A model generated the notes under the pieces. It ran no database searches. It had not been told where the DNA came from and saw only the letters and a program-made list of their open reading frames with translations. DNA of 41,624 bases from Candidatus Omnitrophota bacterium (lineage in GTDB: Bacteria; Omnitrophota; Gorgyraeia; Zapsychrales; Zapsychraceae), in contig JAKQLT010000082.1 in the NCBI GenBank assembly GCA_029567025.1, positions 1 to 41,624 on the forward strand, written 5' to 3'. Shown piece after piece: positions 1 to 41,624 of the stretch (its first letter is position 1; each line of letters begins with the position of its first letter). Both the position numbers and the translations under genes were made by a program.

Positions 1-501
1 GAGAACATTGTTGAGGAAAAAGCAATCGATTTGTTGGCCTTGTTTCAGCCCATGGCCGGGGACTTTCGTTTTATTACAACAGGAATGCATATTAACGCAA
101 AATTAGAGCGTATAGCGGACTTGACTGTTAATATTTGCCAGCGTGTTTTAGAAATCGCGGATAAACCACTTTTAAAACCGCTTATTGATACGCCCCAATT
201 GGCCGAACAAGCTAAAGGGATGGTTCGTAATGCGATTAATGCGTTTGTTCGTCGAGATGAACAGTTAGCCAAGGATGTTATTTTTTCAGATGAGAAGGCC
301 AATAATTTGCGGACAGCTATTATTAAGGAATTGATATATGATTATATGGTTAAAGATGGGACAACAGCGCCTCAAGCAGTTCCGCTTATTTTAGTCGCGC
401 GCGATTTGGAACGTATTTGCGATAATGCGGCTTCCATTGCGGAAGATGTCATTTATATGATTCAAGCCAAAGTTGTCAAACATCATCGAGAGTTATTGTA
501 A
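1..501 (+). CDS. phoU: Phosphate-uptake regulator PhoU, C-terminal part (5' end outside window)
   Basis: Frame 1 is open from base 1 (ENIVEEKAIDLLALFQP...), so the Met at 31 is internal. It has PhoU-type helical repeats with LERIADLTVNI and LERICDNAASIAED signatures. The stop is at 499-501. Confidence 0.85.
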   Translation, partial: ENIVEEKAIDLLALFQPMAGDFRFITTGMHINAKLERIADLTVNICQRVLEIADKPLLKPLIDTPQLAEQAKGMVRNAINAFVRRDEQLAKDVIFSDEKANNLRTAIIKELIYDYMVKDGTTAPQAVPLILVARDLERICDNAASIAEDVIYMIQAKVVKHHRELL

Positions 502-509
502 AATATAAT

Positions 510-538
510 TTGACAAAGAAGCTTTCATAGTCCATACT
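510..538 (+). promoter_or_regulatory. Candidate sigma70-type promoter (TTGACA-17 nt-CATACT)
   Basis: A perfect -35 hexamer lies at 510-515 and a weak -10 at 533-538. It sits 9 nt after the phoU stop and upstream of the hairpin at 581-619. Confidence 0.3.
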
Positions 539-580
539 CTGTTTCGAATAAATAAGAAGGACGAAGGAAAAGAAAACTTT

Positions 581-619
581 AAGCCGTAAGGTGAAGTCAC
601 TTGCCTTGCGGTTTTTTTA
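581..619 (+). terminator. Rho-independent terminator-like hairpin (phoU terminator or csp leader element)
   Basis: The stem CCGTAAGG (584-591) pairs with CCTTGCGG (604-611), including one G-U pair. It is extended by flanking A/T pairs and followed by a T7 run at 612-618. Confidence 0.6.
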
Positions 620-656
620 TAGTGTGACAAAAAATTAAGGAAAGGAGGATACAATT

Positions 657-857
657 ATGGCAAAAGGTAAAGTCAAATGGTTTAATGACCAAAAAGGTTT
701 TGGTTTTATTACACCTGAAAATGGCAAAGATGTTTTTGTTCATCATTCTGCGATTCAGGGTGAAGGATATAAATCATTAGCTGAAGGACAAGATGTCGAA
801 TTCGATATTGTTAAAGGTCCTAAGGGCGAACAAGCTCAAAATGTTGTAAAATTATAA
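657..857 (+). CDS. csp: Cold-shock protein, CspA family (66 aa)
   Basis: The sequence [14 protein letters not shown] (RNP1-like) and VFVHHSAI (RNP2-like) marks a classic cold-shock domain of typical length. An AAGGAAAGGAGG ribosome-binding site lies 6-17 nt upstream. Confidence 0.95.
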
Positions 858-861
858 AAGT

Positions 862-905
862 AAAGGGCTTAAGCGTATGCTTTTAGCCCTTTCTTTTTCT
901 TCTTT
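862..905 (+). terminator. Rho-independent terminator after csp
   Basis: AAAGGGCT (862-869) pairs with AGCCCTTT (885-892). An inner AAGC/GCTT stem is present, and a T-rich tail follows. Confidence 0.7.
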
Positions 906-989
906 TTAGGCCAAATGAAACAATTCTCCTCGTTAGGAATTTTTCATTCGTTAAAATAAGTCTTTTAGAAAGATTCAATATATATAATA

Positions 990-2432
990 ATGACACAGTC
1001 TATTTTAAAAGAAAATTTTTCTTCCTTGTCTCATTCGACTCCGCAGGGTTTTTATGGCCTTGGAATTGCGCCGAAGATATTAAATATTTTGGAAAGAATT
1101 AATTTTAAAGTTCCAACACCGATCCAATTAAAGGCGATTCCTCTTGCGCTTGAAGGTAAAGATCTTATTGGAATTGCTCAAACAGGAACAGGAAAGACTC
1201 ATTCTTTTGCTATTCCGATGATTCAGCGGTTGGAACAAATGAAGGGAAAAGGCTTAGTGGTTGCGCCAACACGAGAATTAGCCATTCAGATAGATGAGGC
1301 GTATAAATCATTGGCAGGTGCATTTGGGATGAAAACAGCTTGTTTAATTGGCGGCGCATCGATGCGAGATCAGATTCATGCATTACGTCGTATGCCACGA
1401 ATCATTGTTGCGACGCCGGGACGGCTTTTGGATCATGTCCAACAACGCACTGTAGTGCTTAATGATGTTTTTGTATTCGTTTTGGATGAAGCTGACAGAA
1501 TGCTTGATATGGGGTTTGAGCCGCAGATAAAAGAAATTTTGAATTTAATTCCTCGCGACAGACAAACATTGCTTTTTTCCGCTACTATTCCCAAAGAGAT
1601 TATGGATATTGCGGCGCGGCATATGAAAACGCCTATTTCTGTTGAGATCGCACCGTCGGGAACCGCGGCTCAACATGTCACCCATGAAGTTTTTATTATT
1701 CCTAAAGAGGCTAAGATAAAACTTTTGGGAAAATTATTAGAACAATATCATGGGCCTATTTTATTGTTTTCTCGCACCAAACATAATACCAAAAGGCTTG
1801 TTCGGGATATTCGTGCGATGGGTATTCGTTCGGCTGAAATGCATTCGGATCGATCATTAAGTCAAAGACGAGAAGCCTTAGATGGTTTTAAATCCGGACG
1901 TTATCGTGTCCTTGTCGCGACTGATATTGCGGCTCGAGGGATTGATGTTTCGGGGATTGAAGTGGTGATTAATTATGATTTGCCGGATGAAGCTGAAAAT
2001 TATGTGCATCGTATTGGCCGCACAGGCCGTGCGGGTCATAAAGGTCATGCTATTTCTTTTGCCACTCCCGATCAACGTCGCGATATTCGTAATATTGAAC
2101 AATTGATTAAAGCGACACTGCCGGTTACTAAACACCCTGAATATTCAGTTGCTTCGTTTGATAAACCACAGCGTCATGAATTTTCTGCGCGTAGGCGGTC
2201 GTCAGGCGGTTCGAGGCGCCCTTTTTCAAGGCGTTATAGCGGTGGGAGTGCGCGGCATTTTTCAAAGCCGGAAAAATTTTCCGTATCGTACGGCTCTAAA
2301 GAATTTAATTCTCAAAAGAAATTTTTTAGCCGTCCCCAAAAAGCAGGGCAAGAAAAATCCGCGCCTAATTTCATTCCACGACAAAAACTTTACGGCCGAG
2401 AGAGACAAAGAAGTTTTAAGCTGAAATTTTAA
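990..2432 (+). CDS. DEAD-box ATP-dependent RNA helicase (RhlE/CshA-like) with a basic Arg/Ser-rich C-terminal tail
   Basis: Helicase motifs are all present: Q motif FKVPTPIQ, motif I AQTGTGKT, Ia PTRELA, II VLDEADRM, III SAT, V ARGIDV and VI HRIGRTGRAG. The last ~95 aa are low-complexity (RRRSSGGSRRPFSRRYSGGSARHF...). Confidence 0.93.
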   Translation: MTQSILKENFSSLSHSTPQGFYGLGIAPKILNILERINFKVPTPIQLKAIPLALEGKDLIGIAQTGTGKTHSFAIPMIQRLEQMKGKGLVVAPTRELAIQIDEAYKSLAGAFGMKTACLIGGASMRDQIHALRRMPRIIVATPGRLLDHVQQRTVVLNDVFVFVLDEADRMLDMGFEPQIKEILNLIPRDRQTLLFSATIPKEIMDIAARHMKTPISVEIAPSGTAAQHVTHEVFIIPKEAKIKLLGKLLEQYHGPILLFSRTKHNTKRLVRDIRAMGIRSAEMHSDRSLSQRREALDGFKSGRYRVLVATDIAARGIDVSGIEVVINYDLPDEAENYVHRIGRTGRAGHKGHAISFATPDQRRDIRNIEQLIKATLPVTKHPEYSVASFDKPQRHEFSARRRSSGGSRRPFSRRYSGGSARHFSKPEKFSVSYGSKEFNSQKKFFSRPQKAGQEKSAPNFIPRQKLYGRERQRSFKLKF

Positions 2433-2459
2433 TTTCAAAAATTTCCTTAAAAAAGATTA

Positions 2460-2488
2460 TTGTTATAAAGATTAATTTGTTATACAAT
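2460..2488 (+). promoter_or_regulatory. Candidate sigma70-type promoter (TTGTTA-17 nt-TACAAT)
   Basis: The -35 lies at 2460-2465 and the -10 at 2483-2488, with an exact 17-nt spacer. It sits in the 281-nt gap between the helicase and the DUF1846 gene. Confidence 0.4.
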
Positions 2489-2610
2489 GACTTCATTGTT
2501 TTTCATGTAGTTTTTTTATTTTAAAAAAGAGCGTTGGTGTTCTCTTTTAAATTCCGAAAGCATAAAGCAATGATGTTTGATGAAGACAGTTATTTTTGTA
2601 TAAATATTTA

Positions 2611-2640
2611 AGGCAAACCTTTTTGGTTTGTCTTTTTTTA
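2611..2640 (+). terminator. Intrinsic terminator/attenuator hairpin inside the leader of the DUF1846-carB operon
   Basis: GGCAAACC (2612-2619) pairs with GGTTTGTC (2625-2632) across a T5 loop, followed by a T7 run at 2633-2639. It lies 74 nt upstream of the DUF1846 start codon. Confidence 0.6.
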
Positions 2641-2713
2641 TCTTTGTTTAGCCACCTTCTGTTTTTTATCCAAGAATTCTAAAAGGCGTTTTATTTTAAA
2701 AAAGGAAAAGCCT

Positions 2714-4231
2714 ATGGTAAAACAAATCGGTTTTGATAATGAAAAATATCTTAAAGAGCAAACAGAAGCTATTCTCGAGCGTGTTAAAAAAATCGGCAAT
2801 AAATTATATTTGGAATTCGGAGGAAAGCTTTTGTTTGATTATCATGCCTCGCGCGTCTTGCCTGGATTTGATCCAAATGTCAAAATGCGTCTTTTACAGC
2901 AATTAAAAGATCAGGCAGATATTGTTTTATGTATTTATGCCGGAGATATTGAGAGACGTAAAGTTCGCGCAGATTTTGGTATTACTTATGATGCGGATGC
3001 TTTAAAGCTTATTGATGACTTAAAAGACAGAGGGATTAGTATTCGTGCGGTTGTGATTACACGTTTTAATGATCAGCCGGCGGCCAAAATTTTTAAGAAT
3101 AAGTTAGAACGCCAAGATATTACTGTTTATACGCATGCCTTTACACGAGGTTATCCGACGGATATTGATGTCATTGTCAGCGATGAAGGTTATGGAGCGA
3201 ATCCTTATATCGAAACAAAAAAAGATCTTGTGATTGTTACAGGACCTGGCCCGGGAAGTGGAAAATTAGCCACCTGTTTATCGCAACTTTATCATGATTA
3301 TCGTAAAGGCGTTAAATCGGGTTATGCTAAATTTGAAACATTTCCTATTTGGAATCTTCCTTTAAAACATCCTGTGAATGTTGCTTATGAGTCTGCTACG
3401 GCGGATATTCGCGATTACAATATGATTGATCCGTTTCATTTGGAAGCCTATCAACAAGTCGCGGTGAATTATAACCGTGATGTTGAGGTTTTCCCGGTGT
3501 TAAAACGTATTTTGGAGAAAATCACAGGAACAGATTCGATGTATTGTTCCCCGACGGATATGGGAGTGAATCGCGTGGGCTTTGGAATCGCCGATGATGA
3601 GGTGGTCCAAGAAGCTTCTCGCCAAGAAGCGATTCGGCGTTATTTTCGTTATGCGTGTGAGTATGTGATGGGATTAGTTGATAAAGAAACTGTTCAGCGG
3701 GCAGAATTAATCATGAAAGAATTAGGCGTACGGCAAGAAGATCGGGCTGTTGTTGGCCCGGCCTATCAGGCGGCGGCTGAAGCCAAAGAACGAGGCAAGG
3801 GGCATGAGAAAATTTTTTGCGGCGCGGCGATTGAATTAGAAGACGGAACCATTATTACAGGAAAAAATTCTGAGAATATGCACGCCGCATCGAGCTTAAT
3901 ATTAAACGCGACGAAACATTTGGCGGATATTCCTGATAAACTTCATTTATTGCCGCGCAATCTTGTTGAATCCGTCGCTAAATTAAAAAAGGAAATTATT
4001 AATAATAAACGCGCGAGTTTGGATTTGGATGAAACCTTGGTCGCTTTAACCATTAGCGCGATGACCAATTCCGCGGCGGAACTCGCTTTAGGAAAACTTA
4101 AAGAATTAAAAGGCTGTGAAGTCCATATGACGCATATTCCAACGCCTGGTGATGAGGCGGGATTAAAAAAGTTAGGGATTAATTTAACGACCGACCCGAA
4201 TTTTGCTTTTGGCGGTCTTTATGAAAATTAA
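2714..4231 (+). CDS. DUF1846 / UPF0371 family protein (505 aa), function unknown
   Basis: It aligns end to end, from memory, with UPF0371 proteins. Shared blocks include GFDNEKYLKEQTEAILERV, KLYLEFGGKL, RVLPGFDPN, TGPGPGSGKLATCLSQLYHD, SGYAKFETFPIWNLPLKHPVN, AYESATADI, FPVLKRILEKI, SPTDMGVN and GKNSE. Confidence 0.85.
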   Translation: MVKQIGFDNEKYLKEQTEAILERVKKIGNKLYLEFGGKLLFDYHASRVLPGFDPNVKMRLLQQLKDQADIVLCIYAGDIERRKVRADFGITYDADALKLIDDLKDRGISIRAVVITRFNDQPAAKIFKNKLERQDITVYTHAFTRGYPTDIDVIVSDEGYGANPYIETKKDLVIVTGPGPGSGKLATCLSQLYHDYRKGVKSGYAKFETFPIWNLPLKHPVNVAYESATADIRDYNMIDPFHLEAYQQVAVNYNRDVEVFPVLKRILEKITGTDSMYCSPTDMGVNRVGFGIADDEVVQEASRQEAIRRYFRYACEYVMGLVDKETVQRAELIMKELGVRQEDRAVVGPAYQAAAEAKERGKGHEKIFCGAAIELEDGTIITGKNSENMHAASSLILNATKHLADIPDKLHLLPRNLVESVAKLKKEIINNKRASLDLDETLVALTISAMTNSAAELALGKLKELKGCEVHMTHIPTPGDEAGLKKLGINLTTDPNFAFGGLYEN

Positions 4232-4249
4232 TGGAGAGAAAGGATTTTT

Positions 4250-7200
4250 ATGGCTGGACGGAAAGATATCAAGAAAATTCTTATTATTGGTTCAGGACCT
4301 ATTATTATCGGCCAGGCTTGTGAATTTGATTATTCTGGAACGCAAGCGTGTAAGGCCCTCAAAGAAGAAGGTTATGAGGTTGTATTGGTCAATTCGAATC
4401 CAGCGACGATTATGACGGACCCGACAACCGCCGATAAAACGTATATTGAGCCTTTAACCGTTGACAGTGTTGCCTCTATTATTGAAAAAGAGCGGCCGGA
4501 TGGAATTTTGCCGAATCTCGGCGGACAAACAGGCCTTAATCTATCTTCCGCTTTAGCTAAAGCCGGTGTTTTAGAAAAATATGGTGTTGAAATTATTGGC
4601 GTTAAACTTGATGCGATTGAGCGCGGAGAAGATAGGATTGCTTTTAAAGAAACAATGGCAAAAATCGGTGTTCCTGTTCCCCAATCCGCTCCGTCTCATT
4701 CTATAGAAGAAGCGGAAAAAATTGCTCAACAAATGGGCTATCCTGTTGTTTTGCGCCCAGCGTATACTTTAGGAGGAACCGGCGGTGGGATTGCCTATAA
4801 TGTTGATGAATTGCGAACTATTGTCCAACGGGGACTTAATGCGAGTTTAGTGCATCAGGTTTTAGTAGAGGAGTGTGTTTTGGGTTGGGAAGAATTAGAG
4901 TTGGAAGTGGTTCGTGATGAAAAAAATGAGAAAATCACTGTTTGTTTTATTGAGAATATTGACGCGATGGGTGTTCATACGGGCGATAGTTTTTGTGCCG
5001 CACCGATGTTAACCGTTCCGTTGGAATTACAAAAACGTCTTCAAGATATTTCTTACAAAATTGTTGATGCGATTGGCGTTGTCGGCGGAACCAATGTGCA
5101 ATTTGCGCATAATTTAAAAGATGATCGAATTGTTGTTATTGAAATTAATCCCAGAACCTCGCGTTCTTCCGCGCTGGCGAGTAAAGCCACGGGTTTTCCT
5201 ATCGCGCGTATTTCAACCAAATTGGCCGCCGGATTAACCATGGATGAAATTCCTTATTGGCGAAAAGGAACATTAGAAAAATATGAACCGTGGGGCGAAT
5301 ATGTAGTTATTAAATTCGCGCGCTGGGCGTTTGAAAAATTTCCTCAAGCCAAAGATGTTTTGGGCACACAGATGAAGGCTGTCGGCGAGGTCATGAGCAT
5401 TGCCAAAGATTTTAAAGAGGCATTTCAGAAATCTATTCGTTCGCTTGAAATTAAACGTTATGGATTAGGCGGGGCAAAAAATTTTAAAGAATTATCTTTA
5501 GAAGAATTAAAAGTAAAACTTGCGAATCCGTCGAGTGAACGGATTTTTTTAATGTATGAAGCGTTACGTAAAGGTATGGGAATAGAAGAGCTTTATCAAA
5601 TGACTTTTATCGGGCGTTGGTTTATTGGAGAAATGAAAGAACTGGTTGATTTTGAAGAAGAATTATTAAAGCTCAAATGGAATAACCTTCCGGATAAAAA
5701 ATTGGCTCAAGCAAAAGAATTAGGTTTTTCTGATAAATATTTAGGGAAACTTTTTAATGTGAGTGAAAAAGAAGTTCGTCAAAAACGAATAGCGATCGGT
5801 AAAACAGTCCGTTATGAGGCAGTGCCGGTCAGCGGTGTTCATAACGCGGCGTATTATTATTCGACGTATAAGGATATTAAAGATGAGGTTTCGGTTTCCG
5901 AAAAAAAGAAAATTATGATTATTGGGGGCGGGCCTAATCGTATCGGGCAAGGCATTGAATTTGATTATTGTTGTTGTCACGCGGCTTATGCGCTTCGTGA
6001 TGCCGGGTATGAATCGATTATGGTTAATTGCAATCCAGAAACAGTCTCGACGGATTATGACACTTCGAATAAACTTTATTTTGAGCCGGTGACCATTGAA
6101 GATGTTTTAAACATTTATGAAAAAGAAAAGCCAGAAGGCGTTATTGTGCAATTTGGTGGACAAACGCCTCTTAATTTAGCGCAAGAATTAAAAGATAATG
6201 GGGTTCATATTTTAGGCACATCGCCGGAAAGTATTCATTTTGCTGAAGATCGCGAACGTTTTCGAGAAAAAATGATGGCATTAAATATTCCGCAACCGGA
6301 AAGCGGCACGGCGCGATCTTTAGAAGAAGCGTTAAAAATTGCCCAAGAGATTGGATATCCTCTCATGGTTCGTCCGTCGTATGTTTTAGGCGGACGCGGT
6401 ATGGAAATTATTTATGATGAAAAAGCTTTAAAGAAATATGCCATTGAAGCGATACAAGTGAGTCCGGAGCATCCGATGTTGATTGACAGATTTTTGGATA
6501 ATGCGCTTGAAGCAGAAGTAGATGCTTTGTCCGACGGCAAAGATGTCTTTGTCGCTTCCGTTATGGAACACATTGAACTTGCTGGCGTTCATTCGGGCGA
6601 TTCGGCGTGTTCTATCCCGAGTCGCACGATCAAAGAAGAACATTTAAAAACGATGGAAAAATACGCGAAGGCCATTGCCAAAGAATTAAAAGTGATTGGT
6701 CTTATGAATATTCAATTCGCTATTTGCGACGATAAAGTTTATATTTTGGAAGCGAATCCGCGAGCCTCGCGCACCGTTCCGATTGTTTCTAAAGTCGCAG
6801 GGATTTCGCTCGCGCGCATTGCGACGCAATTGATGTTAGGGAAAAAATTATCGGATTTCTCCGAGTTAACAAAGATGCCGGCGATTCCTTATATGGGAGT
6901 TAAAGAATCGGTATTTCCTTTTAATATGTTTCCAGAGGTGGATCCTGTTTTAGGCCCGGAAATGAAATCAACCGGCGAAGTTATGGGATTAGCGGACACC
7001 TTTGGCTTGGCTTTTTATAAAGCGCAAGAGGGAGCGGGCTATAAACTTCCTTTAAAAGGAAATGTTCTTTTAACTGTGGCAGAGAAAGATAGAAAATATT
7101 TATTGCCTATTGCAAAAAAGATTCAGCAATTAGGTTTTACGATTTTCGCAACGGAGGGAACAAATAAATTTTTGAATGATCATAAAATAAATAATAATTT

Positions 7201-7462
7201 AATTAAGAAATTACATGAAGGCCGTCCCAATATTAATGATGCTATCAAAAATGGAGAATTGCATTTGATCGTTAATACACCTGCGGGGAAAGCCAGTAAA
7301 TATGATGACAGCTATATTCGTATGTCGGCAATTCAGCGAAAGATTCCTTATGTGACATCTATTGCTGCGGCAGAAGCCACCGTAGCTGGCATTGAAGAAA
7401 CGATAAAAAGTAAACCTGTATTAAAATCTTTGCAGGAGTACCATAAATTAATAAGAAAATAA
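4250..7462 (+). CDS. carB: Carbamoyl-phosphate synthase large subunit
   Basis: The 1070-aa protein has two ATP-grasp halves (IIGSGPIIIGQACEFDYSG and IIGGGPNRIGQGIEFDYCC) and NPRASRT/NPRTSRSS motifs. A C-terminal MGS-like allosteric domain is also present. Confidence 0.97.
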   Translation: MAGRKDIKKILIIGSGPIIIGQACEFDYSGTQACKALKEEGYEVVLVNSNPATIMTDPTTADKTYIEPLTVDSVASIIEKERPDGILPNLGGQTGLNLSSALAKAGVLEKYGVEIIGVKLDAIERGEDRIAFKETMAKIGVPVPQSAPSHSIEEAEKIAQQMGYPVVLRPAYTLGGTGGGIAYNVDELRTIVQRGLNASLVHQVLVEECVLGWEELELEVVRDEKNEKITVCFIENIDAMGVHTGDSFCAAPMLTVPLELQKRLQDISYKIVDAIGVVGGTNVQFAHNLKDDRIVVIEINPRTSRSSALASKATGFPIARISTKLAAGLTMDEIPYWRKGTLEKYEPWGEYVVIKFARWAFEKFPQAKDVLGTQMKAVGEVMSIAKDFKEAFQKSIRSLEIKRYGLGGAKNFKELSLEELKVKLANPSSERIFLMYEALRKGMGIEELYQMTFIGRWFIGEMKELVDFEEELLKLKWNNLPDKKLAQAKELGFSDKYLGKLFNVSEKEVRQKRIAIGKTVRYEAVPVSGVHNAAYYYSTYKDIKDEVSVSEKKKIMIIGGGPNRIGQGIEFDYCCCHAAYALRDAGYESIMVNCNPETVSTDYDTSNKLYFEPVTIEDVLNIYEKEKPEGVIVQFGGQTPLNLAQELKDNGVHILGTSPESIHFAEDRERFREKMMALNIPQPESGTARSLEEALKIAQEIGYPLMVRPSYVLGGRGMEIIYDEKALKKYAIEAIQVSPEHPMLIDRFLDNALEAEVDALSDGKDVFVASVMEHIELAGVHSGDSACSIPSRTIKEEHLKTMEKYAKAIAKELKVIGLMNIQFAICDDKVYILEANPRASRTVPIVSKVAGISLARIATQLMLGKKLSDFSELTKMPAIPYMGVKESVFPFNMFPEVDPVLGPEMKSTGEVMGLADTFGLAFYKAQEGAGYKLPLKGNVLLTVAEKDRKYLLPIAKKIQQLGFTIFATEGTNKFLNDHKINNNLIKKLHEGRPNINDAIKNGELHLIVNTPAGKASKYDDSYIRMSAIQRKIPYVTSIAAAEATVAGIEETIKSKPVLKSLQEYHKLIRK

Positions 7463-7509
7463 AAATTTTTGCAGAGTACCGTTAACGGTTAGAAAGAAAA
7501 GGGATAAAT

Positions 7510-8946
7510 ATGAGCGGAATTTTTGGTGTTGTATCAAAAAAGAATTGTGCCCACTATCTTTTTTATGGCGTAGATTATCATTCGCATTTGGGCACGGAAT
7601 ATGGCGGCATGGCTGTCTTAGGAAAAGATTTTAATCGTCAAATCCATAATATCAGTCAAAGTCAGTTTAAGTCAAAATTTTATGAAGATTATCATCAGAT
7701 GCAAGGAGATAAAGGCATTGGGGTTATCAGCGATTCTGATGAACAGCCGATTTATTTAAGTTCAAAATTTGGTCCTTTTTGTATTGTGACTTCTGGTTTA
7801 GTTGAGAATAAGGAAGAATTGCAAGAGTTTCTTTTTAAACAAGGACATTCCTTTAGTGAGTTTAGCCGTCATAAAGTTAATATTACGGAATTAGTCGGAA
7901 AATTGATTACGCAAGGACGTGATATTGTCGACGGAATTGAGAAAATGTTTGATAGGATCAAAGGATCTTGTTCTTTGTTGCTTTTAAATAAAGATGGCGT
8001 GTATGCGGCGCGTGATCGATTTGGCTATACGCCTTTAATCATTGGAAGAAAAGAAAACGATTGGGTTGTCTCGGCAGAAAGTAGCGCTTTGACTAATTTA
8101 GGATTCACAGCGGTTAAACATTTACAGCCTGGAGAAATCATTCTTTTAAATGAAAAGGGAATGGCAGAAAAAAAGAAGGGGTCTTTTGTCAGTCAGATTT
8201 GTTCGTTCTTATGGATTTATACAGGATTTCCAGCATCGAATTACGAAGGGATTAATGTGGAAGAGGTCCGTGAGCGTTGCGGCCGTGCTTTAGCCCGTCG
8301 GGATAAAAATATTGATGTGGATATTGTGGCTGGCGTTCCGGACTCTGGGACTTCGCATGCCATTGGGTATGCCATAGAGTCTCAAAAACCTTTTCGTCGA
8401 CCACTTGTAAAATATACGCCAGGATATGGTCGAAGCTATACGCCGCCTAATCAGGAAACGCGAGATTTGGTCGCGACGATGAAACTCATTCCGATTAAAG
8501 AAATTATCAAAGGAAATAAAATTGTTATTTGCGAAGATTCGATTGTTCGAGGAACACAATTAAAGAATTTTGCGGTTAAGAAACTTTGGAATGCGGGAGC
8601 TAAAGAGATTCATGCGCGGCCTGCGTGTCCGCCTTTAATGTTTCCCTGCCGATTTTGTTTGTCGACAAGAACAACAAAAGAATTAGCTTCGCATAAGGCT
8701 ATAAAAGCGATTGAAGGGAAAGAAATCAAAGATGTCTCTGAGTATTTAGATTCTAATTCGCCGAAGTATAAAAAAATGGTGCAATGGCTTGAAAAGGATT
8801 TAGAAGTTACAACGCTTCGTTATCAAACTCTTGAGGACATGATTGATGCCATAGGATTGCCTAAAGAAAAACTTTGCCTTTATTGTTGGACAGGCGAATT
8901 CCCTCAAAACGGCCAATCGAAGAATAAAAAAAATAATAAAAAATAA
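7510..8946 (+). CDS. purF: Amidophosphoribosyltransferase (PurF)-like protein with a degenerate N-terminal glutaminase domain
   Basis: The PRTase half is conserved (VDIVAGVPDSGTSHA, PRPP loop IVICEDSIVRGTQ). Cys residues sit at the positions of the B. subtilis-type 4Fe-4S ligands (CSFLWIY, FPCRFC, CLYCWTGEFP). The N terminus reads MSGIFGV rather than MCGI. Confidence 0.8.
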   Translation: MSGIFGVVSKKNCAHYLFYGVDYHSHLGTEYGGMAVLGKDFNRQIHNISQSQFKSKFYEDYHQMQGDKGIGVISDSDEQPIYLSSKFGPFCIVTSGLVENKEELQEFLFKQGHSFSEFSRHKVNITELVGKLITQGRDIVDGIEKMFDRIKGSCSLLLLNKDGVYAARDRFGYTPLIIGRKENDWVVSAESSALTNLGFTAVKHLQPGEIILLNEKGMAEKKKGSFVSQICSFLWIYTGFPASNYEGINVEEVRERCGRALARRDKNIDVDIVAGVPDSGTSHAIGYAIESQKPFRRPLVKYTPGYGRSYTPPNQETRDLVATMKLIPIKEIIKGNKIVICEDSIVRGTQLKNFAVKKLWNAGAKEIHARPACPPLMFPCRFCLSTRTTKELASHKAIKAIEGKEIKDVSEYLDSNSPKYKKMVQWLEKDLEVTTLRYQTLEDMIDAIGLPKEKLCLYCWTGEFPQNGQSKNKKNNKK

Positions 8947-9096
8947 TTATTTTTAAAAAAGAGAATTCCTAATCTTTAAGTTATTATATGACAAGGGGTT
9001 ATAATTATTTTATTTTTAGCCTATCGTCTTGTTTTTATAAAAATATATGTTATCTTTATTATTAAATTTTCCATAATAAATCTCTAATTATTATCT

Positions 9097-12000
9097 ATGA
9101 GGCAAAAAAGATTTCATTTCATCAATAAGTTTTTTTTAATTGTGATAGTATTCTGCTTTTTTGTAACAACTATCATCCCTCCGAGTTTTGCGCAAGCGAT
9201 TTATCTTCCTAATCCGGGAGTAATGATTCTTACGTCTGTGGGTTATAAACCAGCGATTGTAAAAGGCATAACGATTTATCCGGATAATCCACTGCAGTTT
9301 GATTTTATTATTGATTCTGGCGAAGAACATATAGAAGGAGCGCTTTTAAAATCTGAATCGAATAAAATGATCAAATATTTTTTGGCTTCATTAACAGTTC
9401 CAGAGAAAGAAATGTGGGTAAACCTTTCCCCGTACGAAAAAAATAGAATTATTCCGGAAAGTTTTGGCTTGACGGAAATGGGCCGCGATCTTCTTGCCCA
9501 AGATTATATTTTAAAACAATTAACAGCGTCTTTGATGTATCCAGAAGAAGAATTAGGAAAGAAATTCTGGGACAATATTTACGCGCGGGCTAAAAAAGAA
9601 TTTAATATGGCCGATATTCCCGTTGATGCTTTTAATAAAGTGTGGATTATTCCTGAAAAAGCAGTTGTGTATGAACATGGCAATAGCGCGTTTGTGGTTG
9701 ATGCGAAATTAAAAGTTATGTTGGAAGAAGATTACGTTGCTTCGCAAAAGATAAAAGACTATAGACCAGAGACCATAGACCAGGCTGACCAATTTCCGAC
9801 GGAAAAAAATCTTTTAGCCTCTGGGCCTTGGTCTTCAGTCTCAGATCTGATAAGGGCTGTTATTGTTCCTGAAATTGAAAAAGAAGTTAATGAAGGTAAA
9901 CATTTTGCGAATTTGCGTCAAATTTATAATTCTATGATTTTAGCCGCGTGGTTTAAGAAGAATTTGAAAGAATCGTTGCTTGGCAAAGTTTATGTTGATC
10001 AAAATAAAGTTAAAGGTATTGATTTGGCTGATAAGAATTCCAAATTAAAAATTTATGAACAATATTTACAGGCATTTCAAAAAGGTGTTTACAATTATAT
10101 TAAGGAAGAATACGATCCGTATCGCCAAGAAATCATTCCTAAAAAATATTTTTCCGGCGGAGTAACCACGCAAATGTTAACGGATCAAGTTTTAGAAGAA
10201 AAAAATGATTCGGCCATGTTAAGCGAGAAAGAAAAAAATGGTCTTGAGACTTCAGATTTAATGGTAACGGTTAGATTATTTGAAAATCAAAAAGATAAAG
10301 CTATAACTGTCCAGCACATTGATGACCCTAAAGTATTAGCTCCCGTTAGAGAATTAGCCAAGCAAATTCATAGTCAAATTATGAATCCAGCTTTTGATAT
10401 TATCGCGGCTGTGGAGCCAGAACAAATTATGGTTGGCTCTGAGAGAATTTTTAAAGATAAAATAGTAACAGCTGAGATGAAGAAATATCTTAATGAGCGT
10501 TTGAATGAGCTTGAAAGAGTGATGAATATTTTAAAATCCAGAAAAGATGATAATCGCTTAAGGAATGCTTTGGTGCATACTCTTTTAAAGCCGCATCAAT
10601 CGGGCAACGTCTTTTTTAATAAGGAAGCTCATATTTTAGACGCGATGAGGGCTTTGAGGATCCATATTGATTTATTAAAAGAAGGAACTGTTATTGAGTC
10701 GAAAAGAGGAACGCGAGAGCTTGATTCTTTTAAATCGGATTTAGAAGGTATTATGAACGGGCTTATTTTTTTAGAAAATATTTTTAAGCATAACAGCGAT
10801 TTAAAACTTTTAACAAGTAATGAATCTGTAGAATTTTTTGATATGGATATGCGTTTCGAAAGGGATTATGCGATGTTATCTCATGGGCAGATTATCAGCG
10901 ATGCGAACGTTTTAGCGCTGGTGAAAGAATTGGCTAAGAATATTTTAGATGGGATCAAACCGAAACAGAGAGCCATGTTAGAAATTCTTACCATGTTAGA
11001 GGAAAATATGATGATCGACGATAATCTTATAGAAAATCTTAATATTCTTAAGGATAATGCTGAAAAAATCGCGCAAAGTATACGATTATCAAGAGAAAAT
11101 GCTTTTGAAAATATTTTAGTTCGCACCTTAAATGGACATGATTTCAATATCGCCGCAGATATTCCTAACGCGGTTCATTCAATCGTATTAACGGTTGATA
11201 AATTGATCAAAAATAAAGGAGAGTTTACTTCTGAAGAAGAAACGGAATCTTTATGGTCTAATTATGAAAAAATAATGAAAGCCAAAGAGTTTTTGACAAA
11301 AATTGTTTCTCATGAAGACTTGCAATTAAGGGTTATTGTTTCGAACATTGCAGGAGTGGAAACAACATTTTTTGATATGCATATTCCTAAAATCATTGAG
11401 AATAGTCCAGAGACAAAAAGAGATCAACTAAATGCTATAGAGCAAAAATTTAATCCGCTTCATAGCACTATTTTAATGGTTGATGATGATGCGCAGGCTT
11501 TAGGGCTTTTAGGCGGTATAGTGCATGATCAAGGATATAATATCATTTTCGCTTTAGATGGGGTTGAAGCTTTAGAGAAGTTAAAAGAAAATAAGACGGT
11601 AGGATTGGTTATGACAGATATGTATATGCCTCGAATGACAGGAATAGAATTGATGGACGAAATGATGGCGGATGATAATTTTAATAAAATCCCTGTGGTA
11701 ATGTTGACAGGTGCAGCTACAGACCAAATACAAAATATCAGAAATAGAATAGGAGAGGATAATTATTCTTTACGAGAGGTTTTTGAAAAGCCATTTGATG
11801 TAAGTTTAGTTATTAAAACAATAGAAGACATTCTTCCTGTTGAAAAGCCCTCATCTGTAGAGACAAAAGGGCGAATAGTTAATGATATAAAAACGTTAAG
11901 CCCGTTGAGAAAAGCGGCTAAAGAAATTTATCAAACGATGAGTTTGGGGTTAGAAAAAATTAAGAATTCTGTGACGGTTCTTTCTAAAAATCAGGAATCT

Positions 12001-13158
12001 TTTTTAGAGGTTTCAAAAGAGGCGCAAGCGATTACTAAAACGCTTCGCGATATTTTAGCGTCTATTCAATCGCAAAAGTCTGAAGAAGATGTTGTGATTT
12101 CTTTAATGAACATGTTAACAAAACGTATGCCTCAAGAATTTGATGATGAATTAAATGCTAAAGATGTTGTTAATACTCTTTTTTCTATAATGATCGAGGG
12201 GGAATCGGTTTTTTCTCCCGAATATTTAGACGAGGCGACTTTGCAAGATGTGAAAAATTATATTTCTCATGCGCAACATGTGGTTAATTATTTAGAGCGT
12301 GTTTTGGCCTTTGTTAATAGGATAGCGCATGCCCAAGAAGTAGAAATTAAAGAATACAGTGTTCCCAATACAAAAATGGCTTTTTTTGTCTTAGATGTTT
12401 TATTAACAGCGCCTGCCCTTACGGAAATGCCTTTTCTGGAAGGCGAGGATTTAATTCCTTTAAAAGAGGTTGCAGGTTTTTTGAAAAAAACGATTGAGAA
12501 AAATTTAGATATTATAGAAAAAAACGAGGAGTTATTAAAAGAAGATTGGGACAAGTATTTAAAAGCTATTACCGCCGTTCTTGTCGCGATTAAAAATGAT
12601 GTTTCTAACGCTGTTTTTTTAAATGATAATGAGGCGGTTGCCGCTTTACATCCTATTTTGAATGGAAAATTATATCATTCGGGAGTTCAGGGCAAAGATG
12701 TTTTTGATATTCCTAACGAAATAGGGAAAGGGTTAGGATTAGCCGAAATAACAGAAAGTTCGTTTCTTCCTAAAGAGAATCTAGAAAGAAATAGAATGAT
12801 GTATCAAAGATTTCTTGTTATGGCTATAGAGCATATAGAAAATATCTTGGAGTTTTTAGATAAAATTGAACAAAGTTCTAAAATTTTGTTAGAGCCAGTA
12901 ACTGTCAGTGGCGAACGATATGTTTTATTTCAATTTGAGTCTTCTTCTGATTTAGCGATGAATGCTGGGCAAAATGATTCGGTGGGCGGTATTGATTTGG
13001 ATTCAGGATATATGGATCTTCAAATCAAACGTGATGAAAACGGTGTTGCCTTAACGCTTCCGTTTCAATCGTTAGATCATATGAAGATTGATGGATTTAT
13101 TCCGGCTATTATCAATATCAAACCGATTGAAAATATTCATCTTTTGTTAGGTTTTTAA
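9097..13158 (+). CDS. Large (1353 aa) signal-peptide protein of unknown function with an embedded REC domain and four internal ~180-aa repeats
   Basis: This is a long uninterrupted ORF. The N terminus, MRQKRFHFINK + FFLIVIVFCFFVTTII + PPSFAQA, looks like a Sec signal peptide. The conserved N-domain contains WVNLSPYEKNRIIPESFGLTEMGRDLLAQDYILKQLTASL. See the findings for the repeats. Confidence 0.85.
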   Translation: MRQKRFHFINKFFLIVIVFCFFVTTIIPPSFAQAIYLPNPGVMILTSVGYKPAIVKGITIYPDNPLQFDFIIDSGEEHIEGALLKSESNKMIKYFLASLTVPEKEMWVNLSPYEKNRIIPESFGLTEMGRDLLAQDYILKQLTASLMYPEEELGKKFWDNIYARAKKEFNMADIPVDAFNKVWIIPEKAVVYEHGNSAFVVDAKLKVMLEEDYVASQKIKDYRPETIDQADQFPTEKNLLASGPWSSVSDLIRAVIVPEIEKEVNEGKHFANLRQIYNSMILAAWFKKNLKESLLGKVYVDQNKVKGIDLADKNSKLKIYEQYLQAFQKGVYNYIKEEYDPYRQEIIPKKYFSGGVTTQMLTDQVLEEKNDSAMLSEKEKNGLETSDLMVTVRLFENQKDKAITVQHIDDPKVLAPVRELAKQIHSQIMNPAFDIIAAVEPEQIMVGSERIFKDKIVTAEMKKYLNERLNELERVMNILKSRKDDNRLRNALVHTLLKPHQSGNVFFNKEAHILDAMRALRIHIDLLKEGTVIESKRGTRELDSFKSDLEGIMNGLIFLENIFKHNSDLKLLTSNESVEFFDMDMRFERDYAMLSHGQIISDANVLALVKELAKNILDGIKPKQRAMLEILTMLEENMMIDDNLIENLNILKDNAEKIAQSIRLSRENAFENILVRTLNGHDFNIAADIPNAVHSIVLTVDKLIKNKGEFTSEEETESLWSNYEKIMKAKEFLTKIVSHEDLQLRVIVSNIAGVETTFFDMHIPKIIENSPETKRDQLNAIEQKFNPLHSTILMVDDDAQALGLLGGIVHDQGYNIIFALDGVEALEKLKENKTVGLVMTDMYMPRMTGIELMDEMMADDNFNKIPVVMLTGAATDQIQNIRNRIGEDNYSLREVFEKPFDVSLVIKTIEDILPVEKPSSVETKGRIVNDIKTLSPLRKAAKEIYQTMSLGLEKIKNSVTVLSKNQESFLEVSKEAQAITKTLRDILASIQSQKSEEDVVISLMNMLTKRMPQEFDDELNAKDVVNTLFSIMIEGESVFSPEYLDEATLQDVKNYISHAQHVVNYLERVLAFVNRIAHAQEVEIKEYSVPNTKMAFFVLDVLLTAPALTEMPFLEGEDLIPLKEVAGFLKKTIEKNLDIIEKNEELLKEDWDKYLKAITAVLVAIKNDVSNAVFLNDNEAVAALHPILNGKLYHSGVQGKDVFDIPNEIGKGLGLAEITESSFLPKENLERNRMMYQRFLVMAIEHIENILEFLDKIEQSSKILLEPVTVSGERYVLFQFESSSDLAMNAGQNDSVGGIDLDSGYMDLQIKRDENGVALTLPFQSLDHMKIDGFIPAIINIKPIENIHLLLGF
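11467..11835 (+). other. Receiver (REC, CheY-like) domain inside the 1353-aa protein (aa 791-913)
   Basis: All canonical REC positions are present. The sequence ILMVDDD forms the acidic pocket. LVMTDMYMP carries the putative phospho-acceptor Asp841 (codon 11617-11619). VVMLTGAA provides the conserved Thr and FEKPF the conserved Lys. Confidence 0.8.
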
Positions 13159-13289
13159 ATGCTGTTATAAACTTTCGATGCTTCTAATTGATAATTTCGA
13201 GAATAAAAATTCCTTCCTTTTCTTAAAGTTTGATGTTATCCTATAAAAAATTTTCTCTTTCCTAATAATGATAATTCTTTATTATTTAT

Positions 13290-14309
13290 ATGATTAATAT
13301 AGGTATTATTGGTTGTGGGTATTGGGGACCGAATTTACTTCGTAATTTTACGGGTCTATTGGATTGCAGTGTTAAAATAGTTATTGATATTGACTATGCG
13401 CGCAGAAATTATGTGAAAGAGAAATATCCCCAAATCGCCACAAGTTCTCAAGATAAAGATCTTTTTTCTGATGAAATTGATGCTGTTGTTATTGCAACGC
13501 CTGCCCAAACGCATTATTCTCTTGCCCGAGAAGCTTTGGAAAATAAAAAACATGTTTTAGTCGAGAAGCCTTTAGCGATGAGCGTTAAAGAGGCGCGAGA
13601 ATTAATTCATTTGGCGAAAAAAAATAAGCTAATCCTTATGGTGGGACATACTTTTGAATATAATAAAGCGGTTCAGGAATTAAAAAGACAAATAAAGAAA
13701 GATATCATTGGCACGCCGTATTATTTATACTCGCAACGTCTTAATTTTGGGATTGTCCGTCGTGATATTAACGCGTTATGGAATTTGGCGCCGCATGATA
13801 TTTCTATTTTTATTTATTTGTTAGAGGCCATGCCTATTTCGGTTTCTTCTTGTGGGTATGATTTTATCCAAAAAGGTATTGAAGATGTTGTTTTTATGTC
13901 TTTAGAATTTCCTGGTCATATTGCGGCGCATATTCATGTTAGTTGGCTTGATCCCAGCAAAGTAAGGAAAATGACCATTGTGGGAAGCAAGAAAATGATG
14001 ATTTATGATGATATGGCGAATGAGAAAATTAAAATATTTGACAAAGGAATTCGACGAGAAAATATCAAAGATTCTTTAGGAGCTTTTGATGATTTTAAAA
14101 AATACCAGCTTTTGCAGCACGCCGGAGATGTTACGATTCCTAAAATTAATTTTGAAGAACCTTTAAAAGAAGAATGCGCTCATTTTGTTGAATGTATTTT
14201 AAAAGATAAAAAACCTTTAACTGATGGAGAAAATGGTTTGCGTGTTGTTCAAGTTTTAGAAGCCGCGCAAAAGTCCTTAGAACAAGAAGGAAAGAATATA
14301 AAAATATGA
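13290..14309 (+). CDS. Gfo/Idh/MocA-family NAD-dependent sugar-nucleotide oxidoreductase (WbpB-like)
   Basis: It has an N-terminal Rossmann motif IGIIGCGYWGPN, an EKPLA motif and a conserved HVSWLDP block. It overlaps a DegT aminotransferase gene by 4 nt. Confidence 0.85.
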   Translation: MINIGIIGCGYWGPNLLRNFTGLLDCSVKIVIDIDYARRNYVKEKYPQIATSSQDKDLFSDEIDAVVIATPAQTHYSLAREALENKKHVLVEKPLAMSVKEARELIHLAKKNKLILMVGHTFEYNKAVQELKRQIKKDIIGTPYYLYSQRLNFGIVRRDINALWNLAPHDISIFIYLLEAMPISVSSCGYDFIQKGIEDVVFMSLEFPGHIAAHIHVSWLDPSKVRKMTIVGSKKMMIYDDMANEKIKIFDKGIRRENIKDSLGAFDDFKKYQLLQHAGDVTIPKINFEEPLKEECAHFVECILKDKKPLTDGENGLRVVQVLEAAQKSLEQEGKNIKI

Positions 14310-15400
14310 TTCCCTTTGTTGATTTAAAACGACAGTATCAAACGATTAAGCCTGAAATCGATAGGGCGATACAAAAATGCATTGATGAAACCGCGTTTAT
14401 TAGCGGAAAGTATGTTGAGAAATTAGAAAAGGATTTCGCATCATTAACAGGCGCAAAGTTCGGTGTTGCCGCAAGCTCTGGCACAAGCGCGCTTCATTTG
14501 GCCTTAATGGCGTTAAGTGTTGGCAAAGACGATGAAGTGATAGCTCCAGTTAATACCTTTGTCGCGACGACGGAAGCGATTGTGCATGCGGGCGCTAAAA
14601 TTAAATTAGTGGATATTGATGAAAAGACATATCATTTGGATATTCAAAAATTAAGGAAAGCTATTACTAAAAAAACAAAAGTAATTATTCCCGTTCATTT
14701 GTATGGCCAGCCGTGTCGCATAGATGAGGTTTTAAAAGTAGCTCGAGAATATCATTTGAAAGTGATTTTTGATGCGTGCCAGGCGCATTTTTCAGAATTT
14801 AAAGGTCAGCCGATTGGGAAATTTGGCGATTGTGTGTGTTATAGCTTTTATCCAGGTAAAAATTTAGGCACGTATGGCGACGGAGGATTAGTGACAACCA
14901 ATGATGCCGTTTTGGCAAAGTTTATGAAAATGACATCGGACCACGGCCGTACGGGAAAATACGAGCATCTGATCGACGGATATAATTATCGTTTATCGGA
15001 GATTTTTGCGGCTATTCTTAGCGTGAAATTAAAATATTTGTCGCAATGGACTCAAAGCCGACGAGAGAATGCAAGAATGTATAACGATTTGTTAAAAGAT
15101 TTAAAGGTTATAACGCCGTTTGAGTCGGATGATGTGATGCATGTTTATCATTTGTATGTCATCCGCGTAAAAAATCGTGATAAAGTTCGAAACGCCTTAG
15201 CTAAGGACGGCATATCGACGGGGATTCATTATCCTCTGCCGCTTCATTTGCAGAAAGTTTATAAACATTTAGGATACAAGAAAGGAGATTTTCCTGTAGC
15301 CGAAAAATGCGCCAAAGAGATTTTGTCGCTTCCGATGTTTGCGGAATTAACAGAAGAAGAAATAAGGCAAGTGGTCGCGACTCTTAAAAAAGTTTTATAA
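14306..15400 (+). CDS. DegT/DnrJ/EryC1/StrS-family PLP-dependent sugar aminotransferase (WbpE-like)
   Basis: Family blocks include FISGKYVEKLEKDFA and GTSALHLAL, plus the SFYPGKNLG block carrying the PLP lysine and GDGG. Confidence 0.9.
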   Translation: MIPFVDLKRQYQTIKPEIDRAIQKCIDETAFISGKYVEKLEKDFASLTGAKFGVAASSGTSALHLALMALSVGKDDEVIAPVNTFVATTEAIVHAGAKIKLVDIDEKTYHLDIQKLRKAITKKTKVIIPVHLYGQPCRIDEVLKVAREYHLKVIFDACQAHFSEFKGQPIGKFGDCVCYSFYPGKNLGTYGDGGLVTTNDAVLAKFMKMTSDHGRTGKYEHLIDGYNYRLSEIFAAILSVKLKYLSQWTQSRRENARMYNDLLKDLKVITPFESDDVMHVYHLYVIRVKNRDKVRNALAKDGISTGIHYPLPLHLQKVYKHLGYKKGDFPVAEKCAKEILSLPMFAELTEEEIRQVVATLKKVL

Positions 15401-15411
15401 AGGACGATAAA

Positions 15412-16356
15412 ATGTATCGCAATAAAAAAATAGCTCTTGTTATTCCCGCCTATAATGAAGAAAAGCTTATTAAGCCTACTTTAGAAAATGTTCCTGATCT
15501 TATTGACAGGATTTATGTGGTTGATGACGGCAGTAAAGATCGGCTCGCTCAAATTGTCGAGCAGATCGCCTCAAGAAATGAGCGCATAAAACTTTTGCGT
15601 CATAAGAAAAATGAAGGCCCTGGCCAGGCGATTATTACAGGATATTTAGAGTCTTCAAAAGACAATTATGATATTACGGTTGTTATCGGCGGGGATTATC
15701 AGATGCCGCTTAATGAGGTTAACCGTTTTTTGGATCCGTTAATTGATGGGCAAGCGGATTACACAAAGGGAAATCGATTTTTTGTGTGGGAAAAAACACG
15801 CGTTAAAATGCCTAAAATTCGTATTTTAGGAAATATTATTATTACGGCCTTAACAAAAATAGCTTCTGGTTATTATAAAATTATGGATGTCGTTGACGGT
15901 TATACGGCTATCACGAAAGAAGCAATTGACCTTGTAGATTGGAGCCGTGCATGGAAACGTTATGGTTATCCTATGGATTTTCTCATTCGTTTAAATGCGT
16001 ATAGTTTACGGGTGAAAGATGTGCCACGCACGCCGATTTATCTTAAAGGCGAGCGCCAGTCGCAGATTAAAGGATTACGTTATGCCTTGCGTATTTCGCC
16101 GATGCTTGTGCGTGGATTTTTTTGGCGTATGGTTTTTAAATATATTTATCTTGATTTTCATCCGTTGGTTTTTTTCTTTTTCTTTGGGATGATCCTTTTC
16201 CCTCTGGGAGTAGGATATGGAATCCATTTATTTATCAAACAACTTTTTAATGTCAATGTCACCGGTGGGCAAGCGATTTTTTGCGCATTAAATATTATTA
16301 CCGGAGTGCAATTCCTTTTATTCGGCATGTGGTTCGATATGGAAGCCAGCAAATAA
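15412..16356 (+). CDS. Family 2 glycosyltransferase with C-terminal membrane helices (GtrB/polyprenol-phosphate sugar transferase-like)
   Basis: The N terminus is GT-A type (VIPAYNEEKLI, VVDDGSKD). Two hydrophobic helices lie at the C terminus (HPLVFFFFFGMILFPLGVGY, ALNIITGVQFLLFGMWF). Confidence 0.8.
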   Translation: MYRNKKIALVIPAYNEEKLIKPTLENVPDLIDRIYVVDDGSKDRLAQIVEQIASRNERIKLLRHKKNEGPGQAIITGYLESSKDNYDITVVIGGDYQMPLNEVNRFLDPLIDGQADYTKGNRFFVWEKTRVKMPKIRILGNIIITALTKIASGYYKIMDVVDGYTAITKEAIDLVDWSRAWKRYGYPMDFLIRLNAYSLRVKDVPRTPIYLKGERQSQIKGLRYALRISPMLVRGFFWRMVFKYIYLDFHPLVFFFFFGMILFPLGVGYGIHLFIKQLFNVNVTGGQAIFCALNIITGVQFLLFGMWFDMEASK

Positions 16357-16366
16357 TTTCTCAGTT

Positions 16367-17503
16367 ATGAATTCACCTTATCAAATATGTTCCCGTTGTG
16401 TTTTAGATACAACAGTTGCTGATATCCGTTTTGATGAAAAAGGCGAATGCCATTATTGTCATATTCATGATGCTTTGGGAAAAGAATTCCCATTAACATT
16501 CGATGGCCAAAAGAAATTTTTAGCAATTATTAATGAGATTAAGCAAAAAGGACACAACAAGAAATATGATATTATCGTCGGAGTTAGCGGAGGACGCGAC
16601 AGTACGTATGCTCTTTTAAAAATAGTTGAATTAGGATTAAGGCCTTTGGCGGTTCATTTGGATAATGGCTGGAATTCTGAAATAGCTGTAACCAATATTA
16701 AAAACGCGACTAATAAACTTGGCGTTGATTTGTTGACGCATGTTTTAGATTGGGAAGAATTTAAGGATTTGCAGCTTTCTTTCTTAAAAGCGTCTGTGCC
16801 TGATGCTGAAATTCCGACAGATGTCGCTATTCACGGGATTTTACATAAAATAGCCGCGCAGGAACATATTTCTTATGTTGTTTTCGCGCATTCTTTCCGC
16901 ACCGAAGGCGTTGCGCCATTAAGCTGGACGTATATGGATGGGGAATATATCAAAAGCGTTCAGAAAAGATTCGGCCGAAGAAAATTAAAAACATTTCCGA
17001 ATATGACGGCGTTGGATGTATTTTATTATCGGTTTATAAAAAATATTCGAGTGGTTCCTTTGTTAGCCTATCTGAAATATGACCAAAAAGAGGTAACAGA
17101 AAGACTGTCTAAAGAATTGGGCTGGAATTATTACGGCGGGCATCATCATGAGTCGTATTACACGCACTTTTTCCAATCGTATTATTTGCCGAAGAAATTT
17201 AATATTGATAAACGCAAAGTCGAATATTCCGCGCTTATTCGTTCCGGCCAGATGACGCGTCAAAAGGCGTTGGATGAAATTCAAAATCATCCGTATCCGT
17301 ATGATGAAGAGCTCGTCCGTTACGCTATAAAGAAATTAGGATTAACAAAAAAAGAATTCGATGATATTATGGCGGTTTCGAATAAAAGTTTTCGCGATTA
17401 TTCGACATATTATCCATTTATTAAAGCTTTAAAGCCTTTATTAGCTGTTGTTCAAAAATTGAATTTTTTCCCTAAACATCTTTATTTGAAATTTTTAGGA
17501 TAA
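16367..17503 (+). CDS. N-acetyl sugar amidotransferase (WbuX/PseA-like, PP-loop ATPase)
   Basis: The N terminus has the Cys cluster CSRCVLDTT...FDEKGECHYC. A PP-loop VGVSGGRDS is present. Length and layout are typical of the acetamidino-sugar amidotransferase family. Confidence 0.82.
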   Translation: MNSPYQICSRCVLDTTVADIRFDEKGECHYCHIHDALGKEFPLTFDGQKKFLAIINEIKQKGHNKKYDIIVGVSGGRDSTYALLKIVELGLRPLAVHLDNGWNSEIAVTNIKNATNKLGVDLLTHVLDWEEFKDLQLSFLKASVPDAEIPTDVAIHGILHKIAAQEHISYVVFAHSFRTEGVAPLSWTYMDGEYIKSVQKRFGRRKLKTFPNMTALDVFYYRFIKNIRVVPLLAYLKYDQKEVTERLSKELGWNYYGGHHHESYYTHFFQSYYLPKKFNIDKRKVEYSALIRSGQMTRQKALDEIQNHPYPYDEELVRYAIKKLGLTKKEFDDIMAVSNKSFRDYSTYYPFIKALKPLLAVVQKLNFFPKHLYLKFLG

Positions 17504-17507
17504 GATT

Positions 17508-18263
17508 ATGTTGTTGCCAAGAATTTTTCCATGTCTGTTATTAAAAGATAACGGACTTGTTAAAACGATTCAATTTAAAAATCCGACATATTTGGGCGAT
17601 CCTATTAATGCCGTTCGTATTTTTAACACAAAACAAGTTGACGAGCTTATTTTTCTGGATATTACAGCGACGAAAGAAAATCGTACGCCGAATATTGAGT
17701 TTATCAAAAAAATCTCCGAAGAATGTTTAATGCCTTTTACCGTCGGAGGAGGCATAAAGACAGTGGAAGATATTCGTTTATTGTTAAATGCCGGTGCTGA
17801 AAAAGTGGCTGTCAATACTGCGGCTATTTTAAATCCACAGCTGGTAACGGATGCCGCGCGGCTTTTTGGTTCACAGGCCATTGTCGTCTCCATAGACGTC
17901 AAAAAAATTTTTAATCAATATCGTGTTTATATTCAGGGTGGGCAAAAGGCGATGCCCTTTGATCCTGTTCAGTGCGCGATAAAGATGGAAGAATCCGGCG
18001 CAGGCGAAATTTTTTTAAATGCTATTGATCGAGATGGAACCATGCGCGGTTATGATCTGGATTTGATAAAAAAAGTGACGCAAGCAGTTAAAATTCCTGT
18101 TATTGCCTGCGGCGGTTGCGGAAAATTGGAAGATTTAAAGCAAGCTGTCAAAGAAGCTGGCGCTTCAGCCGCGGTGGCGGGAAGTTTTTTTGTGTTTCAT
18201 GGGAATCGACGGGCGGTCCTTATTAATTTTCCTTCCAAAGAAGAATTGGAGAAAATTCTATAA
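17508..18263 (+). CDS. hisF: HisF-like cyclase subunit, glycan-modification paralogue (WbuZ/HisF2-type)
   Basis: The sequence follows the HisF TIM-barrel pattern (RIFPCLLLKDNGLVKT, FLDITAT, FTVGGGI, VSIDVK, EIFLNAIDRDGTMRGYD, PVIACGGCG). It sits directly after the sugar amidotransferase rather than in a his operon. Confidence 0.85.
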   Translation: MLLPRIFPCLLLKDNGLVKTIQFKNPTYLGDPINAVRIFNTKQVDELIFLDITATKENRTPNIEFIKKISEECLMPFTVGGGIKTVEDIRLLLNAGAEKVAVNTAAILNPQLVTDAARLFGSQAIVVSIDVKKIFNQYRVYIQGGQKAMPFDPVQCAIKMEESGAGEIFLNAIDRDGTMRGYDLDLIKKVTQAVKIPVIACGGCGKLEDLKQAVKEAGASAAVAGSFFVFHGNRRAVLINFPSKEELEKIL

Positions 18264-18264
18264 T

Positions 18265-19350
18265 ATGAATCAGAAAACAAAACAGGTATTATTTTTTTTT
18301 CTTAACCATCCGTCGGATTATCATTTGTTTAAGAATGTTATTAACCTTTTTATACAACAAGGTTTTTTTGTAAAAGTCGGTATTGTAACGAAGGATGTCT
18401 TGGAAGAGTTGGTTAAAGAGGAAAAATGGGACTATGTGAATCTTTTTCCTGAAGGCCGACGGCGTAAAAATTGGCCGATTATCTTAAATGCCATAGTAAA
18501 TTTATTTATAGCAGAAATACGTTTTTTTCAATTTATTAAAAAGAACAACCCCTTTGTTTTGATAGGATCAGAAGGGACATTGGCGCATATAGGATTTTTA
18601 TTACGGATTCCTTCCTTATTGTTTAATGAAGATGATACCGTAATGACGCCTGAAAATTATTTGTTTTATCCTTTTGCGACTAAAGTGATTATTCCTTCAT
18701 GCGTTGATAAGGGAAAGTGGCTTCATAAAAGAATTTCTTATAATGGTTATCATGAACTCGCGTATTTGCATCCGAGATATTTTATGCCTGATGAGAATGT
18801 GGTTAAAGCGTTTCATCCGTCTATGGAGCCCTATTTTATTTTAAGACTTGTGGCCTTAACCGCAAGCCATGATTCCGGAAAAAAAGGCATTACCAATCAA
18901 ATGGCGGTTGATATCATTAAAAGATTAGAGAGGCATGGCAAGGTTTTTATTAGTTCCGAGAGGGAATTGCCTTGGGATCTTCAACCTTATCGCCTTCAAA
19001 TTCACCCTAAAGATATTCTTCATGTGTTAGCGTTTGCTCAAATATTAATTGGGGATAGTTTGACTATGGCGGAAGAAGCGGCTCTTTTAGGAACTCCTTC
19101 TATTCGACTCGATGATTTTGCGGGAAAATCAGGATATTTAAATGAATTGGAAAAAATTTATGACTTAACCTATGGATTTAAATCGGATGAGATAGAAGGA
19201 TTTTTTAATAAAATAGATGATGTCTTAAGTTCTCCTAATTCCAAAAGTCATTGGAAAAATAAAGTGAAAATTTTATTGGTTGAAAAAATAGATGTTGTGG
19301 ATTTTATGTTTGATTTAATCAAGTCGTATCTGCCCTTAAAAGCAGAATAA
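18265..19350 (+). CDS. DUF354-family protein (GT-B/epimerase-like fold, unknown function)
   Basis: I place the start at ATG 18265, 2 nt after the hisF-like stop. The ORF-track start at 18190 would overlap hisF-like by 74 nt. The C-terminal block IGDSLTMAEEAALLGTPSI resembles the DUF354 signature as I recall it. Confidence 0.55.
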   Translation: MNQKTKQVLFFFLNHPSDYHLFKNVINLFIQQGFFVKVGIVTKDVLEELVKEEKWDYVNLFPEGRRRKNWPIILNAIVNLFIAEIRFFQFIKKNNPFVLIGSEGTLAHIGFLLRIPSLLFNEDDTVMTPENYLFYPFATKVIIPSCVDKGKWLHKRISYNGYHELAYLHPRYFMPDENVVKAFHPSMEPYFILRLVALTASHDSGKKGITNQMAVDIIKRLERHGKVFISSERELPWDLQPYRLQIHPKDILHVLAFAQILIGDSLTMAEEAALLGTPSIRLDDFAGKSGYLNELEKIYDLTYGFKSDEIEGFFNKIDDVLSSPNSKSHWKNKVKILLVEKIDVVDFMFDLIKSYLPLKAE

Positions 19351-19386
19351 AAAATCCAACAGATTTCGTAATTCTAAACGAATGAT

Positions 19387-20442
19387 ATGAACATTTTAAT
19401 TGTCGCTAAAGTTTCAGATTATAAAATTATGACGACTCTCGAGCCTTTGATCCAGAGTGAGCGTATAGAGAAAATATATCTTGTTCGTCGTTTTCCCATT
19501 AGCCTTCCTAAAGTTGTTTGTTATAGCCCGCCGTTGTTTTTACGCTGGAATGTAATTTTATCAGAGATATGGCGGATTGTTGCCATATTCTTTTTATGTT
19601 TTTTAAAGGAAGTACGATATCTTATTGGCATTCATTATTATTATCATTGTATTTATGTTGGTTTTTTTGCTCAACTTTTTTCAAAGCCATATATTTTTTC
19701 TTTGATTGAGAACCCGCAATTATATAGAAAAAGTAAAATATTTTCTTATTTTGTTCGTCGGGCAGACGCTGTTATGGTGCGCGGAAATATTTCAAGAGAA
19801 TTTCTCATGCGAGATATTAAAGTTTCTTCTGAAAAAATACATATCCTTCTCGATATTTTAGAAAACGATATAGCGGAAAAATTAAAAGAAAATCAAAAAA
19901 AATATGATTTTGTTTTTTTGGGTTATTTTCGTCCTGAAAAAAGAATTGATGTCCTGATACGTTCGTTTTATCGGGTCATCGAAGAATTCCCTCGGGCAAC
20001 GTTATTATTGATCGGTGAGGGGCCATTAAAAAAGGCGATGTTAAACCTTATAAAATATTATGATTTAGAAAAAAATGTTTCTTGTTTTGATCGTTTTATT
20101 TCCCAGGAAGAGGTTTATTCTTATTTGTGGCAATCAAAGACAATGATTATGACATCAGAAACTGAAGGATTGCCGACAGTCTTGTTAGAGGCCATGTTAT
20201 GTGAAATTCCTTTTATCGTTCCTGATGTGGGCGATATAACGGATTTGGCGAAAGATAATGAAAATGCTCTTGTGGTGACGCCTTTAAATGAAGATGAATT
20301 TAAACACGCGTGTTTGCGCATTTTAAAAGATGAGGCCGTCTATCAGAAACTAAAAAAAGGGATTATAGAAGAAAAACAAAGGCGTTTAATAGAGCATGAT
20401 GTTTCGCGTATTACGGCTTTATGGGAAGAAGTTCTAAAGTGA
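19387..20442 (+). CDS. Family 4 glycosyltransferase (GT-B, Glycos_transf_1)
   Basis: The C-terminal half has FLGYFRPEKRIDVLI, LLLIGEGP and the E-x7-E block SETEGLPTVLLEAMLCEIPFIV. Confidence 0.75.
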   Translation: MNILIVAKVSDYKIMTTLEPLIQSERIEKIYLVRRFPISLPKVVCYSPPLFLRWNVILSEIWRIVAIFFLCFLKEVRYLIGIHYYYHCIYVGFFAQLFSKPYIFSLIENPQLYRKSKIFSYFVRRADAVMVRGNISREFLMRDIKVSSEKIHILLDILENDIAEKLKENQKKYDFVFLGYFRPEKRIDVLIRSFYRVIEEFPRATLLLIGEGPLKKAMLNLIKYYDLEKNVSCFDRFISQEEVYSYLWQSKTMIMTSETEGLPTVLLEAMLCEIPFIVPDVGDITDLAKDNENALVVTPLNEDEFKHACLRILKDEAVYQKLKKGIIEEKQRRLIEHDVSRITALWEEVLK

Positions 20443-20454
20443 AGGAAAATATCC

Positions 20455-20483
20455 TTGCTATGAAAACGGGTCATAGATATAAT
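20455..20483 (+). promoter_or_regulatory. Near-consensus sigma70 promoter for trxA (TTGCTA-17 nt-TATAAT) with an embedded inverted repeat
   Basis: The -35 lies at 20455-20460 and a perfect -10 at 20478-20483. The inverted repeat CTATGA-N7-TCATAG (20458-20476) occupies the spacer. Confidence 0.55.
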
Positions 20484-20549
20484 AACGCTCGTTTCTAGAA
20501 ATTGATTAAAATATTAATAATATTTAATATAAATAAAAGGAGATTTTAT

Positions 20550-20870
20550 ATGGCGGCAATGCATGTCACAGAAAAAAGTTTTGATGCAGAAGTCCTAAAA
20601 TCCGATTTGCCGGTCTTAGTTGATTTTTGGGCTGAATGGTGTGGGCCTTGTCGGATGATCGCGCCTATTATTGATGAAGTCGCTAAAGAATTAGCCGGAA
20701 AAATCAAAGTAGTGAAAATCAATATTGATGAAGCGCAGGATTTGGCCACTTCTTATAATATTATGTCTATTCCAACGCTTTTAATTTTTAAAAACGGCAA
20801 ACCGATTGAACAAATTGTTGGGGCGATGCCGAAAGCGCAGCTGATCTCCAAGATCAATACACAAATTTAA
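20550..20870 (+). CDS. trxA: Thioredoxin
   Basis: It has the WCGPC active site (FWAEWCGPCRMIAP) and is 106 aa long from ATG 20550. An AAGGAG ribosome-binding site lies at 20537-20542. The ORF-track start at 20502 adds an implausible 16-aa extension. Confidence 0.93.
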   Translation: MAAMHVTEKSFDAEVLKSDLPVLVDFWAEWCGPCRMIAPIIDEVAKELAGKIKVVKINIDEAQDLATSYNIMSIPTLLIFKNGKPIEQIVGAMPKAQLISKINTQI

Positions 20871-20894
20871 CTTTAAAAAAGAAAGAGATGTTTT

Positions 20895-21251
20895 ATGTGG
20901 ATTCAATTTTGTAAATCAAAGATAGCTTTTGCTAAAGTAACACAAGCAGATCTTCATTATGAGGGAAGCATTACCATTGATAAAAATTTAATGGATGCCG
21001 TCGGAATTATACCGGGAGAAAAAGTCGAAGTGCTGAATTTGAATAACGGGAATCGTTTTGAAACCTATACGATAGCCGGCCGTCCGGGCGAAGGACAGGT
21101 TTGCCTCAATGGCCCAGCGGCTCGCTTAGGATTAGTTGGTGATAAAGTCATTATTTTAAGTTATGCTATGATGGATCAAGAAGAGGCAAAAAAATATCAA
21201 ATGAAAGCTATTCAATTAAATGACGACAACAAAATTAAAAATAAGAGTTGA
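20895..21251 (+). CDS. panD: Aspartate 1-decarboxylase proenzyme
   Basis: The sequence [23 protein letters not shown] contains the self-cleaving Gly-Ser site. [10 protein letters not shown] and NGPAARL blocks are also present. Confidence 0.9.
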
Positions 21252-21723
21252 TGGCGATCCTTGTTTACGCAAGAAATCATCCCCTGTGGAAGATTTTGGT
21301 CCTGCCGAACATATGCTTGTTAATTTAATGATTGATGCCATGTATGAAGCGAATGGAGTTGGATTGGCCGCTCCGCAGGTTGGTATCAATAAACGTATTT
21401 TTGTGATTGATATCGGTGAGGGCCCAATTATTATTATCAATCCGAAAATTTTAAAACAGGAAGGTAGTATTTGTTGTGAAGAAGGTTGTTTAAGCGTTCC
21501 ACAAATCGCTATTCCTATTAGTCGTCCTGAGAGAATTCAAGTCCAATATCAAGATCCGCAAAATAAAACAATTAAAAAATGGTTTGAGGGTTTAATGGCG
21601 AGAGCTTTTTTGCATGAACTTGATCATTTAGACGGAAAATTGATTGTTGATTATGCGACGGATGAGGATCTGAATAAATATAAAGAGCAACTTGATAAAA
21701 TTCACGCGAGTGCGAAGCTATAA
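21220..21723 (+). CDS. def: Peptide deformylase
   Basis: All three Def motifs are present: [17 protein letters not shown] and HELDHLDG. Confidence 0.94.
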
Positions 21724-21738
21724 CCATTTTTTATTTCC

Positions 21739-22641
21739 ATGATTTATTCTCAAAGGTTCCCATTATGGTTTAAACAGGAAATTCCTGATTCTCAATCGCT
21801 CGAAATGATGCGTAAGATTCTTGAGACCAGAGGATTGCATACCGTATGTCAAAGCGCGAAATGTCCGAATACGGGACGATGCTGGAAAGATAAAACAGCA
21901 ACTTTTATGATTTTAGGGAATGTGTGCACGCGTCGATGTCGATTTTGTGCTGTTAACACAGGAGAGCCTTTAAAGATTGATTACGAAGAACCTCAAAAAA
22001 TCGCTCAAGCGGTTGCGGAACTTCAATTAAAATATGTAGTCGTTACGTCGGTGACGCGGGATGATTTGGAAGATAAAGGGGCAGGTCATTTTTTTGAGAC
22101 AATCAAGGAAATCAAAAGATTAAATCCTCAAACGCATATTGAAGTGCTTGTTCCAGATTTTTTATATGATCCAAAAAGTTTGTTAAAAGTGATTGACGCT
22201 TCGCCTGATGTCATTGGCCATAATATGGAAATGCCCAAACGTTTTTATGCGACTCTACGTCCGCAAGCATTATATGCGCGTTCGTTAAGTGTTTTAAAAT
22301 ATTTTAAAACGATGTCAACCGCGCTTATTAAATCCGGATTTATGGTTGGGTTAGGGGAAACGCAAGAGGAGATCCAAGAGCTCATTAATGATTTGGCGTC
22401 AGTGGGTTGCGATATTTTAACGATTGGCCAATATCTTGCGCCGAGCGATTCTTCTCGGCATGTGACGGTCAAAAGTTTTGTCTCATTAGAAGAATTTGAA
22501 TATTATAAAGATTTTGCCATACGCGCCGGGATTAAAAAAGTTTTAAGCGGTCCGTTAGTGCGCAGTTCATTTTTAGCGGAAGAACTATTTGAGAATTGTC
22601 AACAAGACAGATTAGGAAAAATTGATTATGCCCTTCAATGA
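21739..22641 (+). CDS. lipA: Lipoyl synthase
   Basis: It has the auxiliary cluster motif CQSAKCPNTGRCW and the radical-SAM motif CTRRCRFCAV, plus a conserved SGFMVGLGET block. Confidence 0.95.
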   Translation: MIYSQRFPLWFKQEIPDSQSLEMMRKILETRGLHTVCQSAKCPNTGRCWKDKTATFMILGNVCTRRCRFCAVNTGEPLKIDYEEPQKIAQAVAELQLKYVVVTSVTRDDLEDKGAGHFFETIKEIKRLNPQTHIEVLVPDFLYDPKSLLKVIDASPDVIGHNMEMPKRFYATLRPQALYARSLSVLKYFKTMSTALIKSGFMVGLGETQEEIQELINDLASVGCDILTIGQYLAPSDSSRHVTVKSFVSLEEFEYYKDFAIRAGIKKVLSGPLVRSSFLAEELFENCQQDRLGKIDYALQ

Positions 22642-23608
22642 AAAAATAAAAAATGTTTTAAGCTTTTTAGGCCGCGTGGGATTGAGTATTTTTCTTTTGG
22701 TCTATTTATTTCAAAAGATTGATTTAACAAAAACAAAAGAAGTTTTAATGTCTTCGAATTTGGTTTATATTTTTTACGCCGGAATTCTTTTTCTTATTAT
22801 TAATGGTCTTTTGTTATTGCGATGGTTTGTTTTTATTAAGGCGATGGAGCTTCAGGTTCCGATTTTAAGCGTGGTGCGTTATTTTTTTATAGGATTATTT
22901 GGTAATCTTTTTTTACCAAGCTCTATGGGCGGAGATCTGATGCGGATTTTAGGTTTATGCCGGGCAAGTCAGCAAAAAACACGCGTTGTGGCTTCGGTGC
23001 TTTTGGATCGGTTAAGCGGCTTTGTTTCGATTGTCCTTGTTGCGATTGTGGCTTTAATTTTGGGATATCAGCAAATGGATGAGCAGTTTTTGATTATTCC
23101 TATTATTCTTGTGACTTTATTTTTCGTTGTTTTCATTGCTGTTTTATTTAATGAAAGGGCTTTTTTATGGGGATGCCGATTATTTGATCGTTTGCCTAAA
23201 GTCAAAAAGAATCTTATGGAAATGCATTATGATATTGCTTTATTAAAAAGCCGTCAAAACTATGCGTTTCAGGGCCTTCTGTTATCATGTGTTTCGCAGG
23301 TTATTTTTGCTTGTTTTTTTTATTTTATCGCACGAGGATTACATCAAGATACCGCGTTAATTTATTTCTTAATTTTTGTGCCTTTTATTTGTATCGCGGC
23401 TTCTTTTCCGTCGATTGGCGGATTAGGCGTTCGCGAAGCAGGAACAGCGTATTTATTTTCTCGCGTGGGGATGGACGCCGGGATAGCCGTTAGTATTTCT
23501 TTAATTAACTTTTTATTTATGGTGATTATCGGCCTTGTTGGGGGATTCGTTTATGTCGGTACATTTTCTTTTGGACGGATACAACATCATTCATCAAATG
23601 CCGTTTAA
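22622..23608 (+). CDS. UPF0104 / lysylphosphatidylglycerol-synthase-TM-like (flippase-like) membrane protein
   Basis: About 8 hydrophobic helices are apparent. The N-terminal pattern and the PSSMGGDLMRI motif are typical of the family. Confidence 0.65.
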   Translation: MIMPFNEKIKNVLSFLGRVGLSIFLLVYLFQKIDLTKTKEVLMSSNLVYIFYAGILFLIINGLLLLRWFVFIKAMELQVPILSVVRYFFIGLFGNLFLPSSMGGDLMRILGLCRASQQKTRVVASVLLDRLSGFVSIVLVAIVALILGYQQMDEQFLIIPIILVTLFFVVFIAVLFNERAFLWGCRLFDRLPKVKKNLMEMHYDIALLKSRQNYAFQGLLLSCVSQVIFACFFYFIARGLHQDTALIYFLIFVPFICIAASFPSIGGLGVREAGTAYLFSRVGMDAGIAVSISLINFLFMVIIGLVGGFVYVGTFSFGRIQHHSSNAV

Positions 23609-24050
23609 GAATTTAGATTCTTTGGAAGATCAAAGGAATCGTCTTATTCGTTTTATTGAAAACCAAAGGCCGCATGGAAGCCGTAATAATAAAATAACGG
23701 TTATTTTTGACGGGCAAGAAGGTTTTTTGAATTATCAGAAAAGCGTGATTGTTGATATTCTTTTTTCTTGCTCTTCTTCCGCGGATGAAAAAATTAAACA
23801 AATGGTCCGTGAGGCGGTTCATAAGAAGAATATGGTTGTTGTGACGGATGATCGCGAAATACAAATTTATGTGCGGGCGTTAGGAGCGCAGGTGGTAGGA
23901 GTCAATGATTTTTTGACGCGTTCGTCCGATGCGAAAAATATTAAACAAATAGCGCGTGCGGATAAAGATTCTGCAAAAAATATTTCAAAAACATTGGAAT
24001 ATCAGATTAATGAAGAGATGAAACAAATTTGGCTTAAAAAGAATCCTTAA
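23553..24050 (+). CDS. NYN-domain (YacP/Rae1-like, DUF901) putative ribonuclease
   Basis: Family blocks include FLLDGYNIIH, ITVIFDG, FSCSSSADEKI and VVVTDDREIQ. The start could be ATG 23535 or ATG 23553. Both overlap the upstream gene. Confidence 0.7.
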   Translation: MSVHFLLDGYNIIHQMPFKNLDSLEDQRNRLIRFIENQRPHGSRNNKITVIFDGQEGFLNYQKSVIVDILFSCSSSADEKIKQMVREAVHKKNMVVVTDDREIQIYVRALGAQVVGVNDFLTRSSDAKNIKQIARADKDSAKNISKTLEYQINEEMKQIWLKKNP

Positions 24051-24081
24051 AAAAGAATTTATTTTTAATAGTGTAGGGATA

Positions 24082-24864
24082 ATGGATTATATGATGAAAC
24101 AAATAACAAATAGGTTTTTTTTAGTGGTAAGCCAAATGGGTGATGCCATTTATTTTTTGATGGATGTTTTGAGGAATATTTTTAAAGGCCGTGTCCGTTT
24201 TAATGAGGTTTTAAAACAGAGTTATGAACAAGGATGGCAATCGGCTGTTATTGTCGCGCTGACTTCTTTCGCGTCTGGTGCGGTTTTAGCATTACAAGGC
24301 CATGTGGTTCTTTCGCGGTTAGGCGCCAAAGAGTATATTGCCCAACTCGTCGCTTTATCTCTTTTAAGGGAAATGAGTCCAGTTTTTACAGCGATTATTT
24401 TTTCTGCTAAAGCAGGCGCACGCATTACCGCGGAATTAGGCACCATGAGTGTTAATGATCAGATTTTAGCCACGCGGACGATGGGTGTTGACCCGATGGA
24501 ATTTTTAGTTGTCCCACGGTTTTTGGCTTGTTTCTTAGTGTTGCCAATTTTAACACTTATTTCTGAAATTGTTGGGATTTTGGGCGGATATTTTATTGGC
24601 GTCTATCAGGCGAATATTCCGGGAGTTTTTTATATTAATCAGACCATCAATGCGGTGCGATTTGTTGATTTTTTTAGCGGATTCATTAAAGTTTTCTTTT
24701 TTGCTATTTTGATCGGATGGATCTGTTGTTCGCGTGGATTCACAACCAAAGGAGGATCGTTAGGTGTTGGGAAATACACGACCGAAGCTGTGGCGCAGTC
24801 GATAATTTTAGTTATTATTTTTAATACGATTTTAACAAAAATTATTTTAACATTTTGGGGATAA
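24082..24864 (+). CDS. mlaE: MlaE-family ABC transporter permease
   Basis: The 260-aa multi-pass protein has MlaE-type blocks (REMSPVFTAIIFSAKAGARITAELGTM, DQILATRTMGVDP). MlaF and MlaD genes follow. Confidence 0.85.
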   Translation: MDYMMKQITNRFFLVVSQMGDAIYFLMDVLRNIFKGRVRFNEVLKQSYEQGWQSAVIVALTSFASGAVLALQGHVVLSRLGAKEYIAQLVALSLLREMSPVFTAIIFSAKAGARITAELGTMSVNDQILATRTMGVDPMEFLVVPRFLACFLVLPILTLISEIVGILGGYFIGVYQANIPGVFYINQTINAVRFVDFFSGFIKVFFFAILIGWICCSRGFTTKGGSLGVGKYTTEAVAQSIILVIIFNTILTKIILTFWG

Positions 24865-24877
24865 AAAGGAGACGGCT

Positions 24878-25216
24878 GTGTTAAAAAATATTTTTAAGAA
24901 TTTATTTTTTATGAGTTTTTTTCTTTTGTGTGCCGGATGCACAGGTTTTCAAGGCGGAGGCAGTGCTTTGTCCAAACATCCTTTTTCAACCATAGAAGCA
25001 GATTGGATTCGCAATGGAGAACCTATTATCTTTGAGGAAGAGTTATGGTTTCCCGCCGATGATATTGAAGTTTTATCCGATATGGAAGTTTATAAGGTTG
25101 GCGAAGTTCAGGGTATTTATGTTTTTGTCGATAAGCGTGATGTGCGACCGTATAATCGGCTTTATACGAAGTTTGATAAAAATCAGTTTCGTTATTTTCA
25201 GAAAAAGAGTCCATGA
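24878..25216 (+). CDS. Small putative lipoprotein embedded in the mla operon
   Basis: It starts at GTG 24878 with an AAGGAG site 7 nt upstream. The signal peptide ends in a lipobox-like LLCAGC. Its stop overlaps the mlaF start by 4 nt. Confidence 0.55.
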   Translation: MLKNIFKNLFFMSFFLLCAGCTGFQGGGSALSKHPFSTIEADWIRNGEPIIFEEELWFPADDIEVLSDMEVYKVGEVQGIYVFVDKRDVRPYNRLYTKFDKNQFRYFQKKSP

Positions 25217-25929
25217 TACATGTAAGTCATTTAGTTAAAACAATTCAAGGGCAAATGATTTTAGATGATATAAGTTTTGATGTTGCCCGAGCAGAAATTC
25301 TTGTTGTTTTGGGGGAAAGCGGGGCAGGTAAAAGTGTTTTGTTAAAACATTTGATAGGATTATTAAAACCTGATAAAGGCGTTATTGAAATTGAAGGGCG
25401 TGATATCACAAAGTTGTCGGAAGAAGAATTATTAAGACAACGTCAACAGATGGGATATCTTTTTCAAGAAGGCGCGTTATATGATTTTATGAATGTGTTT
25501 GATAATTTGGCTTTTCCGCTTCGAGAGCACACATCTTTTGATAGCCGGATGATTGCGATTAAAGTAGAAGAAATTTTGAAAATGGTTGGGCTGGAGGCGG
25601 CAAAACATAAATATCCGTCGGAATTAAGCGGCGGAATGCGTAAACGGGTTGGATTAGCGCGGGCGATGATTATGGACGCAAAAATTCTCTTATGTGATGA
25701 ACCAACTTCGGGATTGGATCCTATCCGTAGCCGGGATATTTCTGATTTGATTCGTCAAGTTTCTCGTCGGTATCAATGCGCGACTGTTATTACGTCCCAT
25801 GATATTGATAACGCTTTTCGTATCGCGGATCGTATCGCTATCATTCAACAAGGAAAAATTGTGATTATAGGAACGCCACAGGCGTTAAAATCATCAGAGA
25901 ATCATTTTGTTCAAGAATTTATTAGTTAA
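25213..25929 (+). CDS. mlaF: MlaF-like ABC transporter ATP-binding protein
   Basis: It carries Walker A GESGAGKS, the signature LSGGMRKR and Walker B ILLCDEPTSGLD. Confidence 0.9.
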   Translation: MIHVSHLVKTIQGQMILDDISFDVARAEILVVLGESGAGKSVLLKHLIGLLKPDKGVIEIEGRDITKLSEEELLRQRQQMGYLFQEGALYDFMNVFDNLAFPLREHTSFDSRMIAIKVEEILKMVGLEAAKHKYPSELSGGMRKRVGLARAMIMDAKILLCDEPTSGLDPIRSRDISDLIRQVSRRYQCATVITSHDIDNAFRIADRIAIIQQGKIVIIGTPQALKSSENHFVQEFIS

Positions 25930-25942
25930 CGAGGATAATCTT

Positions 25943-26617
25943 ATGACAGATCATCAAGAAAAATTAAAAAAGTTTTTTACAGGATTATTTTTTGTTATAG
26001 GTGTTTTATTGTTTATTTGGATTATTTTTACGATAGGCGCTAATAAAGGTTTTATTGAAGCTAAATTTAAGGTTCCTGTTCTTTTTGAAGATGTTCGAGG
26101 ATTAACCGAAGGTGCTCCTGTGCGTTTATCCGGTGTTGTGGTGGGATTAGTCGAGCGAATCGATTTTTTAAAGAAAGAATATCAAGGAAGGCGGGTTAAA
26201 GTTACGTTGAGTCTTTTTGAAAAATATAAAGAGCAATTGAATCAAAGCGCGCAGTTTTCAATTGTGACCGATGGCATCTTAGGAGAAAAATTGGTTGTGA
26301 TTAAAGTAACAGAAGATACACGGCCGTTGGATTTAAATAGTTTGATTTTAGGAGATAATCCGATTGATGTTCAGGATTTAGCTGAAGTTTTTGCGGACGC
26401 GGCAGAATCATTTACTAAAACATCAAACGAATTAAGCAAGATTAATTTTCAGAAATTAGCTGAAGGCATGGAACAAACAGGACAATCTTTAGTAACGACA
26501 GCAGAGAGTTTTAAAAAGATATTACCGGAAGTAGAACTTTTGATGATTAAGGGAAAGCGGTTATTTAATCGTATAGAGCAAAAGATTATTGAGGGAAATT
26601 TGTTTAAGATTTTTTAA
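25943..26617 (+). CDS. mlaD: MlaD-like MCE-domain substrate-binding protein
   Basis: An N-terminal anchor helix (FFTGLFFVIGVLLFIWIIFTI) precedes an MCE block (FEDVRGLTEGAPVRLSGVVVGLVERIDF). I prefer the start at ATG 25943, which has a GAGGA site upstream, over 25907. Confidence 0.75.
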   Translation: MTDHQEKLKKFFTGLFFVIGVLLFIWIIFTIGANKGFIEAKFKVPVLFEDVRGLTEGAPVRLSGVVVGLVERIDFLKKEYQGRRVKVTLSLFEKYKEQLNQSAQFSIVTDGILGEKLVVIKVTEDTRPLDLNSLILGDNPIDVQDLAEVFADAAESFTKTSNELSKINFQKLAEGMEQTGQSLVTTAESFKKILPEVELLMIKGKRLFNRIEQKIIEGNLFKIF

Positions 26618-26643
26618 TAACATTTTTTACGAAAGGGCTTTCT

Positions 26644-26937
26644 ATGTTTATTATAAGTAATTTTATTGTGGCTTGCGCCCAAATTATTAATGTGATTTTA
26701 ATAGCTGTTTATTGGCTTATTTTGATTAGGGCCTTGGTCAGCTGGGTTAATCCAGATCCGTATAATGCGGTTGTTCAGTTTCTTTATCGCACGACTGAGC
26801 CGATTTTACAGCCTATTCGGCGATTTTTACCAACGATGGGTATTGATATTTCACCGATTATTGCCTTTTTAGTTATTATTTTTTTAAAATCATTCTTGGT
26901 CCAAACGCTGATAGATATCGGAATGCGGTTAAGATAA
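26644..26937 (+). CDS. yggT: YggT-family membrane protein
   Basis: The 97-aa, two-helix protein shows the YggT pattern (LIRALVSWVNPDPYN, TEPILQPIRRFLP, GIDISPI). Confidence 0.8.
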   Translation: MFIISNFIVACAQIINVILIAVYWLILIRALVSWVNPDPYNAVVQFLYRTTEPILQPIRRFLPTMGIDISPIIAFLVIIFLKSFLVQTLIDIGMRLR

Positions 26938-26976
26938 TTTTTTTAAAATGTAAATTTTTTTAAAAGAAATTAAATC

Positions 26977-27005
26977 TTGCAAAAACAGAAAGAAGCATAT
27001 AAGAT
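26977..27005 (+). promoter_or_regulatory. Candidate promoter for ybaB (TTGCAA-17 nt-TAAGAT, or 15 nt to TATAAG)
   Basis: The -35 lies at 26977-26982, with -10 candidates at 26998-27005. Confidence 0.35.
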
Positions 27006-27049
27006 TGCTGAACATTCAAGATTAGATTTTTAAAAGGAGCGTTTTAAGA

Positions 27050-27343
27050 ATGTTTGACCAGATGAAAAAATTGATGGAAATGAAAAAACAAGCGGATATG
27101 ATCAAGCGTCAGCTTGATGCGACGATTATTGATGTGGACGCAGGATTAGGTATTAAAATTAAAGTGAATGGTTCGCAGCAATTTCAAACCATTGATATTG
27201 ACGCAGAAAAAATAAAGCCGGAAAATAAAATACGATTAGAAACAGATCTTTTAAAAAGTTTAAATGCCGCGATGAAAAAGTCGCAAGAAGAAGCAGCATT
27301 AAAAATGAAGAGTCTTTTGCCAGGAGGATTTCCTGGCCTATAA
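27050..27343 (+). CDS. ybaB: YbaB/EbfC-family nucleoid-associated protein
   Basis: The 97-aa protein has the pattern MKKLMEMKKQADMIKRQLD...AGLGIKIKVNGSQQFQTIDID...LETDLLKSLNAAMKK and a C-terminal PGGFPGL. Confidence 0.8.
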   Translation: MFDQMKKLMEMKKQADMIKRQLDATIIDVDAGLGIKIKVNGSQQFQTIDIDAEKIKPENKIRLETDLLKSLNAAMKKSQEEAALKMKSLLPGGFPGL

Positions 27344-27397
27344 ATATTAAGGCGCCGAGAATAACAACAGGCGCGAAATTGAAAGGAGAAAAGTTTT

Positions 27398-27631
27398 ATG
27401 CCTTATGATCAAACATTAGATGTAGCATCTTTTAAAGAATCAAAAGAATTCGGAGATACCAGAATCACGGTAGGAGTTTTTTCATATAATGACGGGCCTA
27501 AGAAACTTCAGATTTCCCGCGAAAATCAAAGCCAAGAAGGTGAATGGCGATTCGCGAAATTAGGTCGTATGACCAAAGATGAAGTGAAAGAAGTTATACC
27601 TTTGATTGCTAAAGCTGTTGATAATATGTAA
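27398..27631 (+). CDS. Small hypothetical protein (77 aa), possibly a PC4/YdbC-like ssDNA-binding fold
   Basis: A good ribosome-binding site (AAAGGAGAA) is present and a strong terminator follows. The pattern ITVGVFSYNDGPKKLQISRE...GEWRFAKLGRMTKDEVKEV recalls bacterial PC4-like proteins. That comparison is from memory only. Confidence 0.45.
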   Translation: MPYDQTLDVASFKESKEFGDTRITVGVFSYNDGPKKLQISRENQSQEGEWRFAKLGRMTKDEVKEVIPLIAKAVDNM

Positions 27632-27648
27632 ACATTTTTTATTTTTTT

Positions 27649-27679
27649 AAAAAGCGCGAAAGAGATTTCGCGCTTTTTA
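27649..27679 (+). terminator. Strong (potentially bidirectional) intrinsic terminator
   Basis: GCGCGAAA (27654-27661) pairs with TTTCGCGC (27666-27673) across a 4-nt loop. An A-run lies upstream and a T-run downstream. Confidence 0.75.
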
Positions 27680-27697
27680 ATTAATGGAGGTTTTAAA

Positions 27698-28174
27698 ATG
27701 GCAGATCATGTTTATTTAACCAGGGCGGGCTATGAGAAATTGATGAAGGAGCTCGACCAGCTTAAAAGTGAGAAAATCAAGATTTCTAAAGCTATTGGCG
27801 AGGCGCGCTTACAGGGCGATATTTCAGAAAATGCGGAATATGACGCGGCGAAAGAAGCCCAGGCGCATAATGTCGCGCGAATGGGAGAAGTGGAATCAAA
27901 ATTAGCCAAGGTAAGGATTATTGAAGATGAAAATATCCCTTCAGATAAAATTTATATCGGCGCTATCGTTACGCTTAAAGATTTAAAAACAGAAGAAGAG
28001 TTGCAATATATGATGGTTTCTCCTGAAGAAGCGAATTACGAAGAAAATAAACTTTCGATTTTTTCTCCTGTGGGTAAAGGATTGATGGGAAAATCCGCCG
28101 AACAAGAAGTTGAGATAAAAGTTCCTGCAGGTGTTTTAAAATATAAAATCTTAAAGATTGAACGCTCGAAATAG
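27698..28174 (+). CDS. greA: Transcription elongation factor GreA
   Basis: The sequence YLTRAGYEKLMKELDQLK...EARLQGDISENAEYDAAKEAQ is the GreA coiled-coil tip. A C-terminal FKBP-like domain with SPVGKGLMGK follows. Confidence 0.95.
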   Translation: MADHVYLTRAGYEKLMKELDQLKSEKIKISKAIGEARLQGDISENAEYDAAKEAQAHNVARMGEVESKLAKVRIIEDENIPSDKIYIGAIVTLKDLKTEEELQYMMVSPEEANYEENKLSIFSPVGKGLMGKSAEQEVEIKVPAGVLKYKILKIERSK

Positions 28175-28177
28175 TTT

Positions 28178-29539
28178 TTATTTTTCTTTCTGACTTTTAT
28201 TCCAGAAAAGAGAAGTTCCAAGCCAGTAGAAAATTATAGGTAATAAAGAAAAAACGATGCGATGAAAGGTTTGCGAGAGCCACCAAAGGATGTCAAAATA
28301 GGTATTAAGAAAATAATAAAGAGTCAAAATCCCACCATATAAAATCAAGAATAGCGGAATAATAATTGTTTGAGCATTAAACATCTTTTTCTTTCCTAAA
28401 ATAAGTCCAACCAAAAGAATTATCCAGAATCCATTCCAAGAAAAAGTTTTTAATTGAAAGAAATAGAACATGAATATCGCTTTAAGCCGAGAAAAATCCG
28501 ATGGTTTGGTTAATGACTCAAAGCCGTTAATGAATGTGAGATTTTGAGGCGCGTAAAAGAATTGAAAAATGATAAAAGGAATACAGGATATAAAAACGCC
28601 AACGAAAAAAGAAAGAAGGATTTTCTTTTTATTTAAAGATCTCTGCTTTAATAAATAAGGAATAGCTAATGAGCCAATGATAACGCTCGCCATTAAGCCT
28701 TCATTTTTTGTAAAACTTAAAATGCTTAAGAAAATACCGCTTAGCAAGGCGAAGGTTTTATTGTCTTTCATTTTGGCTTGAATGAGGCAGTAAAAAGAAG
28801 CCAAAAGGTAGAATCCAATCACGATATCCGCGTATTGGCTTGAGGCGAATTTATAAAAAAGAGAAGACGACGATAGCGCAAGAAGTAAGAGAATATTAAA
28901 AAATAATGGCGTACGATTTCTTAGGCTATAAAATAATAATCCGAGCGTCAGAGTTGTAAATAAAATGGAAACGAGAATAGGGATATTTTGTGTTGGCGTT
29001 GTCGAAAAAATCCATCCCCAAACATTTAAAAGAGGCAAAAATAATGGATAATGCGGGCTTGATCGCCAAAGAGTAGGATGAAAAATATTTGTCCAATCGT
29101 TTTGTCCTAAAAATAATGTCCTGGCTTTAAAATTCCACACGGCCCATGCGTCCCACCCGCCGTTAGGATATAAAGAAATCGTATAAATAGTTGGAATTAA
29201 AAAGACAATAAAAATAAAAAATAAAATAAGATGTTTAATGTTTAGCTTCTTGATCATTTCTTTTATGCCGAATATTTTTATGTTAGAAATGGCAGAATTT
29301 TTGATGAAGAATATTAAAAGAATAAGATGAATAGTGAGAATGAATAAGCGGTTGAATTCATTAAATAATAAGAAGCTTAAAAAAGTGATGTAAGAGCTCA
29401 AACCTAATCCTAGCCCGGCGGACAATAATATTTTAAGAGAAGAAGATATTTTTTTTTCATTATCTAAAAGGGTAATGAAAAAAATCCCTAAGAAGAAAGA
29501 TAGCGCAAACGGCAATAAGTTTAATATAAATAGGGTCAT
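28178..29539 (-). CDS. Polytopic membrane protein, putative GT-C-type glycosyltransferase (ArnT/PMT-like)
   Basis: The 453-aa protein has about 11-12 hydrophobic helices and a loop (GGWDAWAVWNFKARTLF...SSPHYPLFLPLL) of the kind seen in ArnT/PMT_2-like proteins. It lies next to a glycan locus. The family assignment is tentative. Confidence 0.45.
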   Translation of the reverse strand: MTLFILNLLPFALSFFLGIFFITLLDNEKKISSSLKILLSAGLGLGLSSYITFLSFLLFNEFNRLFILTIHLILLIFFIKNSAISNIKIFGIKEMIKKLNIKHLILFFIFIVFLIPTIYTISLYPNGGWDAWAVWNFKARTLFLGQNDWTNIFHPTLWRSSPHYPLFLPLLNVWGWIFSTTPTQNIPILVSILFTTLTLGLLFYSLRNRTPLFFNILLLLALSSSSLFYKFASSQYADIVIGFYLLASFYCLIQAKMKDNKTFALLSGIFLSILSFTKNEGLMASVIIGSLAIPYLLKQRSLNKKKILLSFFVGVFISCIPFIIFQFFYAPQNLTFINGFESLTKPSDFSRLKAIFMFYFFQLKTFSWNGFWIILLVGLILGKKKMFNAQTIIIPLFLILYGGILTLYYFLNTYFDILWWLSQTFHRIVFSLLPIIFYWLGTSLFWNKSQKEK

Positions 29540-29967
29540 TTTTTTCTCGCTAAAATTATTCCTGATGGCGTAATTTTTAAAGGCGTAAGATTTAGCTCCT
29601 TTATTTTTTCAACGGTTTTTGCTGACGTTGAGCAATCAAGAATAATATAATCGTGCTGGATATTGTGAACGTCGAGAATAGTTGGCGCCAAAATAAGCTG
29701 TGCTTGAGAAAGTTGTTTGTTATTATCCAGATCATTTAAATTTTTGTCTGTGTAATAGCCGATCACGGGTATTTCTTTTAAGAAGGGTTGAAATTCTCGA
29801 AATTTATTTCCAACGAATTGATGAGGAAGATAAGCCCGCAATTTTTCGTATTGGTGGATTTCTTTGGAAAAGCTTAAAAGATTAAGGCAAAGCCATAAGA
29901 AAATCGCGGCTGTAAATATTTTTTGCGATAATGATAACAAGCGCAGTTTTGAAATGGTTGTTTGCAT
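29536..29967 (-). CDS. Membrane-anchored hypothetical protein (143 aa), translationally coupled to the GT-C-like gene
   Basis: It has an N-terminal anchor helix (IFTAAIFLWLCLNLLSF). Its stop overlaps the downstream start by 4 nt (ATGA on the minus strand). Confidence 0.5.
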   Translation of the reverse strand: MQTTISKLRLLSLSQKIFTAAIFLWLCLNLLSFSKEIHQYEKLRAYLPHQFVGNKFREFQPFLKEIPVIGYYTDKNLNDLDNNKQLSQAQLILAPTILDVHNIQHDYIILDCSTSAKTVEKIKELNLTPLKITPSGIILARKK

Positions 29968-30132
29968 AATGTTTAATTAAATCGTAGCCATTCTACTGAT
30001 AAAATACATTTTTTGCAACTTTTTCGTAGTTTTCATAAATTTTAAAACGTTAAATAAAATGTTTCTTAAAAGACCCTCTGTAAGTATAATAAATAACATT
30101 AATTATAATATTTTTATAAAGAGGAGGAAAAA

Positions 30133-31146
30133 TTGATTAAAGTCGGTATTATTGGTTGCGGTTATTGGGGGCCGAATCATATCCGCATTTTTTCTCAGAT
30201 GGCTAATGCACAAAGCACGATGTGTTCGGATTTAAGTGAAGACCGATTAAATGCGATGAAGCGCCTTTATCCGAATATTAAAATTACGAAGAACTATAAA
30301 GACATTTTACAAAATCCTGAAATCCAGGCTGTTTGTATCGCCTCTCCGACTAATACGCATTTTGCTATTACGAAAGAAGCCTTGGAAGCCAATAAACATG
30401 TTTTGTGCGAAAAGCCGCTTACGTTAAAACCGAATGAATCCGTTGTGTTAAAAGATTTAGCTATGAAAAAGAAAAAAGTTTTGATGGCCGGGCATATTTT
30501 TCTTTTTAATCCTGGTATTATGTGGCTTAAGAAATATATTGAATCCGGCGAGCTTGGAGAAATTTATTCTGCCCATGCGATTCGCACGAATTTAGGCCCG
30601 TTTCGTTATGATGTGAACGCCATGTGGGATTTGGCGCCGCATGATATCTCCATTCTTAATTATTTGTTTGATAATTGCCCGATTAATGTTTCCGCCCGCG
30701 GACAAAAATGTTTAGGGAATTCTATGGAAGATTTGGCGTTTGCGACCCTTGAATATCCAAATAATTTACTCGCTAATATTCATGTCAGCTGGTTGGATCC
30801 CAAAAAAGTCCGACAGATTACGATTGTCGGAAGCAAGAAAATGATTGTTTGGGATGATTTGGATAATATCGGGCCGATTAAGGTTTATGACAAACACGTT
30901 GAAAAAACCTCCACTTTTTATGAAACATATGGCGAATTTCAACTTTTGTCGCGAGAAGGAAGTATTACGATTCCTCAAATCGGCATGGGGGAACCTTTAA
31001 AAGCGCAAGCGCAGTATTTTTTAAATTGTATCGAGAAAGATGAATGGCCGGCGTTGTGCGATGCGCAAAAAGGTTATGAAGTCGTTAAAACCCTTTGCGC
31101 CATTCAGTCGTCCATGCAGCAAAACGGCGCGTGTGTGAAGGTTTAA
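30133..31146 (+). CDS. Gfo/Idh/MocA-family sugar-nucleotide oxidoreductase (WbpB-like), paralogue of 13290..14309
   Basis: It starts at TTG with a GAGGAGG site 6 nt upstream. The VGIIGCGYWGPN, EKPLT, WDLAPHDISI and HVSWLDPKKVRQITIVGSKKM blocks align closely with the 13290 gene. Confidence 0.85.
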   Translation: MIKVGIIGCGYWGPNHIRIFSQMANAQSTMCSDLSEDRLNAMKRLYPNIKITKNYKDILQNPEIQAVCIASPTNTHFAITKEALEANKHVLCEKPLTLKPNESVVLKDLAMKKKKVLMAGHIFLFNPGIMWLKKYIESGELGEIYSAHAIRTNLGPFRYDVNAMWDLAPHDISILNYLFDNCPINVSARGQKCLGNSMEDLAFATLEYPNNLLANIHVSWLDPKKVRQITIVGSKKMIVWDDLDNIGPIKVYDKHVEKTSTFYETYGEFQLLSREGSITIPQIGMGEPLKAQAQYFLNCIEKDEWPALCDAQKGYEVVKTLCAIQSSMQQNGACVKV

Positions 31147-31219
31147 ATTTTTTTTACGGAAAACCATGTGGTTAACTTAGACGCTTCTGAGGTGGAACAG
31201 TCGTTAATCAAACAAGCCA

Positions 31220-31247
31220 TTGACAATGCGTACGTTATAGTGTACGC
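31220..31247 (+). promoter_or_regulatory. Candidate yefM-yoeB promoter/operator (TTGACA plus GCGTAC-N8-GTACGC inverted repeat)
   Basis: TTGACA lies at 31220-31225. The inverted repeat occupies 31228-31233 and 31242-31247 and encloses TATAGT (31236-31241). YefM-type operators are known to contain GTAC-core palindromes. Confidence 0.4.
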
Positions 31248-31266
31248 TTTGGGTGGAGGAATAAAT

Positions 31267-31509
31267 ATGACAACGATCACAGCAACAGAAGCCAGAGCAC
31301 AATTATATGCGCTATTGGATAAAACAGCCGTTTCACATGATCCTGTTCAGATTACGGGAAAAAGAAGCAATGCTGTTTTAGTTTCGGAAGAAGATTGGCG
31401 TTCCATTCAGGAAACTTTGTATTTGGTTTCTATTCCTGGGATGCGCGAGTCCATTCGCCAAGGGATTAAAATACCGCTAAAAAAATGTGTTAAGAAATTA
31501 GATTGGTAA
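31267..31509 (+). CDS. yefM: Phd/YefM-family type II antitoxin
   Basis: The sequence MTTITATEARAQLYALLDK...PVQITGKRSNAVLVSEEDWRSIQETLYL is typical of YefM. I place the start at ATG 31267, which has a GGTGGAGGA site upstream. The ORF-track start at 31168 is an upstream extension. Confidence 0.88.
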   Translation: MTTITATEARAQLYALLDKTAVSHDPVQITGKRSNAVLVSEEDWRSIQETLYLVSIPGMRESIRQGIKIPLKKCVKKLDW

Positions 31510-31512
31510 AAT

Positions 31513-31776
31513 ATGAGTTGGCAACTTTATTTTACGCATCAAGCCCAAAAAGACGCTAAAAAAATTGTGCATGCCGGCTTGAAAGAGAATGTTCAAGAGC
31601 TTTTGTTGATTCTTGAGAAAAATCCTTTTCAAAACCCGCCACCTTATGAAAAACTTGTTGGAGATTTAGATGGCGCATATTCCCGCCGGATTAATATTCA
31701 GCATCGGCTTGTGTATCAGGTTTTAAAAAAGAACAAAGCAGTAAAAATTATTCGTCTCTGGACGCATTATGAATAA
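31513..31776 (+). CDS. yoeB: YoeB/Txe-family type II toxin (ribosome-dependent mRNA interferase)
   Basis: It is 87 aa long and has PFQNPPPYEKLVGDLDGAYSRRINIQHRLVYQV and a C-terminal RLWTHYE. It begins 3 nt after yefM. Confidence 0.92.
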   Translation: MSWQLYFTHQAQKDAKKIVHAGLKENVQELLLILEKNPFQNPPPYEKLVGDLDGAYSRRINIQHRLVYQVLKKNKAVKIIRLWTHYE

Positions 31777-31794
31777 TGATTGCTGTCATAAAAC

Positions 31795-31808
31795 ACAGTA
31801 ATTACTGT
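31795..31808 (+). promoter_or_regulatory. Perfect 14-bp palindrome ACAGTAATTACTGT upstream of the nuclease-like gene
   Basis: The palindrome reads directly from the sequence. A further CTGT-N8-ACAG pairing lies just upstream at 31783-31798. It sits 42 nt before the ATG at 31850. Confidence 0.3.
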
Positions 31809-31849
31809 AAAAAAAGTAAGAGCTTTTTAATTAAGAAAGGTAAATATCA

Positions 31850-32821
31850 ATGACTATTAGTGAGAAAGATCTTGAGGATATTATTTGTAAATATCCAGAA
31901 TTAATAGAGGAAAAATTAATTTTACAGGGGAGACAAATTACTTTATATGGTCGACGAATGGATTTGTTGTTTATTGATAAGTTTAATAGAAAGTTGATAA
32001 TTGAATTAAAAATAGGGCCTATAAAAGATGAACATATTGGTCAAATCCTTTCTTATGAAGGAATGCTTTTATCATCTGAAGACCCGACAATTCGAGTAAT
32101 GTTGGTTGGGAATAGGGTCCCTGTTAATATTAAGAGAAGTTTAGACCACCATGGGATTGCTTGGAAAGAAATATCATTCGCTAGTTTAAGGGAATATTTA
32201 ATAAAAGAACAAGATGTTCAATTTTTAGAACTGTTTAATAATTCTTCCTTAATAGAACACAGAATTGATGGGGAAAAGTTTTGGTTTGATGAGAAGGCAT
32301 TATTGAGATCTTCTAAAGTTGCCGCGTTAGAAAAAAAAGAGATAGATTCCTCTCAAAAAAAAGAATTTGATAAGAATTCATTAGATTTATTATGGCAACA
32401 AGCACCTTTATTTGATCATGATGCAAAAGATTTAAAATATTTAAAATATCATCTTTCTTTTTGTAAAAAGTTAACTGATAAAGTGTTGGCCTTAGATTGT
32501 AAAATAGATTGTCGTATTAATGGAAGACAATATAGCTTTGATGATGCTATGGGGATAGGGCCATTCTTAAATATTGAAACTTTAAAATCAAAAATTGTCA
32601 TTGCTCCTCTTCGTTTAACGCCAAAGGATTTGATGGAAATGAAAGTGCAATTTAGAGATACGACAAATAAAATATACCGGATGGGAGGCTTGGTTAGGGT
32701 TGATTTTTTTAAACGTGATGATGGGGAGTTAAATATGGCTTTTGAATTAGCAAAGAAATCTTTTGAAGTTAAAAAGAAAGTTGGGACAGCCGTTTTTTTT
32801 GGTGATATGCAAGGAAAATAA
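31850..32821 (+). CDS. NucS/DUF91-like PD-(D/E)xK nuclease domain protein with an uncharacterised ~200-aa C-terminal domain
   Basis: The N-terminal ~115 aa read KDLEDIICKYPELIEE...GRQITLYGRRMDLLFIDKFNRKLIIELKIGPIKDEHIGQILSYEGML...IRVMLVG. This gives the D...ExK nuclease core of the NucS C-terminal type (Asp38, Glu52, Lys54). I recognise nothing in the rest. Confidence 0.6.
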   Translation: MTISEKDLEDIICKYPELIEEKLILQGRQITLYGRRMDLLFIDKFNRKLIIELKIGPIKDEHIGQILSYEGMLLSSEDPTIRVMLVGNRVPVNIKRSLDHHGIAWKEISFASLREYLIKEQDVQFLELFNNSSLIEHRIDGEKFWFDEKALLRSSKVAALEKKEIDSSQKKEFDKNSLDLLWQQAPLFDHDAKDLKYLKYHLSFCKKLTDKVLALDCKIDCRINGRQYSFDDAMGIGPFLNIETLKSKIVIAPLRLTPKDLMEMKVQFRDTTNKIYRMGGLVRVDFFKRDDGELNMAFELAKKSFEVKKKVGTAVFFGDMQGK

Positions 32822-32854
32822 TTCGGAGGAAGAATTTATTATGAAAGGGGTTTT

Positions 32855-33409
32855 ATGGCTTACAAAAAACATGATAAAGCTTTAGTGGATGATGGCGCAA
32901 TAATTGGTGAAGGAACGCGCGTGTGGGCGCATACGCATATTCAAAATGGCGCAGTCGTCGGGAAAAATTGTAATATTTGTGACGGCACGTTTATCGAACG
33001 CGGCGCTGTTGTGGGAAATGATGTGACGATAAAACATAATGTTTCTATTTTTGATGGTGTGACCATTGAAGATAATGTGTTTATTGGATCAAATATTGCG
33101 TTTATTAATGACCGTTTCCCTCGAAGTCATATTGCGGATAACTGGAAGCTTGAAAAAACGTTAGTGAAAAAAGGTGCGACGCTTGGCGCGAATTCCGTTG
33201 TGATGTGCGGATTAACTATTGGCGAATATGCGGTTGTAGGCGCGGGAAGCGTTGTGACAAAAGATGTTCCTCCATACACAATCGTTGTCGGAAATCCGGC
33301 GAAACCGTTAGGTTTGGCGTGTATTTGTGGCGGGCGGCTTGATGAGAAACTTGCTTGTGCCTGTGGGAAAAAATATAAGAAAAAAGGAAAAAGTTTAGAA
33401 TCCGTTTAA
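32855..33409 (+). CDS. Hexapeptide-repeat (left-handed beta-helix) sugar N-acetyltransferase (WbpD-like)
   Basis: Repeated [LIV]-G-x-x-x-x hexapeptides run throughout ([44 protein letters not shown]...). VVGNPAKP lies near the C terminus. Confidence 0.88.
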
Positions 33410-33414
33410 TTGTT

Positions 33415-33535
33415 GTCATCCTGATTTGTTGTTGATAAAACCATCGGGATTTCATAACCGTCATCCTCGAATGGGTTAGTCGAGGATCCAGAATTTTTTA
33501 AATGGATTCCCGACAAGAAATTTCGGGAATGACAG
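33415..33535 (+). repeat. Cluster of three related REP-like hairpin units (two direct, one inverted)
   Basis: Unit 1 is GTCATCCTGAT...ATCGGGAT (33415-33450). Unit 2 is GTCATCCTCGA-N9-TCGAGGAT (33460-33487). Unit 3 is ATTCCCGA-N9-TCGGGAATGAC (33506-33533), whose reverse complement starts GTCATTCCCGA. Each forms an 8-bp stem. Confidence 0.6.
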
Positions 33536-33599
33536 TCGAGGTGGATTGCGGGAGAGACAGTTAGGGTAAGCATTAATAGAGAGATTAGGAAGAATTAAA

Positions 33600-34337
33600 A
33601 TGCATAAAATTCTTGTTTGTCCGGTGGCGTTTAATGAGCATGTGAAATTAAAAAGTGTGATTACGCGGTTTCTACAAAGCCCTGTGCGCGAGCGCGCTGA
33701 TTATTTAGTTGTGGATGACGGATCAACCGACGGAACAACACAGATGATTCAGTCATTTGCAAAAGATGGCGTTATGACCATTAAACATCCTTCTCAGGAA
33801 GGTGTTGGCTCTGCTATTCGAACAGCGATTCAATACGCGCGGCAAAAACATTATGCTATTTTGGTTATTATGGCAGGCAACGATAAAGATAATCCGAATG
33901 AAATTCCGCGTTTGATCGAACCGATTTTAAACGATGGTTATGATTTTGTCCAAGGTTCGCGCCATGTGTCAAAAAAAGAAGGCGGTATGGGCGGGGATAT
34001 GCCGTTTTATCGAAAACTTGCGACCAAGCTTCATCCGTTTTTAATGTCGATTTTTACAGGAAGAAAATTGACAGATACCACAAACGGTTTTCGCGCGTTT
34101 CGGTTATCATTATTCGATGATAATCGTATCAACATTCATCAAGAATGGCTGAATCATTATGAGTTGGAACCATACTTGCTTTTTAAAACAATCACGTTAG
34201 GATATAAGTTTAAAGAAGTGCCAGTCACTAAGATTTATCCGCCGAAAAAGTTAGGTTACACTAAAATGAAGCCGCTTATCGGTTGGTGGAGTATTTTAAA
34301 ACCAGTATTTTATTTAGGATTAAGGATAAAAAAATAA
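33600..34337 (+). CDS. Family 2 glycosyltransferase (polyprenol-phosphate sugar synthase-like, soluble form)
   Basis: GT-A signatures include VCPVAFNE, LVVDDGSTDGT and the DFVQGSR and NGFRAF blocks. Confidence 0.82.
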   Translation: MHKILVCPVAFNEHVKLKSVITRFLQSPVRERADYLVVDDGSTDGTTQMIQSFAKDGVMTIKHPSQEGVGSAIRTAIQYARQKHYAILVIMAGNDKDNPNEIPRLIEPILNDGYDFVQGSRHVSKKEGGMGGDMPFYRKLATKLHPFLMSIFTGRKLTDTTNGFRAFRLSLFDDNRINIHQEWLNHYELEPYLLFKTITLGYKFKEVPVTKIYPPKKLGYTKMKPLIGWWSILKPVFYLGLRIKK

Positions 34338-34338
34338 G

Positions 34339-35061
34339 ATGAAACTTTATGGAAAAAATTCAGTTTTGGAGCGCTTGCGTTATCATCCCTACACTATTAG
34401 TAAGATTTATTTAGAAGAAGGAGTGGAGGGATTAACGCCTATTTTTAAGAAAGCCAAAGAAAAAAATATTCCGATTATCAGCATGCCTGGATCTAAAATG
34501 ATAAAAATCGCTCGTAATAAAAATACACAGGGCGTGATTGCGGACGTCGAGGATTTTGTTTATAAGGATTATACAGAAATACTCGAGGATGCTTTAAAGA
34601 AAAAAAGGACGCTTGTGTTTTTAGATTCGCTTAATGATCCGCAGAATTTAGGCGCGATTATAAGAAGCTTAGCGTGTTTAGGGCATTTTTCGATTATCTT
34701 GCCGTCCCATGATTCTGTTGAGGTCACGGAAGTTGTTTTACGCGTTGCTTCCGGCGGCGATACGAATGTCCCGATCGCTAAAGTAGCTAATCTCAATCAA
34801 GCCATCATTCGTGCTAAAGAACAAGGTTTTCATATTGTAGGGACTGTTGTGGGCGCGGAAAAATCGTTATTTGATTTCACATTTCCTTTCCCGTTAGGAA
34901 TTGTGATCGGTTCGGAACAAAAAGGCATTCGTGGGGTTATTCGAGAAAAAGTCGATTCTGAAATTAATATCCCGATGGCTGTTGGGACTTTATCATTAAA
35001 CGTGGCGCAGGCTACAACAATTTTTTGCTATGAAATTACAAAACAAAAAAAGAACAGATAA
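34339..35061 (+). CDS. rlmB: SpoU/TrmH-family rRNA 2'-O-methyltransferase (RlmB-like)
   Basis: An N-terminal SpoU-substrate-binding segment (LYGKNSVLERL) is followed by the motifs LDSLNDPQNLGAIIRS, IVIGSEQKGIRG and IPMAVGTLSLNVAQATTI. Confidence 0.85.
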   Translation: MKLYGKNSVLERLRYHPYTISKIYLEEGVEGLTPIFKKAKEKNIPIISMPGSKMIKIARNKNTQGVIADVEDFVYKDYTEILEDALKKKRTLVFLDSLNDPQNLGAIIRSLACLGHFSIILPSHDSVEVTEVVLRVASGGDTNVPIAKVANLNQAIIRAKEQGFHIVGTVVGAEKSLFDFTFPFPLGIVIGSEQKGIRGVIREKVDSEINIPMAVGTLSLNVAQATTIFCYEITKQKKNR

Positions 35062-35650
35062 GAAAAAAAATACGGATACGCTTTTAACCGGGCTTAATTT
35101 ATTCGCAGAGGCCGGACTTTTAAAACATATTAAACGCAGTGGTTGGTGGGTTGCTGGCATCAAAAATCCGGAAAGTGTGGCTGAGCATTCTTTTCGTTGT
35201 GCGATTATGGCGTATTATATTGCCCATTGTGAAGGCGTGGATCCTTACAAAGCATTAGTGATGGCGCTTTTTAATGATATCCATGAAGCCCGCATTAACG
35301 ATTTGCATAAAATGGGGCATTATTATATTGATTTTAAAGAAGCGGAAAAAAAAGTTTATAAAGATCAGATTCAGCATTTAAATAAGAATGTTAAAGAAGA
35401 GATGCTTATTTCCCGTCTTGATTATGAGCAGCAGAAAACAAAAGAAAGCATTGTGGCGCGGGATGCGGATATTTTAGAATGTTTATTGCAGGCCAAAGAA
35501 TATTTAGATAGCGGGCATAAAAAGGCTGAGAAATTTTTTCAAAAAGCGCCGGATCATTTAAAAACAAAAACAGCACAAAGAATGTGGCAGAAAATAAAGG
35601 AATGGGACAGTTCTTCGTGGTGGGAACAAGTTGTTAAATTTGAACGATGA
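35030..35650 (+). CDS. HD-superfamily (YfbR/COG1896-like) phosphohydrolase homologue with an Asn-Asp in place of the His-Asp doublet
   Basis: The sequence LKHIKRSGWWVAGIKNPESVAEHSFR is typical of the family. The expected ...HD..E...GD... segment reads ALFNDIHEARINDL. Confidence 0.7.
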   Translation: MKLQNKKRTDKKKNTDTLLTGLNLFAEAGLLKHIKRSGWWVAGIKNPESVAEHSFRCAIMAYYIAHCEGVDPYKALVMALFNDIHEARINDLHKMGHYYIDFKEAEKKVYKDQIQHLNKNVKEEMLISRLDYEQQKTKESIVARDADILECLLQAKEYLDSGHKKAEKFFQKAPDHLKTKTAQRMWQKIKEWDSSSWWEQVVKFER

Positions 35651-36441
35651 AATTATATTTTAATAACATTATTTTAAAAAAGTTTTTTCTTTTATTGATG
35701 AGTTCGTTTTTATTTTTAACGGGCTGTGGAACGATTATGTATAATGCCGCCACACAACGTAAAGAATTTATTATGATCTCAACTCAAGAAGAGATCAGTA
35801 TGGGTAATAATCTTCACACAGGGCTTTTAAAAGAGTTTAAATTGTCACAAAACAAAGAACAGGCGGATCGCTTAAAGCGTATTGGGGCAAAAGTAGCCCT
35901 GGTCTCTGACCGCCAAGATTATAAATATCAATTTTTTCTTATTGAAAAAGAGGAACTGAATGCTTTTACAACGCCTGGCGGCAATATTTATGTTTATACA
36001 GGGCTTATGAATAAATTGCAAAGTGATGAAGCTATAGCGGGTGTTATTGCTCATGAAATCGGCCATTGTGCGGCGCGTCATGTGGTTAAGAAATATCAGG
36101 CTAGCGTCGGATATGACACCCTGGCATCGCTTATTTTAAATAATTTAAAAATGAGTGCCGCGACTAAACAAGTCGTTTCATTAAGTTCTAGTACTTTAAT
36201 GAATTTGGTTTTTTCTTCTTATAGCCGTCAGGATGAATATGAGGCTGACCGTTTAGCCGTGAAATATATGTATTTATCATGGCTTAATCCTGAGGGGATG
36301 GTAGAGGCGCTTCAGCTTTTGAAAAAAGAATCTCAAGGATCTGAAGGCCTTCTTATTTTAAGAAGCCATCCTTTTTTAGATGATCGCATCAAGGCTGTTA
36401 AAGAAGAAATTAAAAAAGTTCAAACGCAGTATCAATCCTAA
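35647..36441 (+). CDS. M48-family zinc metallopeptidase lipoprotein
   Basis: The signal peptide ends in the lipobox FLTGCG. The zinc motif AHEIGHCAARH is present and a downstream EYEADRLA supplies the third ligand. Confidence 0.85.
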   Translation: MKLYFNNIILKKFFLLLMSSFLFLTGCGTIMYNAATQRKEFIMISTQEEISMGNNLHTGLLKEFKLSQNKEQADRLKRIGAKVALVSDRQDYKYQFFLIEKEELNAFTTPGGNIYVYTGLMNKLQSDEAIAGVIAHEIGHCAARHVVKKYQASVGYDTLASLILNNLKMSAATKQVVSLSSSTLMNLVFSSYSRQDEYEADRLAVKYMYLSWLNPEGMVEALQLLKKESQGSEGLLILRSHPFLDDRIKAVKEEIKKVQTQYQS

Positions 36442-36469
36442 AAAAGAGAACGATTTTTCAGTTTCTGTT

Positions 36470-36496
36470 TTGACATTAAAAAATCAGTGATAGAAT
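36470..36496 (+). promoter_or_regulatory. Candidate promoter with extended -10 (TTGACA-15 nt-TAGAAT, TG at -15/-14)
   Basis: TTGACA lies at 36470-36475 and TGATAGAAT at 36488-36496. The 15-nt spacer is short. Confidence 0.4.
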
Positions 36497-36504
36497 ATCT
36501 AACT

Positions 36505-36798
36505 ATGGAACGTATTGGATTAGCTGCAAGTAAAATTTCTAAAGGCAATCTTCTTTTTTACAACATTTATGTTGTTTTGATATCGTCACTTTTTGCCTTT
36601 TTTGTTTTTACGGTGACGGGAGCAACGGTTGTTTTTGCTTTAGTCTTGGTGTCTTATCTGGGGCATGGAATTATGGGATTTAGTTTTGAAGAAAAGTGGC
36701 CATCCATTTTATCGTTTTGCATGATATCGTTAACGATCATGGCAGCTTTATTTAATATGTTGGCCATATCCAGGAATGTTAAATTAAAAAAAGAATAA
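36505..36798 (+). CDS. Small membrane protein (two or three helices), hypothetical, immediately upstream of the hybrid kinase
   Basis: Hydrophobic segments are LLFYNIYVVLISSLFAFFVFTV, TVVFALVLVSYLGHGIMGF and ILSFCMISLTIMAALFNML. The start could be ATG 36505 or GTG 36487, and neither has an obvious ribosome-binding site. The gene ends 3 nt before the kinase start. Confidence 0.5.
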   Translation: MERIGLAASKISKGNLLFYNIYVVLISSLFAFFVFTVTGATVVFALVLVSYLGHGIMGFSFEEKWPSILSFCMISLTIMAALFNMLAISRNVKLKKE

Positions 36799-36801
36799 AA
36801 A

Positions 36802-39117
36802 ATGCCTTACGGTCATATTGATTTTAAAGCCTTAGTCGAACGTTTGCGTATTGGAATTTTTTGCAGCACTTTGGGTGCGAATGCGAAATTTCTTGACGTC
36901 AATGAATCTTTCTCTAAGATTTTAGGATATTCCCACCAGGAAATCTCTCGAAAAAAAGTCAAAGATCTTTTTGTCCATCGGGGAGATTACATTTTCTTTA
37001 CTAAAAGTCTAAAAGCCGATAAGCGAATTAATAGTTTTGAGGTTTGTTTAAAAGGCAAAGGCCATCGCTCTATTTGGTGTATTTTATCCGCTATTGCGGT
37101 TTTAAATGAGAAGGGGAAGGTCCTTCGGATTGACGCGCGATTTGAAGATATTACAGCGCGTAAAAAGATTGAACGAGAACTTATTGAATCAAAAGAAATT
37201 TTTAAGACCGTTTTTGATAATACGGCCGCAACTATTACAGTAACAGATAAAAATGAAAAGATTGTTGCATGGAATCCTTTCGCAGAGAAAATGCTTGGAA
37301 TGACTAAAGAAGATCTTTTTAATATGCCGGTTAAGGATTTGTATCCTCCTGAAGAATGGCGCCGTCTGAGAAGTTTTCGTATTCGACGCAAAGGAATGCT
37401 TTCGGATATTGAAACGAAGATTTATAAGAGAAATAAAGAGATTCTGGATGTTGGGGTTTCCATTTCCGTTTTAAAAGATGCCGAAGGCAATGTGACAGGC
37501 GCTATTGGGATCATTCGGGATATTACGAATCAAAAAGCCGCAGAACGAAAGATTAAAGAATCAGAAAATAAGATTCGAGTTATTTTGGATAATTCCGCTG
37601 CTGCCATCACGTTAACGGATGATCAAGAGAGGATTGTCTCTTGGAATAAATTTACAGAAAATCTTTTGGGAATGAAAGATAAAGATCTTTATTTAAGGCC
37701 TGTTAAGAGTTTATATCCCCCAGAGGAATGGAAGAGAATTCGTTCTGAAGATATTCGAAAACTCGGATCGAAACATCATTTTGAAACAAAAGTTTTAAAG
37801 AAAGATAATGAGGCTATTGATGTTGATTTATCGGTTAATGTGCTTCGAAACGCCAATGATGAGATTATAGGTTCTGTGGGCATTTTTCAGGATATTACAG
37901 AACAGAAAAAAGCCAAAGAAATTCTTGTTCAGGCAAGAATAGCCGCGGAATCAGCGAACACCACGAAAAGTTTATTCTTGGCGAATATGTCTCATGAAGT
38001 TCGTACGCCGATGAATACGATTCTTGGAATGCTGGATTTAACGCTTGATACGCCGCTTAATGATGAACAGAAAGATAATATTGTCGTGGCTAAAGAGGCG
38101 GCCAAGAATTTATTAAATTTATTAAATGATATTTTGGATCTTTCTCGTGTTGAGGCCGGTAAAATTAAATTAGAGAATATTGAGTTTCATTTGCCTAATG
38201 TGATTAAAAATGTTTGTAAAGGCATGGCGGTTCTCGCTCGAGACAAGAAATTAGAAATTGTTTTTTTTGTTGATCCGCAAGTCCCTGTTCTTCTTAAGGG
38301 CGATCCGCTACGATTGCGTCAAATCTTGATTAATTTGATTAATAATGCGATTAAATTTACACATGCTGGAAATATCACTATTGGAGTTGAGAAAGTTTCT
38401 CAGGCAAACAAGCAGGTTGTCTTAAAATTTTCTGTTAAAGATCAGGGTATAGGAATTCCTAAAGAGCGCCAAAATAAACTTTTCGAGATTTTTAGCCAGG
38501 TTGATGATTCAACGACAAGAAAATATGGTGGTACGGGATTAGGGCTGGCTATCTGTAAGCGTTTGGTTGAGATGATGTCTGGAAAGATTTGGGTTGAGAG
38601 CGATGAAGGAAAAGGAAGCACTTTTTTCTTTAATCCAGAGTTTGAAGTGGTGGATAAAGATCCTAATGCCTTTCTTTTAGATCAAGACGCGCCAACAGTT
38701 GATGAGAAATTTGTAGAGGAAAAATTAAAGGGGTTAAGAATTCTTTTAGCTGAAGATAACATTGTCAATCAGCGGATGACAGTGAAGATATTGGAAAAAC
38801 AAGGATGGTTTGTTGAAGCCGTTGATAATGGACAGGCCGTTTTAGATAAATTAGACCAGGCGCATTTTGATGTCGTTTTAATGGATTCACAAATGCCGAT
38901 TATGGATGGGTTTGAAGCAACAAAAATGATCCGCCGTAATGAAGAAAAAACAGGAAAACATGTTTTTATTGTGGCTTTAACAGGACGCGCTATGGAAGAA
39001 GATAAGCAAAGATGTTTTGATTTAGGCATGGATGGTTTTGTGGCCAAGCCGATTGACCGGAAAAAACTTTTTGAAGAAATCGCTAATCTTTTTAAAAAAG
39101 GAAAAAATCATGAATGA
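36802..39117 (+). CDS. Soluble hybrid sensor histidine kinase (PAS-PAS-PAS-HisKA-HATPase_c-REC)
   Basis: Three PAS modules are present. The 2nd and 3rd are near-duplicates (VAWNPFAEKMLGMTKEDLF..LYPPEEWRRLR versus VSWNKFTENLLGMKDKDLY..LYPPEEWKRIR). The H-box is MSHEVRTPMN (His398), the N box LINNAIKFT, and the G boxes DQGIGIP and GGTGLGLAI. A C-terminal REC is present (ILLAEDN...VVLMDSQMP...KP). No TM helix is evident. Confidence 0.92.
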   Translation: MPYGHIDFKALVERLRIGIFCSTLGANAKFLDVNESFSKILGYSHQEISRKKVKDLFVHRGDYIFFTKSLKADKRINSFEVCLKGKGHRSIWCILSAIAVLNEKGKVLRIDARFEDITARKKIERELIESKEIFKTVFDNTAATITVTDKNEKIVAWNPFAEKMLGMTKEDLFNMPVKDLYPPEEWRRLRSFRIRRKGMLSDIETKIYKRNKEILDVGVSISVLKDAEGNVTGAIGIIRDITNQKAAERKIKESENKIRVILDNSAAAITLTDDQERIVSWNKFTENLLGMKDKDLYLRPVKSLYPPEEWKRIRSEDIRKLGSKHHFETKVLKKDNEAIDVDLSVNVLRNANDEIIGSVGIFQDITEQKKAKEILVQARIAAESANTTKSLFLANMSHEVRTPMNTILGMLDLTLDTPLNDEQKDNIVVAKEAAKNLLNLLNDILDLSRVEAGKIKLENIEFHLPNVIKNVCKGMAVLARDKKLEIVFFVDPQVPVLLKGDPLRLRQILINLINNAIKFTHAGNITIGVEKVSQANKQVVLKFSVKDQGIGIPKERQNKLFEIFSQVDDSTTRKYGGTGLGLAICKRLVEMMSGKIWVESDEGKGSTFFFNPEFEVVDKDPNAFLLDQDAPTVDEKFVEEKLKGLRILLAEDNIVNQRMTVKILEKQGWFVEAVDNGQAVLDKLDQAHFDVVLMDSQMPIMDGFEATKMIRRNEEKTGKHVFIVALTGRAMEEDKQRCFDLGMDGFVAKPIDRKKLFEEIANLFKKGKNHE

Positions 39118-39463
39118 GGATTTATTTGATGTCAAAGAATTTTTAGAACGTGTTCAAGATGATAAAGAGCTTTTAGTTGAACTTATTGGTATTTATTTGG
39201 AAGATTATGAAGGCAAGCGTAAAATATTAGGAGAAGCCATCGTTAATAATGATTATGAAGCAGTGCGAAGCGTGGCGCATTCTTTAAAAGGGTCTTCAGG
39301 GAATATTTCCGCGAAATCTTTACGCGAATTATTTTGGAAACTTGAAGATATGGGAAAAGCGAATAATTTAAATGGCGCGTCAGATCTTTTGCAGAAAGTG
39401 GATGGGATCTTCGAGCAATTCGTCAAGCGTGTTTCCAATTTAAAAGAAGAAATGGGTGTTTAA
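39110..39463 (+). CDS. Hpt (histidine phosphotransfer) domain protein
   Basis: The 117-aa protein from ATG 39110 overlaps the kinase stop by 8 nt. It has the Hpt signature AHSLKGSSGNISA (His57, codon 39278-39280). The ORF-track start at 39032 is an extension inside the kinase gene. Confidence 0.85.
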   Translation: MNEDLFDVKEFLERVQDDKELLVELIGIYLEDYEGKRKILGEAIVNNDYEAVRSVAHSLKGSSGNISAKSLRELFWKLEDMGKANNLNGASDLLQKVDGIFEQFVKRVSNLKEEMGV

Positions 39464-39497
39464 GTCCTTCCTTTTTTATCAGTTTTTATAATATAAC

Positions 39498-40208
39498 ATG
39501 ATGATTTCTATCGAGCTTATTATAGGCATTATTATTCTTGGCATTATTATAGCCGGGGTAGTTCTTTTTATTATTTCTCCGTCAGAAAAAGCTAAAAAGA
39601 AAAAACGTAAGGAAAAGGTTGAAGCAAGCGACAAAGAAAAAAACTTGGAAGAAAAAATATTGCGTTTAGAGAAAGCCCTTCATTCTTTAAGAGGTAAAGT
39701 TGTTTCTTTAGAAAATACTATTTCCGATAAAGAAAAACAGCTTTTAGAGGAAAAAGTCCAAATAAAGAATCTTCAAGAAAAGCTTCACAAAGAACATGAA
39801 TGGCTTGAAAAAGAACAAGGCGATATTGATAGGCGAGATAAAGAAGTCCATAAATTAAAAGAAGATATAAGGATGATCCAAGAAAGTTTTTCTCAAGAGC
39901 ATTCATTAACGCTACGGCTTCAGAAGGAATTAAAAGAATTTGAAGAGAAAAATCGAACGCTTAATGAACAGCGTAGAGCTGTCGAGGCAGAAAACGCACA
40001 ATTGAAAGCTAAAAATGAGGTTTATCAATTAGAGTTATCTCAAATGAAAAAAGAAAACATTGAGTTTAAGAAACAAAAAGAAGATACTGCGTGGGTTGCC
40101 AAGACAGATTATGTCCTTCTAGAACAGCGATTACGGGAGAAAGAAAGTCAATTAAAACGATTATTACGAGAAACACAACCCCCCCCCAACACAACAGAGA
40201 ATGCCTAA
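39498..40208 (+). CDS. Membrane-anchored coiled-coil protein, hypothetical
   Basis: An N-terminal helix (IELIIGIIILGIIIAGVVLFII) is followed by a KKKKRKEK patch. About 180 aa of heptad-rich Glu/Lys/Leu sequence come next. The protein ends in PPP encoded by the C9 tract. Confidence 0.6.
   Translation: MMISIELIIGIIILGIIIAGVVLFIISPSEKAKKKKRKEKVEASDKEKNLEEKILRLEKALHSLRGKVVSLENTISDKEKQLLEEKVQIKNLQEKLHKEHEWLEKEQGDIDRRDKEVHKLKEDIRMIQESFSQEHSLTLRLQKELKEFEEKNRTLNEQRRAVEAENAQLKAKNEVYQLELSQMKKENIEFKKQKEDTAWVAKTDYVLLEQRLREKESQLKRLLRETQPPPNTTENA
40179..40187 (+). repeat. C9 homopolymer at the junction of two overlapping genes
   Basis: Nine consecutive C bases (read directly) sit in an otherwise AT-rich locus, 14 nt upstream of the aminotransferase ATG at 40201. 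Confidence 0.9.
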
Positions 40209-41388
40209 TTCTTTTCATTTTGCTAAACGAACTAATTGGGAGTTATCCTCGAACCAGATCACGTCTTTTGTGGATAATTTGAAAAAAGAAAATGTAGAAA
40301 TTTTAAATTTAACAGAATCTAATCCGACGAAATGCGGATTCCGGTATCCTAAAAGAATTCTTAAAAGTCTTTATGACAAAAAGAATTTTTTTTATGCTCC
40401 CGACGCACAAGGCATGCTGGAAACCCGACAAGCCATTAGCGAATATTATAAAACAAAAAATATAAATGTAAGGCCGGAACAGATTTTTTTAACGTCAAGC
40501 ACGTCTGAGGCGTATTCTTATCTTTTTAGGTTACTCGCAAATCCTGAGGATAGAATTCTTTTTCCTCATCCGAGTTATCCTTTATTTCAGTTTTTAGGTG
40601 ATTTAAATGATGTGGGGCTTGATTTTTATGCCCTTCAATATTTAGACCAATGGGTGATTGATTTTGGTTCGTTGAAAGATTTAATAACGTCTCATACAAA
40701 AAGCATTGTTTTGGTTAATCCTAATAATCCGACGGGTTCATTTTTTAGGATGTATGAGCTAGAAGAGCTTAATGGCCTTTGCCAGAAAAATCGTTTAAGT
40801 ATTATTTGCGATGAGGTTTTTCATGATTTTTCTATTAATCCGCATGAAAACCATTTAAGCCTTATTAATAATAAAAGTGTTCTTACATTCGTCTTGGGCG
40901 GATTTTCTAAGACGCTTGGGCTTCCTCAGATGAAATTATCTTGGATTGTGATAAGCGGCCCAGATGATTTGGTCAAAGAGGCGAGCGCGCGGTTAGAAGT
41001 CATAGCGGATACGTATTTATCCGTTAATACGCCGGTTCAAAATGCTTGCCGTGTTTGGTTGAAATATAAAAAAGACCTTCAATCTCAAATCTTAAATAGG
41101 ATTCGGAATAATTTTTCTTTGTTAAAGAAGCTTTTTTCTTCTAACAGCCCTTGTCAATTATTGAATATGGAAGGTGGCTGGTATGGGGTCTTAAAACTTC
41201 CTTTGCATTATAGTGAAGAACAGATTGTTTTAGATTGTTTAAAAGAAGACCATGTTTTTGTCCATCCAGGATATTTTTTTGATTTTCTTGATGAACCGTA
41301 TATTGTTTTAAGCCTTTTACCTCAAGAGGCTATTTTTGAAAAAGGTTTAACCCGCATTTTAAATAGGGTCTCAATAAATAAACCTTAA
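40201..41388 (+). CDS. Class I/II PLP-dependent aminotransferase
   Basis: Family blocks include FAKRTNWELSSN, LTESNPT, VLVNPNNPTG and the PLP-lysine block GFSKTLGLPQMKLSW. Confidence 0.85.
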   Translation: MPNSFHFAKRTNWELSSNQITSFVDNLKKENVEILNLTESNPTKCGFRYPKRILKSLYDKKNFFYAPDAQGMLETRQAISEYYKTKNINVRPEQIFLTSSTSEAYSYLFRLLANPEDRILFPHPSYPLFQFLGDLNDVGLDFYALQYLDQWVIDFGSLKDLITSHTKSIVLVNPNNPTGSFFRMYELEELNGLCQKNRLSIICDEVFHDFSINPHENHLSLINNKSVLTFVLGGFSKTLGLPQMKLSWIVISGPDDLVKEASARLEVIADTYLSVNTPVQNACRVWLKYKKDLQSQILNRIRNNFSLLKKLFSSNSPCQLLNMEGGWYGVLKLPLHYSEEQIVLDCLKEDHVFVHPGYFFDFLDEPYIVLSLLPQEAIFEKGLTRILNRVSINKP

Positions 41389-41397
41389 AAAACTTCA

Positions 41398-41425
41398 GTT
41401 GCAAACAAAGGTTAATTTGGTAATA
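41398..41425 (+). promoter_or_regulatory. Candidate promoter with extended -10 (TTGCAA-16 nt-TAATAT, TGG upstream)
   Basis: TTGCAA lies at 41398-41403 and TGGTAATAT at 41417-41425, upstream of the deaminase gene. Confidence 0.4.
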
Positions 41426-41471
41426 TAAATTAATATTAAATATTATTATTAATTTATAAAGGAGATAATTT

Positions 41472-41624
41472 ATGGCTAAACGTCCAGATTGGGATCAATA
41501 TTTTATGAAATTAGCTATGCTGGCATCCGAACGAGCGACATGCCCGCGCATGCATTGCGGATGCGTCTTGGTGAAACATAAAAGTGTTATTGCGACTGGG
41601 TACAATGGTTCGATTCCCGGAGAT
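41472..41624 (+). CDS. dCMP deaminase (ComEB-like), N-terminal part (3' end outside window)
   Basis: A GGAG site lies 7 nt upstream. MAKRPDWDQYFMKLAMLASERATCPR...GCVLVK...IATGYNG is the typical deoxycytidylate deaminase N terminus. The ORF runs off the window end. Confidence 0.85.
   Translation, partial: MAKRPDWDQYFMKLAMLASERATCPRMHCGCVLVKHKSVIATGYNGSIPGD

Follow-up and report, generated by a model that had tools for sequence, protein, structure and literature searches.

The window, by which we mean the whole 41,624-nucleotide stretch of DNA that was analysed, carries a complete ORF at 9097..13158 (+) encoding 1353 aa plus a stop, exactly where a preliminary sequence-only reading had placed it. 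The product runs, in order, through a signal peptide, an N-domain, two helical modules (R1, R2), a receiver (REC) domain, two further helical modules (R3, R4) and a C-tail, and, REC excepted, neither sequence nor fold comparison linked any of these parts to an entry of Pfam, NCBIfam or PDB. The query's neighbours in the window are housekeeping genes; MlaEFD is encoded there too, and the cell is therefore taken to be a diderm with a periplasm. Such a gene might be viewed as an annotation artefact or a decaying gene, that is a chance ORF, a fused gene call or a pseudogene without coherent function, as no strong Shine-Dalgarno sequence is visible 5' of the ATG and the R modules are orphan sequences. 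This view can hardly be maintained: the frame is open without interruption for 4 kb, both ends of the query share 50-60% identity with thousands of homologues of the same architecture, the catalytic residues of REC are all intact, and an independent assembly yielded the same protein (P0001, 100% identical, a 5'-truncated record that NCBI names 'response regulator [Ca. Omnitrophota]'). It is effectively refuted by the homologues, the architecture and the REC residues.

As had been proposed, the N-terminus is built like a cleavable Sec signal peptide. From hydrophobicity, charge and a cleavage site shared across the family, a Sec/SPase I-type signal peptide was assigned to aa 1-32 (9097..9192, +), with a basic n-region (MRQKRFHFINK), an uncharged core of 16 residues and a c-region (PPSFA/QA, the slash marking the predicted cut); neither a Tat motif nor a lipobox was found at the query N-terminus. 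Cleavage is likely between A32 and Q33, with an alternative after A34 (nt 9198). Family conservation favours the former over the cut after A-Q-A initially suggested, since the A/Q junction is present in 67/120 members, with S, A, G or V at -3, and the predicted cleaved length across the family is ~37 aa. The segment at aa ~8-30 is the only hydrophobic one in the query, in agreement with the earlier call that a further TM helix is absent; 52 of 120 members likewise have none beyond the signal peptide, and in the remaining members the extra segment is mostly the hydrophobic end of the tail.

With 16-20 residues the hydrophobic core exceeds the usual length in cleaved signal peptides, and it may instead serve as an uncleaved anchor. 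The protein would then be a membrane-tethered scaffold whose bulk, REC included, faces the cytoplasm, the N-domain and tail arranging enzymes or regulators at the membrane as a metabolon or signalling hub, and REC accepting phosphoryl groups in the conventional way from the cell's own kinases or Hpt proteins. We consider this unlikely, although the length of the core speaks for it. The positive-inside rule opposes it, the net charge being +3 ahead of the core versus 0 behind, as do the conserved helix-breaking PP near the predicted cleavage site, the A/Q site, whose -3 and -1 residues are small, and the lack of a second TM segment that would return the chain to the cytoplasm.

Behind the signal peptide lies a conserved N-domain (aa 35-399, 9199..10293, +), suspected before and here found to be genuine, with 50-60% identity across thousands of proteins, 58 invariant columns, a variable loop at aa ~215-250 and the signatures LPxPG, WVNLSPYE, MGRDLLAQDYxLKQ, EKEVNEGKxFAxLRQ and KKYFSGG. 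Its AF2 model is alpha/beta (pLDDT 65, pTM 0.65), and it had no PDB sequence match, no fold match in PDB or BFVD and no Pfam or NCBIfam family. At the other end, the 72-aa C-tail (aa 1282-1353, 12940..13155, +) that had been singled out for its VGGIDL is equally genuine, being conserved in 120/120 top homologues and in each complete family ORF of 79 genomic loci, always at the extreme C-terminus. GGIDL itself occupies aa 1297-1301 (nt 12985-12999), and the query ends in the hydrophobic stretch GFIPAIINIKPIENIHLLLGF, without the charged extension of 10-50 aa that most homologues carry beyond the tail. The tail matched no known Pfam or NCBIfam family and was not confidently folded alone in structure prediction; neither structure predictions nor fold comparison gave a functional clue for the frame.

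These two ends are the halves of a frame common to more than 4,700 Omnitrophota proteins, and the idea of a one-off architecture has to be given up. Among 8,000 candidates scored there were 4,746 family matches, nearly all from Omnitrophota and with many family loci per genome (at least 599 matches), apparently a very large and undescribed paralogous family. Its members combine a Sec-type signal peptide, an N-domain of ~360 aa, a hypervariable middle and a tail of ~65 aa. Both N-domain and tail are present in 120/120 best matches and the middles differ, measuring 359-1931 aa among the top matches, with a median of 29% of a middle matching any other member in the 120 best. In the 79 loci complete family ORFs always have one N-terminal N-domain and one C-terminal tail, never two N-domains, and same-strand tandem arrays of family genes are common. 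The label 'giant' given to the query holds only in a relative sense; family ORFs in these loci reach more than 3,700 aa, and 1353 aa is small by that measure. Domains recognised in the middles are of cytoplasmic type and include PGK, GAPDH, PGM, UGPase, radical SAM, GGDEF, HTH, DnaJ and REC, with glycolytic/gluconeogenic and sugar-nucleotide enzymes among the classes; REC-bearing members make up 12/120 of the best matches. It had been allowed from the outset that the architecture might prove common and already annotated: common it is, but it is not understood. Across the 79 loci no gene for secretion, translocation or a protease accompanies the family with any consistency, a point in favour of the tethered scaffold, and the best neighbour cluster consists of generic REC genes (13/79 loci).

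The query's own middle carries as payload one catalytically intact REC between 2+2 orphan helical modules, R1 (aa 400-588, 10294..10860, +), R2 (aa 589-766, 10861..11394, +), R3 (aa 921-1101, 11857..12399, +) and R4 (aa 1102-1281, 12400..12939, +). When Smith-Waterman scores were compared with 300 shuffles, R1-R2 (z=11.0), R3-R4 (z=4.7) and R1-R3 (z=3.9) each had 0/300 shuffles at the observed score, R2-R3 was marginal (z=2.4), and R1-R4 (z=1.6) and R2-R4 (z=-0.5) were not significant taken alone. This links the modules in a chain, R2-R1-R3-R4, and the claim that all four are clearly related stands in this chained and slightly weaker form. No repeat is present among them at the DNA level. AF2 gave each module a short beta-hairpin, 5-6 long helices and a closing beta-hairpin at low confidence (pLDDT 57), which fits the earlier picture of helical modules that end in a hydrophobic strand. 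As supposed, they belong to no named domain in Pfam or NCBIfam, and no relative was detectable among 1.84 billion representative proteins.

The REC domain (aa 791-913, 11467..11835, +) is complete, as first noted. Pfam PF00072 matches aa 792-904, scoring 57.5 bits where the cutoff is 30.2, and alignment to CheY shows the catalytic/switch quintet intact: the acidic pocket D796/D797(/D798), with D796 equivalent to D12 and D797 to D13, the phospho-acceptor D841 (nt 11617-11619; D57), T871 (T87) and K898 (K109). A hybrid HK + Hpt phosphorelay lies at 36802-39463 of the window without a nearby terminal receiver, which would suit the tethered scaffold, where it could feed REC; no evidence in the window connects the query to either protein of this relay, which lies 26 kb downstream.

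Short motifs recur where the modules meet. The D-x-A-M motif reported at three borders was recovered by motif scan at aa 371, 590 and 1285: D371-S-A-M-L375 at the C-terminal edge of the N-domain (10207..10221, +), D590-Y-A-M-L594 at the start of R2 (10864-10878, +) and D1285-L-A-M in the C-tail (12949-12960, +). Across the family D-x-A-M is enriched, with 152 occurrences versus 10 +/- 2.5 in shuffles; written as D.[AS]M[LIVM] it was observed 152 times versus 10.4 +/- 2.8, and a second motif, [AST]SSP[IVLM], 112 times versus 1.5 +/- 1.2; per 100 kaa the densities are 81.5 in the family versus 4.2 in non-family ORFs for the former and 60.1 versus 1.3 for the latter. The two are nearly mutually exclusive (49 and 35, both in 4), D-x-A-M-L being used in the query's lineage and A-S-S-P-V in others, and they take equivalent positions, behind the N-core, 15-18 aa ahead of GGIDL and at domain-sized spacing between. 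It is conceivable, if doubtful, that they are processing sites at which the chain is cut into modules.

The query's sole cysteine, C20, sits within the signal peptide. Cysteine makes up 0.076% of residues in the 120 best matches and 0.116% in 121 family ORFs, versus 1.07% for 462 ORFs outside the family at the same loci and 1.22% for the 29 other ORFs of the window, an about 10-fold depletion relative to other proteins of the same genomes; the mature part has no cysteine at all in 82/120 members. Ordinary proteins with a signal peptide from these genomes contain 0.71% (31% of them without any) and those lacking one 1.23% (5% without any); the family lies at the extreme of the exported class. 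Exported proteins are known to exclude cysteine as an adaptation (PMC2823432). The payload domains are almost all without cysteine, a PGK carried as cargo having 0 where 120 stand-alone PGKs have a median of 3, which suggests export from the producing cell, although other causes of the depletion are conceivable in principle. Catalytic cysteines are kept despite it: the mature chain of P0018 contains just two, C600 and C603, both within the GAPDH motif SCASCTTN, and C658, C662 and C665 of P0113 form the radical-SAM CxxxCxxC motif. Such a purge is absent from cytoplasmic proteins of the same genomes and parallels their ordinary exported ones, which counts against the tethered scaffold. The location of REC outside the cytoplasm, raised earlier as a topological oddity, is a real paradox, now with family-specific cysteine exclusion as added evidence.

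We consider it probable, on heuristics and composition, that the query is an exported frame-and-payload carrier. The chain would pass through Sec unfolded and be cleaved at A32/Q33, leaving the cysteine-free mature protein, REC included, outside the producer's cytoplasm, so REC would act there. The N-domain and tail would form a shared handling apparatus for sorting, anchoring, assembly or onward translocation, and the middle would be the functional payload. Radical SAM, GAPDH, PGK and REC depend on ATP, NAD, SAM, Fe-S assembly and phosphodonors, a dependence which favours the tethered scaffold; for an exported carrier, the need for cytoplasmic cofactors together with catalytic integrity makes another cell's cytoplasm the most coherent destination. 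Delivery into another cell is put forward tentatively and is on balance improbable. The recipient would be the host or prey of episymbiotic or predatory nanobacteria, in which REC may be phosphorylated by foreign kinases, Hpt proteins or acetyl phosphate and so switch the flanking helical modules; Omnitrophota have been inferred to be host-dependent (PMC10066038). Counting against delivery, the payloads are chiefly housekeeping-type enzymes, an odd set for effectors. Should producer genomes lack ordinary cytoplasmic copies of the payload enzymes, the payloads must act in the producer's cytoplasm.

Alternatively, the exported protein could remain periplasmic or be displayed on the surface, with its N-domain or tail as the anchor, with payload enzymes pre-processing extracellular or host-surface substrates and REC and the helical modules serving in binding or structure without a phosphorylation switch. 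This envelope-resident display shares the N-terminal and cysteine evidence with the carrier model, the payloads are biased to sugar metabolism, and the hydrophobic beta-like end of the tail, which is not predicted to fold autonomously, would be apt to insert as a strand into a partner or a structure of the envelope; extracellular sugar pre-processing has also been proposed by West-Roberts et al. (10.1101/2023.11.21.568195). However, PGK, GAPDH, radical SAM, GGDEF, DnaJ, HTH and REC are without obvious extracytoplasmic substrates, cofactors or partners, and the retention of Fe-S cysteines and of the REC pocket under anti-cysteine pressure argues for real catalysis or phosphorylation. We regard envelope display as quite unlikely.

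Among the closest parallels to the carrier are the multi-enzyme giants/Archaeovorins, likewise from Omnitrophota, with PGM, starch synthase, GT1, REC, radical SAM, GGDEF, PPDK and HEAT domains, common signal peptides and cytoplasmic-type domains predicted beyond the membrane. West-Roberts et al. (2023 preprint, 10.1101/2023.11.21.568195) predicted an 'extracellular region' for glycolytic-type domains in giant Omnitrophota proteins, which, as they conceded, a missed TM segment might explain, and Nielsen & Lui (2026 preprint, 10.64898/2026.06.07.730766), in whose 'multi-enzyme' giants the family's payload Pfams also dominate, place TM-only giants facing the cytoplasm; both points favour the tethered scaffold. 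The giants in both preprints are at least 10,000 aa, whereas the query, at 1353 aa, carries one payload unit, and the N-domain/C-tail frame, cysteine purge and border motifs are not described in either.

The query REC resembles canonical response regulators (CheY-like, PF00072) in scoring above the Pfam threshold and in all five catalytic/switch residues. It differs in lying mid-chain in a signal-peptide-bearing protein with a cysteine-free mature part, flanked by orphan helical modules, without a recognised output domain and with no kinase adjoining the gene. Cargo of the T9SS combines a Sec signal peptide, functional domains and a conserved C-terminal domain of ~80 aa. The family likewise joins a Sec signal peptide and a small conserved C-terminal element to otherwise unrelated proteins and has Gln at the predicted +1 in most members, as described for T9SS cargo of Bacteroidota (PMC5837995). 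However, T9SS CTD models did not match the family tail, which is not predicted to be an autonomous beta-sandwich, and T9SS cargo comes from another phylum and lacks a conserved 360-aa N-domain. Two-partner secretion/CdiA polymorphic toxins share a conserved N-terminal domain behind a signal peptide, polymorphic payloads and many paralogues. Unlike them, the family N-domain is modelled as alpha/beta, not beta-helix, and matched no TPS/haemagglutination-activity domain, no TpsB-like neighbour was found in the 79 loci, the tail is conserved and the payloads are not toxins.

MARTX toxins of Vibrio and relatives place conserved N- and C-terminal regions around interchangeable effector domains that act in the cytoplasm, and the chain is cut at short inter-domain sites once delivered; large translocating RTX toxins are notably cysteine-poor. 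They use a C-terminal type I secretion signal and target eukaryotic cells, whereas the family has an N-terminal Sec signal peptide and mostly housekeeping-type payloads, and domain searches found neither RTX repeats nor a C80 cysteine-protease domain in the query. The likeness would thus be one of logic only, by analogy: a frame around interchangeable payloads, short border sites and low cysteine.

The open reading frame that the sequence-only reading had placed at 9097-13158 (+) was recovered in exact agreement and encodes a protein of 1353 aa. The public record of this protein (P0001; 1248 aa, on a 4.7-kb contig) begins at Met106 (MWVNLSPYE...), so that the signal peptide and 70 residues from the start of the N-terminal domain are missing (window 9097-9411); the window contains the first complete version. 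Its sole known Pfam domain is a response-regulator receiver (REC; PF00072, 57.5 bits against a cutoff of 30.2 bits) at aa 792-904. Sequence searches of the PDB returned CheY and RR468 at E values of 1e-10 to 1e-11, and neither these nor the NCBIfam searches gave a match beyond receiver domains. In alignment with CheY, residues D796, D797, D841, T871 and K898 correspond to D12, D13, D57, T87 and K109, and since all five positions align to the CheY set the receiver is complete in its catalytic residues.

Searching 5.8 billion proteins with this sequence as query gave at least 4,746 significant matches (8,000 candidates scored), nearly all from Candidatus Omnitrophota, with 25-35% of the query covered and 50-60% identity per match. 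The 120 best matches all share the two ends of the chain, an N-terminal domain (N-domain; query aa 35-399) and a 72-aa tail at the extreme C-terminus, and their middles (359-1931 aa) are largely unrelated to one another, a BLAST match in another member covering a median of 29% of a middle. We define the family here by a ~360-aa N-domain following a signal peptide and a ~65-aa C-terminal tail, and refer to these ends as the frame and to the middle as the payload. The tail (query aa 1282-1353) carries the signature GGIDL...GFxPVIINxxP...LLG, with the consensus GGIDLNPxLLDLQIKRDGNGVPLPLxQQPIxxMxIxGFxPVIINITPxxNLPxLLG, and the query has both frame elements. A scan of GTDB species genomes gave at least 599 matches and 580 of these were confirmed, every one in a MAG of Omnitrophota, including MAGs that bear the label 'uncultured Planctomycetales'; among the matches listed, single genomes hold many dispersed family loci. 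In 79 fetched loci every complete family ORF has exactly one N-terminal N-domain and one C-terminal tail, none has two N-domains, and family genes often form arrays of two or three on one strand. With dozens of genes of 1-4 kaa per genome, the family may occupy a sizeable share of Omnitrophota coding capacity.

Scanned separately against Pfam and NCBIfam at E<=10, neither the N-domain nor the tail gave a match, and an N-domain profile found nothing at E<=10 among PDB sequences. An AF2 model of the N-domain, of limited confidence, is alpha/beta (pLDDT 65, pTM 0.65); in Foldseek searches of the PDB and BFVD its best TM was <=0.13, with nothing at E<=0.001. No published description of the family was found in the open-access literature searched. 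A loop of the N-domain that is variable and modelled at low confidence, and in which homologues carry insertions of very different length, contains at window 9756-9783 (aa ~220-229) a short tandem repeat, AGACCAT in 3.9 copies or a 14-mer in two. At the other end most homologues extend 10-50 aa beyond the tail (P0004, P0010, P0020, P0023, P0024, P0074 and P0086 are examples), many finishing in the charged, recurrent ...K-A-R-E-P-E-E-[IV]-S-x-L-N or ...[EQ]-L-S-x-[LI]-x, which could be an additional C-terminal signal. The query has no such extension and stops directly after LLLGF (window 12940-13155).

The middles carry a broad range of domains. Precomputed Pfam annotation lists PGK, GAPDH plus aldolase, PGM, UGPase, glucose-6-P isomerase, FBPase, PPDK, isocitrate lyase and malate synthase, starch synthase, acyl-CoA dehydrogenase and radical SAM, and further GGDEF, sigma-54 AAA, HTH, DnaJ, GNAT and HEAT; REC lies in the middle of 12 of the 120 best matches. 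The PGK payload of one member (P0020, aa 596-1070) shares no more than 25-30% identity with any PGK among 5.8 billion proteins and exceeds normal PGKs in length by ~80 aa, a divergence that makes payload domains seem old, fast-diverging lineages and not recent captures of housekeeping genes. No stand-alone PGK was found within the fetched loci and the window, a small sample. Public names follow the payload: P0069 (2021 aa) is a 'phosphoglycerate kinase', P0031 a 'glucose-6-phosphate isomerase', P0048 and P0051 are each a 'UTP--glucose-1-phosphate uridylyltransferase', P0044 is an 'acyl-CoA dehydrogenase', and other family proteins appear as 'response regulator'. Metabolic reconstructions of Omnitrophota may therefore miscount family genes as cytoplasmic pathway enzymes, and if the family is exported, pathways scored as cytoplasmic might be exported, signal-peptide-bearing, Cys-purged copies.

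In the query, two modules on either side of the receiver (R1, aa 400-588; R2, 589-766; R3, 921-1101; R4, 1102-1281) had been described as clearly related helical repeats. The repeats are real, with support that is uneven across pairs: Smith-Waterman z scores against 300 shuffles were 11.0 for R1-R2, 4.7 for R3-R4, 3.9 for R1-R3 and 2.4 for R2-R3, and the R1-R4 and R2-R4 pairs were not significant, so the four modules join as a chain R2-R1-R3-R4. There is no DNA-level repeat among them, which makes the duplications old and led us to reject recent tandem duplication. Their helical character agrees with AF2 at low confidence (pLDDT 57), each module being modelled as 5-6 long helices between a short opening beta-hairpin and a closing one. 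The model of R3-R4-tail (pLDDT 57, pTM 0.32) had no Foldseek match in the PDB and is too weak for a claim of a new fold. None of the 120 best matches was found to contain these modules. A module profile matched no family member among the 119 others, and in a search of 1.84 billion representative proteins it recovered only the query's own entry, P0001. R1R2 and R3R4, scanned apart against Pfam and NCBIfam at E<=10, gave no match. By these searches the modules correspond to no named domain and have no detectable homologue in the sets covered.

The N-terminus of the query points to export. The query has a single hydrophobic segment (aa ~8-30), and its putative signal peptide has the Sec/SPase I anatomy throughout: a basic n-region (MRQKRFHFINK), an uncharged hydrophobic core (FFLIVIVFCFFVTTII) and a helix-breaking c-region (PPSFA-Q-A) with small residues at -3 (S) and -1 (A); the bond between A32 and Q33 is the likely cleavage site. 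Across the N-termini of 120 members net charge falls from +3 ahead of the core to 0 behind it, the conserved core is of the type YRILSAFIAFTFIFS followed by a helix-breaking PP, 67 of 120 have an A-Q junction whose -3 residue is S, A, G or V, and the predicted cleaved peptide is ~37 aa. The Gln at +1 in the query is reminiscent of the Q-rule for SPase I substrates of Bacteroidota, which the paper describing it limits to that phylum (PMC5837995). Tat export was rejected, as no member (0/120) has a Tat-like motif (S/T-R-R-x-F-L-K), and so was a lipoprotein, the query having no lipobox (L-x-x-C) and only 1 of 120 members a lipobox-like motif. A second hydrophobic segment is absent from 52 of the 120; in most of the others the sole further one is the moderately hydrophobic tail end. 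The main rival overall is a cytoplasm-facing tether, in which the same segment would hold the chain on the inner face of the membrane; the topology evidence argues against a location of the receiver in the producer's cytoplasm, and we consider the tether unlikely.

The tail end itself (in the query, window 13093-13155, GFIPAIINIKPIENIHLLLGF) has KD19 values of 1.6-2.0, scores as a TM helix on simple scales and is the only 'extra TM' in most members. It may feed 'SP+TM' calls, and may add to the pattern of about one TM per 1000 aa in the giant proteins of Omnitrophota, provided that the giants consist of the same units. An outer-membrane beta-barrel or autotransporter was rejected, since there is no barrel-length beta region and the Phe that ends the query is not conserved, most homologues running past the tail. 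The window also encodes, at 24082-26617, MlaE, an ABC ATPase (MlaF-like) and MlaD, an outer-membrane lipid-asymmetry system, and the organism is therefore a diderm.

A second line of evidence comes from amino-acid composition. Cysteine makes up 0.076% of the 186,472 residues of the 120 homologues and 0.116% of 121 family ORFs from the loci, against 1.07% in 462 non-family ORFs of the same loci and 1.22% in the 29 other ORFs of the window. The mature part is Cys-free in 82 of 120 members, and the only Cys of the query, C20, lies inside the signal peptide. By a rough signal-peptide heuristic, ordinary signal-peptide proteins of the same genomes have 0.71% Cys (31% Cys-free) and proteins without a signal peptide 1.23% (5% Cys-free); signal-peptide-bearing proteins being already Cys-poor, the family stands at the extreme of the exported class. 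Catalytic Cys residues escape the purge: in P0018 (2016 aa) the only ones left are C600 and C603, within the GAPDH active-site motif SCASCTTN, and P0113 retains C658, C662 and C665 of the radical-SAM CxxxCxxC motif. One cargo PGK has 0 Cys, where 120 stand-alone PGKs have a median of 3. Cys exclusion is a documented adaptation of exported proteins (PMC2823432), and the purge argues strongly, and independently of the signal peptide, for export. That catalytic Cys residues are spared shows apparent selection on the payload enzymes to work. If export is true, the rule 'purge every Cys but catalytic' would be a clean, testable evolutionary signature and could serve to detect enzymes that are exported or translocated in further uncultured lineages.

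The payloads also appear to be punctuated. A D-x-A-M motif had been noticed recurring at module borders of the query, and it holds as a feature of the family: D-x-[AS]-M-[LIVM] was observed 152 times against 10.4 +/- 2.8 in shuffles (81.5 per 100 kaa in the family, 4.2 in non-family ORFs). A second motif, [AST]-S-S-P-[IVLM], was observed 112 times against 1.5 +/- 1.2 (60.1 and 1.3 per 100 kaa). The two seldom share a protein and come close to excluding each other: among 120 proteins 49 carry only D-x-[AS]-M, 35 only [AST]-S-S-P, 4 both and 32 neither. Both types sit 40-60 aa past the RKYFSGG core of the N-domain and 15-18 aa before the GGIDL of the tail, and between these ends they recur at domain-sized intervals (median 226 aa). 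In the query the D-x-A-M motif occurs at aa 371, 590 and 1285, sites that would split the chain into N-domain, R1, R2-REC-R3-R4 and tail. Because two unrelated short motifs take equivalent positions in different lineages, they resemble recognition sites more than structural caps, and processing or modification sites co-evolving with a lineage-specific factor would fit.

Upstream of the gene are CarB and a glutamine amidotransferase; directly downstream (13290-20442) follow a GFO/IDH/MocA oxidoreductase, a DegT aminotransferase, GT2, an unassigned 378-aa ORF, a HisF-like cyclase, DUF354 and GT1, a sugar-modification run that is probably a cluster of surface-polysaccharide or nonulosonic-acid type. 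Across the 79 loci no neighbour recurs except generic REC genes (13/79), and no dedicated secretion, protease or partner gene was found near family genes. No kinase gene adjoins the query gene. At 36802-39463, 24-26 kb away, a hybrid histidine kinase (3x PAS, HisKA, HATPase_c, REC; 771 aa) is followed by an overlapping 143-aa Hpt protein (39032-39463), and the vicinity of this phosphorelay lacks a terminal response regulator. The Hpt protein had been suggested as a possible phosphodonor for the REC of the query, and we found no evidence linking the phosphorelay to that REC. A promoter and terminator scan gave counts no different from those in shuffles. Elsewhere in the window, a full-length member of DUF1846, a family that is conserved but of unknown function, lies at 2714-4231 between a DEAD-box helicase and CarB, its N-terminal domain scoring 572 bits and its C-terminal domain 181 bits. 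No Pfam match at E<=1e-5 was obtained for five ORFs of 143-453 aa (two at 28178-29967 (-), and those at 31850-32821, 39498-40208 and 16367-17503); the pair at 28178-29967 are the only sizeable minus-strand genes of an otherwise co-directional window.

Taken together, we propose that an unfolded, Cys-free chain would be exported through Sec and cut between A32 and Q33, with the N-domain and tail acting as a common handling module, and that the receiver and helical modules probably reside outside the producer's cytoplasm. If so, a receiver whose phospho-acceptor site is complete does its work outside the producing cell, and we know of no textbook two-component scheme that allows this. Radical SAM, GAPDH, PGK, GGDEF and REC domains are useless without cytoplasmic cofactors, and Sec passage would strip an Fe-S cluster. 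These considerations make the cytoplasm of another cell the most coherent destination; as the actual end point past the inner membrane we put it forward tentatively and on balance lean against it. Of the readings that include export, the chief alternative is display of the protein as an envelope resident, with the chain remaining outside the producer's cytoplasm and the payloads away from such cofactors. Delivery into another cell is in line with proposals that Omnitrophota live by host dependence or predation (PMC10066038; 10.1101/2023.11.21.568195). Its widest form, in which the frame would carry competent, Cys-purged payloads into host or prey throughout the phylum, to be cut at the punctuation sites and to rewire carbon metabolism and phosphorelays, is rather doubtful; were it true, the query would be a trans-kingdom or trans-cell response-regulator effector. 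Should export alone hold, the family becomes a candidate for the molecular link, so far missing, that connects these uncultured nanobacteria with their hosts.

Several known systems share the logic of this arrangement. MARTX toxins likewise have conserved termini and swappable payloads, with cytoplasm-acting effectors and inter-domain cleavage; the query has an N-terminal Sec signal in contrast to the C-terminal T1SS signal of MARTX/RTX, and Pfam and NCBIfam searches of the whole protein and its parts returned REC only, with no RTX/MARTX repeats or C80 cysteine-protease domain. T9SS cargo resembles the family in combining a Sec signal with a small conserved C-terminal element, and the tail alone matched no T9SS CTD (Por_Secre_tail; NCBIfam T9SS target domain) in Pfam and NCBIfam at E<=10. 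TpsA/CdiA proteins also join a conserved N-terminal domain to a polymorphic payload; the N-domain has no Pfam match to the TPS (haemagglutination activity) domain, and the 79 loci hold no conserved transporter neighbour of TpsB type. Judged on its sequences and domains, the family fails the defining tests of all three, and its payload repertoire differs from theirs. Nearest is the literature on Omnitrophota giant proteins, which lists the same payload Pfams; glycolytic-type domains of the giants are there 'predicted to be in an extracellular region' (10.1101/2023.11.21.568195), and its accessible parts do not describe the frame, the Cys purge or the punctuation motifs. The payload Pfam repertoire of the giants (the Archaeovorin/multi-enzyme class) overlaps that of the frame family, but the query, at 1353 aa and with a single recognisable payload domain, is far from a giant of >=10,000 aa with many tiled enzyme domains. 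A new delivery system is a substantial minority possibility, and we rate the frame family as a variant within a known kind, the modular exported carriers.
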